Shown: positions 1-64,000 of the stretch, one piece after another
Layout of the letters: every line of letters starts with the position of its first letter
How positions within the stretch are numbered: position 1 is the stretch's first letter
The notes under the pieces: model-generated
What the model was told of the DNA's origin: nothing
The model's database searches: none
Seen by the model: only the letters and a program-made list of their open reading frames with translations
Program-made: the position numbers and the translations under genes
DNA from: Botryllus schlosseri
Taxonomy: Eukaryota
NCBI GenBank assembly: GCA_051294905.1
Contig: CM119384.1
Span: 18,972,001 to 19,036,000, forward strand
Direction of reading: 5' to 3'
DNA length: 64,000 nt

Positions 1-31
1 CTGGCTCTAACGTTTGAGATTAATCGCTTAC

Positions 32-3000
32 TTGTGACACAGGCTTGACACTGTCGAATAAGCGGCGCTCGGCGAGAAGGAAATCTCCCAGTGGTTCAAA
101 CTGCCGTCTCCGTGCTTCGTCAGCAGGCAAACGATCGGCATTGTGTGGCCGTTCGATTCCAGGAAGGCTTCGTCAGTCGGCTCGCTGGTTTCAGGCTCTT
201 GTATCTTCCTGTTAACATAAGATGCGGGATTTGTGCCAGATTTATGAGCTATCTCGTCATTACGATACGTCCAATGTCCAGCCTAGAACATTCATGGAGA
301 ATGAGACCTAATCGCAGCACATTTACACGGTTTCATTGCAACATCCTCACACTATCGTCACAAATGCCCAAATACTTCATAGTAAAATATGCAAGAGAGC
401 CAACGCACTGCAGTAAGGCTCCGCCGAATGTATCATCGTTTGAAGCGATCAAATGTTCCACGTAATGATTAGCGTACAGCACAAGTTTTGGAGAAAGTGT
501 CGACGCGTCTCGAACTGGTATCGCCATCGGAATCCGAGATGAGAAAGATACCTGGGAAAAACACATTACTTGACAAGTATAATCCCCGGCTCTACTGAAA
601 CTAGTAGACCAATATCATAATATAAAAAATCAACAAAAATATCTACGTCGTATTTCCCATACAACCAAATCTGTACTTAATGTCTTAACGAGTGCGCCAT
701 ACCGTACTATATTGTCTACTAGTTATTTTTATATGTCATAATGCAGGCAAAATCTTTCTCGCATTTCAAATTCACTTCACGGTATCACTGATCCTTGTAA
801 TTTGACGAGACTCGGTAGGAAAGCTTTCAGTGAATAAATGAACAGTGCCAGTATATCGTATTATAATTTCGGAGTAGCAATTGGCACGCATGTGGATTTA
901 GATCAGTGGTTCCCAACCTTTTTGTCTTCAATCCCCACTTCAGATTTATTCCGAGCCTTCATTCCCCACTACCCAAAACTTCTGTCATTACGGAGAAGCC
1001 ATTTGCTTGTTTGAGTACATAAGACACACAACCTCACCAGTACGCTAGAAAATCGCCTACTACTGCAACGTAAAACTACTATGAACCGGTACCTACTGGT
1101 GTCCCTCAAAATTTAGCGGAAGCGTTATTTCACGTCATACTGGTCGTGCTGGATGCGTTTGTGACGACATGATTGGTTATCCGGAGTTGAAAATGAGTTT
1201 TTGTGAACAGCACGGAATATAATTTTCGATACTGGCTCACTCGAGTGGCAATGCGAGACGAATGCCATTATTTGAGTGACAAATAATCTAAGTTCAACCA
1301 CGTTAGAGTTTGACTGACGGTGAGGGGTTAGGTTAAGTTTAATGATAGGGGTCAGACTTCATTGATCCAATTATAACAACTTGAATACTTGTAACTGAAA
1401 CGATTTAAAACATTTGTTGATGTCTCGCTCAAAAATCACTATTCTGCCACTCATATGAATAAGACAGCAATCGTATTGATGCCACTCAAAAGAGCTGGCC
1501 CTCAGTTGATGCACCAGTGGATTGAATGTAATTAAGGTGAAATTTTGAACACTGTTTGCTAACATCAAAATCATCATCCCCAAATAAGGAGTATCGGTTC
1601 AATCAGTATCGGCAGTTCGAATTACAACGATACAAACTCCCAGAGGTGGTCAAAATAGTCAAAATTGCAGCTGAACTATCGATATTAAAGACGTATCTAA
1701 ACCCCTTCAATAGGGCAAAAAACTAGCAGAAAAAAACGAGCTTGAAGCTAATTCGACAAACCTGGGCTTGACGGATTTTTCCACATCGGTTTTCGTCAAT
1801 ATAGCTGACGTGCCACACTAACAACGAACCGTCCGTCGGGTGAATAGCGAACAGGGCGTCGCTTTGCTCGATCCAGTTACGTTTGATAGCTTCGTATATA
1901 TGGCTCGGTAATTGAAGGCCATGAGTAGACTGGAAATTCAAAGGAGAAATTTGAGGCGTACCGTGACAAGGCCAATAATGACGTTTCAAAATATTGCACA
2001 TCAAAGTCAGAGTTGTTCAGCCGCAGCCATTTCTCACAGCCAGATTTACAGGGTACATTACCTGTTGCCCAGCAATCACAACAGAATGAATGTGATTATG
2101 AGATTTTACGGGCACACGCCACCACAGTTACATGGGTGATCATAATTTGGATATAGATTATGTCGGTTTCACCCTTAATGAAATCGTTAATGATTCTTCT
2201 CGCGCCTAACGTGACTGAATATTTTGCCTTTTGGGGTGAACTTATTGCTGTACGTAAAGTACATGAAGTACTGTATCGTGTATACTATATCTAGCACAGC
2301 CTTTTTCACACAATATTTCCATCTATACCTCTCAAACAGTTCGATTAGCATCCGGATCCAAATTTCAACGGGAGGAAATCAGAAACATTAATACCATTGA
2401 TCATTTCATAATTTTAATACATAGTTTCAACAAGTTTTATCATTACAAAGTCTTTGATACCTACATCACACAATCGAAACATTGCTGTTCGAAAAACATT
2501 TGCATGCATCCCTTAGATGGATTAGGAAGCGAAATTCAATTTCTTGTTATTTGACATGTCACAAGAGTAACTGATCCCCGCTTGAAGTGATGTTAAAGAT
2601 AGTATTGATTACATCTCCTTACAATGTATCCGATAGTAGGTCACCTGTATATCCGGGGAGATGGGTGAAGCCAGACACGATAAATAGGCTTCCACGGACT
2701 CTGGCTTTGTGCTGTCCCACTCTGGGAGGTTGCCAGGGAAGCCGGAAGGTCTCTGATGGAAGAAAAGCCAAACATTACTCGCCCTGCAAGCAACGGACCG
2801 AGAGCAGCGCATCAGTGCATAATTCGATAGGCAAAATTGAACAAAGTAAACCAACATCAAGAAATCCATGACACATTACTGCTGATTTATGAAAAATATC
2901 TTGCTAGAATGGAATTTAAGCAAGAGGTTTCAAAGTAGTTACACACATAGTGTGTTTTGATACAATTCTAAAGAAGTATACCAATTACTCAATGACTATA

Positions 3001-6000
3001 GCAAACCTTGATCGGAGAGCCACTGCTTCTTCTCCGCGATGATTGTGATGCAACAGAGTCTCTGTGGCTTTCGAATGACTTGTCACTTTCATCTGTAACA
3101 CGAACTAACGTAAGTATGATTCCATTACATTTCCGGGATGGGCCATGGGCCATACTGTATACCGGGACTTCTCAGTCGATTTCAGAAAGGATTATCTACA
3201 TAACTCCTACATGGGTGGATCTTGTAATAAGATATTTACAAGGTCTGTGCACAATGATTCGATTCGAGTAGGAGAGACCATTTTTTTCACGTAATGAAAT
3301 GCCCCTTATTATTATCAAAATGAAATATAGTTCCGTCGCTCTTTTCGGAATGTGGCAGGCTTGAAATCTAAATAGGTCATAGCCCAGGGGTCATAGTTAA
3401 GGACCGCCGCCTCATACCTTCCGACTGATGCCTCTGCGTCGTATTTTGCGTCTCGAGTAAAGTCTCGTGTAGCAACTTGTTCAGATGAGCCATAGCGTGA
3501 TGGTGTTTGTTATCGAGCCAATGCACTGTGAACACGGAACCCTCTCTCTCCTCACCGCAGTCGCTACTGTCATCCTCGGCATGTGAACCCATCGCGGACA
3601 TGGAGGGCAGCAGTGGAATATCTTGAAACATGAATAACTCGTCAAATACAGTCAGTGGAGTCGGACGGAAGAAATTTAGAAATCATCAGCTAAATAGACA
3701 AGTAGGGATCGTCAAATTAGAAAGTGACAAATATACAAACAGAGTGGTGCCGTTTCCAAAATATATTCACTTACGGTGATACAGGGGTTTCACAGCATAA
3801 AAGTTTATATCCCGGAATAGATATCCACAGTGATACTATCATAATCGGAAACTGTCAGTCTTTGAAAATTCCTTGTATATAATGCAGCAATTTTCACGAA
3901 CAACCAGTTTTATTCGATGATATAAAAGAAAAACAATGCAACAGTTGTCATATGGTCAATGACTATTAGAAATTGATAGCTTTGCGGGAATTCCTTGAAT
4001 ATTTTCTGGAACGATCATTTCTACTCGTTCATGAAGGCAGCAAAATGCTGCAACTGTTTCTGCGTTACAAACGTCTGCTACATACCTGCAGTAGGATTAA
4101 TGGTGGCAGCAATATGGAAATGTCGAAATAGTCTCCTCGTAGTTTTTTCCGGTAACACTGAATTTTGATTCGCATCCAGCTTGGTGTTCATCGCTGGCGC
4201 GCTAATAGACTGAAAATAAGACGCAGGCTTCCGTTAATTGCTATCCGCATGAGGTCGAAAGCATGGCGAAATCCCACGAAATTTGTTTGCTGCCTTTCTC
4301 AATTCACGAAAATTTTCTCACAGTGATCATAAAATACCTCACTTTCCCAGATATTCAAATAAGTCTCAAGCTAATTTAGTTCTGCCGTGACAATCCAAGT
4401 CAAATGTATACACCGCGCAATGTGCGGCCCGTGGTGACAATTTGGAGAAGTGTGCGGACCACAATTTAGTAAGCATACGTTTGAGGTAAACTCAAGTGGG
4501 GTTGGAGATGGACAAAACAACATTAACCCTTTGTGATCGGCCGGCCTACCGACCAAAATTTTACTGCATCCATAAAAATACCGATAAAATGTGATCCATA
4601 GGGCTTAAATTGACGCCCAATATATTGCCGTAAACCTGAAGTAGCCGCCTAGCGGACTGAGACGCTCGCACGGCTCAGACGCGAGAGGGAATGGCGTTAT
4701 GCGAGGAAATGTAGTCAATCTTTTGAAAATGGAAGAGAATTTTGTTCTTCAATTTATCCTGATGTCATTCATATGGCTTCTATTGGTATATGACCACCTG
4801 ATTGTTCTCCGCATCAATCTCTACGTTCCAACGAGCCATTACACGCTACTATAACGCTTCATAGCCCAGCGCTACGATATTGGAAAGACAGAGAGGATAA
4901 GCATGACTCACGCGGCCGCCGCTGATAAGTAATCATTACGTAATCGCGTATTCTGGCTGAAGGCAACACGCGTGTCCAGTTCTACGTAACATAATACATA
5001 ATAGTGCCTAAGTTATATATCTCCCTGCTATTCAAGTGTTATCAGCTTCAGTTGGTTATTGTGTGTAACTGCAATAAGGCAAAATCCAAGTGAACATATA
5101 TTGGCTTATCCTTGTTCGACACTGCCCATATGCGCTTGAGAATTCATTTTACACGATACCGTATTGCTTCATTTCACATCCATTTGAACTGTCTTCTATA
5201 GCGCGAATGATTTACGTATGATCAACACTATTCATAGAAGTGAACAGTAACTTTCTGTGCCATCTAAAACAGACATAGGCTGCCTCTATGTGATGTTGTT
5301 ATTACAGGCTCGGCTACCGAAATAGCCTAACTCGCACGCTTATTTGTTCAGTGTTAGGGCTGGTGTCGGTTGTCTTATACAAAACTAGGCTCCACGATAG
5401 GGATATTGATGGATTTGCCAGGATAATGGCTAACTATATATATCATTTGCAATTGCCTGAAGCAATTATACATCTGTCTGAAACCGCAACCAGCCAGGTG
5501 CTCTTACGCAGCCATGATTTTCACGTGGCAAGGTATTGCTTTCTTTCCCGTCAATTTGAAACATCTTCTACGTGCTAATCTTCGATATAAGGGCTTTCAT
5601 ACAATGGTATAATATACAGCAAGTCATGGAAGATAACTGTAACTGGTTATATGACGTCTAGAACGGAAGTTACAATGGTTTACATTTCAGGCGTTCATTC
5701 AAACGAACATCGTTACAAATTCAATTTTGCTGGAAACGTTTTTGCGTGTTCAATCTTCATTTCAAATAGGATATACATTGATATAATAGATTATACATGG
5801 TCCGATGTATGCGAATTCATAAGAGCTATCCTTATAAAACGATTGTAACAGTTTATGACCAATACAGGTCTAGCTATCTTGGATTAAATAACGACTCCTC
5901 TGTGTTAAACAGTGGCGGTCCAGTATACTGGACAGCCGGTCGCAAAGGGTTAAAACATGTATACGCCGACTTGGCACATGATAGTTTTGGCAAATATATT

Positions 6001-9000
6001 CCATAACCTTAATTTTTTTCCTTCAGCTATTCGTGATTGATATGTTTAGTGTGGTCATCGCCGTGCAGATTATATTAATAACAGAGGGCCTTGCAACAAA
6101 GAAATCCTATATGCCACCCGCGGTCTCGCCACATGTATAAATAGCACATTTTTCTAATAAGAATGCATAATGCACAACTCTGATATAGGCTTACACACGT
6201 TAGATCAGTGGTCGCCCAAACAGAGAAGCACACTTTGAACCCCCCGACTGCCTAGCATCAACTCGTTTCTGTTAATGTAACCCAACAAGGATTCTGTTGC
6301 GATATCAAAAAATCACGACTCTATCATGAATATCAGTCATATCAGTAGGCTATTTCATCTCAGCGGGTACTCTAGTGTAGCTGCTTCGAAATCACTGGGC
6401 ACTGCACCTCAGCAATTGCCCATTTCACAAAGCACATTGTCAGTCGCACACTGACCTTCTTGACATCGGCAACGTCCCCGAGATGTTTCTCGCTTTTGAA
6501 AGCCTGTTTTTTTTTCGAAGACAGCGGCTTGCTGACGGTACGTGCGGGTGCGGTGTGGGCCCCTGCCAATTTGGTGATGTCCATCTCGGGCGTGAATGTC
6601 TCGCACCAAATCCGACACATATTGTCGTGACACGAGCTTATCAGGATATTCGGAACGGAGCCGCTAAATAGAAATGAGACCACAATTGTATTGGGAAATC
6701 GACTGAAATCTCAAACAGTTATTGCTTCATGATCTTCTACGTGCGTAACACAAAACCGAAAATATATTCCGGCTAAGGAATATCTGTTATTGGAAACTTT
6801 ACCATAATCCAGTATTGTTCACAGGGAACAGCGATGGCTGTTTTACAAGATACCATAGATACGTGGTCAAACCAGTGATTTACTCTGGTATATAGGTCTG
6901 TCCCCATCCCCGTGGTTATGGCCCTCTTTCCCATTTGAATCCGTGGTCCTTTACTTAAACATGGTCCCATCCCCGTTGCGAAACCATCACATCATGGCAT
7001 GTAACATGAAAATACCAAACGTGAATTTTCGAATCTAACAAAATATTCTCTTTTTTCGATTTATGCATGTAATTCACCTGGGTAGCAGAGGAACGCTTTT
7101 CCTCCATTGAAACCCAGCAACTGGCTTTGGATGAATGAGATAAGTGAAGGTAAAATCGATGGACGGCAGCGATGGTTTCATTCCATGCCCAGGGGAAGTT
7201 CTGCTTGAATTCTGAAAAAGTAGCAAAATAGTACGCGTGTACAAGTGATTTACATTACAACCGACACAACCTCGTTTCATTTTAACACAATCTTTCACAA
7301 AACCAGACCATCATACCCAATTGCACATGCACATACTGTAAGCTACAATATACAATTGAATGGGATATTCATATTGAAACGAGCCCGAATATTTTTGGCT
7401 GACACTCGCCAGGGGTAATCGTCATCAACTAGTAGATTACCCCTGACACGAGTCAGCACACAATATTTGGGTACATTTCAATTTCAATATATTCAATAGT
7501 ATACTCTGTACCTTCAAGAAGCTCTTCAAATACTGTGCAATCTTAAAATAGTCGCATTGAATTACGTATCCCTAATATGAAAAATACACTTGAAATTTCC
7601 TGGTTCCTATCTATAAGACATATCATAATTTTCCAAATATAGTACGCCCCACGTTTAATACACACCCTCAAAATGGCATGTAAAAATCTGGGGAAAAGTC
7701 TGCATTCTCGTTGATGCTTTCAATTAGATGCTTTCAATTATTTTTGATACGACGATAAGGGGGCGCGAAAAGAGTTTGAGAGCCACTGATTTACTTGATT
7801 GCTCCGAAACATCAAAAGTGCTTACTAACCACCTCTCATTGAGGCAACAAATATACTATGCACTACAAAAACATTGACACGAAAACGCAATATCAAAATG
7901 TTTCAAAATTCGCAAAATATAATTCACCGTGGAATCGCCGCGGAAATAACTAGTAGGCAGCGCGAATCTTTGGTGCCAGACTTTGATCATGGTATCTCCG
8001 CGAGAGACCGACGCGAAAAGCATGTCGTCTGGAGAGAACTGAACGTCGCACGGGTCTTCCTGTATGCCGCTGCCCCAAACCAACTCCCAAGAAACGTCTG
8101 CAAATAGATACAGCAAGCTGACGATTTGGTGCATGTCATGGTGTGGCCATCTACAACCCGTGGGGCATAATCCGACTCGCGATACAGCCCCTGACAAATG
8201 ACAGCCGAAAATACTCAGGTCCATTTCAATATGAATATACCATTCAGTCGTATGTCAGAACAGATTGAAAACAATAGCACGAGAGCGAGTTGTAGGAATT
8301 ACAAAGTTTTTGCCCCTTCTGCGTAACGGAGTGATAGACATGAATAAACAAATTAATCCAGTGAAGAGTCATGATGATGCCGTCACCTGATTCAGGACTT
8401 TCACCCAAGTTAGAAAATTGGAGACCTTCGTCATCCTCTTCCTCGACTGAAAAAGAACGGATTATAGGTAAAAAAGTCACGATTTGAAACAAATTTCAGT
8501 TTTGGTGTGCCTGTGAAATCAATATGCAAACTACTTTGCACTCATTTAATTTGACTTTAGAATTTTGATTTTCCAGCGTGCCGAGTGACTATCAAATTTA
8601 AAAATATAACACAGTATGTACAGTACACGAATCAATACTATTATGTAGTATTATACTATGGAAATATTATGTAGTTTTGCTATCGTGAGAAAAATCGATC
8701 TTATACACGTATAATTAATAGAATCACATCAATATCATAATTTTGACCCGATACCAAAATCCAGACTCAGAAACGAATGGTAGCAACTGATTTGTGCTGC
8801 TTGGTACTTGAGTTCATTGTTCAGAACTTGAATGATTGTCATATTCTTATTATGAGCCACTTTTTATAGATGGCTGTCATTCCTGTAAAATACTGATCCT
8901 ACTGGTGAATATCTATATTTTTATTATTAGGCTACTATTAATATATTATTGACTAGCAAAAATTGTCTATGTTGTTAGGCTTCTGAGCTCATACCAATGG

Positions 9001-12000
9001 TGATTTCCTTTCAATATGTATTATATTTTCTTGCCACAAAAAAGTCACTCTAGCTACAGCCCAGCCCAAAGAGAAAACTGCTCATTTGTACTGGAATGCT
9101 GTCAGCATTGAATGCATTCAATCGGATACTATAACCATGTGCATGAAAGATATGTGCAGATGTATCAAAGAAAAGCAGTTATCGTATCAAGAACAATGGT
9201 AATTATACACCCAAGTTTGACCAAAGTAGTCTGTTACATAGACATGGACACAGAATTTTGATATTTGTGGTGAATGCGACGAAAACTTTCCAAAGCACAG
9301 GTATTATAGGTGGATCAAGTGCTTACTATCTCGTTGAGTGAAAAATAACCTCAAATAACGGATTTCTTGGCTTTGCGCAATATGCGCATACGGAACAATT
9401 CGATTTATTGAATCAATGGCCAGCCTCTTTTACAAATTTATGACACAGTGGACATTATTCGAAATTCTCATTTAAATCAATATGTCTTCCTTACTTTCTT
9501 CAATGGAGAATTGAACGTTGAGAGTCGGTCTGTGCTTGGCATTCTTTTTGATTTCCCAAAGCAGAATTTCTTTGCATCCGACCAACAGTCTCTCTCCTGA
9601 ACACATTCATATTGCTCGAGTCAAGTTACAAAATCTCGTCGTGAATCGAAATACCAATTTGGCACCAAATGACACTAACATCAACATTTCATAAATCCTT
9701 CAACGACTGAACAACCAAATCAATGCAAAAGTCGTACCAGTGGAAATTAAGCTGAGTAATTGAAAAACCATGAAGAAACGAACGATTACAAGTGAGTGGG
9801 GTACAAATACAGAGATTGAAAGTATTTCCTAACAGACGGCATCCGGTATTAGCAATCTACATATGCTACTAAAAACTCAAATGTACTCGAATCTACCATT
9901 ACTACATTACAAGGCACGTGTGACACTGCCCATACCAGCTTGACATACCCGTAGATGCCCATGACAAAACTGTGGCTTTGCCATATTCCTCTTTCAATTT
10001 CAGGACATTCTCCTCCAACCACGTAAATACCTGAAAATTCAAACATTCACCAAAATTACTCGTGCACTGGACCTTAATTTTTCATTTGAACTAAAATTTC
10101 TAGAATTCATGAATCTCATACGTAGGTGCAGTAATCTTGCACAGTCTTAATCTTCCAACAAATTTTGTGAGCATTTTAACGAAAATGTAACCTAAGCACA
10201 TAGTAATTCATATATGCCACTTTCTACATAGCAATCTAAGGCACGAAAGCAGATTTTTTAAACATATGCTCAAATTGTTAAAACCAAACCAGTTTGATCT
10301 GATACACACAGAAGTAGAAGTTGAATAAAGTTTATTATCATTAACATCAAACATAGACAACTAACCGGTACACCATCTTTTTCATTTTCAATCAATTTCG
10401 GACGATAAATAACGATCTCTCTTCCATAAGACACGGCGATCTGAAATCAATGAATCAATAATAAACAAAATTTTGCATACTATCCCCGAAGTTGAGGAAT
10501 TGCGTCCGTAAATCAATTGGAATCACAGAAGTTCCAATGGACCAAATTACAATTTTTTTGTTTGGTTTCATATTTACATCCAAAATTATGGCATGGATCA
10601 GTTTTTTTTAACATATTCAGCGCTCGTACCCCTTGAGCTTTTAATAAAATTTATCGTGCCCCCTGTCCATTTTCAATACAACTTCTGATGGTATCTATAT
10701 TAGAAAAAAAAAGACCATTGACATGAGATTGCGTGTAGCACAAAGAATATTCTTCAGTTGAATAAATTGGCCCAGAAATTATTCCATTTTTTGTTGGATT
10801 GCAAAATAATTTTAGGCTCTAGCCTAGCGTAATTGGCCTAATTCCATAGCCTAATGCATCTCGCATGCTCTGATTTGGTGCTTCCTACCCCCATGGGGTA
10901 GACAGACCCCTGGTTAAGAACCCCTGGTATAGATGTTTCGAAAAAGCATTTTGAACATGATTCTTAAGAAATATCTAAACAGCATAACAGTTGTTGCGCT
11001 TAACAAAACAGCAGACCAACTCGTGTCGCAAGTTGAAAATTCACTTGTAAGTAAACTAGCGTTAGAGCTTTCTGATTATTCGACTCTCATATCGTTAATT
11101 TGTTATATCCCTCAGAGATCATTCGAGAATAGATTGCCGAAACTCAGAAAGATACAAGTCGTTTTTTTTCTCAATCACAAGTAGCAGTAGTGATTTTACA
11201 GACAGGACAAATGTACTTGAAGTGGTAAATGAAAGATCTGGAAAGAAGCCTACTCAAATAAGTAGTTTAAAATCAGTTTAGGAAGACGCATCACAGACTT
11301 ACAAGTTTTTCAATCGCCGATGGGCGATGACAGATTCAAAATTGCAATATCCATACGAATACAAAATCACTGAAGGTGCCACAGATGGGTGCAATTTTCA
11401 AAATCTTTTCAGCTGCCGAGATACAGGGCCAACATCGCCCAGTCAGCAGTTGTTATATTGACATTTTAACGCAAGAACGTGATATAACAGATAATCTACA
11501 ATGGAAAAAGAAACTACTTAGGTTTCCATAGCTGGCAAAGTATAAGGTAGTGTAAAAACATGGCCACTTAGTGGGAGTAGACCAGTCCTAAAAGTAGACG
11601 TTTAGCCCTTTTCATTACAGACTTGTTCTATTCATGGGCCACGGGTTATAAAGAAGTGCCAACTGCCCAGTCAATCATCAATATCTTGTTAAGCAACAGC
11701 TGTTCTGAACGCATAGAGGCGATAATTCAACCGCGACTAGCGAGTTACATATAGCAGCTCTGAAATTTCGTATAGACAAAATTTTATAGGCTATCAGTTT
11801 AAAATACCTTTCCAGAAAAATGACAACAATCCAAGCTTGTCACAAGTTGATATCCTCTGATATGGCCAGGAATAATGTGTATCGGTTGTAAATCAACGCC
11901 GAGAATAACCAAATCACATCCAGATCCGTATGCCTAAATGAAATGTGCAATATACATTACAATGAATAGCAATAAACAGTGCAATATATGTATATAATCC

Positions 12001-14344
12001 TGATTGGAATCTCCGTCCTTTTTTTGAAATAAATCCTGCGTGATAGAAGCTTTTTTCGCGTGACAGAGTCAACTTTGCGGCGTGACATTGTCACTGACAA
12101 GCAAGGTTACTGACTTGAAATGACTGTGCTAAGCCAGTGACAGGAGATCAGATGCTAATGGGGTAATGGTTAGCAACCTGTAAGGTGCAAGTACTTTACA
12201 ACAGACAGTAATCAACAGATCCCGGCTTGAGGATTAGGTCAAAACATTATATAGGGGAGAGTGGGTAGGTATGGGCCACTGTTGAGGTGTGGGCCACTGC
12301 CATATCTGGTGACTGTGACATCCCATATGGTTGCCAAGCTCTGTGATTGTTAGTAAAAGGCTCCAGACTCACCCATGTTACTCACAGCCATGAGGCCAGC
12401 GGAGTTTTTGACTCAGCTAGAGATATATAATTTTTTCGGCCTTGAGTAAATTTATTTGAAAATAGGGAATTTGGGTTTGAGTCCACATATGTGCATGTTT
12501 GGATTAGACTTATATATGGTGTGAAAGCTATAGAAATATGCTATCTATAGAGTATAGTTTTAATGCTTTGTCAATATCTCGGATCTTGAAATTATGGTAA
12601 GAATCCCCAAGATGGAGTGTTTGAGGTATGGGCCTTTTAGCAGGTTGAGGTATAGGCCGGCCCATACCTCAATAGGCTGGGGTATGGGACAGTATAACAT
12701 ATATATACCTGAAATCAATATTTGAATGATCCTATTAAATATATTTATCTCTAGAATACAGAAGGTGTTGGTCTTATCCCTCCCATATGCAATCTCTTGA
12801 AAGTAAATCATGAAACCCATAAAAAGCCAGTTTTCAGAATCAGATCTGAGCTTGGCAATATGAAACGTTAAAGCATGGGAGGGAGAGAAGAATGCCGTCA
12901 GTATAAAATTGGTACAGCTACATTAAACAGGTATATGGAAAACCAGGGGATGAGTCTCACATGAAAAAGATTTCAAAATCGTTTTCCAATACTGTCTTCA
13001 ATGACGGGGAGAAAAGTTTGTTGGCACAGTATGTCATCATGTGCTCTAATACGTATCATGGTGTGTCACTCCCACTTAAATAAGAGATAGAGCTGTGACA
13101 TTTGGATTTGATGGGGTAGTTGAGGCGAAAGAAGCATGATTTGATAGTGATTTTCATGTTACATATCTTTAGTTATCTTGTTTCGTTATGTGTTACGGCT
13201 TTCAATCAATACGGGAATTGAAATATATGAATTGTCCACTTCCAGCCCAGCTTTATATCAGTATATACAAACTGTTGGTAACTGTGACAAGAGTTGAGGT
13301 TTGCAGGATATGAATGGCATTTATTGATTCAATACAGACAGCGGCCCATACCTCACTACCCCCCGGCCCATACCTCGGAGCCTATTTTTTACTTACAAAA
13401 ATGATGTATTGTTACAAAATTTGATGTCACTTCCAAATACTAAATACATGGGTATTTTAGCTTAATTCTACCAGTAATAGTTAGCCAGATAACTAATGAT
13501 AGTCTATACCGAAATTTAGGAATATTAGACAAAGTTTGGCCAAGTTATAGCTTTGTAAGATTTAGTGGCCCATACCTACCCACTCTCCCCTACCACATAC
13601 TAACTGGAATATAGCATTTGGGGTGGCTGAGAACATTGACTTTTTTTCAATTTTTATTTTTATTTTTTTTAATGAAATCAACGACCCGTGACGGCGTGAC
13701 CGCGTGCAACTGGCGACCAAGTCGGCGTGATCCTGCGTGCCTTGGACACCGATTCCATACTGGTATATAATTATTATATACCTGTAGCCTAATCGATATT
13801 AGTTATACAATTCATACAAGATACTCATTAGGGTTGTTCAGAATTGACCAACTTTAAGGGTGCAGCCGTGCAGGTAATGCAATGCAGGCTATAGGTCAGA
13901 TAAGGAATTGGCAATCCGCAGCTATAGAACTCCATGTGTCTGTTTCAAGAATATGCTGTTGCACCCTGTGAACTGAGTTCATGGTGCCAAATTCAATTTA
14001 AAATAAGTGCTATTACTAACAATACATAGGATTTCAAGTGGTCAAATGGACTATTTTATTAGATAGCTTGTCGGCTTACTCCTTACAATGTGTGAACATC
14101 AGCATTATGTAAGGTGTCTATTGCTATTAGTAATGGTCTAATGGACGTTAAGTGCTATCACATACCGCCAAAGATGAATCGAGATAAATAAGCAAAGTAA
14201 AATCGATACAGTAACTCGTTAATACGGATATGGCGTTAGTAATCAGTATCATCTTACCCAAAACGTAAAACTTGCAATGCTCCCAACACTGAAACAATGA
14301 TTTCCGGGATTGACAGCCCCCGTCAGAACTTGATGCCTTCGCAT
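32..14344 (-). CDS. DMXL2: DmX-like protein / Rabconnectin-3 alpha (WD40), 5' part, multi-exon; continues beyond the left edge
   Basis: Phase-consistent GT-AG exons traced by hand: 14344-14258 (MRRHQVLTGAVNPGNHCFSVGS), 11933-11808 (AYGSGCDLVIL), 10440-10366 (IAVSYG), 10030-9949, 9596-9495, 8446-8387, 8097-7928 (FSPDDMLFASVSRGDTMIKVW), 7211-7078 (YLIHPKPVAGFQWRK), 6663-6456 (GSVPNILISSCHDNMCRIWCET), 4209-4086 (HFHIAATINP), 3621-3418 (DIPLLPS..VHWLDNK), 3092-3007, 2752-2645, 1929-1762 (LFAIHPTDGSLLVWHV), 551-409 (VSFSSRIP), 208-32 (KHGDGSLNHW). Motifs match the DMXL1/2 N-terminus from memory. The 409 donor and the 2752-2645 exon are less certain. It is probably a single co-orthologue of DMXL1 and DMXL2. 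Confidence 0.93.
904..1080 (+). mobile_element. hAT/Charlie-type non-autonomous element, left part (family C)
   Basis: Begins CAGTGGTTCCCAACC. About 175 bp are homologous to 27893-28950, where the same sequence is interrupted by another element. Confidence 0.7.
4527..5949. mobile_element. piggyBac-type non-autonomous element in a DMXL intron
   Basis: TTAA flanks both sides (4523-4526, 5950-5953). TIRs are CCCTTTGTGATCGGC and CCCTTTGCGACCGGC (reverse complement). No transposase ORF. Confidence 0.8.
7350..7505. repeat. Inverted pair of degenerate hammerhead-motif mini-repeats
   Basis: A minus copy (core 7384-7416) and a plus copy (core 7439-7472) of the family at 27303-27420 and 53230-53349 are fused at ctagtag. 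Confidence 0.7.
8186..8240 (+). repeat. Degenerate copy of the hammerhead-motif mini-repeat
   Basis: ccctgacaaatgacagccgaaaatactcaggtccatttcaatatgaatata aligns with the family consensus. Confidence 0.6.
12254..13590. mobile_element. Tc1/mariner (pogo-like) non-autonomous element in DMXL intron 1
   Basis: Perfect 27-bp TIR GGGGAGAGTGGGTAGGTATGGGCCACT with TA on both flanks. Subterminal GAGGTATGGGCC repeats occur in both orientations. Confidence 0.85.
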
Positions 14345-14816
14345 TATATAAAAAATCGTAATCCCAGCCTTAATGAAATAACTCCATATGCAGATCGGAA
14401 ACGCATACAGTTTACAGAAACTGAGAGCAGCTAACACGTCAACCAGCCAATCGTCAATGTTTTGCAATGTCGAGCAATGTTTTGAGAAATCTATCTTCTG
14501 TCAATCACAGACTTCTAGTCCTGCAGATCCGGTGAACCGGAAAATTAATGAATGGAAAGTAGTTTTTTAGTTCTTTGTCAATCTCAAAACACATCTTTTG
14601 TGCACTTCTATATTCGTGATATCTCATGTCTACATATTGAGAACTGCACGACACACGCTCCCATTCGATTCAATTTCTGAACAAACCAAAATCTGCAACC
14701 CGAAAAATGTTGTTGTTGAATAATGTTCAGCTGAATCAGGAATTACGGACGGAGTCACATGTCTTGACGTTAGTTGACCTCGAAGAACATTCATTCTTTG
14801 CAGCTCGCATATCGCC
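14345..14816. promoter_or_regulatory. Putative bidirectional promoter between DMXL2 and DNPH1
   Basis: Only 472 bp separate the two divergent ATGs. Each ATG is preceded by a pyrimidine-rich AG acceptor (14369-14370 on -, 14802-14803 on +). Confidence 0.6.
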
Positions 14817-15266
14817 ATGGGTAAAAGCCTGTATTTTTGCGGCAGTATAAGAGGTGGACGAGATGACGCTGCATTGTACTTGAAGATAGTCGAACACATG
14901 AAGCTATACGGAAAAGTCCTCACCGAGCACGTAGCAAGCCCCGAAATGAGTGCGAGTGAAAGCACTGGGGTTGACGCCAGCCTGACCACCGCGGAGATCC
15001 ACGACCGCGACATGATTTGGCTTTCCGATTGTGATGCGGTGGTAGCTGAAGTGACTGTACCGTCCTTGGGAGTTGGGTACGAAATCGGACGGGCGATGAA
15101 TTTCAACAAGCCCATTCTTTGTCTATTTCGCCCAGAAACAGGACGCCGATTATCAGCAATGATTGATGGTGCTCCTAACCCATCAAACAAGATCACAGTG
15201 AAAACCTACACCGAGGTTCAAGAGGCCCTCAACTATGTGACCGCATTCCTTAGCACGTGCTCGTAG
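14817..15266 (+). CDS. DNPH1: 2'-deoxynucleoside 5'-phosphate N-hydrolase 1 (Rcl), intronless, 149 aa
   Basis: ORF carries the LYFCGSIRGGR, VLTEHV, IHDRD, VAEVTVPSLGVGYEIG and LSAMI motifs of the DNPH1/Rcl family. Confidence 0.95.
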   Translation: MGKSLYFCGSIRGGRDDAALYLKIVEHMKLYGKVLTEHVASPEMSASESTGVDASLTTAEIHDRDMIWLSDCDAVVAEVTVPSLGVGYEIGRAMNFNKPILCLFRPETGRRLSAMIDGAPNPSNKITVKTYTEVQEALNYVTAFLSTCS

Positions 15267-16180
15267 TACATTTTTTCATGAATCCTCTCAAGTACTTCGG
15301 CACTGCACAAACTGTCTTGTGGCATACATTGACTTGTCCAGTATTAATCAAATCACCGATCACTGTCACCACCCAATGAGTGTTCTTAATTTCTCGTGCA
15401 ATTACGAGTGCCAGCCAAGTCTCGTTATGTCCATGGCCTATTTTGTAAAGAACATGATTCCGAAGCCACAGATCAAAAAGTACATTGGAATTCACGTATG
15501 CACCATTACCATTTTATCAAGCTATGCTTGTACAGCAATTTACATACAGTTTGCTGCCTATTCCCTGTCAAATGGCTCTTGTGCAATTATCTCCCTCGTG
15601 GTACTGAAAATAGGGAAGTTTTTCAAATAAAAATGTGTACAATCTTGTGAAAAAACAAGAATAGTGTGCTTGCGTCTTGCGAAAAGATCTCAACTCTCTT
15701 GTAGCAAATGGCTGATCGAAACAGTCAAGAAGTAGCGATGAACAGTGAACACAAATGAATTCAAAATCAGATAATTGTATTATAAAAAGAAATGCGTGAC
15801 CGAAATTGGTCTGCTGTAACATTATGGTACCATTGACAGTAGCTTCACCACAGCCTATATGTTGAAAGTCAAGAAGTCGACCATTCATTCGATTTCTACA
15901 ACTATGACCAATGCGCTTCCGCTTGGCGAAAACTATATCGTTTACAGCATATACTTGCCTATGATCAACTGACCGTCTATCAAATTAAAATTGTTGAATT
16001 TGCCAAATTGAAGTGATTGAAATTTTTGCATAAATTTACCCACTAATGCCATACATCGGTGACGATGCTTTAGAATAGCCAAGTTGATGGAACCATGCTT
16101 GCATCATTATAATAGTGCACCATAGTCTTTATTCCTTCTAGTTCCACATTTCTCATTTTATGGGGAAATTGGAACAAAAG

Positions 16181-16990
16181 CTACCGCATATATCGTGAAT
16201 ACCATATAAAGGAGGTCAAAGCAGCAATCGAATACCATGTTATAATATATGACGCATGCTGGTTCCACAGTCTGATTCTTGTCTGACCACCAATAGGACC
16301 CCCTTCAAATGTTGACTCAGCTGTTGCTTCTAACAGTATTGGCCTTGTCCCTATTAACCTGGCCATCTCTTCGACATTAGTGGACCGCCAGATGCCTTCG
16401 CCAGGATCATTCGCAGGAATCATAGTTCCTGTTTCGGTTCTTCGAAAAATACCTGTAACTGGTACAATACCGGTTACTTGTCCAGTCTGCCTTGTGGCAG
16501 GATTAATTTGATTTTCTTCCACAAAACCTCTGTTAATTAATATGCTATATCCTTTGTCGGGCATGTAAAATGGTGTGACAACCTGGGCTCCCACTCGGGG
16601 CGACGTGGATATTAAAGATCCTCCTCCCGCTGAGTCTTTTGGAGTTACTGCCATTCTCGGCCGAATGTAAATCTCTTTCGAGTGGTCGAATTCACCTTCT
16701 ACAGTGAATTTACAATATTCCAAATCTTTCAATTCTTGTTCGGACCGGATTTCTGGTAGCGGCAGCGGCTGCATTGTGGTGCGTGCATTTATTTTCTCAA
16801 TCAATTTATTTTTCCATTCCCTGCGTCGCACTTGCCATGTTCCGAGACAAAATGTAGCGGCGGGTATTGTGAGCATTATCCACTTTCCTGGACCGCTTTG
16901 ATATCCTCCGGATTTCTTCGCGGGAGCATTGACGAGAGATCTGGTGTTGTCTCTTCTCAAAAAATTCAGTACTCTTCGTGCACGCTGCAT
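16181..16990 (-). CDS. SURF1: Surfeit locus protein 1 (cytochrome c oxidase assembly), intronless CDS, 269 aa
   Basis: Motifs TFCLGTWQVRRREWK, LINRGFV and NQHASYIITWY, with N- and C-terminal TM segments. The ATG at 16990 (MQRARR, presequence-like) is preferred over the track's TTG at 17002. Confidence 0.95.
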   Translation of the reverse strand: MQRARRVLNFLRRDNTRSLVNAPAKKSGGYQSGPGKWIMLTIPAATFCLGTWQVRRREWKNKLIEKINARTTMQPLPLPEIRSEQELKDLEYCKFTVEGEFDHSKEIYIRPRMAVTPKDSAGGGSLISTSPRVGAQVVTPFYMPDKGYSILINRGFVEENQINPATRQTGQVTGIVPVTGIFRRTETGTMIPANDPGEGIWRSTNVEEMARLIGTRPILLEATAESTFEGGPIGGQTRIRLWNQHASYIITWYSIAALTSFIWYSRYMR

Positions 16991-17052
16991 TATCGAGATC
17001 AAGTTCTGAAAAAGATTGGTAAAACTATATTTGAATCAAGGATATAACAGGA

Positions 17053-17712
17053 GAGAGAGAGAGAATTTATTTGGTCCATGAACATTGATAATACACAGAT
17101 AGATAAATAAAAAGCAAAATATATATAATTCAGAACCAGGCTGTAGCGAAGGGATCGGGAGATCATCAAGTCAGCTACAGCCTGAAAGGATGGTTGTAAT
17201 ATGAAACTTATAACATAACATAACATGTTTGCAATGCAAAAAATGTAACATATTCGCAATGTATCAGAGACAGATGAAAAAATAAGTGGGATCATTCACA
17301 GTAGGTAACCTAAAGAATAGACGAGATAACACTATGGCACTGGCTACAGGAACACAAACTAGGCAAAGAGATGTTGATTGACAAATTTATGACGAATGTT
17401 TATAATTTCCTACAAGATATTCGTGAAACATTTGTTTAAAGATATGTAGTGGTTTATCTTTAATATGGGGCGAAATGGAGTTCCATATACGAGGACCTTG
17501 GAAACTGATAGTCTTAGGATATTCTCGGGGTAAGAATAGATTAATAGAAGAGCCTCGGGTATTGTATGAATGGTGACTGGTGAGATGAGTAAAATAGTCT
17601 AGGAAGATATCTGGTAGGCTCTCATTGTAGTAGCCATGCATGAGCTTACCTACTTCATATAGGTGGATATCTTCAACTTTTAAGATGTTCAAGCGACTAT
17701 ATAAAGGAGCCT
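17053..17712 (-). mobile_element. 5'-truncated LINE (CR1/L2/Crack-like): ORF2 C-terminus plus 3' UTR
   Basis: PLYSRLNILKVEDIH...HSYNTR...ISFQGPRIWNSI...FK is the typical post-RT C-terminus of this LINE group. The 3' UTR ends AATAAA-(TC)n at about 17053. Confidence 0.85.
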
Positions 17713-18093
17713 TCTTTTTTTTAGGCTTCAGCTCAACATCTCTATAAAATGGTTCATTGGCCAGTAGTGGCACAACTTGCACCATTGGTATACTTGAACT
17801 TAATTTGAACCTTTTATCCGTCTAGCAAATATTGCTATGTCAGGTTGAGTATAGTAGTGGTTGATAATAGCAAGGAGTGCTGGACGGTTTGATGCCTTTA
17901 TTATAGGAACACAGAGAAACTACATCAGCATTGGCTACTCAGCACCAAAATGTTAAAGCAAAACACGACTTTATTACGCGTTTGATTGACACGTTGCTGT
18001 GCCGATAGCAGACGGTATATATAAACGTAAGGCCTTGATAGCTTCCACACCTATTTAACGTCCACTTGTATGAACTATGAATATCACTTTCTT

Positions 18094-18137
18094 AGTTACT
18101 CGAGCTTTCGGAGCTCTGCTCCTTCATCAGGTGTTAA
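18094..18137 (-). ncRNA. Minimal type I hammerhead ribozyme motif, Penelope-like remnant, degenerate stem I
   Basis: Minus strand reads CUGAUGA-A-GGAGC-aga-GCUCC-GAAA-GCUC, with a palindromic AGCU stem III. Confidence 0.55.
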
Positions 18138-19036
18138 AGCGGTTTCACAGCGATACACATCGTTTTCATTAGGTAACAAAATCAAATACAGCAGTCTTCC
18201 ATATCATTAATCGATTCCACAAGTTCATATATTTTAAATATGATATCTATACAACTCAAATGACGTTCCACGACCATTAGTGATGTAAAAAATGATTGAT
18301 ATTTGGAGAAATCGTTTTTTTCTTGATTCTATATTGGATCTATCTTCACGTAAAATCTACCCAAAATTGCTGAAAACGATGCACGCAACTGACCTTATTG
18401 CAACAGTAGTGATTGTTGCCAGTGCAGTGAAATGAAGCATGACTCACAGTTTTGCCCGACTAGCATATTTCTCTATCCTTGGTCTATCACAAATCTATCT
18501 TCATCACTGAGCTATATTGCCTGCTTCATTGCCTGGATTGTGGAAGAGACACTGTCAGTGATAGTGATTCACTGGCTTGACGAAATGTTACTACTTATTA
18601 TTTACTCGCTATATTTCTATAGATACATATCTTCTACATATGAGCCATAGCTGAACTCATTCGTAGTTGGGTTTTTCAGTGGTGGCTGTGTTTGTCCCTC
18701 TTCTTTTCAATTTCCTATCAGATCAATCATTACTTAAAACATTATCAAACTCTCACATTGGCCTACAAATATGGTAGCAAAATGGAGGAACGTGTTATGC
18801 ACGTTCACCGAGAAACAGTCTACAGAATGATGAAAAGCTGGACAGTCTTACTGAAAATCGGCGCTATGTAACATAATAGACATAGTCTCTTTCTGAATAT
18901 GATGAATCCCTAGTATTATAGGTAAATTAACGATTTATACGCCTGTAAAGATACCAACTTACCAGAAAATAATATTTCCGTTTATAAATATCCGTATAAT
19001 TTTTGGCGGAATATTCGTAAACTCAATAGAGCATGG

Positions 19037-19458
19037 CAGAGATGAGCATGGATTAGGATTAGGTTTTGAAAAAACAGGATTTGTGAAATTTTGTCGGATT
19101 TGGATTGGATTTGGATTAGACATATTTTTCAGAACGGATTAGGATTTGGATTGGATTGAACTATTTTCTGGGAGATTGAAATGTCGTGTGGCGAACGGCG
19201 ACAAACTTTATTCAGATCAGTTATTAATGTACTTATGGTTACTAAGTTATCTTGAATCAAGTGAATCGTGGTTGTGAAAGAAAATTTTCGAATCCCTCCA
19301 TTGCATAAATTAATATTTTTTCTGAATTTCCAGTTGGAATCGGATTAGGATTGGACATGGACTTGAATATGAAAAAGTTATGGATTAGGATTTGGATTTG
19401 AAGGTTCGGATTCGGATTGGATTAGGACATATAGAAATTTCAAATCCGCTCATCTCTG
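19037..19458. mobile_element. hAT MITE with GGATT(A/T) internal repeats
   Basis: TIR CAGAGATGAGC and a perfect 8-bp TSD GAGCATGG (19029-19036, 19459-19466). Confidence 0.9.
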
Positions 19459-19537
19459 GAGCATGGGTATTGGATTGTGAATAAATATACAACTGTAAAA
19501 TTCATTGCTGATCGGCTGCTCTGGTTTTGTAAAAGAT

Positions 19538-20082
19538 ATGGCAGAAGACGGAGATCAACCGGTAAGCTAACCGTTTTTGGGATGTGAGGTTCGAGGTTCA
19601 AGTTGTTACGTCTCGCATAACTATAAGTGATCGATATTTTCCTGCGCCGCAAACGCAGGCTCCAGCTTGGTCTTGGTGAGCTTGGAGCAACTGACTGGCG
19701 GCTGCCTACACAAAACATCTAACTGCTTCGCCTTGAATCAATCGTAATAGAATAGTATGCTTCTATTATCAATATCAACATGTTTCAGCCTCCTCAAGCA
19801 ACTCAGACTGTTGAAGAACCTTTGGACTTGATCCGACTGAGTTTGGATGAAAGAGTCTATGTTAAAATGCGAAATGAAAGGGAATTACGTGGAAGATTGC
19901 ATGCTTACGATCAACATCTCAATATGGTCCTGGGTGATGTGGAGGAGACTGTAACCGCAGTGGAAATAGATGAAGAGACATATGAAGAAATTTATAAACA
20001 AACTAAAAGGAACATTCCTATGCTCTTTGTCAGAGGTGATGGGGTTATTCTTGTTTCTCCCCCATTGAGAGGCGGGGCTTGA
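19538..20082 (+). CDS. LSM3: U6 snRNA-associated Sm-like protein LSm3, 2 exons (19538-19561, 19789-20082), 105 aa
   Basis: Exon 2 encodes [47 protein letters not shown]...[15 protein letters not shown]. Exon 1 ATG GCA GAA GAC GGA GAT CAA CCG|gtaagc (MAEDGDQP, compare vertebrate MADDVDQ) joins tgtttcag|CCT in phase 0. Confidence 0.94.
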
Positions 20083-20917
20083 TCAAGATCAGAATTCAAC
20101 GGGTTTTGCATTCCTCAATGTAAAATCTGGTGTTGGCCTTTCACTATCTCCAACTGCCAATTATCGTTGTCTATATATGTGAATGCAAGGCAACGATTAG
20201 GATTGAAAACAGTTGAGACCTGATATTATTGCCAATAATTTCTTGAGTCTGACTTGTGAACTATTTTACTGCTGCGTAAATTTTTCAACTTGTCATAGCG
20301 TCAGATCATTATTTCAAAAGGTTGGTGCAGATAAACTGCTTATTTTTGCCATTGTACGCAAATGAAACACACCCCTTTGTCATTTCCCAAACGAAATATT
20401 CTGTCGATTAGACCTGGAAATTTTGGCTTGCTGAACTGCCACCAATATATTATTTGTTTCACCTTTGAAGAACACTAAGCATGCATAGATTGGATGAAGT
20501 TCAAAATTCTAGCTGAGAGAACTTGATGGATTCATAGCAATTAGTGTTGAATTAGTCTTGAAGCAGATAACTCTTGACTTCCCCCAATTTTGATCGTACT
20601 AATGAAAGTGTGGAAGGTTGAGAACTAGCAGTTCAGATATTATACTGCACTATTCAACTACTACCTCCACTTTCAAATACCTTCACTTTCAAGGTATCTC
20701 CCAACTCGTACAACATCCCCACCACTACCTGCACGACAGCAAAAATAGGTAGGAAGATGGGAGAAAAAATGTATTTTCATGTATGAAAAAATCCCAAGCA
20801 TCACACAACTCCGTCACGATTTGTACTGTGATTAGAAAATGTAACAAGCAAGACAGCGAAATTGTCAACCGCCACACTCTTGTAAGTATACTAGGTACAT
20901 AGCCATCAGTCCACAGA

Positions 20918-23900
20918 TCAATGCCCAGGCAACGACAGTAACACCGACTGGTTGGGAGGGAGATACGATACATTCTTAGACTTCGAAACAACCATCGCGA
21001 TTTCTTCAGCAGCCTCCAGTTTTCTCAATTCAATCAGACCTTCTCCTGCATCAGCTGGAGATAAAATGCAAATAATCTGTTAATATTCAATCAGACCTTC
21101 TGCACCAGCTCAGAAAAAGAGGAACATTAAATGTCAAGTGACGTTCATTGGCAGAGTGGTTGTTTTGGTACCTATATCCAATAAGTGTAATATGCCAACA
21201 CAAATCCCTACGAAATACAAGCCATTACATACTGACATGATTGATAAAACTGAATTTACCATTTCACTTATTAAATCAGTAAACATAGTTACAGTAGTTT
21301 TGAAGGTAAGTAATCTGTAATAGAATGGATGATGATATCGTGAAAATTCGAATAAAATTCACGATTCAGCTGAAAAATTTCCTCACAATGAGCACTGCGC
21401 TGTGTTATCGTTATTTAGTCAGGATTGTTGCACAAAATCTATGCAGGACTATGCACAAAATCCACCTACAATCACAGCCAATGTTTCACAAAGAACATGA
21501 AATGCTGGCAATATAGGTCAACCCCGAGGATATGTTTCACACATTTCGTGACAATAAAGCGGCCAAGACAGAAAGACGACATTCCTGGATTTTCTGGTTG
21601 TGGGATTTGTTATTCCCTGGACACAGATAGCATTAATTAACTGCCTATATGTAATCTATTAGCAGAAATGGTGACACAGTATAAAAATGATGTAAATCTG
21701 CACAAACCAATTGCCTTGGCGATGAGCTCTGCAGCTTTGGCATCTCCCTCTGCTGTTGTTACGGCAGCAATCTTTTGTTGCTCAGCCTGCACAGATAGAG
21801 CAAGTTAATGCAATTACAACTTTTCAATTTGACACATAGGCTGCCACAGAAATCCACGACTGCTTTCACACCAAGATTCAAATGTGAAGGTGTTGGGCTC
21901 AAATTGAATCAAACCAATCGATGTTCATACTGTGCTGATATTTAGGTCAGTGACACAACTTCACAGACAACTTGGAAATTTGCTTATTATCAACTCTCAC
22001 AATTCATCTTAAATCAGCTAAATCTCCGGAAATGTCAAACCCTACGAAGAGCACCAGATTTTGCAACTAAAGGATCGATTCATTCATCACCTTTTCGACG
22101 ACAAATCTCGCTCTTTCCGCATCTTGCTGGGCGACTTGCTTGGCTTCGACAGCCGAGGTGAATTCTCGCCCGAACGTCAAATGAGTCAAAGATACATCGT
22201 CAAGTATAAGTCCAAACGATTCAGCCCGCTCGCTCAAATCCTCACTGACCTACATTTCAGCATACGGTGAAAAATGATGACTGCATCTACTCATGAAGAC
22301 AACACTTACCTGTCGCGATACCAGTTCTCTTTGTGTAATCAAATCGCTCGCGTCAAATCGGGCCTGCAGAATTCAAATTGAAAGCATTCAAAATATACTT
22401 TTAGGAAATGCTAATCGGCAAACGTACGACTACTGCTTTCAAAACTTCGTTGGTGATAGAAGGCAAGATCCTTTCATCGTAATCCTCACCGATATTCATG
22501 AAGATCTCAGGCAGTCTGGAGGGCTTGGGTCGGAATAAGATACGGAGAGTGATATTGACGTTCTGCAGATCTGAAATATATCACATTTCCTCGATTCGGA
22601 ATAAATTTCCGGACAAAAATAATCCCGTCAACTCTCCCGTAAACTGGCATGGATGAATGTACGTACGTAGTTCTAATATGAATGTTGACCAGTACAATAA
22701 AGTGGAAGTAGTGGCACCATCACACAGGGGCGTAGTCAGCCGAGAAAAAGGGGGGCATTTGTTTAAAAAAGGAGAATGCTTCAAAAAATGATGTTCTAAC
22801 CGATTCATCAGGTTAATTGTATACACAAATGCAGATATTACTATGGTCAGATAATCTTCCTTGTGTTTGTGACTTCATCATTCGCATTTATATAACCCAG
22901 TTGTACTATTTAAATACAACACCACAACCCGTAAGCCATGATAACAGCAGAAAGAGACAGCAAGGTATCATGACCTAATTACCAAAGCGAGGATCATTAT
23001 CAAGAAATCGCGCGCGCGGATCATATTACAGCACGGCGAGAGATGTCTCAATTTTGCGATCAAATATGAACACTGAACAGCGAAGAAGCGCAAATGAATT
23101 AGCCTGTTGCCTGTTATTGCTCATGATCTGGATTAAATTTGTTTTAAATCAATGTGATGTTTACTGTCTGCTAAGATGGTGTATTTTGGTGTGTGGAGAT
23201 AGTAAAGGCCAATTAACGCTCGAGCTTGTGCGATTGTATCTCTTGAATAGCAGAGGCCCGGCGCAGGCTCAGGCTGCAACCAAAAAGCATTCCCAAATGC
23301 GTTTGCGGTGCAAACGTGACAATCGCAAATTGTCCAGGCCAAGACTATAACTTCTCATCATTACAACGTTACATCGAACATTGATAGCACTATCACGCGC
23401 CTCGTGTTACGGAGTGGCCTAATTTTCCATAGTCTCCGATGTTTCTACTACTGGCCATGGCCATGTAGCCAAGCGCGTTAAAACAGGACAATCAGCAGAT
23501 GCGTCAGAGGCCCGAGACACACAAAGACTGGAAATCTACACAACAACCGAACTAAATCATCGCAAATTGGATCAATCCATAATAGATTCCACATCGGACA
23601 TTTGATTAGTACAATCTGTTTTGGTACTTTAGGGATCATCTGCTATCTCTAACAATACAAGCCTAGGTCGGCTGCAATGTAATGTGACACGCTAATTACT
23701 CCCGCTGTCACAGACGAGAGAGGAATAGGAGAAAAAAGGGTATGGTCGCATTTATTGATCAGTGAAGAAGCTGATTTGGCATCTAATCACGAATGATCAT
23801 ATACTAAGATAATAACAAAGAGCTAGATTTTGGATTCAAGAGGAGGGGTAGTTTATGCTTGAGAAAGGGGGATATTGGACACCAATTATCCCCCGCTGTC

Positions 23901-24932
23901 TACGCCCCTGCCATCACACATAATTTTCAGTTCAATTATGTGATTATTCTATGTGAGAAACTCTTCTATCACAGCCAATTGATTGCCGAATACAACCACT
24001 TCCCAGTCTGGTTTGTGCCCACCTTGCACTGGCATTAAAAGCATAATACTAAAGGACACATTGCAGAGCTCAGAAAGTGTACATCACAACCGCCCTTGGA
24101 CTTAACGAAATCTTGTCATCATAATCCAACCTGGATCAACCAGAACAATACCAACACACACAATCCTGCTTCCGATGACCTGCATATCACAGCGTGATCC
24201 TTAGTGAAAATGCTTATACTCAACACAATTAAACGGAAGCCTTACATGCAATTGTCATAAAATAGGTATATTTGGTACATCTGACAACTCGCATCGAGTT
24301 GTCAGTTCAGTTGATCAAAAATAGACTAGATAGTTTGAAAAGCAATTCCTCACCCTTGGATCCAGTCATGACTGGGATATTTCTCGGCCTGGCTTTTACA
24401 TCGAATATAATTGGCTTTTGGATGACTGGAATCAAAAAATGTGTCCCTTCTCCAGTGACATTGTCTTTTATTCCGGCAAAACGATCAAATATAACAGCTC
24501 TGCATCCCGCATCAACTACAAATACACGAGAACATTGTCATTGGTAAAAACAAAGAAAGGTACAGCACAAGGTGGGTTGCTATTATATCAACATAACAGT
24601 CCGGCTCATAAAATCTTCAACAAAACAATAAATAATGGTATGCAAGCACTTACTTTATGCACCACATGCATTTCATATAAATGCAAACTAAATGGACAGC
24701 ACTACGCACCTAAGTTGAATATTTGTCGTCAGCATCACTCAGATGAGTATTCAGATTATAACAACCTGGTAGCCTACTTCAGAAATGCCATAATGCGAAA
24801 GTGCGAAGAGATGATAGCGATTGAGCTATCTAAAAAAGCATTCCTACCGTTGTACAAGGCGGAATTGACGACTGATCCTGCTACCGCTAATCCCACTCCA
24901 AATTTGGCCAATCGTGAAAATATGGCTTCCAT
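20918..24932 (-). CDS. PHB1: Prohibitin-1, 7 coding exons, 272 aa
   Basis: Exons 24932-24848, 24515-24354, 22570-22428, 22363-22310, 22249-22091, 21786-21708 and 21054-20918 sum to 819 nt in phase. They encode [76 protein letters not shown] and [15 protein letters not shown]. Confidence 0.97.
22725..23910. mobile_element. hAT non-autonomous element in PHB intron 2
   Basis: TIR CAGGGGCGTAG and a perfect 8-bp TSD CCATCACA (22717-22724, 23911-23918). Confidence 0.9.
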
Positions 24933-25224
24933 AATATAATTTACGTTGCAATAACTGTGGAGTAAGCCGAAAACCGTCCGAGAGTATGTTCGTGATTTGC
25001 AAGGACATCACATGTAGCGCTGATGAACCGTTGCGAGAATCAATAATTTATGGCTCTTTAGACACCAGTTTTGCAAAGACCGAATTTGCGTCGGTTGAAT
25101 ACTCCTTAGTCGGTAAATGAGGTGTACTCGAATAACGGAATAGGTGGTGCGATATTTTATGAAGAATATGATTTTGATACCCACTCGATCATGAATACAT
25201 GTAACGCAGTCTTTTAGTGTTCTT

Positions 25225-26890
25225 TAGTGTTACCATATTTTGGAAATCTGAGAAGAGGACACTTTTTTAAAATTTTACAACCTGCAAAATCGTAAGAAAA
25301 TCCTAGAAAAAGGGTAATTTTTTCCCATTTCGTGCTCGGTTGACTTAAAATAAGGACAACATTCTAGCTCGGTGCCCAAAATACACTTTTTCTTTCACAT
25401 TATCAGGTGGTTGACTAAAAAAGGTCAAATTTCCGGCCCAGCTCCCGAAACAGCCGCCGAAGCGTTAATACAGTGCTGACTTATTGGGTCTCAGTCGAAT
25501 TTGGTCCTATATCCAGCACCGTAACTGCCGCACCCAAACCCCCCAATTGGGGGGGCCGAGCTCGAAGGGGGCCCCAAATTATTTCGTGAATTAGCATAAA
25601 TTATAGAGTATGTTTTGAAAATTTATGCAATTTTTTCCAAAATTTTGCGCGCTGGGCGCGATTTAAAGTTGCCAAATATCTTGATTATTTGGTACTCTTC
25701 CCCCAAGAAAAAACACGCAAGATTTCTAGAAATGGACATATCGGCGTTGGCCATTAACACGCCGCTACGCACCAAGATATATAACGATTTAGGACTTATT
25801 ACATGCGACTCCAAGAAGTGTGCCAGAACGATCGGCAGCGCGAGAAAAGCTTGGCCGAAACGGACTGCCCTTACGCAGACCGCAAACTTCGTTATATATA
25901 CAAAATAATAGGTTTAATTGTCCATAGGCCCCTAAATGACTGGCGCCATATGTTCCTGTCTTGGCAATCTGAACCTCAGAAGACAAATACCATCCAGCAG
26001 GAAAAATATATGTCAGTGAAGAAATACCAATTTGAAATCGTGTGCGTCTTTTAGTTTAGTACGTTTGAGCGATTCTATATTTTTGATATAGCAGACAGGA
26101 GGTCACGAAATAAAATCATGTAACGAAGTCATACCAACGGGTCCGCCCGCCCAAAGATGTTTAATTGTTATTTACGGGCCCTACAGTGTCCGGTAAATCT
26201 GCATGATAACGTGAACAGAGAGGACAAGATATTGATAGCAATATATATGCAATTCCCGATCTTATATTGGCCGATTGTATCATGAATTATCGAAAATTTT
26301 CGCGCTTCGAACTGGCTCACTAAACAGTGCAGTTAATTTCGTGGCAAAAGCGAACACTGTGATGAGGGGTCGGTTTATCACCCTATGAGAACCCAAAACC
26401 CAAGTTTTTGTGGGGGGGGGCGAGGCTGACGAAGTGCTGTTTCGTTCCTGCCAACGGGTATACGTCCGAAGATGTCTAATTATTATTGGACGGTCCTACG
26501 TTTTAAAACAGACCTCGCTCAGCTCTACCGGTAAATCTGATTACGTGAGCAGATGAGAGGATCAAAATTGATAGCAATATATATGTAATTCCCGATCATA
26601 TTGCCCGATTCAATCATGAATTACTGAAAATTTTCGCGCTTCGCGCGTCTAGGCGGGAAAAGCTGTCTCACCAAACGGACACCCAATGGAGATGTCAAAT
26701 AGCGTCAAAAAGCGGATAGCCAAAGGAGGGTCTGGGGGGCGAAGCCCCCCAGAAGTTAGGTTCATCACTCCATGGGGGGCCAAGGCCAACGTTTTGGGGG
26801 GGGGCTGACGAAGTGCTGTTACGGCCCTGCCTATATCTAACCAAAATTCTCAAAAAAGAGGACATTTTGGCGGTCCTCCGAGGACAATTT
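25225..26890. mobile_element. hAT MITE family A copy, interrupted by family B and truncated on the right
   Basis: 25225-25513 and 26830-26890 align colinearly with 28951-29348 and with the reverse complement of 47641-48126. Confidence 0.75.
25514..26829 (+). mobile_element. hAT non-autonomous family B with an internal tandem duplication
   Basis: TIRs CAGCACCGTAAC and CAGGGCCGTAAC (rc), with a perfect TSD CCTATATC (25506-25513, 26830-26837). An internal segment is repeated (about 26180-26450 vs 26520-26829). Confidence 0.88.
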
Positions 26891-26942
26891 CAAAAAAGTG
26901 TTCCGTATTACTAAATAAATACAGTCCATCCTCAAGATTACC

Positions 26943-27210
26943 GGACCACGACTGACCTATCGACCTCGCTTCCCATGACATGCCGCCCTATTTCTTGTCG
27001 CTTATTTTCTAATCTATACTATCTTCTTTACTTTCATTCAGTGTGCATGCCTCCTCTTTACATCGCCTAGGCCAAGGTGGGTGTCAGATTCCATAGACTA
27101 CTCCTTGTCGCTTCGACATCTTCCTGTCTTTTCATTGTATCGGATTTTTTGTGGTGTATTGAACTGATAAAATTGCTAATAAACCAATGATGATGATGAT
27201 GATGATGATG
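26943..27210 (+). mobile_element. Probable LINE 3' UTR remnant ending in (GAT)n
   Basis: Homologous to the reverse complement of about 61700-61940 (shared cagtgtgcatgcctc, taggccaaggtgggtgtc, agactactcc). Ends AATAAA plus a GAT microsatellite. Confidence 0.6.
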
Positions 27211-27302
27211 ATATTGATGAAATTTAACACTAATGTGTCAACAAAATAACACATTGAACGCTCTCGTATTCGACATTTCGTGCTGGTGACGTCATATTTT
27301 GT

Positions 27303-27420
27303 GTTACGATTGTTGATATACGCTGTTCTTTTGAATTCTCTACTAGTTGCTGACGATTACCCCTGACGAGTGTCAGCCGAAAATATTCGGGTTCCTTTCA
27401 ATATGAATATATATACTACA
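27303..27420 (+). ncRNA. Mini-repeat with an intact minimal type I hammerhead ribozyme motif (core 27359-27392)
   Basis: ACCC-CUGACGA-GUGUCAGCC-GAAA-AUAUU-C/GGGU: 4-bp stem I, conserved core, palindromic AAUAUU stem III and a UUC cleavage triplet. Confidence 0.7.
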
Positions 27421-27892
27421 ATATACTATTCAAAACTTATGCTGCAAAACAACCTGCTGCAGACCTACGTTTTTTTCTTTTGATTTATGATGTCAATATG
27501 CATTAACATACAACCAATACTTTCATAGTCGAGGATTAGTCTCTCGATGTTCGAGGGTATCGAAAAGGACATGGAAATTCAATTTTGAACGCGACAAGGC
27601 CTACGACTCAGAAATATAAAAGTGTAGTGTAGTCATTTATGTTGCGCCGCTAGATATCACAAGAGAGCTATGCGTATCATTTAAAAAAAATATAGGATGC
27701 AGGAACTGAGCTAACGCATTCATCATCAATCTGGTATCGGGACGAATCACAACTCACTATCACAACTCACAACTCAGTACGTCTTAGACAATAATAAAAC
27801 CTCTAATGCACTGCAGATACCCTTAAGGATTCGGCCGGTATGGATCGGCCGCCTATATTGTGATATAATGCGATTCGATTGTTGATATACAA

Positions 27893-28950
27893 CAGTGGTT
27901 CCCAACCTTTTTGTCTTCATTCCCCACTTCAGATTTATTCCGAGCCTTCATTCCCCACCAGGACTGTAACAGCACTTTGTTAGCCCCGCCATAAAAACTT
28001 TTGTATTGGGCCACCAGAACCCCCTCAGTCCCGCCTGTACGCTTTTCCCCTGCAACTTATCAGCTACATTTGGTGTACTGTTCAGTGAGTCACCCTATTT
28101 CGACTAAACGCGCGAAGCGCGAAAAATTTATATAATTCGTGTTTGATTCGGTCAATATGATCGGGAATTGCATAATTTTGCTATCAATTTTTGATCCCCT
28201 CTCTGCTTACGTAATCAGATTTACCGGTACAGCTGAGTGTGTTGGAAAAGGTAGGACCCCTAAATAAGAATGGAACATCTTCGGGCGGACCCGTTGGTAT
28301 ATTGACTTCGTTATATTATGCTATTCCGTGACCTCCTATATCTGCTATGTCAAAAGATATGGAAATCGCCAAAACTAAAAAGCACACACGGTTTCAAATT
28401 GGTATTGCTTTACTGGCAAATAATTTTACCCTGCGGGATGGCATTTGTCCTGTGGGGCTCACATCGCCAAGACAGGAACATTCGGCGCCAGCCATTTAGC
28501 CAATTGAACATGTATATTGTATATATATCGAAGTTGTGGGTCACGACAAGGGCATTCCTTCTCGGCTAAGGTCTTCTCGCTGCTGATCGTTCTGGCACAC
28601 TTCTCGGAGCTGCATGTTACGTGGCCTATAACTTCATATGCCTTGGTGCGTCGTGGCGCAGTAATAGCCGAAGCCGAAGTCTCCATTTCTATAAATTCTA
28701 CGTATTTGAAAAACTGGCATAAATTTCAAAAGATAATTTAATATATGTTAATTCACGAAATAAATTTCTGCCCCTTTGAGCTCCCCCCCCCCATTGGGGG
28801 GTTTGGGGTGCGGCAGTTACGGTGCTGTTCCCCTCTACCCAGCACTTTTGTCATCACAGAGCAGCTATTTGCTGGTTTGACTACACAAGACACACAACCA
28901 CACCAGCACGCAAGACAATCGCCTATAACTGCAACATAAAACCTATATAT
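27893..28950 (+). mobile_element. hAT/Charlie-type family C copy hosting a family B insertion
   Basis: 27893-27958 and 28828-28950 are colinear with 904-1080. Confidence 0.75.
27959..28827 (-). mobile_element. hAT non-autonomous family B, reverse orientation
   Basis: Termini CAGGACTGTAAC...GTTACGGTGCTG and TSD TTCCCCAC/TTCCCCTC (7/8). The empty site TTCCCCAC is seen at about 962-969. Confidence 0.87.
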
Positions 28951-29348
28951 TAGGGATACCATATTTTGGAATCGGGAAAGGAGGACAATTTTTCAAAATT
29001 TTTAGACTTAGAATACCGGAGGAAAATATTGAAAAAATGGTTAATTTTTCCCACTTCGTGGTCGGTTGACTAAAAAAGGTCAAGTTTCTGGCTCAGTGCC
29101 CAAATACAGTTTCACATTATCAGGTGGTTGACTAAAAAAAGGTCAACTTTCCGGATCAGCCCCCGAAATAGCCGCCGGAGCGTTACTTCAGTGCTGATTT
29201 ACTATATATCAGTCGAATTTGCCCTACATTTCTAAAAAAAAATAGGACAAGATCTAAAAAAGGAGGACATTTAGGCGACCTCGGAGGACATTTTCAATAA
29301 CCTAAAAAAAGAGGACAAATCCTCCTAGGAGGACGTATGTTAACCCTA
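28951..29348. mobile_element. hAT MITE family A, complete
   Basis: TIRs TAGGGATACCATA and TAGGGTTAACATA (rc), perfect TSD CTATATAT (28943-28950, 29349-29356), and GAGGACA subterminal repeats. Confidence 0.9.
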
Positions 29349-31648
29349 CTATATATTGGGGCTAGTTGCAACATTAATTCACCCAGCAGAGATCCTAATG
29401 TGCTTTAACGGGCTTCATTCCAATCGGAAATTGAGTGAATTCTCAAGTCGAGGGAATTCCCAATGAGCACTGAGCACACGACTCGCCATTAGTATCGCTC
29501 GATTCCCTGCCCAGGCGTGGCCAACCTTTTTGCGATTCACTCGCCGCACTGTCATTATTTGTATACTATACTACCGCGTTCCAGCGGACAGTCGTAATGT
29601 ATATGTAATGTCCAGTAATCTCGCCGAAATCTACCGAAATCCCGAGTATTAATCTTCGAAAATGTATTGGAATTCGTTCTCTATAGTCGCGCAAAGCGCA
29701 AAAATGTTAGCAAGACATGTCAGCAATGTCACCTTACTATACAAATATCACATGACAGAAATACAAGATTATCTGAGATTTCAGCATCCAGTTAAGTCGG
29801 CATATCAATAAAGAAAGCATCCGGTCATATCCGTAAAACTAGGAACGTACTGTTAATCCTCATAATTTACGTTTATCCGTCGATACCTTCACGCAAAGAT
29901 ATGATGCAGATTTGCAAAACCAAACTTCCTAGCAGCAGACCGGCGATTTTCGCCAGTTTCAGTGGAAGGCATATGGGTGCGATACGGGCTAAAATTGTAA
30001 AGCAAATTGTCAAATTGAGGATGAAACGTTCCCTCCGTTATTGAAATCCACGAGATTCCGTTGTACAGATGCGAGACCCCGATGATGACAGACGACCATC
30101 GGCCGCGTCGGTCGCTCTGTACTTTTCATAAATATCTACTCCAATCTCTCCGTTATCGGACTACGTCACTCGCACTTCGCGGAAACGGGCCGCGCGGTTC
30201 ATTTCGTAAACAATTGCGCAATCGAATTACGGCTGACGGGCCATCGGTCACTACAACGAGCATCAAGTTGATCGTCACCGTTTGAACCGAAGCTCTCGAA
30301 ACGCCGCGGAGAATCGTAGGGCTACGTCACGTCTTCCATGTTTGACGGCTATCTTCAGACTATGCGGCGCTACAGACCTATAACACAGTGCTAATTATTG
30401 GAAATTATTACAATCGCAGCCTCAAAAGTTCCATAACTGATATGATTAATAGAGGAGAACCCACCAATCGAGCCACCATCGAGTCAAAATCATACAATTC
30501 AAATATAGTTATTGTGTAATGGGTATTTTTCAATATTTGCGTTATTTATCATCGGTCTGCTACCGAGTGCATTCCCCAGTCCCCACACTATAGGCCTACA
30601 CTGCAACGTAATATTTTTTTAACGTGCCATCGTGTATTTTTCATCGATTGCATTTTATTGGCAAACACAACGGTATTGCAGAGCGGCTATGAATGTCACC
30701 CTTACTGATGATCATTGATCATGTGTGTTCAAAATGCGATTTCAGATTTTGTTACAGATGTTTGATACCGTAGGGTTTCTTGACCCTGTGGCTGCGTTGC
30801 TAATTCACAGTCACGGTATTGAGACGAACGCTCGTAATATATATTTCGGTCTGGTTATCTTCAGTTTGCTATTGGTTTTTAGCCCGGAATGATTTGACTG
30901 CGTAAGCCATTTGCCTAGATATACGCCATTAGACGTACAATAAGCGATGATTGCATTCACTATACTTTTACACTCTGCTCTACAGACTATCTTCGCCGTC
31001 GGGCCACAGGGGGATATCTCATTCTGAAATAGGTTTACAGTGTATGAAAGCACTGCCCTACCGTAATCAGTTACGAATATCATGCAATCAATCACACTGT
31101 TGTGTATCTCGTTTTATACACTCTGTTTATTATAGGTGAGTTCGTAAGTGTTGGTATAGATGAGCGTTAGATCCTCACAATCACGATCGTAATCAGCGGC
31201 TCTAATTCCTATGCAATACGATATACAGGACACAAATCCTCGAATACAGACCGCTTTACAAAGGATGCATGCGAATTCAATCCTTACTTACTTGTGTAAA
31301 GGGAAACGTGAATCTATAAGAGACCATACATGGAAGCTATTACAAGTCTTTAAAGTATCTAGTTTCGTGAATAATCATCGGTAAACATTGAAATGACGCA
31401 GTGTTATGCAGAATAAGCTGTACAGTATACTTCACATACAGTATACAATACATAGACGCCGCTTTGTCAAGTCCGCGTGTCGTCCGCTCGCGAACCGCAC
31501 TCCTGTAATCAAGAATGTTTATTTCCTGACCCCATTTCACATCTGGTTGCATAGAAACCGAAATTTGGAATCGTGACGTGTCACACCGTGAATTCATACC
31601 CCCGATATCATTATTGATCGTACTTAGTCATCCCCACTTATCCTGCAA

Positions 31649-33003
31649 CATGGCCTACTAAAAACACGGCCTTACAGTCTGCCTATTGACCTGAAAATTA
31701 AGAGGCCTAAAGTCAACTTTCCAACCCTTACCAGCTGTGCACTCAATTGGTCAGAAAATGCGATATTGCCATAATGAAAAATCAACAGTCCCTTTAGTCT
31801 TGTTCGCAAACAGCTCAAAGATGGCATAGGGAACATTTCCAAAAGTGTCTTGTACGCTTGGCAAGAAATAGAACGTAAAAGCAAGCAGTACCGGATCATA
31901 GTGCTAGATGATGCCAGAGTATTTCCAGCCTTGTGGTATCTTAGATTACGCAGCTCCTCTAAAATATCTACTTCGGTATCCGGATCAGTTAGACTATCCA
32001 AATAGCTTTGGAAGTTTAGTAGCTCGCATTTCCTTTTGAGCAGAGTATTCTTGCTTGTGCGGAACCATGTTGGTAAAGGCACAGGTATCCCATTATGTTG
32101 CATCAGCACGCTGCACCCTCAATTGACGTCAATTTTCATGGCATTCTTGATTTTTGGAAAGCCTTCCAAACATAGCTCATAGTACATAACATGGTGATCC
32201 CCTGCTTGAGACTTTGGCAGATTTCACAGTAGTATATCTAAAAGTACACCTATTAACTACACTAGAAAATGAATATTAACAAATCAGCCTATAAGTATAT
32301 ATCACTTTAAAATAGTATTCCGCCACAGCACCATATCCAAGCCTTGCAACAATTAATGAAATTCTATAGAAACAGTTACAATGAACATGCCTTCGTCATC
32401 ATAAATGTCTTAGAACCAAAGCTACCAGTTATACAATTCGTGAAATAGACTACCGTATCCAAGACTATGTTTGCGAGAAAGCAGATTATGATACTACAAT
32501 GGAGCCGTTCGAACACGACGTTCTTCGCGTCAACTTGAACCGCTGGCACTGTCGAGGAACCGTAACCTGATTGCCAACTAACCTATCAAATGATAATACT
32601 GACCCTTAGCTCGTGAATATACTCTAGACAGCGAAAGAAACAAGTGCAATGCGACGAACAACAACACACGGCGCAACCCGCACAACTGCAAATGTCTTGA
32701 CTTCTTCAACAACAAGAACAACAACTACAACTGTATTCATCCGCACGAGTTTTTGCAGTGATATCAGTGGGTTATCCACCTGACTAGCAGCTCTTTTGGG
32801 ACTAAAATGATTGTTTCCGTGTTAAAACGATATTCCATCATCTTAACACATTAAATCCTGGTCAGAATCCACTTGTGGTTTTGACTTGCGCGCTACTTAC
32901 CATCTGCGTAGGTATAACCGTGAGATTTACACTGTTTCGGAGCTGGCCTCTTAATTTTCAGGTCAATAGGCAGACTGTAAGGCCGTGTTTTTAGTAGGCC
33001 ATG
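31649..33003 (-). mobile_element. P-superfamily DNA transposon, internally deleted derivative
   Basis: Perfect ~59-bp TIRs starting CATGGCCTACTAAAAACACGG and a perfect 7-bp TSD CCTGCAA (31642-31648, 33004-33010). Contains a P-like transposase remnant. Confidence 0.9.
31789..32217 (-). pseudogene. P-element/THAP9-like transposase fragment with an in-frame stop at 32119-32121
   Basis: GFPKIKNAMKIDVN*GCSVLMQHNGIPVPLPTWF...ILEELRNLRYHK...SSTMIRYCLLLRSISCQAYKTLLEMFPMPSLSCL resembles, from memory, the region of invertebrate P transposases just upstream of the catalytic domain. It is truncated before the DDE residues. Confidence 0.75.
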
Positions 33004-33794
33004 CCTGCAATAAACAGCAGCATGTTCTAAGGTTTGGCACTACTTAACGAATCGCCTGTTTAATTCTTATTTTTTTGAATTCATAGTCCCGTCCAGATTG
33101 CGAATTTGTTTCCCCAAATTTCCCAGATCTTCTCGAAATCCCTTTCAGAAGCTTTTCAGAGTTGCGGGTGATATCGTATCGGCGCCATGTAGCACAGGAA
33201 AAAGAACTTACAGACTTGTAGCGCTACAATTGGTTCTCGAATCTACATGGCGAGTCTTTCCGATGCTCAGTCGCAAATTATCTGGCACATTTCCTGATTA
33301 TTTCTTGATTTTTTTCAGAAAAAAGGGGGTCTTGTCATTCAGATGAACTCAATTTGGTATAATCATGCAAAATGTCGAATGCGTTGTATAGTTTGTATAT
33401 GCTTATTATACTACAGCTTCGACAAACCCGACCATTAACAATAAGAACTGTGTAATATTCTCTAAAGCAGACGGATATATCATCATCATCACATAACGCC
33501 GGTGATATCACAGACAACACTTGCATTATACTGATTCGCACTTCCCAACTGCGAAATGAAGATCGATTGCAGTAGAGTAGAATGAAAACCGTTAAATGAC
33601 ACCCAATATCAGATGTCTGATGGAAAAGCAGTCTGCTCGACGGGAAACAGTGCATCAAAAATACAAGCTATGACGAAGTTATCTATTATATTATAATATA
33701 AGTCATGGATATGACAGTTCAGAAGTTTCAAATTGCCCAAACAAACTCGTAATCAATGACATATGTTTTCATTTGCAATAATCATATCGACAAG

Positions 33795-34306
33795 TAGGGC
33801 TGGGCGCAATGATTCGAGTACTCGAATATGAATCGAGTATTCATTTTAATGATTCGAGTCGAGTAGTAAAAGGTGAGTTTTTCGAGTACTGAAATTATAC
33901 GCTCCTCGCAACTGAAAGTTAATTTACTAACAATAGAATTATAGTTTTGATACTATTGAAATCTTGAAATCTTGATTGGCCGTGTCGCAGCATACGAGAC
34001 ATAGTACAAAGCTACGAACGTTACTGGAAATAACACATTATCGAAGTCATCATTATCCCACAACATTGTCAAGAAGTGCAATGAAATCGGTATTGTCGAA
34101 AAAATACCAAAGTAGGCTATATTTAATGTGACGGATAACTGACATTATGTTCTTTGTGGTGGCATAAAAAGTACAAATTTGAACTTTGATATTTTGCATT
34201 CTGTTGTGACGTCATAATGAGTGATACTCGAATACTCGACTCGACTCGAAGCGTAATACCTGATTCAGAATCGAATTACGCAGGTACTCGATTTTGCCCA
34301 GCCCTA
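33795..34306 (+). mobile_element. hAT MITE, TAGGGCTGGGC family, copy 1
   Basis: TIR TAGGGCTGGGC, perfect TSD TCGACAAG (33787-33794, 34307-34314), and TCGAGTA subterminal repeats. Confidence 0.92.
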
Positions 34307-37300
34307 TCGACAAGTACCACATACGGACGCTTTCAGTGACACTGAAGCAGGTGATATGGAACACACGCTCAATACCGATATGGATATAGCCACTGCATAA
34401 ATAAGATACTTTCTCCAATGACAACTGATCCATGACAATTCCTCATATTCAGGGATATGATCTTATGTGCAATGCCGACGTCTTTTGTAGTCACCAAGTA
34501 AACGGTCATGATGATGTTTACGGAGTGTTGATTAAAATCACGCCCTTCTCTGAATTGGCCGTAATAACAATCCATTGGAGCGTATAAACGTGAATGTAGG
34601 ACAAAAAATTACGTCAGGAACCTAAGCGAAATATGTTTTGTATCGTCGTGTATTGACCGGTTAATCTAATCCGCATGTCTCACATATGTGAGTGTTCGCG
34701 ACTCATGGACGTGTAAACGAATTCGTAACGTGAGAGCCTTGTATATGACAGTTTCTCTTAAGTCTATGTATGGAAAATATATTTGAGCCATGTATGATAT
34801 ATAGTCGGTCACACATACGTCGCTTGTGTCGTATATTTTTCAGCATTATAGCCTCGATCCGTCATTGGAATTCACAAGTTGCGGTTAAGGAAATTTTTCA
34901 AGTTGACAACGCAGTGAATACGAGTAGGCGATGTACAATATAATGACCGGCACCCTTCTATGAGTGTAAAGATATAGTAATATTGTCATGAAGTATCCGG
35001 GTATGATACTTGAGTAGTACCAGGGCCTACGGCAGTAGGCTACTAATTTCCGGTTTGCCGTATATTTATCCTGTCCTAATCGATAAAGATGAATTTCCGA
35101 TCATCTCCGGAACTCGAAATAAAACTATAGGACATTGGACTTGAACTTCAATCGTAAATCATTATTAATCGAATAAAACTCATGAATTAGATTAAGCTGA
35201 AATTTACCATTAAAATCTGCATTAAAATGACGTTGATTTGGAAATTTAAAAGTGAGAAAACGCAATTTTACTGTCTCCAAAATGTGAAAGAAAATATAAT
35301 TTGACGCATCCCTATGCCTGCTAAAATCTGGGATTTATATCGTGAAGCTTTTAGACCAGGCATTCCGCATGAAACAATATTTCATCACCCAATCTATAAT
35401 TCTTCACGGTCATGGTCAGGTCATGTATTGCCAATGTATGGAATCATACCACGTCGAAATTTTATCTACACGGGTTACCCGCCAAATTCGATATATTTTT
35501 CATTGGTTAGAGCTGTTATCTTCTGACTTTGCTCCTGGTCTAGTCCCGTGTCATCTTCATCAGTATTACATGGCATAATCAAAATATTCTGGTATGCGGA
35601 AGAAATACAGGATCGTATATTGCGTCATCTGCTTTGCCCGTCGAAGCACGAGATTATACTCGTGGTGACGCAACACAAGATCATGAAAGTTGCATGGCTC
35701 GAATGGGAAACATGTATAATGCATAAGTCATGGGCGAATATACTAATTACTTTTGATAGCTTTTCTGCTTGTTCTGCTGATATCAGTATATATGGCAGCT
35801 GCTTTCGAAAAAAATTGATGTTCAACAACTATCACAAAACGGGGTCTATAGCAGCTTCGGGTATGCAGGAGATAACCTGCGCAGTGCGCACGTATGGTCA
35901 TTGGTCAATGGTCATGACGACCACGTACTGTAGGTAACATGTCTTTTGCCGAATCATCGCGTGGACATTTCAATGTGTTGTGTATTCCTCTTTTTCACTA
36001 TAGTTTTCCGAGTTTTGTGGCGATCTGTGTAGGCTAAGGTGGAAACTCGATTGGTTGACGTCAACGATTGGTTTCAACTTCTTTCCTTCTTTTAACTGTA
36101 TTGAAATTCTTGATGTAATTTGAAATGATAAAATGCATAATAAATGATCATGATAATTGAAATGTACATCCGCCCGCCAGTACCCGAGTGTATTCGTGCC
36201 CGACCGGAGTCATCATGTTGATCTTTGTTATTTGTTTACTCTCTGAAGTTTACCCAACTATGAGCTTTTGAAACTTTGAACCTGTACTGCATGACAAACG
36301 TAAGATGCAATAATTCATTCAACAAACATTACTATACTAACTATACATGCTGCTTGTACCTTGGTGATGTCGCACGTCAAATTGTAAACATATATACCGT
36401 GTCGAAATGCGTGATTGTTTTAACCTATAATAAGGTAATTTATGCTAGGACCTAATATGACCTGGTTGGTTTGATTCAATGCAAGACATCAACGTCCGCT
36501 TGGGCATTGGGCAATGACAAAATGTAGACTGTTCTACGTACGAGCGGTCAAATGTAACTTGATCATTTTGACTTTAATATCAACACGCCCGCTAGACTTC
36601 CTCATCCGCCTCAGAAAAGAATTATCGATGCATTTGATGATTTTGATGTATACGTTCACGTCATCCTTTTATGATTTATGTCCATTTAAACAGTTGGTTC
36701 GTGGTACAGAACTTGAAGATAATTTTCAATACAACATCCATTGCACCCGAAAAGTCTTCGAGTTGAGAGAGAGAGAGAGAGAGGTAGGAGGGAGATGTGT
36801 ACGCAACTGCGTCGACGATTAACAGGAGCAAACGATAGTGGTTGTGAATATGATATCTGTACACACAACGCGCTGAACGGCATTAGATTTTAAAAATGTG
36901 ATGTTGTTATAGGCAAATGAATTTCCTGCCACATTCTGACTCGTGCCATTACAATATTCCAAGGGTGAGAAGGACAATGCCCTCGCAGCGTTTCGTGACG
37001 TTGAATACTGGTGCTTATCCTGATCTGCAGTACATGCGTTTCACGTGACGCGTATGATCTCAGAGCGTATTTATGCTATTTCAAGGAACGAAAATCGTTT
37101 CTAGCCCATATATGGTTGTAATATAGAGTCATCGGAGGAAATCGAAACCACAAGTGCCGACTTGTGGTCGAGTGTTTGGCAACCGCCTATCCCCAATCAT
37201 GGATTATTGCTTTATCAGATTTCAACATATGATTTGGGTGATTCATTGCTTGAAAGCAATCCGCGCGAAATAAATTAGTATCGACAGTATTGCTAAGAAT

Positions 37301-37718
37301 ATGTCTGGAATTATGCACGGAAGACTCATGACATAGCCGTATCCATCACAGAGAAAATTACGATGGCTATGTCAGTTGTGCCACACGCGTAACTACTCAC
37401 TTACTCAGCATAGAACCTACTTAACGATAACGAAAACAACTGCACCGTCTATCTATTGAATCGCGAATTCTAAATGTTACAATACGCTGCTCATAACTAT
37501 GTAGGCCTACTACCGTAGATCGATTAATTGTTTTCATCATAAACATGATATATTTAATAATAATGTATTTATCTTTATTGCATGAAGCTTTACGAGATGA
37601 CACTGAGCATGGGTTACCTATAATACGAGCATTCAAACATATCGGTATCGCTACTTACGGCGTCTCACAGACTAATATTATAATCTAATGCAGACACGAG
37701 CAGGACTGTGTCAAACAG

Positions 37719-38216
37719 TTGGGCTGGGCAAAATCGAGTACCTGAGTTATTCGATTCTGAATCACGTATTATGCGAGTATCGCTCGTTATGACGTCATAA
37801 CAGAATGGAAGATGTCAAAGTTCAAATATTTACCTTGCATGCCACCCGAGAGAATGTAATACCTCTTATCCATCACATTAAAGATACTTAGGTATTTTTT
37901 CGACCTTACCCATTTCATTGCACTCGGTGACAATGTTGTGGGATGGTCAGGACTTCGGAAATGTATTATTTCCGGTAACGCTACTCATAGCTTTGTTCTA
38001 TATGTTTCGTATGCTGAAATACGGTCAATTAAGGTTTGAAGGCTTGCACAGTAGAAAATAGTGCCGAAACTATAATTCTCATCGATACATAACTTTCAGT
38101 GGCGAGGAGCGTATAATTTCAGTACTCGAAAAAATCTTCTTTTACTACTCGACTCGAATCATTGAAAATATTACTCGATTCAGATTCGAGTAGTCGAATC
38201 ATTATGCCCAGCCCTA
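37719..38216 (-). mobile_element. hAT MITE, TAGGGCTGGGC family, copy 2 (inverted)
   Basis: Homologous to the reverse complement of 33795-34306. Perfect TSD TCAAACAG (37711-37718, 38217-38224). Confidence 0.92.
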
Positions 38217-38544
38217 TCAAACAGCGTATTCCGCTATCAATCAAATCCTACAATTCGTGATCCGTTGGCATTCGCATATAATCAGACCGTGGCTCAAAAT
38301 TCTCTCATCGGTAAGCCCTTGCTTGATAACCCCCGACACGTGCTGCCAATTATCGAGAGGTTCTCTATTTTGGCAATAGGTAGCAATATATATCATTTGT
38401 CTTTTGTCGAATTCACCGTCACTAATTTCAACCAAGTCTATGCCAACAAAGAGAATTTGAATATAATACTCATAATGAAATAAACCCGTAAATTTCCGGC
38501 TCACGCTTCGTTGTTAAACAAAGTTTTTGCATGTTCGCCTTTGA

Positions 38545-38582
38545 GCTGATGTTAACCCTTGGCGAGTGTCAGCTGGAAAAGT
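38545..38582 (+). repeat. Highly degenerate fragment of the hammerhead-motif mini-repeat
   Basis: gctgatgttaacccttggcgagtgtcagctggaaaa resembles gctgacgattacccctgacgagtgtcagccgaaaa. Confidence 0.45.
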
Positions 38583-39559
38583 TAAGCGTCTCTTTGATAT
38601 GATATATCGTGCAAGGAGTCATTGATGAGATTGATGCCACCTATAGCCAGCCGTGCCCACGCTATAGGCAAGATTGAGATACTTGACTGTTACTATTCTG
38701 ATTTGAGTTTATTGTAATCTCGAAGCTCGAGTCGAGTCCCATATTAACGTGCGTGCTGGTGCTGTACTTAGAAAATCATCGTAATGCAACAATTATTCAT
38801 TTCCATGGCCACGAAATTGCTACGCGAATACTGCCAGGAGGCGTCGTGGTAATCGATTAAGATGACAAATCACGGTAATCCCATGTCTGATTACAGCAGA
38901 TTTCAAATATTTCCGCCCATCAATCGTTTGAATAACAATTATTCCATATATAATTCAGCACTCAATAAAGAAGTCACAGATCACGAAAACGTGCACGGGA
39001 CTTCAAGACTGTTTTGGTTGGTAGGTCTCGTCACAATCTATATTTATGCTTCGAAAGCGGTCGATATATAGTAACCTGAACTACACATGACACGGTGCAA
39101 ACGTTAGGTTCACGTTCGTGCTCGAACCTTGATAATAATGGATAATAACCTTCATAATTCTGAGGTTTACGTGTGCAATTGAAACTTCGTAGGTTCTACT
39201 CGCGGATACAGACCTAGTTTTAAATGATTCTTGGTCTCAGTGAACATATTTGTGAAATATCAGATCAAAATCCTTGGATTTAAAGTTCATATCATATACT
39301 CAGTATCACGATTGCAGCAAATTCGGGACTCTGATGACTCTATAAGCATATCGGCAATATTGGATGCGATGCCTTGGATCTGGTAGAATTCTACCAAAGA
39401 GTTTTCAGAACATCGCGTTTTAACAAATTTTGCTCAGCACATCATTATGAGTGAAATCGAATTGCAACAAGTAAAATTTGACTGATGACTGGTAGATCGG
39501 CAATATATTATACAGACATGGACAGAAAGGTGTACTCAAAATGCAATGCTACTCCGTAT

Positions 39560-39843
39560 GGCGAGATAGCGTAGTGGTGCATGTAATCTATACAGCTGTA
39601 TCACCAATGGGCTGCAGGTTCGAGTCCGCCAGAGGTCGACCGCAGAATTCCTGCCTTAGTGTTGGAGGTTTATCTTGGCTCATCCCCGCCATTTCATCCG
39701 CGTAAGCGGTGTCTTATAAAAGCCTAGAAGTGGGCCGTGCTACAAGTCGGCAGCTACGGACAAAATGAAGAAGGTATAAATGACCATAATAGTGGACACA
39801 CATCATGAATACCTCAAACAAACAAACAAACAAACAAACAAAC
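39560..39843 (+). mobile_element. tRNA-derived SINE, family 2
   Basis: A box TAGCGTAGTGG, B box GGTTCGAGTCC and an (AAAC)n tail. Second copy at 57040-57255. Confidence 0.85.
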
Positions 39844-39930
39844 AATGTCACTCCAATCGAATCAATATTCGCATCTAATTCAATCTGTATTTTTGCCAAT
39901 AGGTACAAAATATTAAGAACAGTCAGCCTA

Positions 39931-40203
39931 GCCAAGCAAGATAGTGTAACGGTGATGCGTCCGGCTTCTTGATCGGTAGGTCTTGGGTTCAATCCCGCGG
40001 CCGAGTCAGACCGAAGACTCGGAAACTGGTATCCGCAGCTATCCCGCTCGGCGCTCAGCATGCACGGTTAGCAAGAGGAGTGGTGCAGACTATAGATGGC
40101 TTGCTTAAAGATCTCCATCGTCAAAGCATTTCGATAGTGCAGGCGAAAATAAGTCTTCTCTCTCTAAAAGTCTACAAACAAGCCATGAACACTACCTTAT
40201 TTA
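39931..40203 (+). mobile_element. tRNA-derived SINE, family 3 (possible Meta-type core)
   Basis: A box TAGTGTAACGG and B box GGGTTCAATCCC, followed by the core accgaagactcggaaactggtatccgcagctatcccgctcggcgctcagcat. Confidence 0.7.
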
Positions 40204-40556
40204 TACGTGTGCTGTACGTACATTTGTTGGAATTAGTATTGTTAACCGAAAACCCTTTAGAACGGTCGTGTTTACGCTAAGCAGATCCTTTCAGCGACTC
40301 GCATCATCACTGAACATGACGTTCATTTAGGCTTGTTAAATAGATTATAGAACTAGAATTAGTGCAAATGGAGTATAGGAACGAACTTAGGTACAGGGGG
40401 ACACGGAAGGCATGCAGTTGGACAATGGACACGTAGCCTACGATTTATAAGAATGCATTAAAGTTTACACCATGAATAAATCCAACCGTTTCTTTCGTGA
40501 AGTATAGTCAAAAGGACTGAACTAGCGATTGAACACATACCAGGGATATCTAGAAC

Positions 40557-40614
40557 CGGGGCCTACGATAACTTAATAATAAGTTAATAAGATACTAAGT
40601 TATCGTAGGCCCTG
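40557..40614. mobile_element. 58-bp P-like palindromic relic (19-bp arms plus filler)
   Basis: Arms C(G/A)GGGCCTACGATAACTTA (18/19 identical) with a 7-bp TSD CTAGAAC. Confidence 0.75.
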
Positions 40615-42278
40615 CTAGAACTTACCAGAGACATCTAGATTTACCAGGGAGTTCTAGATAGCCTATCCCGGATACACACATAGAATGAAAAACTCCGGTT
40701 AATAATGATGATTGGCTGAAATTGGCTCTAAATTGGCAAACACAAAAAAGGAAATAATGATTAGTCGGCGACCATTCTGGTGAACAATTAAATCGACACC
40801 CCGCGAACGGGCTTCTGAATTCTGAATTGGTCGCGTTTTCGTGTACTTATACCCGTATGGTGTGAATACACCCTCTTTTCACACTCTTAGTAGATATGCC
40901 TACATAATTTGCGAAAAATCTGGGACGGAATTCAGATGATACAAAGTTTCGTCACCCCTCAAATTTACCACAACGCCATACGCGGACTTCGCTGAGTTTT
41001 CCTGTCCCGTCACCATCCGTTAGGCCATTACGATATGGAGTCACTTGGGTTCTTTTGGCATATCGAACGACGCCCTTCAATTATTGAAATTATTGTAGCT
41101 TTATTAGAGCTTGCTTGGCAATAAGTCACAAATAAAAACGTTTTCAATACGTCAATTATTATTCTTGGATAAGCAGCTTACACACCTATGGTTACGGAGC
41201 GGGGTAATTTCACGATTACATCAGACGCAACAGAGTTTCCGTATTTACACTCGGGTATTCTCGAGATTAATATTCATTCAAATGGGCTAATTGGCTAATA
41301 TGAACCATCCCTGTCGGTGCTCGCGAAGACAATGATTCGATTCAAACTATGTACTATATGGTGCCTCACTATCTCATTAGCAACTCTTTCGGTACATGAT
41401 CACATTTTCGCATTTTTTCCGGGCTCCATATAATCGACTTCCTACTGATTTAGGTCTGTGACTGAAATTGAGTCAGGCATTCTCGAAGGTGCGACGCGAA
41501 CACAGGCTTATGATCAATATAGTTGTTTGGTGGAGCATTGGCGTGGCGTAGCAAGACATGCATAACATGAATTGTGTGTGCCCTACATTGTAGGGAGCTA
41601 TGCGCTATTGGTGAACGCTATGTAGATTGTATGTCCACTTGGTCAATATTTGGCAAATATGTCTTCGCCTCACAGCTGCCGCGGCTTTTTATGTTGGGGA
41701 TTGACTAGCGCGCGGTTCTGAGGAAGAGTCATAAAGCGTATTAAGGCAAATATTTTGCCGCACGTGAACTAAGAGACAGACGGTGTCAATAAGTAGCCAT
41801 CAAATATCAAGGTTGCTTCAGCATATACTGTAGGTAGATTTGTTTGTATTAATTCATCGCGCCATGCTAACTGAGAGCTGGCAGCGAAACCGATAATATA
41901 TCACTGCGACCAGGCGGGAGTCACCACAACCACCACATACCACCTCCATCACACCCACCATACCTCACAACACGCCACCACTATTTAGAGGAGACATCAC
42001 CACCACCATACCACTTTCTCATACCACGTAGGGATTGCAGTGTACTACTAGGCCATGCGCGGACATATAAAACTTGAACGTTAATGTGAACCCTTGACCA
42101 CAAATTATAATGACCAAGTCAAAATACCGTATATCCCGAACTTTATATACATGGTGAACGCAAAATAACTGTAATGACGTCGCAATCAATAAACCATATA
42201 GGATGCCAAAATTCGAAATTGAGTACCAAACAACTATAAGTCGCATTTCTTTCAAAAGATTTGTCGGTAAGGTTCACT

Positions 42279-42312
42279 CGGGGCCTACGGTACTTAAGTA
42301 TCGTAGGACCCG
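42279..42312. mobile_element. 34-bp P-like palindromic relic (17+17 nt)
   Basis: cggggcctacggtactt|aagtatcgtaggacccg with a 7-bp TSD GTTCACT/GTTCACC. Confidence 0.75.
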
Positions 42313-45300
42313 GTTCACCGCTCCGCAACATTCTTTTTCGAGTTTTACTGGTTCGCGAGGTCAAAAGGGTTGAGAACCACTGGCCTACAGTTCTCTTACA
42401 AATGTTAACATAGGTCAACATATGTCCACACGATAGCCTGATATTCGGTCACGGAGATTTTGCAGCAAGGCTAATTTGGCTAACTCGAACTATATACTTT
42501 CCTATCATAGCATTATGGCGAATACCATACGTTTCAATTTTCCCAGTATTAACGGGCAGATTCGTTTTGTTCTTGTGGTGAAATTCTTTTTCGGCTCCTG
42601 ACATGATAAATCGTCTAATGTCAATTGTCAACTAATGAAAATGTTTCTCTTCATTTCATTACTCGCTGCTCGGGGATATGTAGAACTCGTAAATATTCTG
42701 CCCCTGCTGAATAGCACCGAAATGATTTACGTCAAGGCCTTATCGGGTCAAAGTACAGTAAACTGTTGGCAATACTGGCATGCCTTACATTGGCTTGCAT
42801 CAATGGCTGCAACAACTACAGTTGACGATCTTTGATCAGACTGGGATCATTACATACGAAACCTTGTATGGTCGAAACTTTCTCAATAGCGCGGAGAGCT
42901 AAGAGAAGTGACTCTAATTATCCCGACTTACCAACACACATAAGCACACTGAAACAAACCATACAATCCAGACTATATAGCGGGTCCACTCAACAATTTA
43001 CGCCACTAACTATACAGCAGGAAAATAACAGCTATTACGACAATACGAGTATCTTAAAGTAATCTGCATTCAATGATTCCGCCGACCGTCGTTCGTGGGA
43101 GGTAGCCTATATTATATACTATTTTGGTATAGAGTAGGGGTGGGCAGACCTGCTTCATTTCCGAGCCGCATATCAAAAATTCTAGCTGTAAAAGAGGCAC
43201 GACAAAAAATACGAATTTATTACGTCACAATGAAATGTAGGCTTTCGAATGAAGTTTATCATTGTGTGGGCTGCAGGGTGTTTGAAATCGGGCTGATATG
43301 ACGTAAGCAGTGCGGGGTAGTTCCTTCAAGTGCGAATGAGAATTTAAGGATGATATCAGCTCGGTAATCTCAACGACATTTTCTTGGCCAAACTCTGCAG
43401 TTATTGCTTGTTTTTGCAATAAAATGAAAGGGCCATATTCACCATTTCTAGCTCGGAAATGACCGTGACCTGCGCAGGCGCATTAGTTATCAAGTTCATT
43501 GTTGAACACAATGATTTATAATTGATTCATGACCAGTGACCACTGACCAAGTGACCAGGCATATATATATTGTTGCGGGTGAAAAGTTTATGTGAACTCG
43601 ATTCGCGATTTCAATTGCTGTAGTGGCAACTTCCCCTAAAATTATACAAATCTTGCGTAAACCATAAGGAAATACACAACACGAAACAATACTCATATTG
43701 TTAATACGCGATAAAATGTATCAATTTATAATCAGGTTAAACCTCTCTAGCAAAATGGTGAAAATCGTGTGCAATCATGAAAGAGTCGCAGTTTGCCCAC
43801 CCCTGGATAAAATATCGTTTCAAACCGGCTAGTTCCGGTACAGCATTCGCTAGAGGAAGAAGAGAAACGAGAATCAGAAGTTAGGAGAGGAAAAATACTT
43901 TCGTCGTTGAAGTGACGTCACCGATAAATTATGACGCAATCAAGAGCATCGATGTCAAAATGCAACTGAACGGAAAAATTGCAATATGCAAGATTTCGTC
44001 ATGCTTATATACTGCATGAAAGAATTGCCAATACGCACGCCTCACGTATGTGGATTGTCGAATATACAATTGGTTCTTGCGCCTTCGTCAAATCATTTCA
44101 CAACCGCTCACGATCGAAAATCCTGACAGAACTCAAGACAGACTCTTTCCAGGAAACGGAGAACTACCGCAACTGCGCGATGTGCACATTGCAGAATTAC
44201 TCTCGAGCTTTATGGGTTTCTTGCTTTGATGAACCCTTTTATTCACCCATCTCATCTAAACTCATTATCTCGGTTTCAAAGCACTCTTATTGGGATCAGG
44301 CAAGCAAACACCGCATTTGGGATTGATTTCATTCTATATCGGTAATTCAGGAAATGAAACTTATAAAGTTTTGGGGCACAACGCATTTGTAAATACGAGA
44401 ATACTGCTTTCTGATTTTACGAAACATCCTGTGTGGCGATGCTTTTCCAGAAATTCCTTCCCAGCGTTCAAAAATATCACCGGGCGTCTCTGTTGAAGTA
44501 GTATACGAGGAATATTCCTGGGAGTTCTCGTATTACGAGGTTACAATCGAAAACAACCCAGTGCTGCGTTCCAAACGCGATCGCCGCATAATAAACCGGT
44601 CACGTGATTTCGTTTGACGTCATATCATACACAGGTTGTTATTCGTCGAAAAGGCGCCGTGATACCTATCACGTAGACGTAGCCAATTATTGTCCATGGA
44701 TATCTAAATTATAAATCTAGATAACGTGGGCAGGTAGGGTGCGGGATACGTTCCCATGGACTCGTCATCCATCCGAATTCTGGAGTGGTTTAGAAACCTG
44801 CTTTACAATCAATATATACCTTATATATTTTGTATACTTCAGATTATTAGGCCATAACAGACTACTACAGACAATCTACATAGTATTTGTATTATAATCT
44901 CCCTGAGAAGGATATACTTTACTTGCTAAGTCAATTTTATGGGAAGTTTGTATCAATTCCATTTGGAAAAAAATATGATTGATTTACTTCACCAAGTCCT
45001 TTCGATTCCTAATTGCAATTATGTAGTATTTTGGCTTGATTGCGCTCTTTCATAAAAATGATTCTGATACCTATGTAAGACGATAATTTTATCGATGCAA
45101 TATATTTCTCGAAGTGACCAATAGATCGGTCACAATTGTTTGTATTTACGTCGCGAACTGTAAAACATTACTTATTTCGGGAAGCAACATGCGAAATATA
45201 TATATATACGAAATGATGTATTGCGGGATATTGATAAAACTTTGGAGGGGTATCGTACTTATCCAATACCCACATGGAAATATCCGTTACATGTGGTGTG

Positions 45301-47640
45301 AGACGTTGGTATATAAAACAGCATACATGGATTTATCAGTAAACTAACAGTAGGCCTATACAACTGTACATGGAGGTGGCAGTTACCATTTGAAAACGTC
45401 GAAAACATTTACTGTATTAGTTAACAGCAGAGACTTATCAAGACTTGCTGCGCCGCAGTTGGCGGTTACTATAGTATGAGTGGTCCTATACTGACGGCGT
45501 TTGCGTATTTGCTCAGTTCAGTGATGTGGTTTGTCTATAAATAACTTACAAGTATTGAATAGCTAACGATCGCTACAAGCGCTTTCCTTCGCTACCGAGA
45601 GAGCTTACCCAAGCCGATGTTTCATTGTATAGCTCTAGTCGTACGACATCGTTCGAGTGGCGGATGGCGATACATTGCGCTGTTTAGAAAGTGCACGCAT
45701 CTCGCGTAAAAGGTACGTTACTACTTGTATATCGATAACGGGAAACCCTGGACCCTAATCCAAAATTTCTGCGTGAGTAATGTAAATAAAACACGCTATA
45801 TAAAACCAACACTGCACTGCATCGACGTATTTCCCCTTGAAACTGACGGCAAATGTCTGCCATACCAGCTTTAGCAGCGAACCTAATCGTGTCGGTAACT
45901 GGATTTTCCTTCGGAAAAACCATGCGACAGCCTACCTTACAGATATATTACAACGACGGCAATAAAAATTACGCGATCTCAGAACGAAATCGAAATCGCA
46001 CGGGCGGAATTACTGATAGACACGCCTCTCGGTTGATACCGGCGTGATTATCATGGGACACGGGCCGTGGAACCGACATCTACAATATACGCAATGCGTA
46101 TTACGCATGTCCTAAAAGTGGGGAATTTCCGAATTATGTCGTAGTTGTAATCGGTGCGTGCAACTGATAGACGAATTACAGAATTCCCACGTGAGCAAAG
46201 CACATGCATGACGTCGCGAAACTGATGCAGAATTCGACGGATATAGAAGGAAGTAGTATTTTGATGTTCGTGCCAGACCGATACTTTACAGTGTGAGACT
46301 TGCAACTTTAGTTCGCACTTCACAACGGCGCAACTCGACGCGGAAGATAGTATGGATGTTGCGTGGTGGCACATCAGTTAAAAGGACCATGCGCTTTCGT
46401 GGAAGCCATGAAGTTTCCACCTTTCCACTATTATTCGCATTTCGTGAACAGAATAGCAATTTGAGCATTTCGTTTCGATTTAAAATGTGTGTTGCGATGG
46501 GGTCGATTAAGTAACAATAATTCAGTTTCAGTTTCATGAATCCTTCACTACATCCAGCTGTTTTGTATCGAGAATATGTCAGTTTCATGTACCTGTAACC
46601 GCACTTTTAATCATTGATATTCACATTGATATTTGCAACAAATTGGCACGCCTTATTCATACAAGTATATATACTTCGTGAACTATAATTCTACAACATC
46701 CCATTCTCATGCAGCAACATGCCGACAAAAGCGCATATATTTTCATCACTATATACTGCGTTGAGTCAAGTTGAATTTTGTCATATGCGCAAAACGGATT
46801 ACCCGTAAATTGATTTACGGCGTAACTATGTGTAATACATGATGGTCATATCGATATTTCCAAGTAGTCTTAGTTACCAACTCTATGGCATACATAATTT
46901 GAGCTACAACTCCACAAGTCACCCATTTTCGTACGGGAAGGAAGTGACGGCAACAATTCGCCGGCCTATGACACCGCTTGACATTCATACTACTCCGTAT
47001 TGCATCCTGATTCGTATTACCGAAAAAACGTATGGCCATTGATAGTCTAGCCTACGCAAGTCCACAGTCAAACTAAAAATATTGTGGAATGAATGGCGTT
47101 AACTCAATATAATGAGATTGTAGCAATTGAGTCACTGCTGTATTCAATATTAATACAATCGCTTGTCAGTTCCTTTTATGTTAATAGAGTTAATCCATTC
47201 CTCATCACACCACATGAATGCGACCGTTTGGCAACCCTATGTGAATTTGAGCTCTGCGGCCTGCGGCCCTACATTGGAATTGGAATAACCAGTCGATCAC
47301 GCATTTTCACACCGGAAGGAGATGACGACACCAATTAGCCGGTTGTATGATTGAGTATGACATTCATGCTACCCCGAATTGTATCCTTATTTGTTCTTCA
47401 CTGCGTTATGTGTACCGATATATTGCCGGGGTAATGGCGCCAGCTAAATGAAACACTCACGAATTGAATTGAGTAACTGAATATGCGAAATTTCTGTGAA
47501 TAAGCAACGGGCCGCTGTCATTGGGTAGGTATATTCTGGATACAAGAGTCGCGACACTCCATTCCCATACATTGGATGTTTGTCAAAGCTCTTTTTTATA
47601 CGGAGATGAGCTCTCTCTGGGATATTATTTGCCTATACTG

Positions 47641-48126
47641 TAGGGTTACCATACGTCCTCTTTTAAGAGGATTTGTGCTCATTTTTGACTTTTTAAAAGT
47701 GTGCTCGGAGGACACCCAAATGTCCTCTTTATTGACATTTTGTCCTCTTTTTTGAGAATTTTGGTTAAATATAGGGCAAAATCCGACTGTGATACAGTAA
47801 ATGAGCACTGAAGTAACGCTCCGGTGGCTATTTCGGGGGCTGAGCCGGAAAGCTAACCTTTTTATAGTCAACCAATCGATTATGTGGAAGAAAACCCGTA
47901 TTTCAGGAGTTGAGCCGGACAGTCGACCTCTGTTTTAGTCAACCAGCGGATAATGTGGAAAAAAAACAGTATTTCGGAAGTTGGGCCGGGAAGTTGACCT
48001 TTTTTTAGTCAACCGACCACGAAGTGGGAAAAATTTACCTTTTTTAGGATTTTCCTCCGGTATTGCAAGTCTGAAAAAGTTTGAAAGAGTGTCCTCTTTT
48101 CAAATTTCCATAATATGGTTACCTTA
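47641..48126. mobile_element. hAT MITE family A, long variant in opposite orientation
   Basis: TIR TAGGGTTACCATA and TSD CTATACTG/CTATACTC (7/8). Contains three internal TTAGTCAACC units. Confidence 0.88.
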
Positions 48127-48572
48127 CTATACTCCCTATAGTTATTCCGTGTTGTTCAGAGTCGAAGGGTCAAATGCCGTTTTCCGAATCATCGCGAGGG
48201 CCACTTGATTGTTGATGATCTTTTTTAATTTTTCGATATGAGGGAACAGGCGGCTGGACATATCAATAGGTTTCGGCCAACACGCGTCGATCATTTGGGC
48301 CACGGTTTCATAGCCGACAATCATTCTTCTGGTGTAAATTAGGCATATTTTTCATCGTTGTTTTTCGGGAGGTGTACTAAAGGCAAGAGATCACGTGGAG
48401 TGTGAATAAAATATTCAACTTGAATAAATATGCCACGAAAGGCTTTACTTAATGCATAATTTACAAGGGTTTAGGAAGAATGTGGGAGTGGCATGATCCA
48501 GTTCACCTTTCCTGGATACGACAATGCGCGTACCTCTACACTGTTTTAATAGTCATCAACATCCCAAATTTC

Positions 48573-48937
48573 GCGGTCATGCGATTGCAGTTGGTGAAGC
48601 ACCATCGCCCCGACACCAAGGGCATTGGTTCGAATCCCAGTTCGGGCCAACTTCTATGTGTTGGAGGTTTATCTGGGCTCCTCAGTGCGATTGCAGTGTA
48701 TGAAAAAGTCCAGTATGAAGGTGAGCCGAGCTAAAAATCGGCAGCAAAGAGACAAGATTCGGACGCATGAAAACCGAGAGAGAAGCAACGAGAGCGCGTG
48801 AATGGAAGTCATCCGAAAATCTGACGCAAAGACCTCGAAAGAGTTATATCTAAATAAATTACTGTGCGGGCGCAAACGACCGAATGAGTTGACAAGCGCC
48901 AATGTTGTGAAATAAACAAACAAACAAACAAACAAAC
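48573..48937 (+). mobile_element. tRNA-derived SINE, family 1
   Basis: B box GGTTCGAATCC, core GGAGGTTTATCTGGGCTCCTCA and tail GACAAGCGCCAATGTTGTGAAAT(AAAC)n. Second copy at 56695-57037. Confidence 0.85.
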
Positions 48938-49825
48938 ACGTATTTGAATAATCTTTTTTGGGCGGATCGCACAATCCTCCCACAGAGCGAGGGTTGGAGG
49001 CCCCCGTACACAGCAAAGTAAATTCGCAGCACAATTCCGCGTTTACGGCATGCTGTTTATACGCAACGTGCCACGCGGATTCCCATCGAAAGAAACAACA
49101 TGCATGCGTATTTTCGTTCCGGAAATGACACCGCTTCACATCATATGGGTTCGTAAAAGAGCATGCTAGCGGATGATGGAATACCTTTGGTGAATTAGTG
49201 GATGCGACAGTTAGTCATGTCTCATGCCCAGTTCTAAATGTGGTAGAACTTGAATAAAATATCATATGATTACCTTACACATTCATAACTTGGCTAATAT
49301 GTATCATAGATCAACTATGGTAAAACTGGCATGTATCAATAGCACATTAATCATCGAGCGAATGCTGCATGTCTGCAGCAATTGTGCAACAATATTATAT
49401 AACTTCCAGTGGTTTTCATCCTCTTCACGTATCACTATAATGATACACGGAAGCTTCCTGGGTGGTGTGAGACTTACAACTATAAAATTATGCTGTATAC
49501 TGTTGCGCTGGCTAGATTAATTCTGACACGCTGTCTCTTGTTCTATAAATATATTTAGCTTATGTTGATGGCGTCCATTCAGATACTCAATTTCCCCACC
49601 CATATTTGCGCTAAAATTCAACGTGGTATAGTGCGTTTTCTATAAGTTTTATTAACAAAGGGATGTTTGGCGTCTGACTTGAATTCTAGTGAAGCGCAAT
49701 TCAAAATATATCTTAACCACGGGCACAGTCTCTAATTTCTCCACAATAAATCTTCGATTACAAGAGACAATGCTTGAAGGAAGCCCCAAAATCCATCCGG
49801 AATCATTTTGATCAAATTCATTCTA

Positions 49826-50110
49826 TATATCTTCGAATAACATTTCGGGAACGATCAGTACATATTCGAGTGTTGTGGCGATTTTGAGCTCACGCATCCT
49901 GTCGAATAAAAAGTTTCTATGATAATCATATCGATGGCAGTGTAGCAAAAATAGCTCGACTGTTTCTGGTACTGTGCAATGTTCGCATAGATCAGTATCG
50001 CCACATCCAATTTTGTATAAGTGGCCAATGGCCTGAACGAAGCCGAAATATATATCGTTCGTAAAGCCTGTGTCGATGCATAGATGGAAAGTGGTTAATG
50101 TGTGCCAGTT
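49826..50110 (-). pseudogene. LINE ORF2 C-terminal zinc-knuckle remnant (I/Nimb-like group)
   Basis: An ATG-less open frame reads HLYKIGCGDTDLCEHCTVPETVELFLLHCHRY...RNFLFDRMRELKI, a CxxC-x7-(H>L)-x4-C motif typical of I-group LINEs. Confidence 0.7.
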
Positions 50111-53100
50111 TATTTTCGTATTGACCAGTTCCGAATTAAACTTAGTTATAGTTACATTGATGAAAAACTCTCATACTCTACGCCATACACCAATATTTCG
50201 GCAATAATAGAATATATGCTTTCGACTGCTTCGTCTGTGCTGTTTTGTGAGTTCATTTGAGCAAATTGTGTCTCAGTGGTTGAGATGAGTTCTAAATACT
50301 TAATTAATTTGATATGTATGCAGATTGCTAAATATTTAGCCGTGTTTTCGAATGAGTGAAATTGGCTACCTCCGTATCCAATGATTTCCCAGCCTACGCA
50401 CTTGTCCAATCAATGAAGTCAAGAAAATGGGAGTGTCCAATATCCATCACAGGGATATCTAGTTCTAGATATCCTTGATGTGCATTAGCAGAGCTATGCG
50501 CTTATTCCTATTCGATTTTAATCATCGTGAGCTTGCGAATGGCGCTTGCAACAATGTCAATATATTACTATAATGTGCGTCAGTTTCGATGCGATCACTT
50601 GAGGTACCAGAAGTGGGTAAATTTAGGTCATAATGTACATGTACATTTATCCTGCTCTAGGCAGAAGTCACAGAATCGTAGGACCAAACATTTCTATTAC
50701 AAGTCGTATATGTCACACCGGTCGAAACGACAAGCGATTTCGGTGTTATATCCTTTTATCGGTATGGTTACCTGGCGTTCTAAACGACTTTGGTTCAGTC
50801 ACAAGGAAATAGCCCATACGTATTACGTATACACCGCAGATGTGTTTAAATATTAGCGTGACACTAAGCACACAGTGAAGTCCGGAAGGTTATTTTAGTT
50901 TCGAATTTGCATTGCATGTTTGCGATTAGTTCACAATACTAGCGCCATTTCGGGCACCTATATTCACGGATGCAGTCAGGATGTTTCACCTGTGTTGAGT
51001 TTGATCAGTATTATAACCATCATTTTACCATGATATAAATATAGATATGGAAACATTAACGATGGGTTCGACAGGCTAGCTACACGCTTACACCTGTCTA
51101 CCCATCTATGCTGATGGCCCTCGACTGCAGGGATTATCCCTATCTGACGTATATGAGCTGGTATGAAGGGAGGGTGCTCTTGAAATGTGTTCTGACGCTT
51201 CCAAATGGCTGCTAAGCAGCGCAGCCCATACGTGACATGCAATTCATGGACAGGAAATACTGCTTCCCTTGGCGCCGTTGAATTATTGTCACACTTTGTT
51301 TTAAATTTCGACCAGCAAAATATGAATCGTATACGGATCCAAGTCATTTACATAGCGCTGTCGGTATTTTAAAACAATGACATGTTAAAGTGCTAATTCA
51401 AAGAACATATCCAATTCTGTGCTCTTTTATCATGTGGTACCATGTGCAGTACATGAACCAAACACGACCTTCCACTAATACAATTATAAGTTCATTCTCA
51501 ATACACAGACTTGCACGAACCTAAATGGCTGATTGTCCTACGCAGATTGGTCGGTATCTAACATTAACGCTCGAAACAACACATACACGAATTCACAACA
51601 TCTTCCCATTTCGCATATTCCGACCACATCTACTTTTTCAAATTGTAACCATCGGTATTATGCGTCGTAAGATGGAAATTGGTGTAAAGATGATCTTTCA
51701 CAATGTACTGTTACGGTGCCGACTCAGATATTCTAAGAAGCATCACTATATGCGATAAATTATTCAATGTATTATCGTCCGGGAGTTCTGAAAGTTTATT
51801 ACACCATCGATACAGGCGAGGAAATCGTATGCAGGCATGGGTTATTGATGATGGGGTGACACATTTCATGCAAAGTGAACACACGCTTTCGCAATCCCTT
51901 ATGCATTGCTGCCCGCTTAATGAGGGGGAGTGGCATGAAATATTTTCCCGCCCCAATGAAACAATTCGGTGAGGAAATTTCTGGACGAATGCGAAAAGCA
52001 ACATGAAGGTGCGAATTGGCACGACACAGAAAATTAAAATGTTGGCAGTAACATTCTTTGCGTGACGTCATAATGACGATCACCTCAACATCCGAGCCAG
52101 ATGAGAGTGGCTTTTCCAGCCTCTAGCTGCGCTGCGGGGCATACAGCCATATATTTTAGTAGTGCATCATGAAACTGTTTAAAAAACATATGACTAATCC
52201 AGACATGATATATCTACCACCAGGCTGAATAGGCAGTGCGCACCAATGAAATTAATAACTTTCATCTGAATAAGAACAGTGTGTAAAAACACTATGATGA
52301 CCCGTTGTATCCAAGACCGATTGTACGTATCAGTCAATCACAAAAGAGGTGGCATTTTCCCACGTTATCGCGACACAGTTGGATATCTTGTTTACGCGAA
52401 GCCAGTGCCATACCGCACAAATGCGGCCAAAAGATACTATATCGAAGGAGTGCGCTGTTTCCAGGATACCGCTCGATCAAACTTGAATTGAGTGCCAGGA
52501 GACGATGGTAGTGTACAACGCGTTTGCCTACATCGCTGTTAACTTTTTATTATGGAAAGTCATATGCTGTTAACAAAATGAACACACACAGGGCAATATA
52601 TTTTCTTTCGTCGTTTTGCTACTATTCAATATAAATCCGCAACTATATAGTATATATCCACTTGATAGTATACCATAGTAAATGTGGTAAGTATGAAACT
52701 TAGAATTTCGTGAGGTAGCCATTTAGGTTGAATGAATGATTCATTGTGGCTTTGTTCTGGTGCATTGTGTGTGGATTCCTTCTTCTATGCATTCAAGATG
52801 ACAGTACGGGTGAAGTTCCCAACGGGATAAAACTATAAAGGCATTGGTAGTACCAAACGCTCGTGTCCTGCAGTGTCAAATATAGGCAAGATGCATTTAA
52901 TCCGGCCTAAATTTCTTTTGAAACAGCATTCATTACAATTGATTTGAATCAGATGTCATCACAGATGACAGAAGAATTGATAAAATAATCCTCAGGAATC
53001 AAAAAGGTTCGCATCCGCAATGTTACAATAGTAAAATTAGTGGTTGGATAGGGCAAGAGCGTCATTAGTTTTTTTGCTGGCCCTGCCGGTACGTGCATTG

Positions 53101-53229
53101 GTGTATAAGTGGTACAAGTGATGTGTATAGCCAGTAATTAGAAATCAAGCCATTCACGGCACACGTTTGAATGTTTTTATGACATTTCCCCTATGTATAG
53201 TTCTATAGTATATACTTTATAGATGTATA

Positions 53230-53349
53230 CAATTAAATAGTATATTCATATTGAAATGAACCCGAATATTTTCGGCTGACACTCGTCAGGGGTAATCGTC
53301 AGCAACTAGTAGAGAATTGGAAAGAACATTGTATATCAACAATCGTATC
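53230..53349 (-). ncRNA. 120-bp mini-element with an intact minimal type I hammerhead ribozyme motif (core 53260-53293)
   Basis: The core is identical to 27359-27392. Flanked by an 11-bp direct repeat ATAGATGTATA (53219-53229, 53350-53360). Confidence 0.72.
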
Positions 53350-55172
53350 ATAGATGTATAGTTACCAATGATGACCTGTAGAGTCAGGAAAAAAGGCACA
53401 TACGCGGCAGCTGAGTTCACTTAGAATAGTGAGCACCATACGTAATGTTCTGAAACGAAATTCATGTCAGCATGTTAGCCGAACATTGGACCCAAAATGA
53501 TATTTAAATACTTCTCACACAAAGAAGCCCAGTTAACGTTATTTCACTAAAATCTGTTGTGCCGTTTTGCTTGAATGCTCTCCCGAGTAATGCGATTCCG
53601 ACCTGTTTTCGCACAGGTATTACACTACCTGTCACCATTTCACAGGTAAACGAGTTATTTTTTGTTAACTTACAAAGAGCGCAGAGACGTTTATTGACAC
53701 AACCAAATGGTTAGGTTACATTACTCACCACTGTAGTAATCTTGCAAATGGACTGTGTTTTTGTTCGTCTATTTCGAGTCCATAAATTCTATGATACAGT
53801 GAAGACAAAGCTGTCGTTAATGATTCCACATTATCCACCTGAAAGTGCTCAAAGAGAATATCTTAGAATTTAACCGTACCCATATTAAGACCCGCGATTA
53901 CAATGTTTCAGAGACTTAATGGTGCAATTCACCCATTTCCAAATCCACTTTCCCTTTTCATGATATCATTAACACGAATAGAGGCTGAAATGTTACAAAT
54001 GTATTTGAGATATTCGTAGAACTTCATGTACATTTATGAAAATATCTTCATAGATAGGCTACTTGGCGGGCCGGATTCCTGAATCGATACATTAAACGAG
54101 TATTTATCCACCTATACAAGGATTAATCGTATTTAATGTAAACTTTTAGTTTGAAGCATAGAGACCAAAGAAGTATTCAATGAATTTATTTACGTAATGT
54201 ATTTCAATAGCTGTTGAAGTCAATTGAGACATCTCTGGTCGATCAAGGTGGCATACAGGTTCTTTGAACTCTGGGATGCGAAGAAAACAAAGAACTGAAG
54301 AACTACTGACAATCGCTATTATTTGTGTCCGCAAAAAGGATCTAGAATAACCTACGGTTACAATAATTTGACGTAGTAAGCAAGTAGCGGAGAATTGTGG
54401 TAGACTGTGACCGCCGGTCATATTATCATTTAAGGCCGAAAACTGTGTGCGGGCAGCTGAAAACCTCGTCGCCGGCCGAATCAACTTGTTATTTCTAATG
54501 TTTTTAATAACTCCAGGATATCATGTTACTGTTGTGATACACATGTATATTCTGCAATTAGAAAAACACATGTGTGTGCACTGTGCAGTAACGATTTCAA
54601 GAGCACTTCACAATTCGTAATTGTAATCATTGGATAGGTGTTAAACAGGTGGTGAAATGTTTGCAATGAGTTCGTGTCTGCAACACTTTATTCTCAAACC
54701 AAGATAACATAACCTATCTTTGTGCGCTTTTGAATATGGTGAAATCACCCGAGGACAAGGAAAAATATATACTCTATAGCGATTTTGGTACAAATGAAAA
54801 TTTGAGTCATGCTATGCCTGAGGTCATGTATACGACATAATCCTTTTCATGATCGTTGAGCATAGTAGAATATAGTCTAGATTTTCCTTTGGGCTTTGAT
54901 TTTGGGTCTAAGTTTGTATGTTGCTGTTGAGTATTCGCAACATGTATTCACGTTATTTATATGCCATGCATTGATGATCTACAAATTGTGCTATCACACA
55001 TACATATCTTCTAATAGTATAAATAGTATAATCGATATACATGTAATACGAGTATGCATTATACAGATAAATTTAATAAGTTGTGCAAGTAGACCTTCAC
55101 CTGATTCATCAATTTATTAAAGCTGGAATTTGATTTATTCACTAACCGAATTGAAGCTATAGTGTATAATAG

Positions 55173-56100
55173 TAGGGTTAGTTCGGATATCAATAGTTTT
55201 CACTATCCGGATAACGGATATATCCGTATAATTTAGCTAACCGGTTAACCGGATAATAACTGCTAAGTGAGACAATCGATTTCACGAGGTCTGCATGAAA
55301 AATGGATCGCAAAATCATTACACAGTGTTATTATAGATCTATACGTACACGCGCAGAACGAGCGAATACGAGAAAAATCAACCCAAATTTAATGTTCACT
55401 GCTGTTCACCGCAACGCCCTTCTTATAAAGCACACTGCATCAATTGTGGCATCCTGTTGCCAGGACAGGAGTTTTGTAACAAAGAGTCCACATGCATTGA
55501 ATTCCTCTTTCTGCTACCACAAAATGGGCTGACTATAGTAAGTTTGCACGGACGAACATGTTTGCGAAATGCGAACATTCGATGTTATTCAGTTTCGCGA
55601 TGTCGCTCATTAATCACAATCGCTGATCAGAGTACTCTTAGCGGCATATTGTCTCCAAGCCACAAAGAGATAGGAGCAAATGCCTGCCAGGCCCGAGACG
55701 CGATTGTTACGACAGCGATGATATCGTTCGTGCCATGCCTATTGCAGATGCGATTCTGCCTGCGGAACTATAGGCTTGTTAGAGACTCGATAAATCAGGC
55801 CAGCAACGATAGCCGAGTGCGCGGCAATCAATGACCTAATTTAGCGATCTTAGCGGGAGATTGCATCGCGTTACATGTGCACAGACGTATCTCGCTAATT
55901 GGCAACACGTTTCTCGCTAAAAGGCCACGCGCAACACTGATAATACCACTTATTGAAGCTTGCTAAAAAGTGTAAAACGCATTATCAATGACACTATTTT
56001 ATCCGGTTAACCGGCAGAATTATATCCGGATATCAGATAACAAGAAAACCTGCGGTTAACCGGTTAACCGGTTAACCGTTATCCGGATAATCCAACCCTA
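55173..56100. mobile_element. hAT non-autonomous element with palindromic subterminal repeats
   Basis: Termini TAGGGTT...AACCCTA and perfect TSD TATAATAG (55165-55172, 56101-56108). TATCCGGATAA and CCGGTTAA repeats occur at both ends. Confidence 0.88.
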
Positions 56101-56694
56101 TATAATAGACTATAGCACAATAGGACGAAGGTGTTTCAATGAGGCAATCAATACGAGGGATGGTGTGTAAATCTGGTAGTTCCATAGCTGCAACACCTAT
56201 AGATTCCGGGTTCTAGCCTGACTGAGATGTCCTGTTTTAGTTGACGAAGAAGCTGTCGTGGTCAAAGTTTGACTGCGCCATAAGCCGGTACACATACTCA
56301 CGAATCAGCAACCCAACATTCAGGCGAATGGTACACAGTTCAAGATCATAGAAGCTAAATTACCATATAAAAATCATGCAAAAAAGAACTACTGAACTAC
56401 ATATAAATTGTTATTACAGATGTATGAATATTGAGTTTACGCATTGCGTAAGAAGTCAATTGGGTGCGAAACTAGGCGGCTTCACCGTTTATTGACGAGT
56501 AAAGACTGCAAAGAGTGATTAATGGTAGTGGTGACTCCTTAATCGGGTTTCATGCTACATATGTCGCATGTTATATGTTCTATAACATGAGTTCAACCAT
56601 TATAAGCTACCAAAAGCACCATAGCAGGCAGAGATTTCTATTTTTAAAACCAGCTGCCTCTAATTCTATGTTGTCACCCGGGATCAATGTGTTA

Positions 56695-57037
56695 CGAACT
56701 GAGTGGCGCAGTTGGTTAAACACTGCAGTTACGACACCAGTGGTTGATGGTTCGAGTCTCGGCTCTGCCATGTTTCTATGAGTCGGAGCGGAGTATAAGT
56801 ATCGTAGGCCCCGGTCGGAGGTTTATCTGGGCTCCTCAACGCCGATCCCGCTGTAAATACAGCGCCTTCAAAATCCCAGCAGAAGAGAGAGCCGAAGTCT
56901 GGAAAGATGGCAGCTAAAGACCAGAAAAACGAAGCAAGACCGCGAAAAGACATTCTTCTGTTAATGCAATTTATGTGCTGGGCGCAAATAACCGTATGGG
57001 CGACAAGCGCCAATGTTGTGAATAAAACAAACAATAA
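56695..57037 (+). mobile_element. tRNA-derived SINE, family 1, carrying a 25-bp P-like relic
   Basis: A box TGGCGCAGTTGG and B box GGTTCGAGTCT, with the same core and tail as 48573-48937. Confidence 0.85.
56789..56813. mobile_element. 25-bp P-like relic inside a SINE
   Basis: Right arm taagtatcgtaggccccg and a perfect 7-bp TSD GTCGGAG. The paralogous SINE has the single empty site (gttggag). Confidence 0.75.
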
Positions 57038-57039
57038 TC

Positions 57040-57255
57040 CACAGCTGCAACACCAATGGGTTGCGGGTTCGAGTACGGCCGAGGTCGACTCCAGAATTCC
57101 TACCTGAGTGTAGGTTCCTCCTCCCCTCCTCCGTGTAAGCGGTGTCTTATAATAGCGCAGAAGTCGGCATTTAAGGAATAAAAATGAAGAAAATTCGACC
57201 TGGTGTAAATGACCATAGTAGTCGACAAACACCACGAATACCACAAACAACAACG
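57040..57255 (+). mobile_element. tRNA-derived SINE, family 2, 5'-truncated
   Basis: Aligns with 39595-39830 (cagaattcct, gtaagcggtgtcttataa, taaatgaccata). Confidence 0.8.
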
Positions 57256-60200
57256 ATAAACTGGGATGAATCATTTACGTAGACGGAACACCCGTCGTAT
57301 ACCATGTCAATTTTCATTCGTGGTATGTCGCATATGCAATAGCCTTTCCGAAACCTGAAATTCTATTAGTAAATTATCGTTTATAATTCACAAATCTCCA
57401 TTTACTGAGTCGAGTTTCTCATGATTGATATGTGTCGGGCGGGAATTCACACTCACGGTCATTTACGTAAGAAAAATGAAGGTCATCAATCGCGAAGTAG
57501 CAATCTTGCTCCCCAAAACAATTGGGTATTTAATAATCAGCAACCTTGTAATATAGATGTCATACGTATACCAAGTGATATTTAGATCGAAGTTTGCAGA
57601 ACAGAATCTTCCGATGTCTAGGCTGACACTGGTATGTTTCATCTCAATGGTGAACGTCTCACACATTCCTTATATCTGTGATGATTCACTCTGTACGTAT
57701 CAGACGGGCGAATTGCTCAACTTATCCTACGCCTGTGTAGTTTAATGATTCGCCCACGCATTTACAAATAGTTCCGCCACAACATGATTTTGCCCATAAA
57801 GGTATGGTAAATAAAACCGTTGTATCTCAAAGTATATCATGTGCGATGTCATTGCAGTATAAACGGCATGTCGTGCCCAGCACTGGGAAGTGCATTCATT
57901 CATCAAATCCAAGACCAAAGGTGTTCGCTTCATATATGTATGATACAAGACGTGCGATATGTAACCTTTCGCCTTGTTTGATGTGCCTGTAAGAGTCTTC
58001 ACTTTCAACTCTTCATGTGTATATGTTTGAATCGCGTATCCGTGATAGAAACGCTTCAAGATTAGGACAAAAGTGCTCTTCAAATTGATCGGAAATATTT
58101 TCCCACCAAGTCAGTCAAGAAAATCTATATTATATATATACTACACAAATTCTGACGCAACATTTGATACCCGGCAGTGCTGTGCTGTCAGTTACGTGTG
58201 ATTCTAATACCTGACATTTTTTACTGCGTTTCAGGGCAATACGACCAATTGAATGACTCGTAACAAATTTGCTGTATTTCCCATTTTATCAAGTACATTT
58301 TTTGGATCAACCAGTCAGTATATACACTTGGCAGCTGTTTAGTGCCCGTACGCCATCAAAACATTATTCAGACACGGCTGCCATCGCGTAAAAGCACCTA
58401 TCGAGACGTGATACTTATGGGAGCTTGAGTGCTTACGAGTCGATTATTTTTGAATTCGACAATTTTGACAGATGAGCGTCGGAAATAAACAACACTCGAA
58501 ATTAACGACTGTCTCGACGGCCTCTAGGAGCCGTTTTTTTCTTCGTGATCTATTGCAAGCGTTATTTTTTGGCTATCTAATCTCCATTAAAACTAGAAAG
58601 ACAAATCGTGAGCTGAGTTGGCTGCTGTATTGGAAAAGTTCCACAATTTCCTGAATACCAAGTGTAACTGATAAACCGTGCAGCATATTCATTGCTCATG
58701 GAATGATGGAGCTGAAATGGCTATCGCTGACCAAGGTGATGCATACAATACGGGCTATGTAAACGCAGTAAAATATCTTGTCAATGACCAACTGCGGTAA
58801 TGAAAAAAAATACTATATATGAACGCGTATACAAACATATTTTAGGTCAGTTAGTAGAACCTACACTTTGCACATTCAATGGAAATAATATTGATGATAT
58901 TGACAATGTTGATAAATCCTTAGATATAAAAAACTGATGTTAAAGATCTTCGTTATATAAAATATTTATGGATAATTTTTTCCCGGAACCTTTTATCACG
59001 GACACATTCCATGTGTATGATGTCAAAATGTAATTTCAGCTTTAGGACTTCATTATAGGCCCATTCCCGGCAGAATCCAAACATTTTGAGCGAGTTCGTA
59101 AACCCCTCGAATTTATGTCTGATGACAAAACAATTATCTTTCTAATCACACAAGCGGATCTCAAGTATCTAGTACTAGTGGAGATGACTTGAAGCATTCA
59201 ATTACTGAAGCAGACGCCAAACAAAGAGATCAAATCTCCACTCCGGGCGATAATGTGATTGCCTTTCTGAAATGCCTGTATACTTTATTGTATCCCCGTC
59301 CCGAAAATATATTTTGTTTATATTTTTGCCAATTTCTGAGTTCTCGTAATCTGATACGGTAGATTTGTTTGTCACGTGTGCGCAAAACAATGCTAAAACC
59401 TTTTCATGATGTTCGTTAATTGTACATTGAACAATATGGTCCTTGTAATAAAACACAAAAACAAATAATGTGTCACATCCTCATTCATAAGAGTGTTTGT
59501 TGATTGTATTTGATGGTAGGGAACAACAAAGCGCATTGACATTTTCCTCAACATCCATGGACTATTAATATATTGTTTCCACTAACGTAAAATTCGATAT
59601 TACCGTAAAGTTCCGGAAAAACAACCAATTAAAGTCAAGATACAACGAGAGTAATTTGACCTTTAACCTATGGCAAAGAGCGGTTCTAGCAAAACACAGG
59701 AATATGTATGATAGAATTTTGCCCATCACACAATACACATATTCCGGCTGTTGTCACAATAATTTGTAGTAGTTTTTGAATTTCGGTCCGTGATAATATG
59801 ACAATTGTATTAGATGTGGTCGGGCCTTATATAAATACACATCTTTCACACGTAATGCATGAAACCCAATATTATTTCTAATCCAATGCTCATTGACTGT
59901 TTTGTGCGTGTATTTGGCATTTACGGTGTTTCGATATCCGACCATTTGACATCAGGTCGATATTGTTATTAATATGGTATGGCCCACTTACGTTATAGGA
60001 TTTTGTATGACACCGCGAATGCGAGTCTGATGGCGATTATTACGATGGATAAACTGCTACAAAGGAAGGAATATTCTGCAGAGACAGCACGTTGTTCCAG
60101 TGGTGAAATATGTCACCACCATAATTTCCATCCTAAGCACATTAACGATTTTTTCCACAGTGCATAACATATCTGATGAGACACCAGATGCAGACCCCAT

Positions 60201-61332
60201 AGCTTGCTGTGTAAATTCAGATCAATCGGTTTCTTCTTTCAGCACTTTTGGCAGAGTCGGTGATATTCCAAACTGAAATCGTTTGATGGCACAATAAAGT
60301 AGGCTTTCAAAATATTTCATCGACATATGGAAGTGTGAATGGCCAGCTCTTATATCCTTCACGAACGAAGGAATGTAGAGAGCCGAATTTCGTCAAAGTG
60401 AAGTAGAAACCGGCTTTACAAAGGTATCGCAGTGACAGGAGTTCAATGGTACTTGCCTCTCTTTTGCGTTCGTTGAAATGCTCAGCTGAGCTTATTTCCT
60501 CTTGATTAACATCAATTACAGCTTGCAGCCACAAAGAGTGTTTCAATAAACTTTATATATTTTGTGGAATTGCATCTGCCGCCCACGCACTCGACATCTT
60601 TGCTGATATAATAACATTTATTTGCTCACAGTTGCAAAGCGATTTGTTCTATAAATCTACAGCAATACTAAACGCATTTTTTAACATAGAAACACAAGGT
60701 CGATTATATCATGTAAAAATGTGCGTGAGTGCGTGACACTAAAATGACTTTGAGAGTACGAGGTACGACGTGACTGCAATCTTTCGCACTAGGCCATATG
60801 GAGGATACCTGAGAGATTGCTCGAATAAACTGGAATATGAATGTATAATTGTATATAGCGCATAATAGGCTATACTCAGTTTATACAGGGAACACACAGT
60901 TGAATCACGTCTGATAGACAATTTAAATATTTGTTGGGATTGGTCAGTTGAAAGTTTGTCGTACGCATAGTCATATTGAATGCGATCGACACAGTGCATT
61001 GCTGGTTACTTTGTCAAGAATATGGTTTTGCATATTTTTTGTAGACTATGCCTGTAGATATTTAGAATCTGGAATTGTAGCCTACACTGCGCTACTTGCA
61101 GAAGATGACAGCTTTGCAAAAATTTCAGGCCGAGGCCGATGTCATGCAATTAATCTTTACTGCACATGAGCAAGTAACATATGACTCACTGAAAATCACA
61201 AGACTGCATCAATCAAAATTTTTCGCCACCCGAGCAAGTTTGCATGAGATCACGACTATACTTGTCAGAGACAATCTTGATATTTCATACTGACCCACGA
61301 CCTGATAGGTCCAAACTTATCCATAGACAGTG

Positions 61333-61463
61333 CAGTGACGTGCGGTGAGGTTCACGGCTGGTGAGGCACGCCCCCCCCCCACATACAAAAGAACAACGCG
61401 CACGTAAAGAGACTTGAAATGTGAATAACAACAGCACCTGCCTCATTGGACCGCACGTCACTG
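61333..61463. mobile_element. 131-bp hAT MITE
   Basis: TIR CAGTGACGTGCGGT and a perfect TSD AGACAGTG (61325-61332, 61464-61471). Confidence 0.88.
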
Positions 61464-61607
61464 AGACAGTGTCCTAGCCAGAAAATGAATTGGAGAGAAC
61501 ATCTTTGACGAGTTCAAGGACCCCCTCCTAAAAAATTAGAATAAATAGATAAATAGGCTTATACTACATTATTAGGGTTGCTTTTAAAACAAAATTCAAT
61601 TTAAGAC

Positions 61608-61646
61608 AAACATGTTTCAAACAAGGCCCTTGTTTGAAACATGTTT
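61608..61646. repeat. Perfect 39-bp palindrome (19-bp arms, 1-nt spacer)
   Basis: aaacatgtttcaaacaagg c ccttgtttgaaacatgttt. Confidence 0.9.
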
Positions 61647-61699
61647 TTTATTTTATTTTGTTAAGCCATGACGTCACGAATATTCAATTGTCACGTCAT

Positions 61700-61940
61700 A
61701 GTGGATTGACATTGACAATTTAATCAAAACACCACAAGATTGCGATGTAATGAAACGATAGGAGGGTGCCGAAACGAATTGGAGTAGTCTTTTAATGAGA
61801 CACCCACCTTGGCCTAAAGCATGTTAATAAGAGGCATGCACACTGGATTTTAGAAAGGATAACATAAAAGGCGAAGCAACAAAAATGAATGCTGCATGTG
61901 TCGGTAGGCGAGGTCGATATGTCAGATTGTGGCCCCGTAA
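61700..61940 (-). mobile_element. Probable LINE 3' UTR remnant, second copy
   Basis: Its reverse complement aligns with 26943-27185. Confidence 0.55.
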
Positions 61941-62299
61941 TCTTGAGGGCTGACTAGTATTGATTCAGTACATGTCCGGCATACTTGACAGAGCGATGCG
62001 TTTTCTTGTATTCCGTCCGAATTGTAGCCTAGTTCTTCGAGGACGCGCTTGTGTGGTAGTTGTGCGCTTTTGATTCCGTGGTGAAGTAGCCTAGTCGTTG
62101 AAATTTGTGGGACTCACCACACACGCCATCGGTTATATCGATGCTTAGCTAACAAACAATGCCAAATAGAAGACTCTCCCGGAACCTATTCAAAAATGAC
62201 GGCAATTTCCTTATTCGTGTTTCGAAGCATTGGGTGATTGCGAAAGTGGGGAAGATAAGGAAATGGTAGGCCACTTGACGAAGTATGTCATCTCAACAT

Positions 62300-62614
62300 T
62301 AGAGTTACCATATGTCCGCCTTTAGGAGGATATGTCTTCATTTTTCAGGAAATCGAAAATGTCCCTCGATGACGCCTAAATGACCTCCATTTTGGAAATT
62401 TGTCCTTCTTTACGGCGTCGGGTAGTCATTTAGGAGTCGAGTCAGACTTATGACTTTTTCTTAGTCAACACCAGAGAATAGTATCGTTTTTTAGTCAAAA
62501 TAACAACATTTCCAGTAAGTATTTCCGAATCAGCTATTTTCGATTTGGGTAAATTAACATTTATGATTTGATAAAATCGTTCTCCTTTCTCAATTCCAAA
62601 ATATGATAACCCTA
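62300..62614. mobile_element. Diverged hAT MITE related to family A
   Basis: Termini TAGAGTTACCATAT...ATATGATAACCCTA and TTAGTCAA units. The TSD is decayed (5/8). Confidence 0.6.
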
Positions 62615-63660
62615 CTAAGCGTGCCATCCATAACTTTCGTCCTTCATTTAGTTGTAAGTAGGCTAATAGCTTTTGCTTATGATGAAATATGGTTAATTTA
62701 TTTAACTTTTAATATTTGTGCGTGATTTAGTTCCAGACACTTCATGGGCTTTCATCTCCACTGATCTCCACTGATCATAAAACTGATTAATCAGTGGCTA
62801 GTTCGAGTTGCGGTTGCGGTAGCGGACTGAAGTATCAGTCGGTGAAAATGAGTTTGTCGAACTCAACATGCGTGACTTTATTGTGTGGAATGATAAGGTG
62901 TGTAGCTAGGCGCGCCCATCCACACAACAGGATACATTTGAGTTCGCGGTGTTGTATACATCTCGCTCGCGTTCATAAATTGTTCACCACCATATACGTT
63001 CTGTTTCCATTTCCTAATTTCAATGGTTGTTCTGTTCTGGTCGTGAATCTAATTTCACTATTGCTGTACAGATATGGCGATTTTAATTAATCCCATTGAT
63101 TCATTCACCACAATACTACAAGTGGCGAAGCACTGAGCGAAGCGAATTCGAATACTTAGTTGAGTTCTGGAAGTTGCTGACATGGGATCCAAAGGCCAAT
63201 TACCAAAACGATTTCTTGATGTGCTTTGTAATAAATTTATCCAGTGTAGTAGTGCAATAGTATTGAAATTTGATGTGGATTATTATTGATGCGTTGTAAT
63301 GAATCGCAAATTCTGTGGAAGTTCACCTCCTGTATGAGCCGGGCTGTATCAATGCTTGTTTACCTCAAGAAACAGGGCGGGATCTCGAAAGTGACCCATG
63401 CAAGATTTGCAGAGGTGATATGCTGATCATTCATGTTGGGTAGGTAGGTAGGAAGTAGGCAATAGCCAGGCAATGTGCTGTATTCAATTCAATTTGGTAA
63501 GGGCATAATTGTTATCAAATACCATGGTTTACATTGTCTCCATAAAGTCATTCAGACATATAAAATGTCATGATTTTCTTTTCTTAGGCTATCACTGGTT
63601 CTGCATACTTGACATATTTTGTTATTTACCTATGTTGTAAAATATGTTCCTTGTTTTCAG

Positions 63661-63944
63661 AGTTTGATAGATGGCCTGGCTGGACATCCTGCTACAGGAA
63701 ACAGAAGTGATGAAATTTATGTGCAATATGAAATGACCAATAAAGGCTTGGTGTTGGAGACCAGTGAAACCAAAAAGGATCAAAGCATTCTTTTGTGTGT
63801 ATGTAATATCCTCACTTTCAAGTTACCCAAGTTGATCTTAAGCCCATACCAAGTACTGTATTTTGATTCAAAATAATATAGCTGAATCGAGCTGTGTGTC
63901 TCAAGCACTTATTCAAGAGGGCCTTGAAGGGTCTGGGAGATGAG
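63661..63944 (+). other. Two candidate coding exons (63661-63798, 63882-63944) of an unidentified gene running off the right edge
   Basis: ttgttttcag|SLIDGL...SILLC|gtatgt and aatatag|LNRAVCLKHLFKRALKGLGDE|gtaatg are both open and phase 0-0. I recognise no homology. Confidence 0.3.
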
Positions 63945-64000
63945 GTAATGAATTCCAAACCTTGGAAGGTTTTAAAAAAGTTTCTATGGTCCATGGTATC

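What the first reader, a model, noticed from the sequence alone, without database searches (positions are those of the whole stretch)
42272..42319. A 17+17-nt palindrome with a 7-bp TSD: likely P-element excision footprint in a non-insect genome
Seen: a spacer-less 34-bp palindrome (cggggcctacggtactt|aagtatcgtaggacccg, 15/17 matched) between 7-bp direct repeats (GTTCACT/GTTCACC). Two more members with the same terminus and 7-bp TSDs lie at 40557 and 56789. The terminus shares GGCCTAC at positions 4-10, and the 7-bp TSD length, with the P-family element at 31649-33003. Established: Drosophila P transposase cuts in a staggered way and leaves 17-nt 3' overhangs of TIR at the donor site, so end-joining leaves about 16-17 nt of each TIR between the TSDs. 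Inference: these are scars of an endogenous P family that uses the same 17-nt cut, joined here at a TTAA microhomology. Such scars would be a genomic record of the cleavage chemistry.
Basis: partly seen in the sequence, partly recalled or inferred. Interest (0 to 1): 0.82.

Follow-up and report, generated by a model that had tools for sequence, protein, structure and literature searches.

The report
Transposon excision scars, probably P-type
Three tiny remnants of one DNA-transposon family, each boxed in by a 7-bp target duplication, are most likely scars left when a P-type jumping gene cut itself out of an animal genome. This is a known kind of scar seen here outside insects, and the claimed "exactly 17-nt cut" is not established.

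Summary
The window holds three members with the terminus C[G/A]GGGCCTACGATA(A)CTTA and 7-bp target duplications: a 34-bp spacer-less palindrome (42279-42312), a 58-bp copy (40557-40614) and a one-armed 25-bp remnant (56789-56813).

All three are insertions or shared alleles:
- The 58-bp copy is missing, with an exact empty site, in another individual.
- The 25-bp remnant is missing from a paralogous SINE-like copy.
- The 34-bp copy is older and shared between individuals.

The neighbouring element 31649-33003 does carry a P/THAP9-type transposase remnant. Autonomous P-like elements from other genomes have the same CATGGCCTAC end, one of them with an exact 7-bp duplication. The P link therefore rests on indirect but consistent evidence.

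The three structures match the three junction classes seen after Drosophila P excision. I read them as excision scars (about 0.55).

What is not shown:
- No parent element was found.
- The retained arm length is 17-19 nt, best fit 18, not demonstrably 17.
- A TTAA join needs at least 19 nt per arm, so it contradicts a 17-nt cut.

Rivals are a self-mobile micro-element and shrinkage in place.

The scan has noted the same 17+17 palindrome type at least three times on other pieces of this genome. Natural P-family scars are already known in Drosophila (BuT5).

The parts
42272..42278 (.). left 7-bp target duplication of the 34-bp member (GTTCACT)
   Evidence: 6/7 identical to the right copy
42279..42312 (.). 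34-bp spacer-less palindrome, arms 17+17 (15/17 paired) around a central CTTAAG; older copy, present also in individual X7
   Evidence: record 26 covers 42045-42384 with 1 other letter and 2 gapped letters
42313..42319 (.). right 7-bp target duplication (GTTCACC)
40550..40556 (.). left 7-bp target duplication of the 58-bp member (CTAGAAC)
40557..40614 (.). 58-bp member: 19-nt arms plus a 20-nt AT-rich middle; polymorphic insertion, absent with an exact empty site in X7 and present in X1, X5 and X6
   Evidence: record 26 runs from 40549 straight to 40615
40615..40621 (.). right 7-bp target duplication (CTAGAAC)
56782..56788 (.). left 7-bp target duplication of the 25-bp member (GTCGGAG)
56789..56813 (.). 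one-armed 25-bp remnant: 3 nt of the left end (CGG), a 4-5-nt filler that repeats AGTA(T) of the arm, and a 17-18-nt right arm
   Evidence: absent from the paralog
56814..56820 (.). right 7-bp target duplication (GTCGGAG)
48660..48666 (.). single GTTGGAG in a paralogous SINE-like copy: empty paralog of the 56789 site
31642..33010 (-). related P-superfamily deletion derivative: perfect 59-nt TIRs starting CATGGCCTAC, exact 7-bp TSD CCTGCAA, and a 145-aa ORF (31672-32109, minus strand) homologous to the HTH region of THAP9/P-like transposases

Best explanation
These are donor-site scars of a cut-and-paste transposon family of the P superfamily. An element with ends C[G/A]GGGCCTACGATA(A)CTTA... 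inserted at each site and made a 7-bp target duplication (shown). It was later cut out with a long stagger, so that roughly the outer 17-19 nt of each end stayed on the flanking DNA as 3' tails (inferred by analogy with Drosophila P). End joining of the two tails gave three outcomes: a direct or short-microhomology join (the 34-bp palindrome), a join with an AT-rich filler (the 58-bp copy), and an asymmetric join in which one tail was chewed back to 3 nt and a few nucleotides were copied in (the 25-bp remnant).
For: - One family, far beyond chance.
- Real insertions with TSDs: an exact empty allele for 40557 in another individual and an empty paralog for 56789.
- The 25-bp remnant has only one usable end, a perfect TSD and a perfect arm. 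It cannot have inserted as it is, so it was reduced after insertion in a single young event.
- Three copies show three different junction structures, as expected of independent repair events. They correspond to the classes tabulated for Drosophila P{wa} excision: 14-15 nt + 2-nt microhomology + 14-15 nt, full 16-17-nt arms plus AT-rich insertions of up to about 49 nt, and one arm cut to 1-4 nt (PMC2895639).
- In the two independent events of the same subtype, three arms stop at the same place, after ...CTT(A).
- P link: the 7-bp TSD, and 8 of the first 10 nt (including GGCCTAC at positions 4-10) shared with CATGGCCTAC. That terminus sits on the window's own P remnant and on P-like elements from other genomes that encode THAP + TNP-like RNase H + THAP9_C proteins. 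Of these, L040 shows an exact 7-bp TSD.
- The 17-nt stagger is the known peculiarity of P transposase (PMC7776569).
Against: - No full-length or MITE-sized parent with this terminus was found in the window or in the metagenome scan, so its transposase is unknown.
- No allele with a full-length element at 40557 was seen in four individuals.
- The filler of the 58-bp copy is not significantly templated: its 7-nt match to the arm is reached by 12% of shuffles.
- The 58-bp copy may hold more than 19 nt of each parental end, which cannot be judged without the parent.
- The arm length cannot be fixed more tightly than 17-19 nt.
Confidence: 0.55

Rival explanations
1. Self-mobile micro-element: a 34-58-bp unit made of two ends only is itself moved in trans by a P-type transposase and has spread as such. 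The 25-bp copy is then a later-damaged insertion.
For: First-stage notes report at least three more 17+17 palindromes with 7-bp TSDs on other pieces of this genome (unverified). There are three members and no parent in 64 kb. The 40557 copy behaves as a simple presence/absence polymorphism, with no larger allele seen.
Against: The three copies have three different structures, so no shared internal sequence shows descent from a small master. The young 25-bp copy would need an extra complex deletion-plus-insertion inside a perfect TSD. From established knowledge, a 34-bp duplex is far below the DNA persistence length and cannot bring its two ends together in one synaptic complex. Drosophila P also needs internal transposase sites outside the terminal repeat (PMC7776569).
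Confidence: 0.2
2. Shrinkage in place that does not record the cut: a normal-sized element was reduced by abortive gap repair after excision (copying in from both ends of a sister or homologous copy, then annealing at the self-complementary TTAA/CTTAAG in the repeat) or by replication slippage. The arm length would then be set by where a self-complementary motif lies, not by the transposase.
For: The 34-bp junction lies exactly on CTTAAG, and a TTAA overlap would need at least 19 nt from each side, more than a 17-nt tail offers. Miniaturisation of transposons through microhomology is documented (title and abstract of PMC3814204). The 58-bp copy may retain more than 19 nt per end.
Against: The one-armed 25-bp copy stops at the same place on its long arm without using that motif for the join. 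In Drosophila, arms of 14-17 nt are the direct end-joining product, whereas gap-repair products are usually much longer (PMC2895639; partly my own knowledge).
Confidence: 0.2
3. Chance palindromes and chance flanking repeats.
For: None beyond the shortness of the sequences.
Against: There are 5 terminus matches against 0.14 expected, the structural scan finds only these and none in shuffles, and insertion status is shown twice.
Confidence: 0.01

Closest known systems
Drosophila melanogaster P-element excision footprints (17-nt 3' tails; P{wa} repair junctions, Chan, Yu and McVey 2010, PMC2895639)
   Same: Target duplication kept on both sides. About 14-17 nt of each terminal repeat retained. 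Joins occur at 0-3-nt microhomology and give a short palindrome. Variants have AT-rich fillers, and variants have one arm almost gone.
   Different: The TSD is 7 bp rather than 8 bp, and the end sequence is unrelated apart from the leading C. Retained arms are 17-19 nt (best fit 18), at or above the Drosophila maximum of 17. The transposase of this family was not found. These are natural, partly old alleles, not laboratory events.
BuT5 footprint in Drosophila mojavensis (BuT5 is a MITE of a divergent P element; PMC3355041 and PMC3698922)
   Same: A natural genomic scar of a P-superfamily element: a 27-bp fragment with 12 bp of one end and 15 bp of the other, between target duplications.
   Different: That case is an insect genome with a 9-bp TSD, a single scar at an inversion breakpoint, and a known parent family.
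Galileo / 1360-type P-superfamily elements with 7-bp TSDs (PMC2775673)
   Same: P-superfamily members that make 7-bp rather than 8-bp duplications.
   Different: Galileo has very long foldback repeats and a GTAGTAC target consensus. No such target pattern appears in the three TSDs here.
Intronless P/THAP9-like elements with CATGGCCTAC ends, from marine and other metagenome assemblies (loci L001, L002, L040, L044-L051) and the window's element 31649-33003
   Same: GGCCTAC at positions 4-10 of the end, a leading C, a nearby GATAC block and a 7-bp TSD.
   Different: Positions 2-3 are GG or AG instead of AT, the spacing of GATAC differs, and no coding partner is known for the scar family.
Very small palindromic MITEs such as the 80-bp mariner-derived MADE1/MiHsmar1 (from my own knowledge, not checked here)
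   Same: Two terminal repeats with almost nothing between them, flanked by a TSD.
   Different: Those keep complete transposase-binding repeats of about 37 bp and occur as thousands of near-identical copies. Here the arms are 17-19 nt and the three copies differ in structure.

Membership tests
P superfamily (P / THAP9 / Galileo) | Transposase with THAP domain, RNase H-like catalytic domain split by a GTP-binding insertion, and THAP9-type C-terminus | not testable with these tools
   No parent of the scar family was found. For the neighbouring CATGGCCTAC family it is met: the ORF at 31672-32109(-) hits the HTH region (residues about 160-290) of 833-873-aa THAP + TNP-like RNase H + GBD proteins at E 6e-12 to 6e-8. 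It gave no direct Pfam or PDB hit on its own.
P superfamily (P / THAP9 / Galileo) | Target site duplication of 7-8 bp | tested here: met
   CTAGAAC and GTCGGAG are exact, and GTTCACT/GTTCACC is 6/7. The single-copy target is seen in an empty allele and an empty paralog.
P superfamily (P / THAP9 / Galileo) | Terminal sequence related to that of elements with a P-type transposase | tested here: met
   C-NN-GGCCTAC is shared with CATGGCCTAC of four further P-like families from other genomes (L001, L002, L040, L044-L051) and with the window's own remnant; a fifth, L043, has a variant (CATGGCCAAC). Only 8 of 10 nt agree, so this is suggestive rather than proof.
P superfamily (P / THAP9 / Galileo) | 17-nt staggered cleavage that leaves the outer 17 nt of each end on the donor | tested here: inconclusive
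   Arms agree through 18 nt (34-bp and 25-bp members) or 19 nt (58-bp member). The 34-mer fits 17 blunt, 18 with a TA overlap or 19 with a TTAA overlap. A long stagger is compatible; exactly 17 is not shown.
Excision footprint (donor-site scar) | Both TSD copies kept, with only terminal nucleotides of the element between them | tested here: met
   For the 58-bp copy, the origin of the 20-nt middle is open.
Excision footprint (donor-site scar) | Junctions differ between independent sites (microhomology join, filler, asymmetric loss) | tested here: met
   Three sites show three structures, matching the classes in PMC2895639. The sample is only three.
Excision footprint (donor-site scar) | A full-length element at the very same site in another allele, individual or species | tested here: not met
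   At 40557 the four individuals show only the 58-bp allele (X1, X5, X6) or the empty allele (X7). This is a small sample based on contigs only, so the absence is weak.
MITE / micro-transposon | Many copies that share the same internal sequence and length | tested here: not met
   Within the window the three copies share nothing beyond the 18-19-nt ends. The genome-wide count could not be made.
MITE / micro-transposon | Two intact ends able to be bound and paired by the transposase | tested here: not met
   The 25-bp copy has one end only. For the 34-bp and 58-bp copies this is not testable with these tools.

The most novel reading that the evidence does not exclude
The scars are a natural, genome-embedded read-out of the cleavage chemistry of a non-insect P-type transposase. 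They would show that the unusually long (about 17-19 nt) staggered cut, so far measured only for Drosophila P, is ancestral to a widespread marine-animal clade of P/THAP9-like elements. Cut positions of uncharacterised transposases could then be read from scars alone.
Probability: 0.4. Interest if true: 0.6.

Novelty: new member of a known kind. Interest (0 to 1): 0.42.

Why it matters
The 17-nt stagger of P transposase is a biochemical oddity established in one insect element. If scars like these are common in this genome, a simple census would test whether the long stagger is conserved across the P/THAP9 superfamily, without any biochemistry. That census would tabulate arm length, filler and microhomology per family. 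It would also give a natural spectrum of end-joining outcomes on long non-complementary 3' tails in a non-model animal. For annotation, such 25-60-bp TSD-flanked palindromes should be recorded as past transposon sites rather than as new 'micro-transposons'.

Tried and rejected
- Parent in the window: none. A 13-mer search with up to 3 mismatches finds only the five arms. The GGCCTACG hits at 27598 and 35024 are not convincing ends.
- Parent in public metagenome contigs: 37 hits, all single, unpaired and inside prokaryote-looking coding sequence, so chance.
- Word-index protein search with the 145-aa P remnant: no hit, because candidates are limited by length.
- Pfam and PDB with the same ORF: no hit. 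Only the exhaustive HMMER search showed the P link.
- Seven look-ups of P-like transposase loci: four families with CATGGCCTAC ends plus one variant, none with the scar family's terminus. L041 and L042 showed no such end.
- Templating of the 58-bp copy's filler: the 7-nt match is not significant, reached by 12% of shuffles.
- Paralogs of the flanks of the 58-bp and 34-bp members in the window: none.
- Other short TSD-flanked palindromes in the window: none. 61608-61646 is a 39-bp palindrome without a TSD.
- The large inverted-repeat elements at 33795-38216 and 25514-28827 are unrelated; the first has hAT-like ends.
- Earlier-notes look-up by sequence: blank.
- A genome-wide copy count from the read-laying was not possible, because alignments to 17-19-nt arms are too short and most pieces were not listed.
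Full report
**What is there**

The window is 40% G+C DNA of an animal. Its identity is coded. An intronless SURF1 at 16181-17002(-) is most like chordate SURF1.

At the given place lies a 34-bp palindrome without spacer, 42279-42312. Its arms are 17+17 with 15 of 17 positions paired. It sits between GTTCACT and GTTCACC.

- 40557-40614 is 58 bp, with 19-nt arms, a 20-nt AT-rich middle and the exact 7-bp repeat CTAGAAC on both sides.
- 56789-56813 is only 25 bp: CGG, then AGTAT, then a 17-18-nt right arm, between exact GTCGGAG repeats.

The terminus occurs five times against 0.14 expected. A structural scan that knows nothing of the sequence looked for arms of at least 14 nt, a spacer up to 24 nt and 7-8-bp flanking repeats. 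It finds only the 58-bp and 34-bp members, and nothing in ten shuffled windows.

**They are insertions**

I laid contigs of four individuals on 40000-43500. One contig of run X7 passes from 40549 directly to 40615. It therefore lacks exactly 65 bases, the 58-bp element plus one CTAGAAC. This is a precise empty site. Runs X1, X5 and X6 carry the element unchanged.

The same X7 contig covers 42045-42384 with one substitution and two gapped letters, so the 34-bp palindrome is shared. That fits its two arm substitutions and one TSD substitution, which mark it as older.

For the 25-bp remnant, a paralogous tRNA-derived SINE-like copy at 48.6 kb aligns across the site. It has a single GTTGGAG where the 56.8-kb copy has GTCGGAG + 25 bp + GTCGGAG.

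**Link to the P superfamily**

The element 31649-33003 has perfect 59-nt terminal repeats starting CATGGCCTAC and an exact 7-bp duplication CCTGCAA. Its 145-aa ORF gave nothing in Pfam or the PDB.

An exhaustive HMMER search did find relatives: 153 proteins at E up to 0.001, 30 at E up to 1e-10, best hit 1.3e-21. The long ones (833-873 aa) carry THAP, TNP-like RNase H, the GTP-binding insertion domain and, in one, the P-element HTH, at exactly the matched region.

I fetched several such genes.
- L040 is a complete element with CATGGCCTAC ends and an exact 7-bp duplication GCTGCAA.
- L001, L002 and L044-L051 have the same terminus, and L043 has a variant of it.

So a clade of intronless P-like elements with this terminus exists, and the window holds a dead member. 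The 7-bp duplication is confirmed for the window's copy and for L040.

The scar family shares the leading C and GGCCTAC at positions 4-10, a neighbouring GATAC block and the 7-bp duplication. This is indirect evidence for a P-type parent, not proof.

**Comparison with known P excision**

P transposase cuts with a 17-nt stagger (PMC7776569). The donor flanks keep 17-nt 3' tails made of the outer end of each repeat.

The junction tables of Chan, Yu and McVey (PMC2895639) show what end joining makes of them.
- The commonest products are 14 or 15 nt + a 2-nt microhomology + 14 or 15 nt, which are 30-32-bp palindromes between the duplications.
- Blunt 17+17 joins occur.
- Full arms occur with AT-rich, partly templated insertions of up to about 49 nt.
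- Asymmetric products occur in which one arm is cut to 1-4 nt.

The three window members reproduce these three classes one for one.

The 25-bp member is the most telling. It has a perfect duplication and a perfect long arm but no second end. It therefore cannot have moved as it is, and must have been reduced after insertion in one young event.

- All five long arms agree through ...CTTA and diverge right after. That is 18 nt in the 34-bp and 25-bp members, and 19 nt in the 58-bp member, which has one extra A.
- The 34-mer is produced equally by 17+17 blunt, 18+18 overlapping TA, or 19+19 overlapping TTAA. A 17-nt tail ends ...CTT-3' and has no TTAA to offer, so 'same 17-nt cut' and 'joined at TTAA' exclude each other.
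- Without the parent one cannot say how much of the 58-bp copy is parental. Its filler is not significantly templated (12% of shuffles).

**Rivals**

- A self-mobile micro-element (0.2) fits two facts: the repeated first-stage notes of 17+17 palindromes with 7-bp duplications elsewhere in this genome (unverified), and the absence of any parent. Against it stand the three different structures, the one-armed copy and the physical stiffness of 34 bp.
- Shrinkage in place through abortive gap repair or slippage at the self-complementary CTTAAG (0.2) would still make the loci former transposon sites. It would remove their value as a record of the cut.
- Chance is excluded.

**What I could not do**

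No full-length element with this terminus turned up in the window, in public metagenome contigs or among seven P-like loci. No genome-wide census was possible.

**Novelty**

Natural scars of P-superfamily elements are already described in Drosophila. A 27-bp BuT5 fragment with 12 + 15 bp of the two ends lies between duplications (PMC3355041), and BuT5 is a P-associated MITE (PMC3698922). P members with 7-bp duplications are also known (Galileo, PMC2775673).

What would be new is the host (an animal outside the insects) and the possible use of such scars to read the cut. My searches turned up no paper reporting P-type scars outside insects; that is a weak negative. I rate it a new member of a known kind, of moderate interest.

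Noticed in passing
window 42341-42387: A piece of a very high-copy repeat, with summed word depth about 900 times the single-copy level in X1. It ends sharply at ...CCACTGGCCTAC (42387), 28 bp from the 34-bp palindrome. Many contigs leave the window sequence at 42387.
   Followed up: no
window 40000-40233 and 43159-43500: Further high-copy repeats, about 2500 times and about 170 times single-copy depth. The second shows many internal deletion variants in the contigs.
   Followed up: no
window 42044/42045: Individual X7 has 133 extra letters here. Three bases further on, the window reads CTAGGCCATG (42048-57), which resembles a right end of the CATGGCCTAC P clade. This may be another reduced element, but I could not see the X7 letters.
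   Followed up: partly
window about 56690-56850 and 48580-48690: Two diverged copies of a tRNA-derived SINE-like repeat. ARAGORN calls no tRNA in 48400-57100. The 48.6-kb copy served as the empty paralog.
   Followed up: partly
L040:8505-12317; window 31642-33010: An autonomous P-like element in another genome and the window's dead copy have nearly the same 7-bp target (GCTGCAA versus CCTGCAA). This hints at a target preference of this clade.
   Followed up: no
L044-L051, L043, L001, L002: Intronless P/THAP9-like elements of about 3.2-3.7 kb, each assembled as its own contig. Many come from marine (Tara) metagenomes, and most have CATGGCCTAC ends. This looks like a widespread, probably active clade in planktonic eukaryotes.
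   Followed up: partly
window 61608-61646: A perfect 19+1+19 palindrome (AAACATGTTTCAAACAAGG / C / reverse complement) with no flanking duplication, so not of the scar type.
   Followed up: partly
window 33795-38216: A 4.4-kb element with about 500 bp of structured inverted ends starting TAGGGCTGGGC and an imperfect 8-bp flanking repeat. It looks like a hAT element, and its two long ORFs have no Pfam match.
   Followed up: partly
window 35021-35040: CAGGGCCTACGG followed by CAGTAGGC, with left flank GTAGTAC. It may be a decayed one-sided relic of the same family, but no convincing TSD is present.
   Followed up: no
window 16181-17002 (-): A complete SURF1 domain in a single ORF of 273 aa, so apparently intronless. 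Earlier notes mention other intronless large genes in this genome.
   Followed up: no
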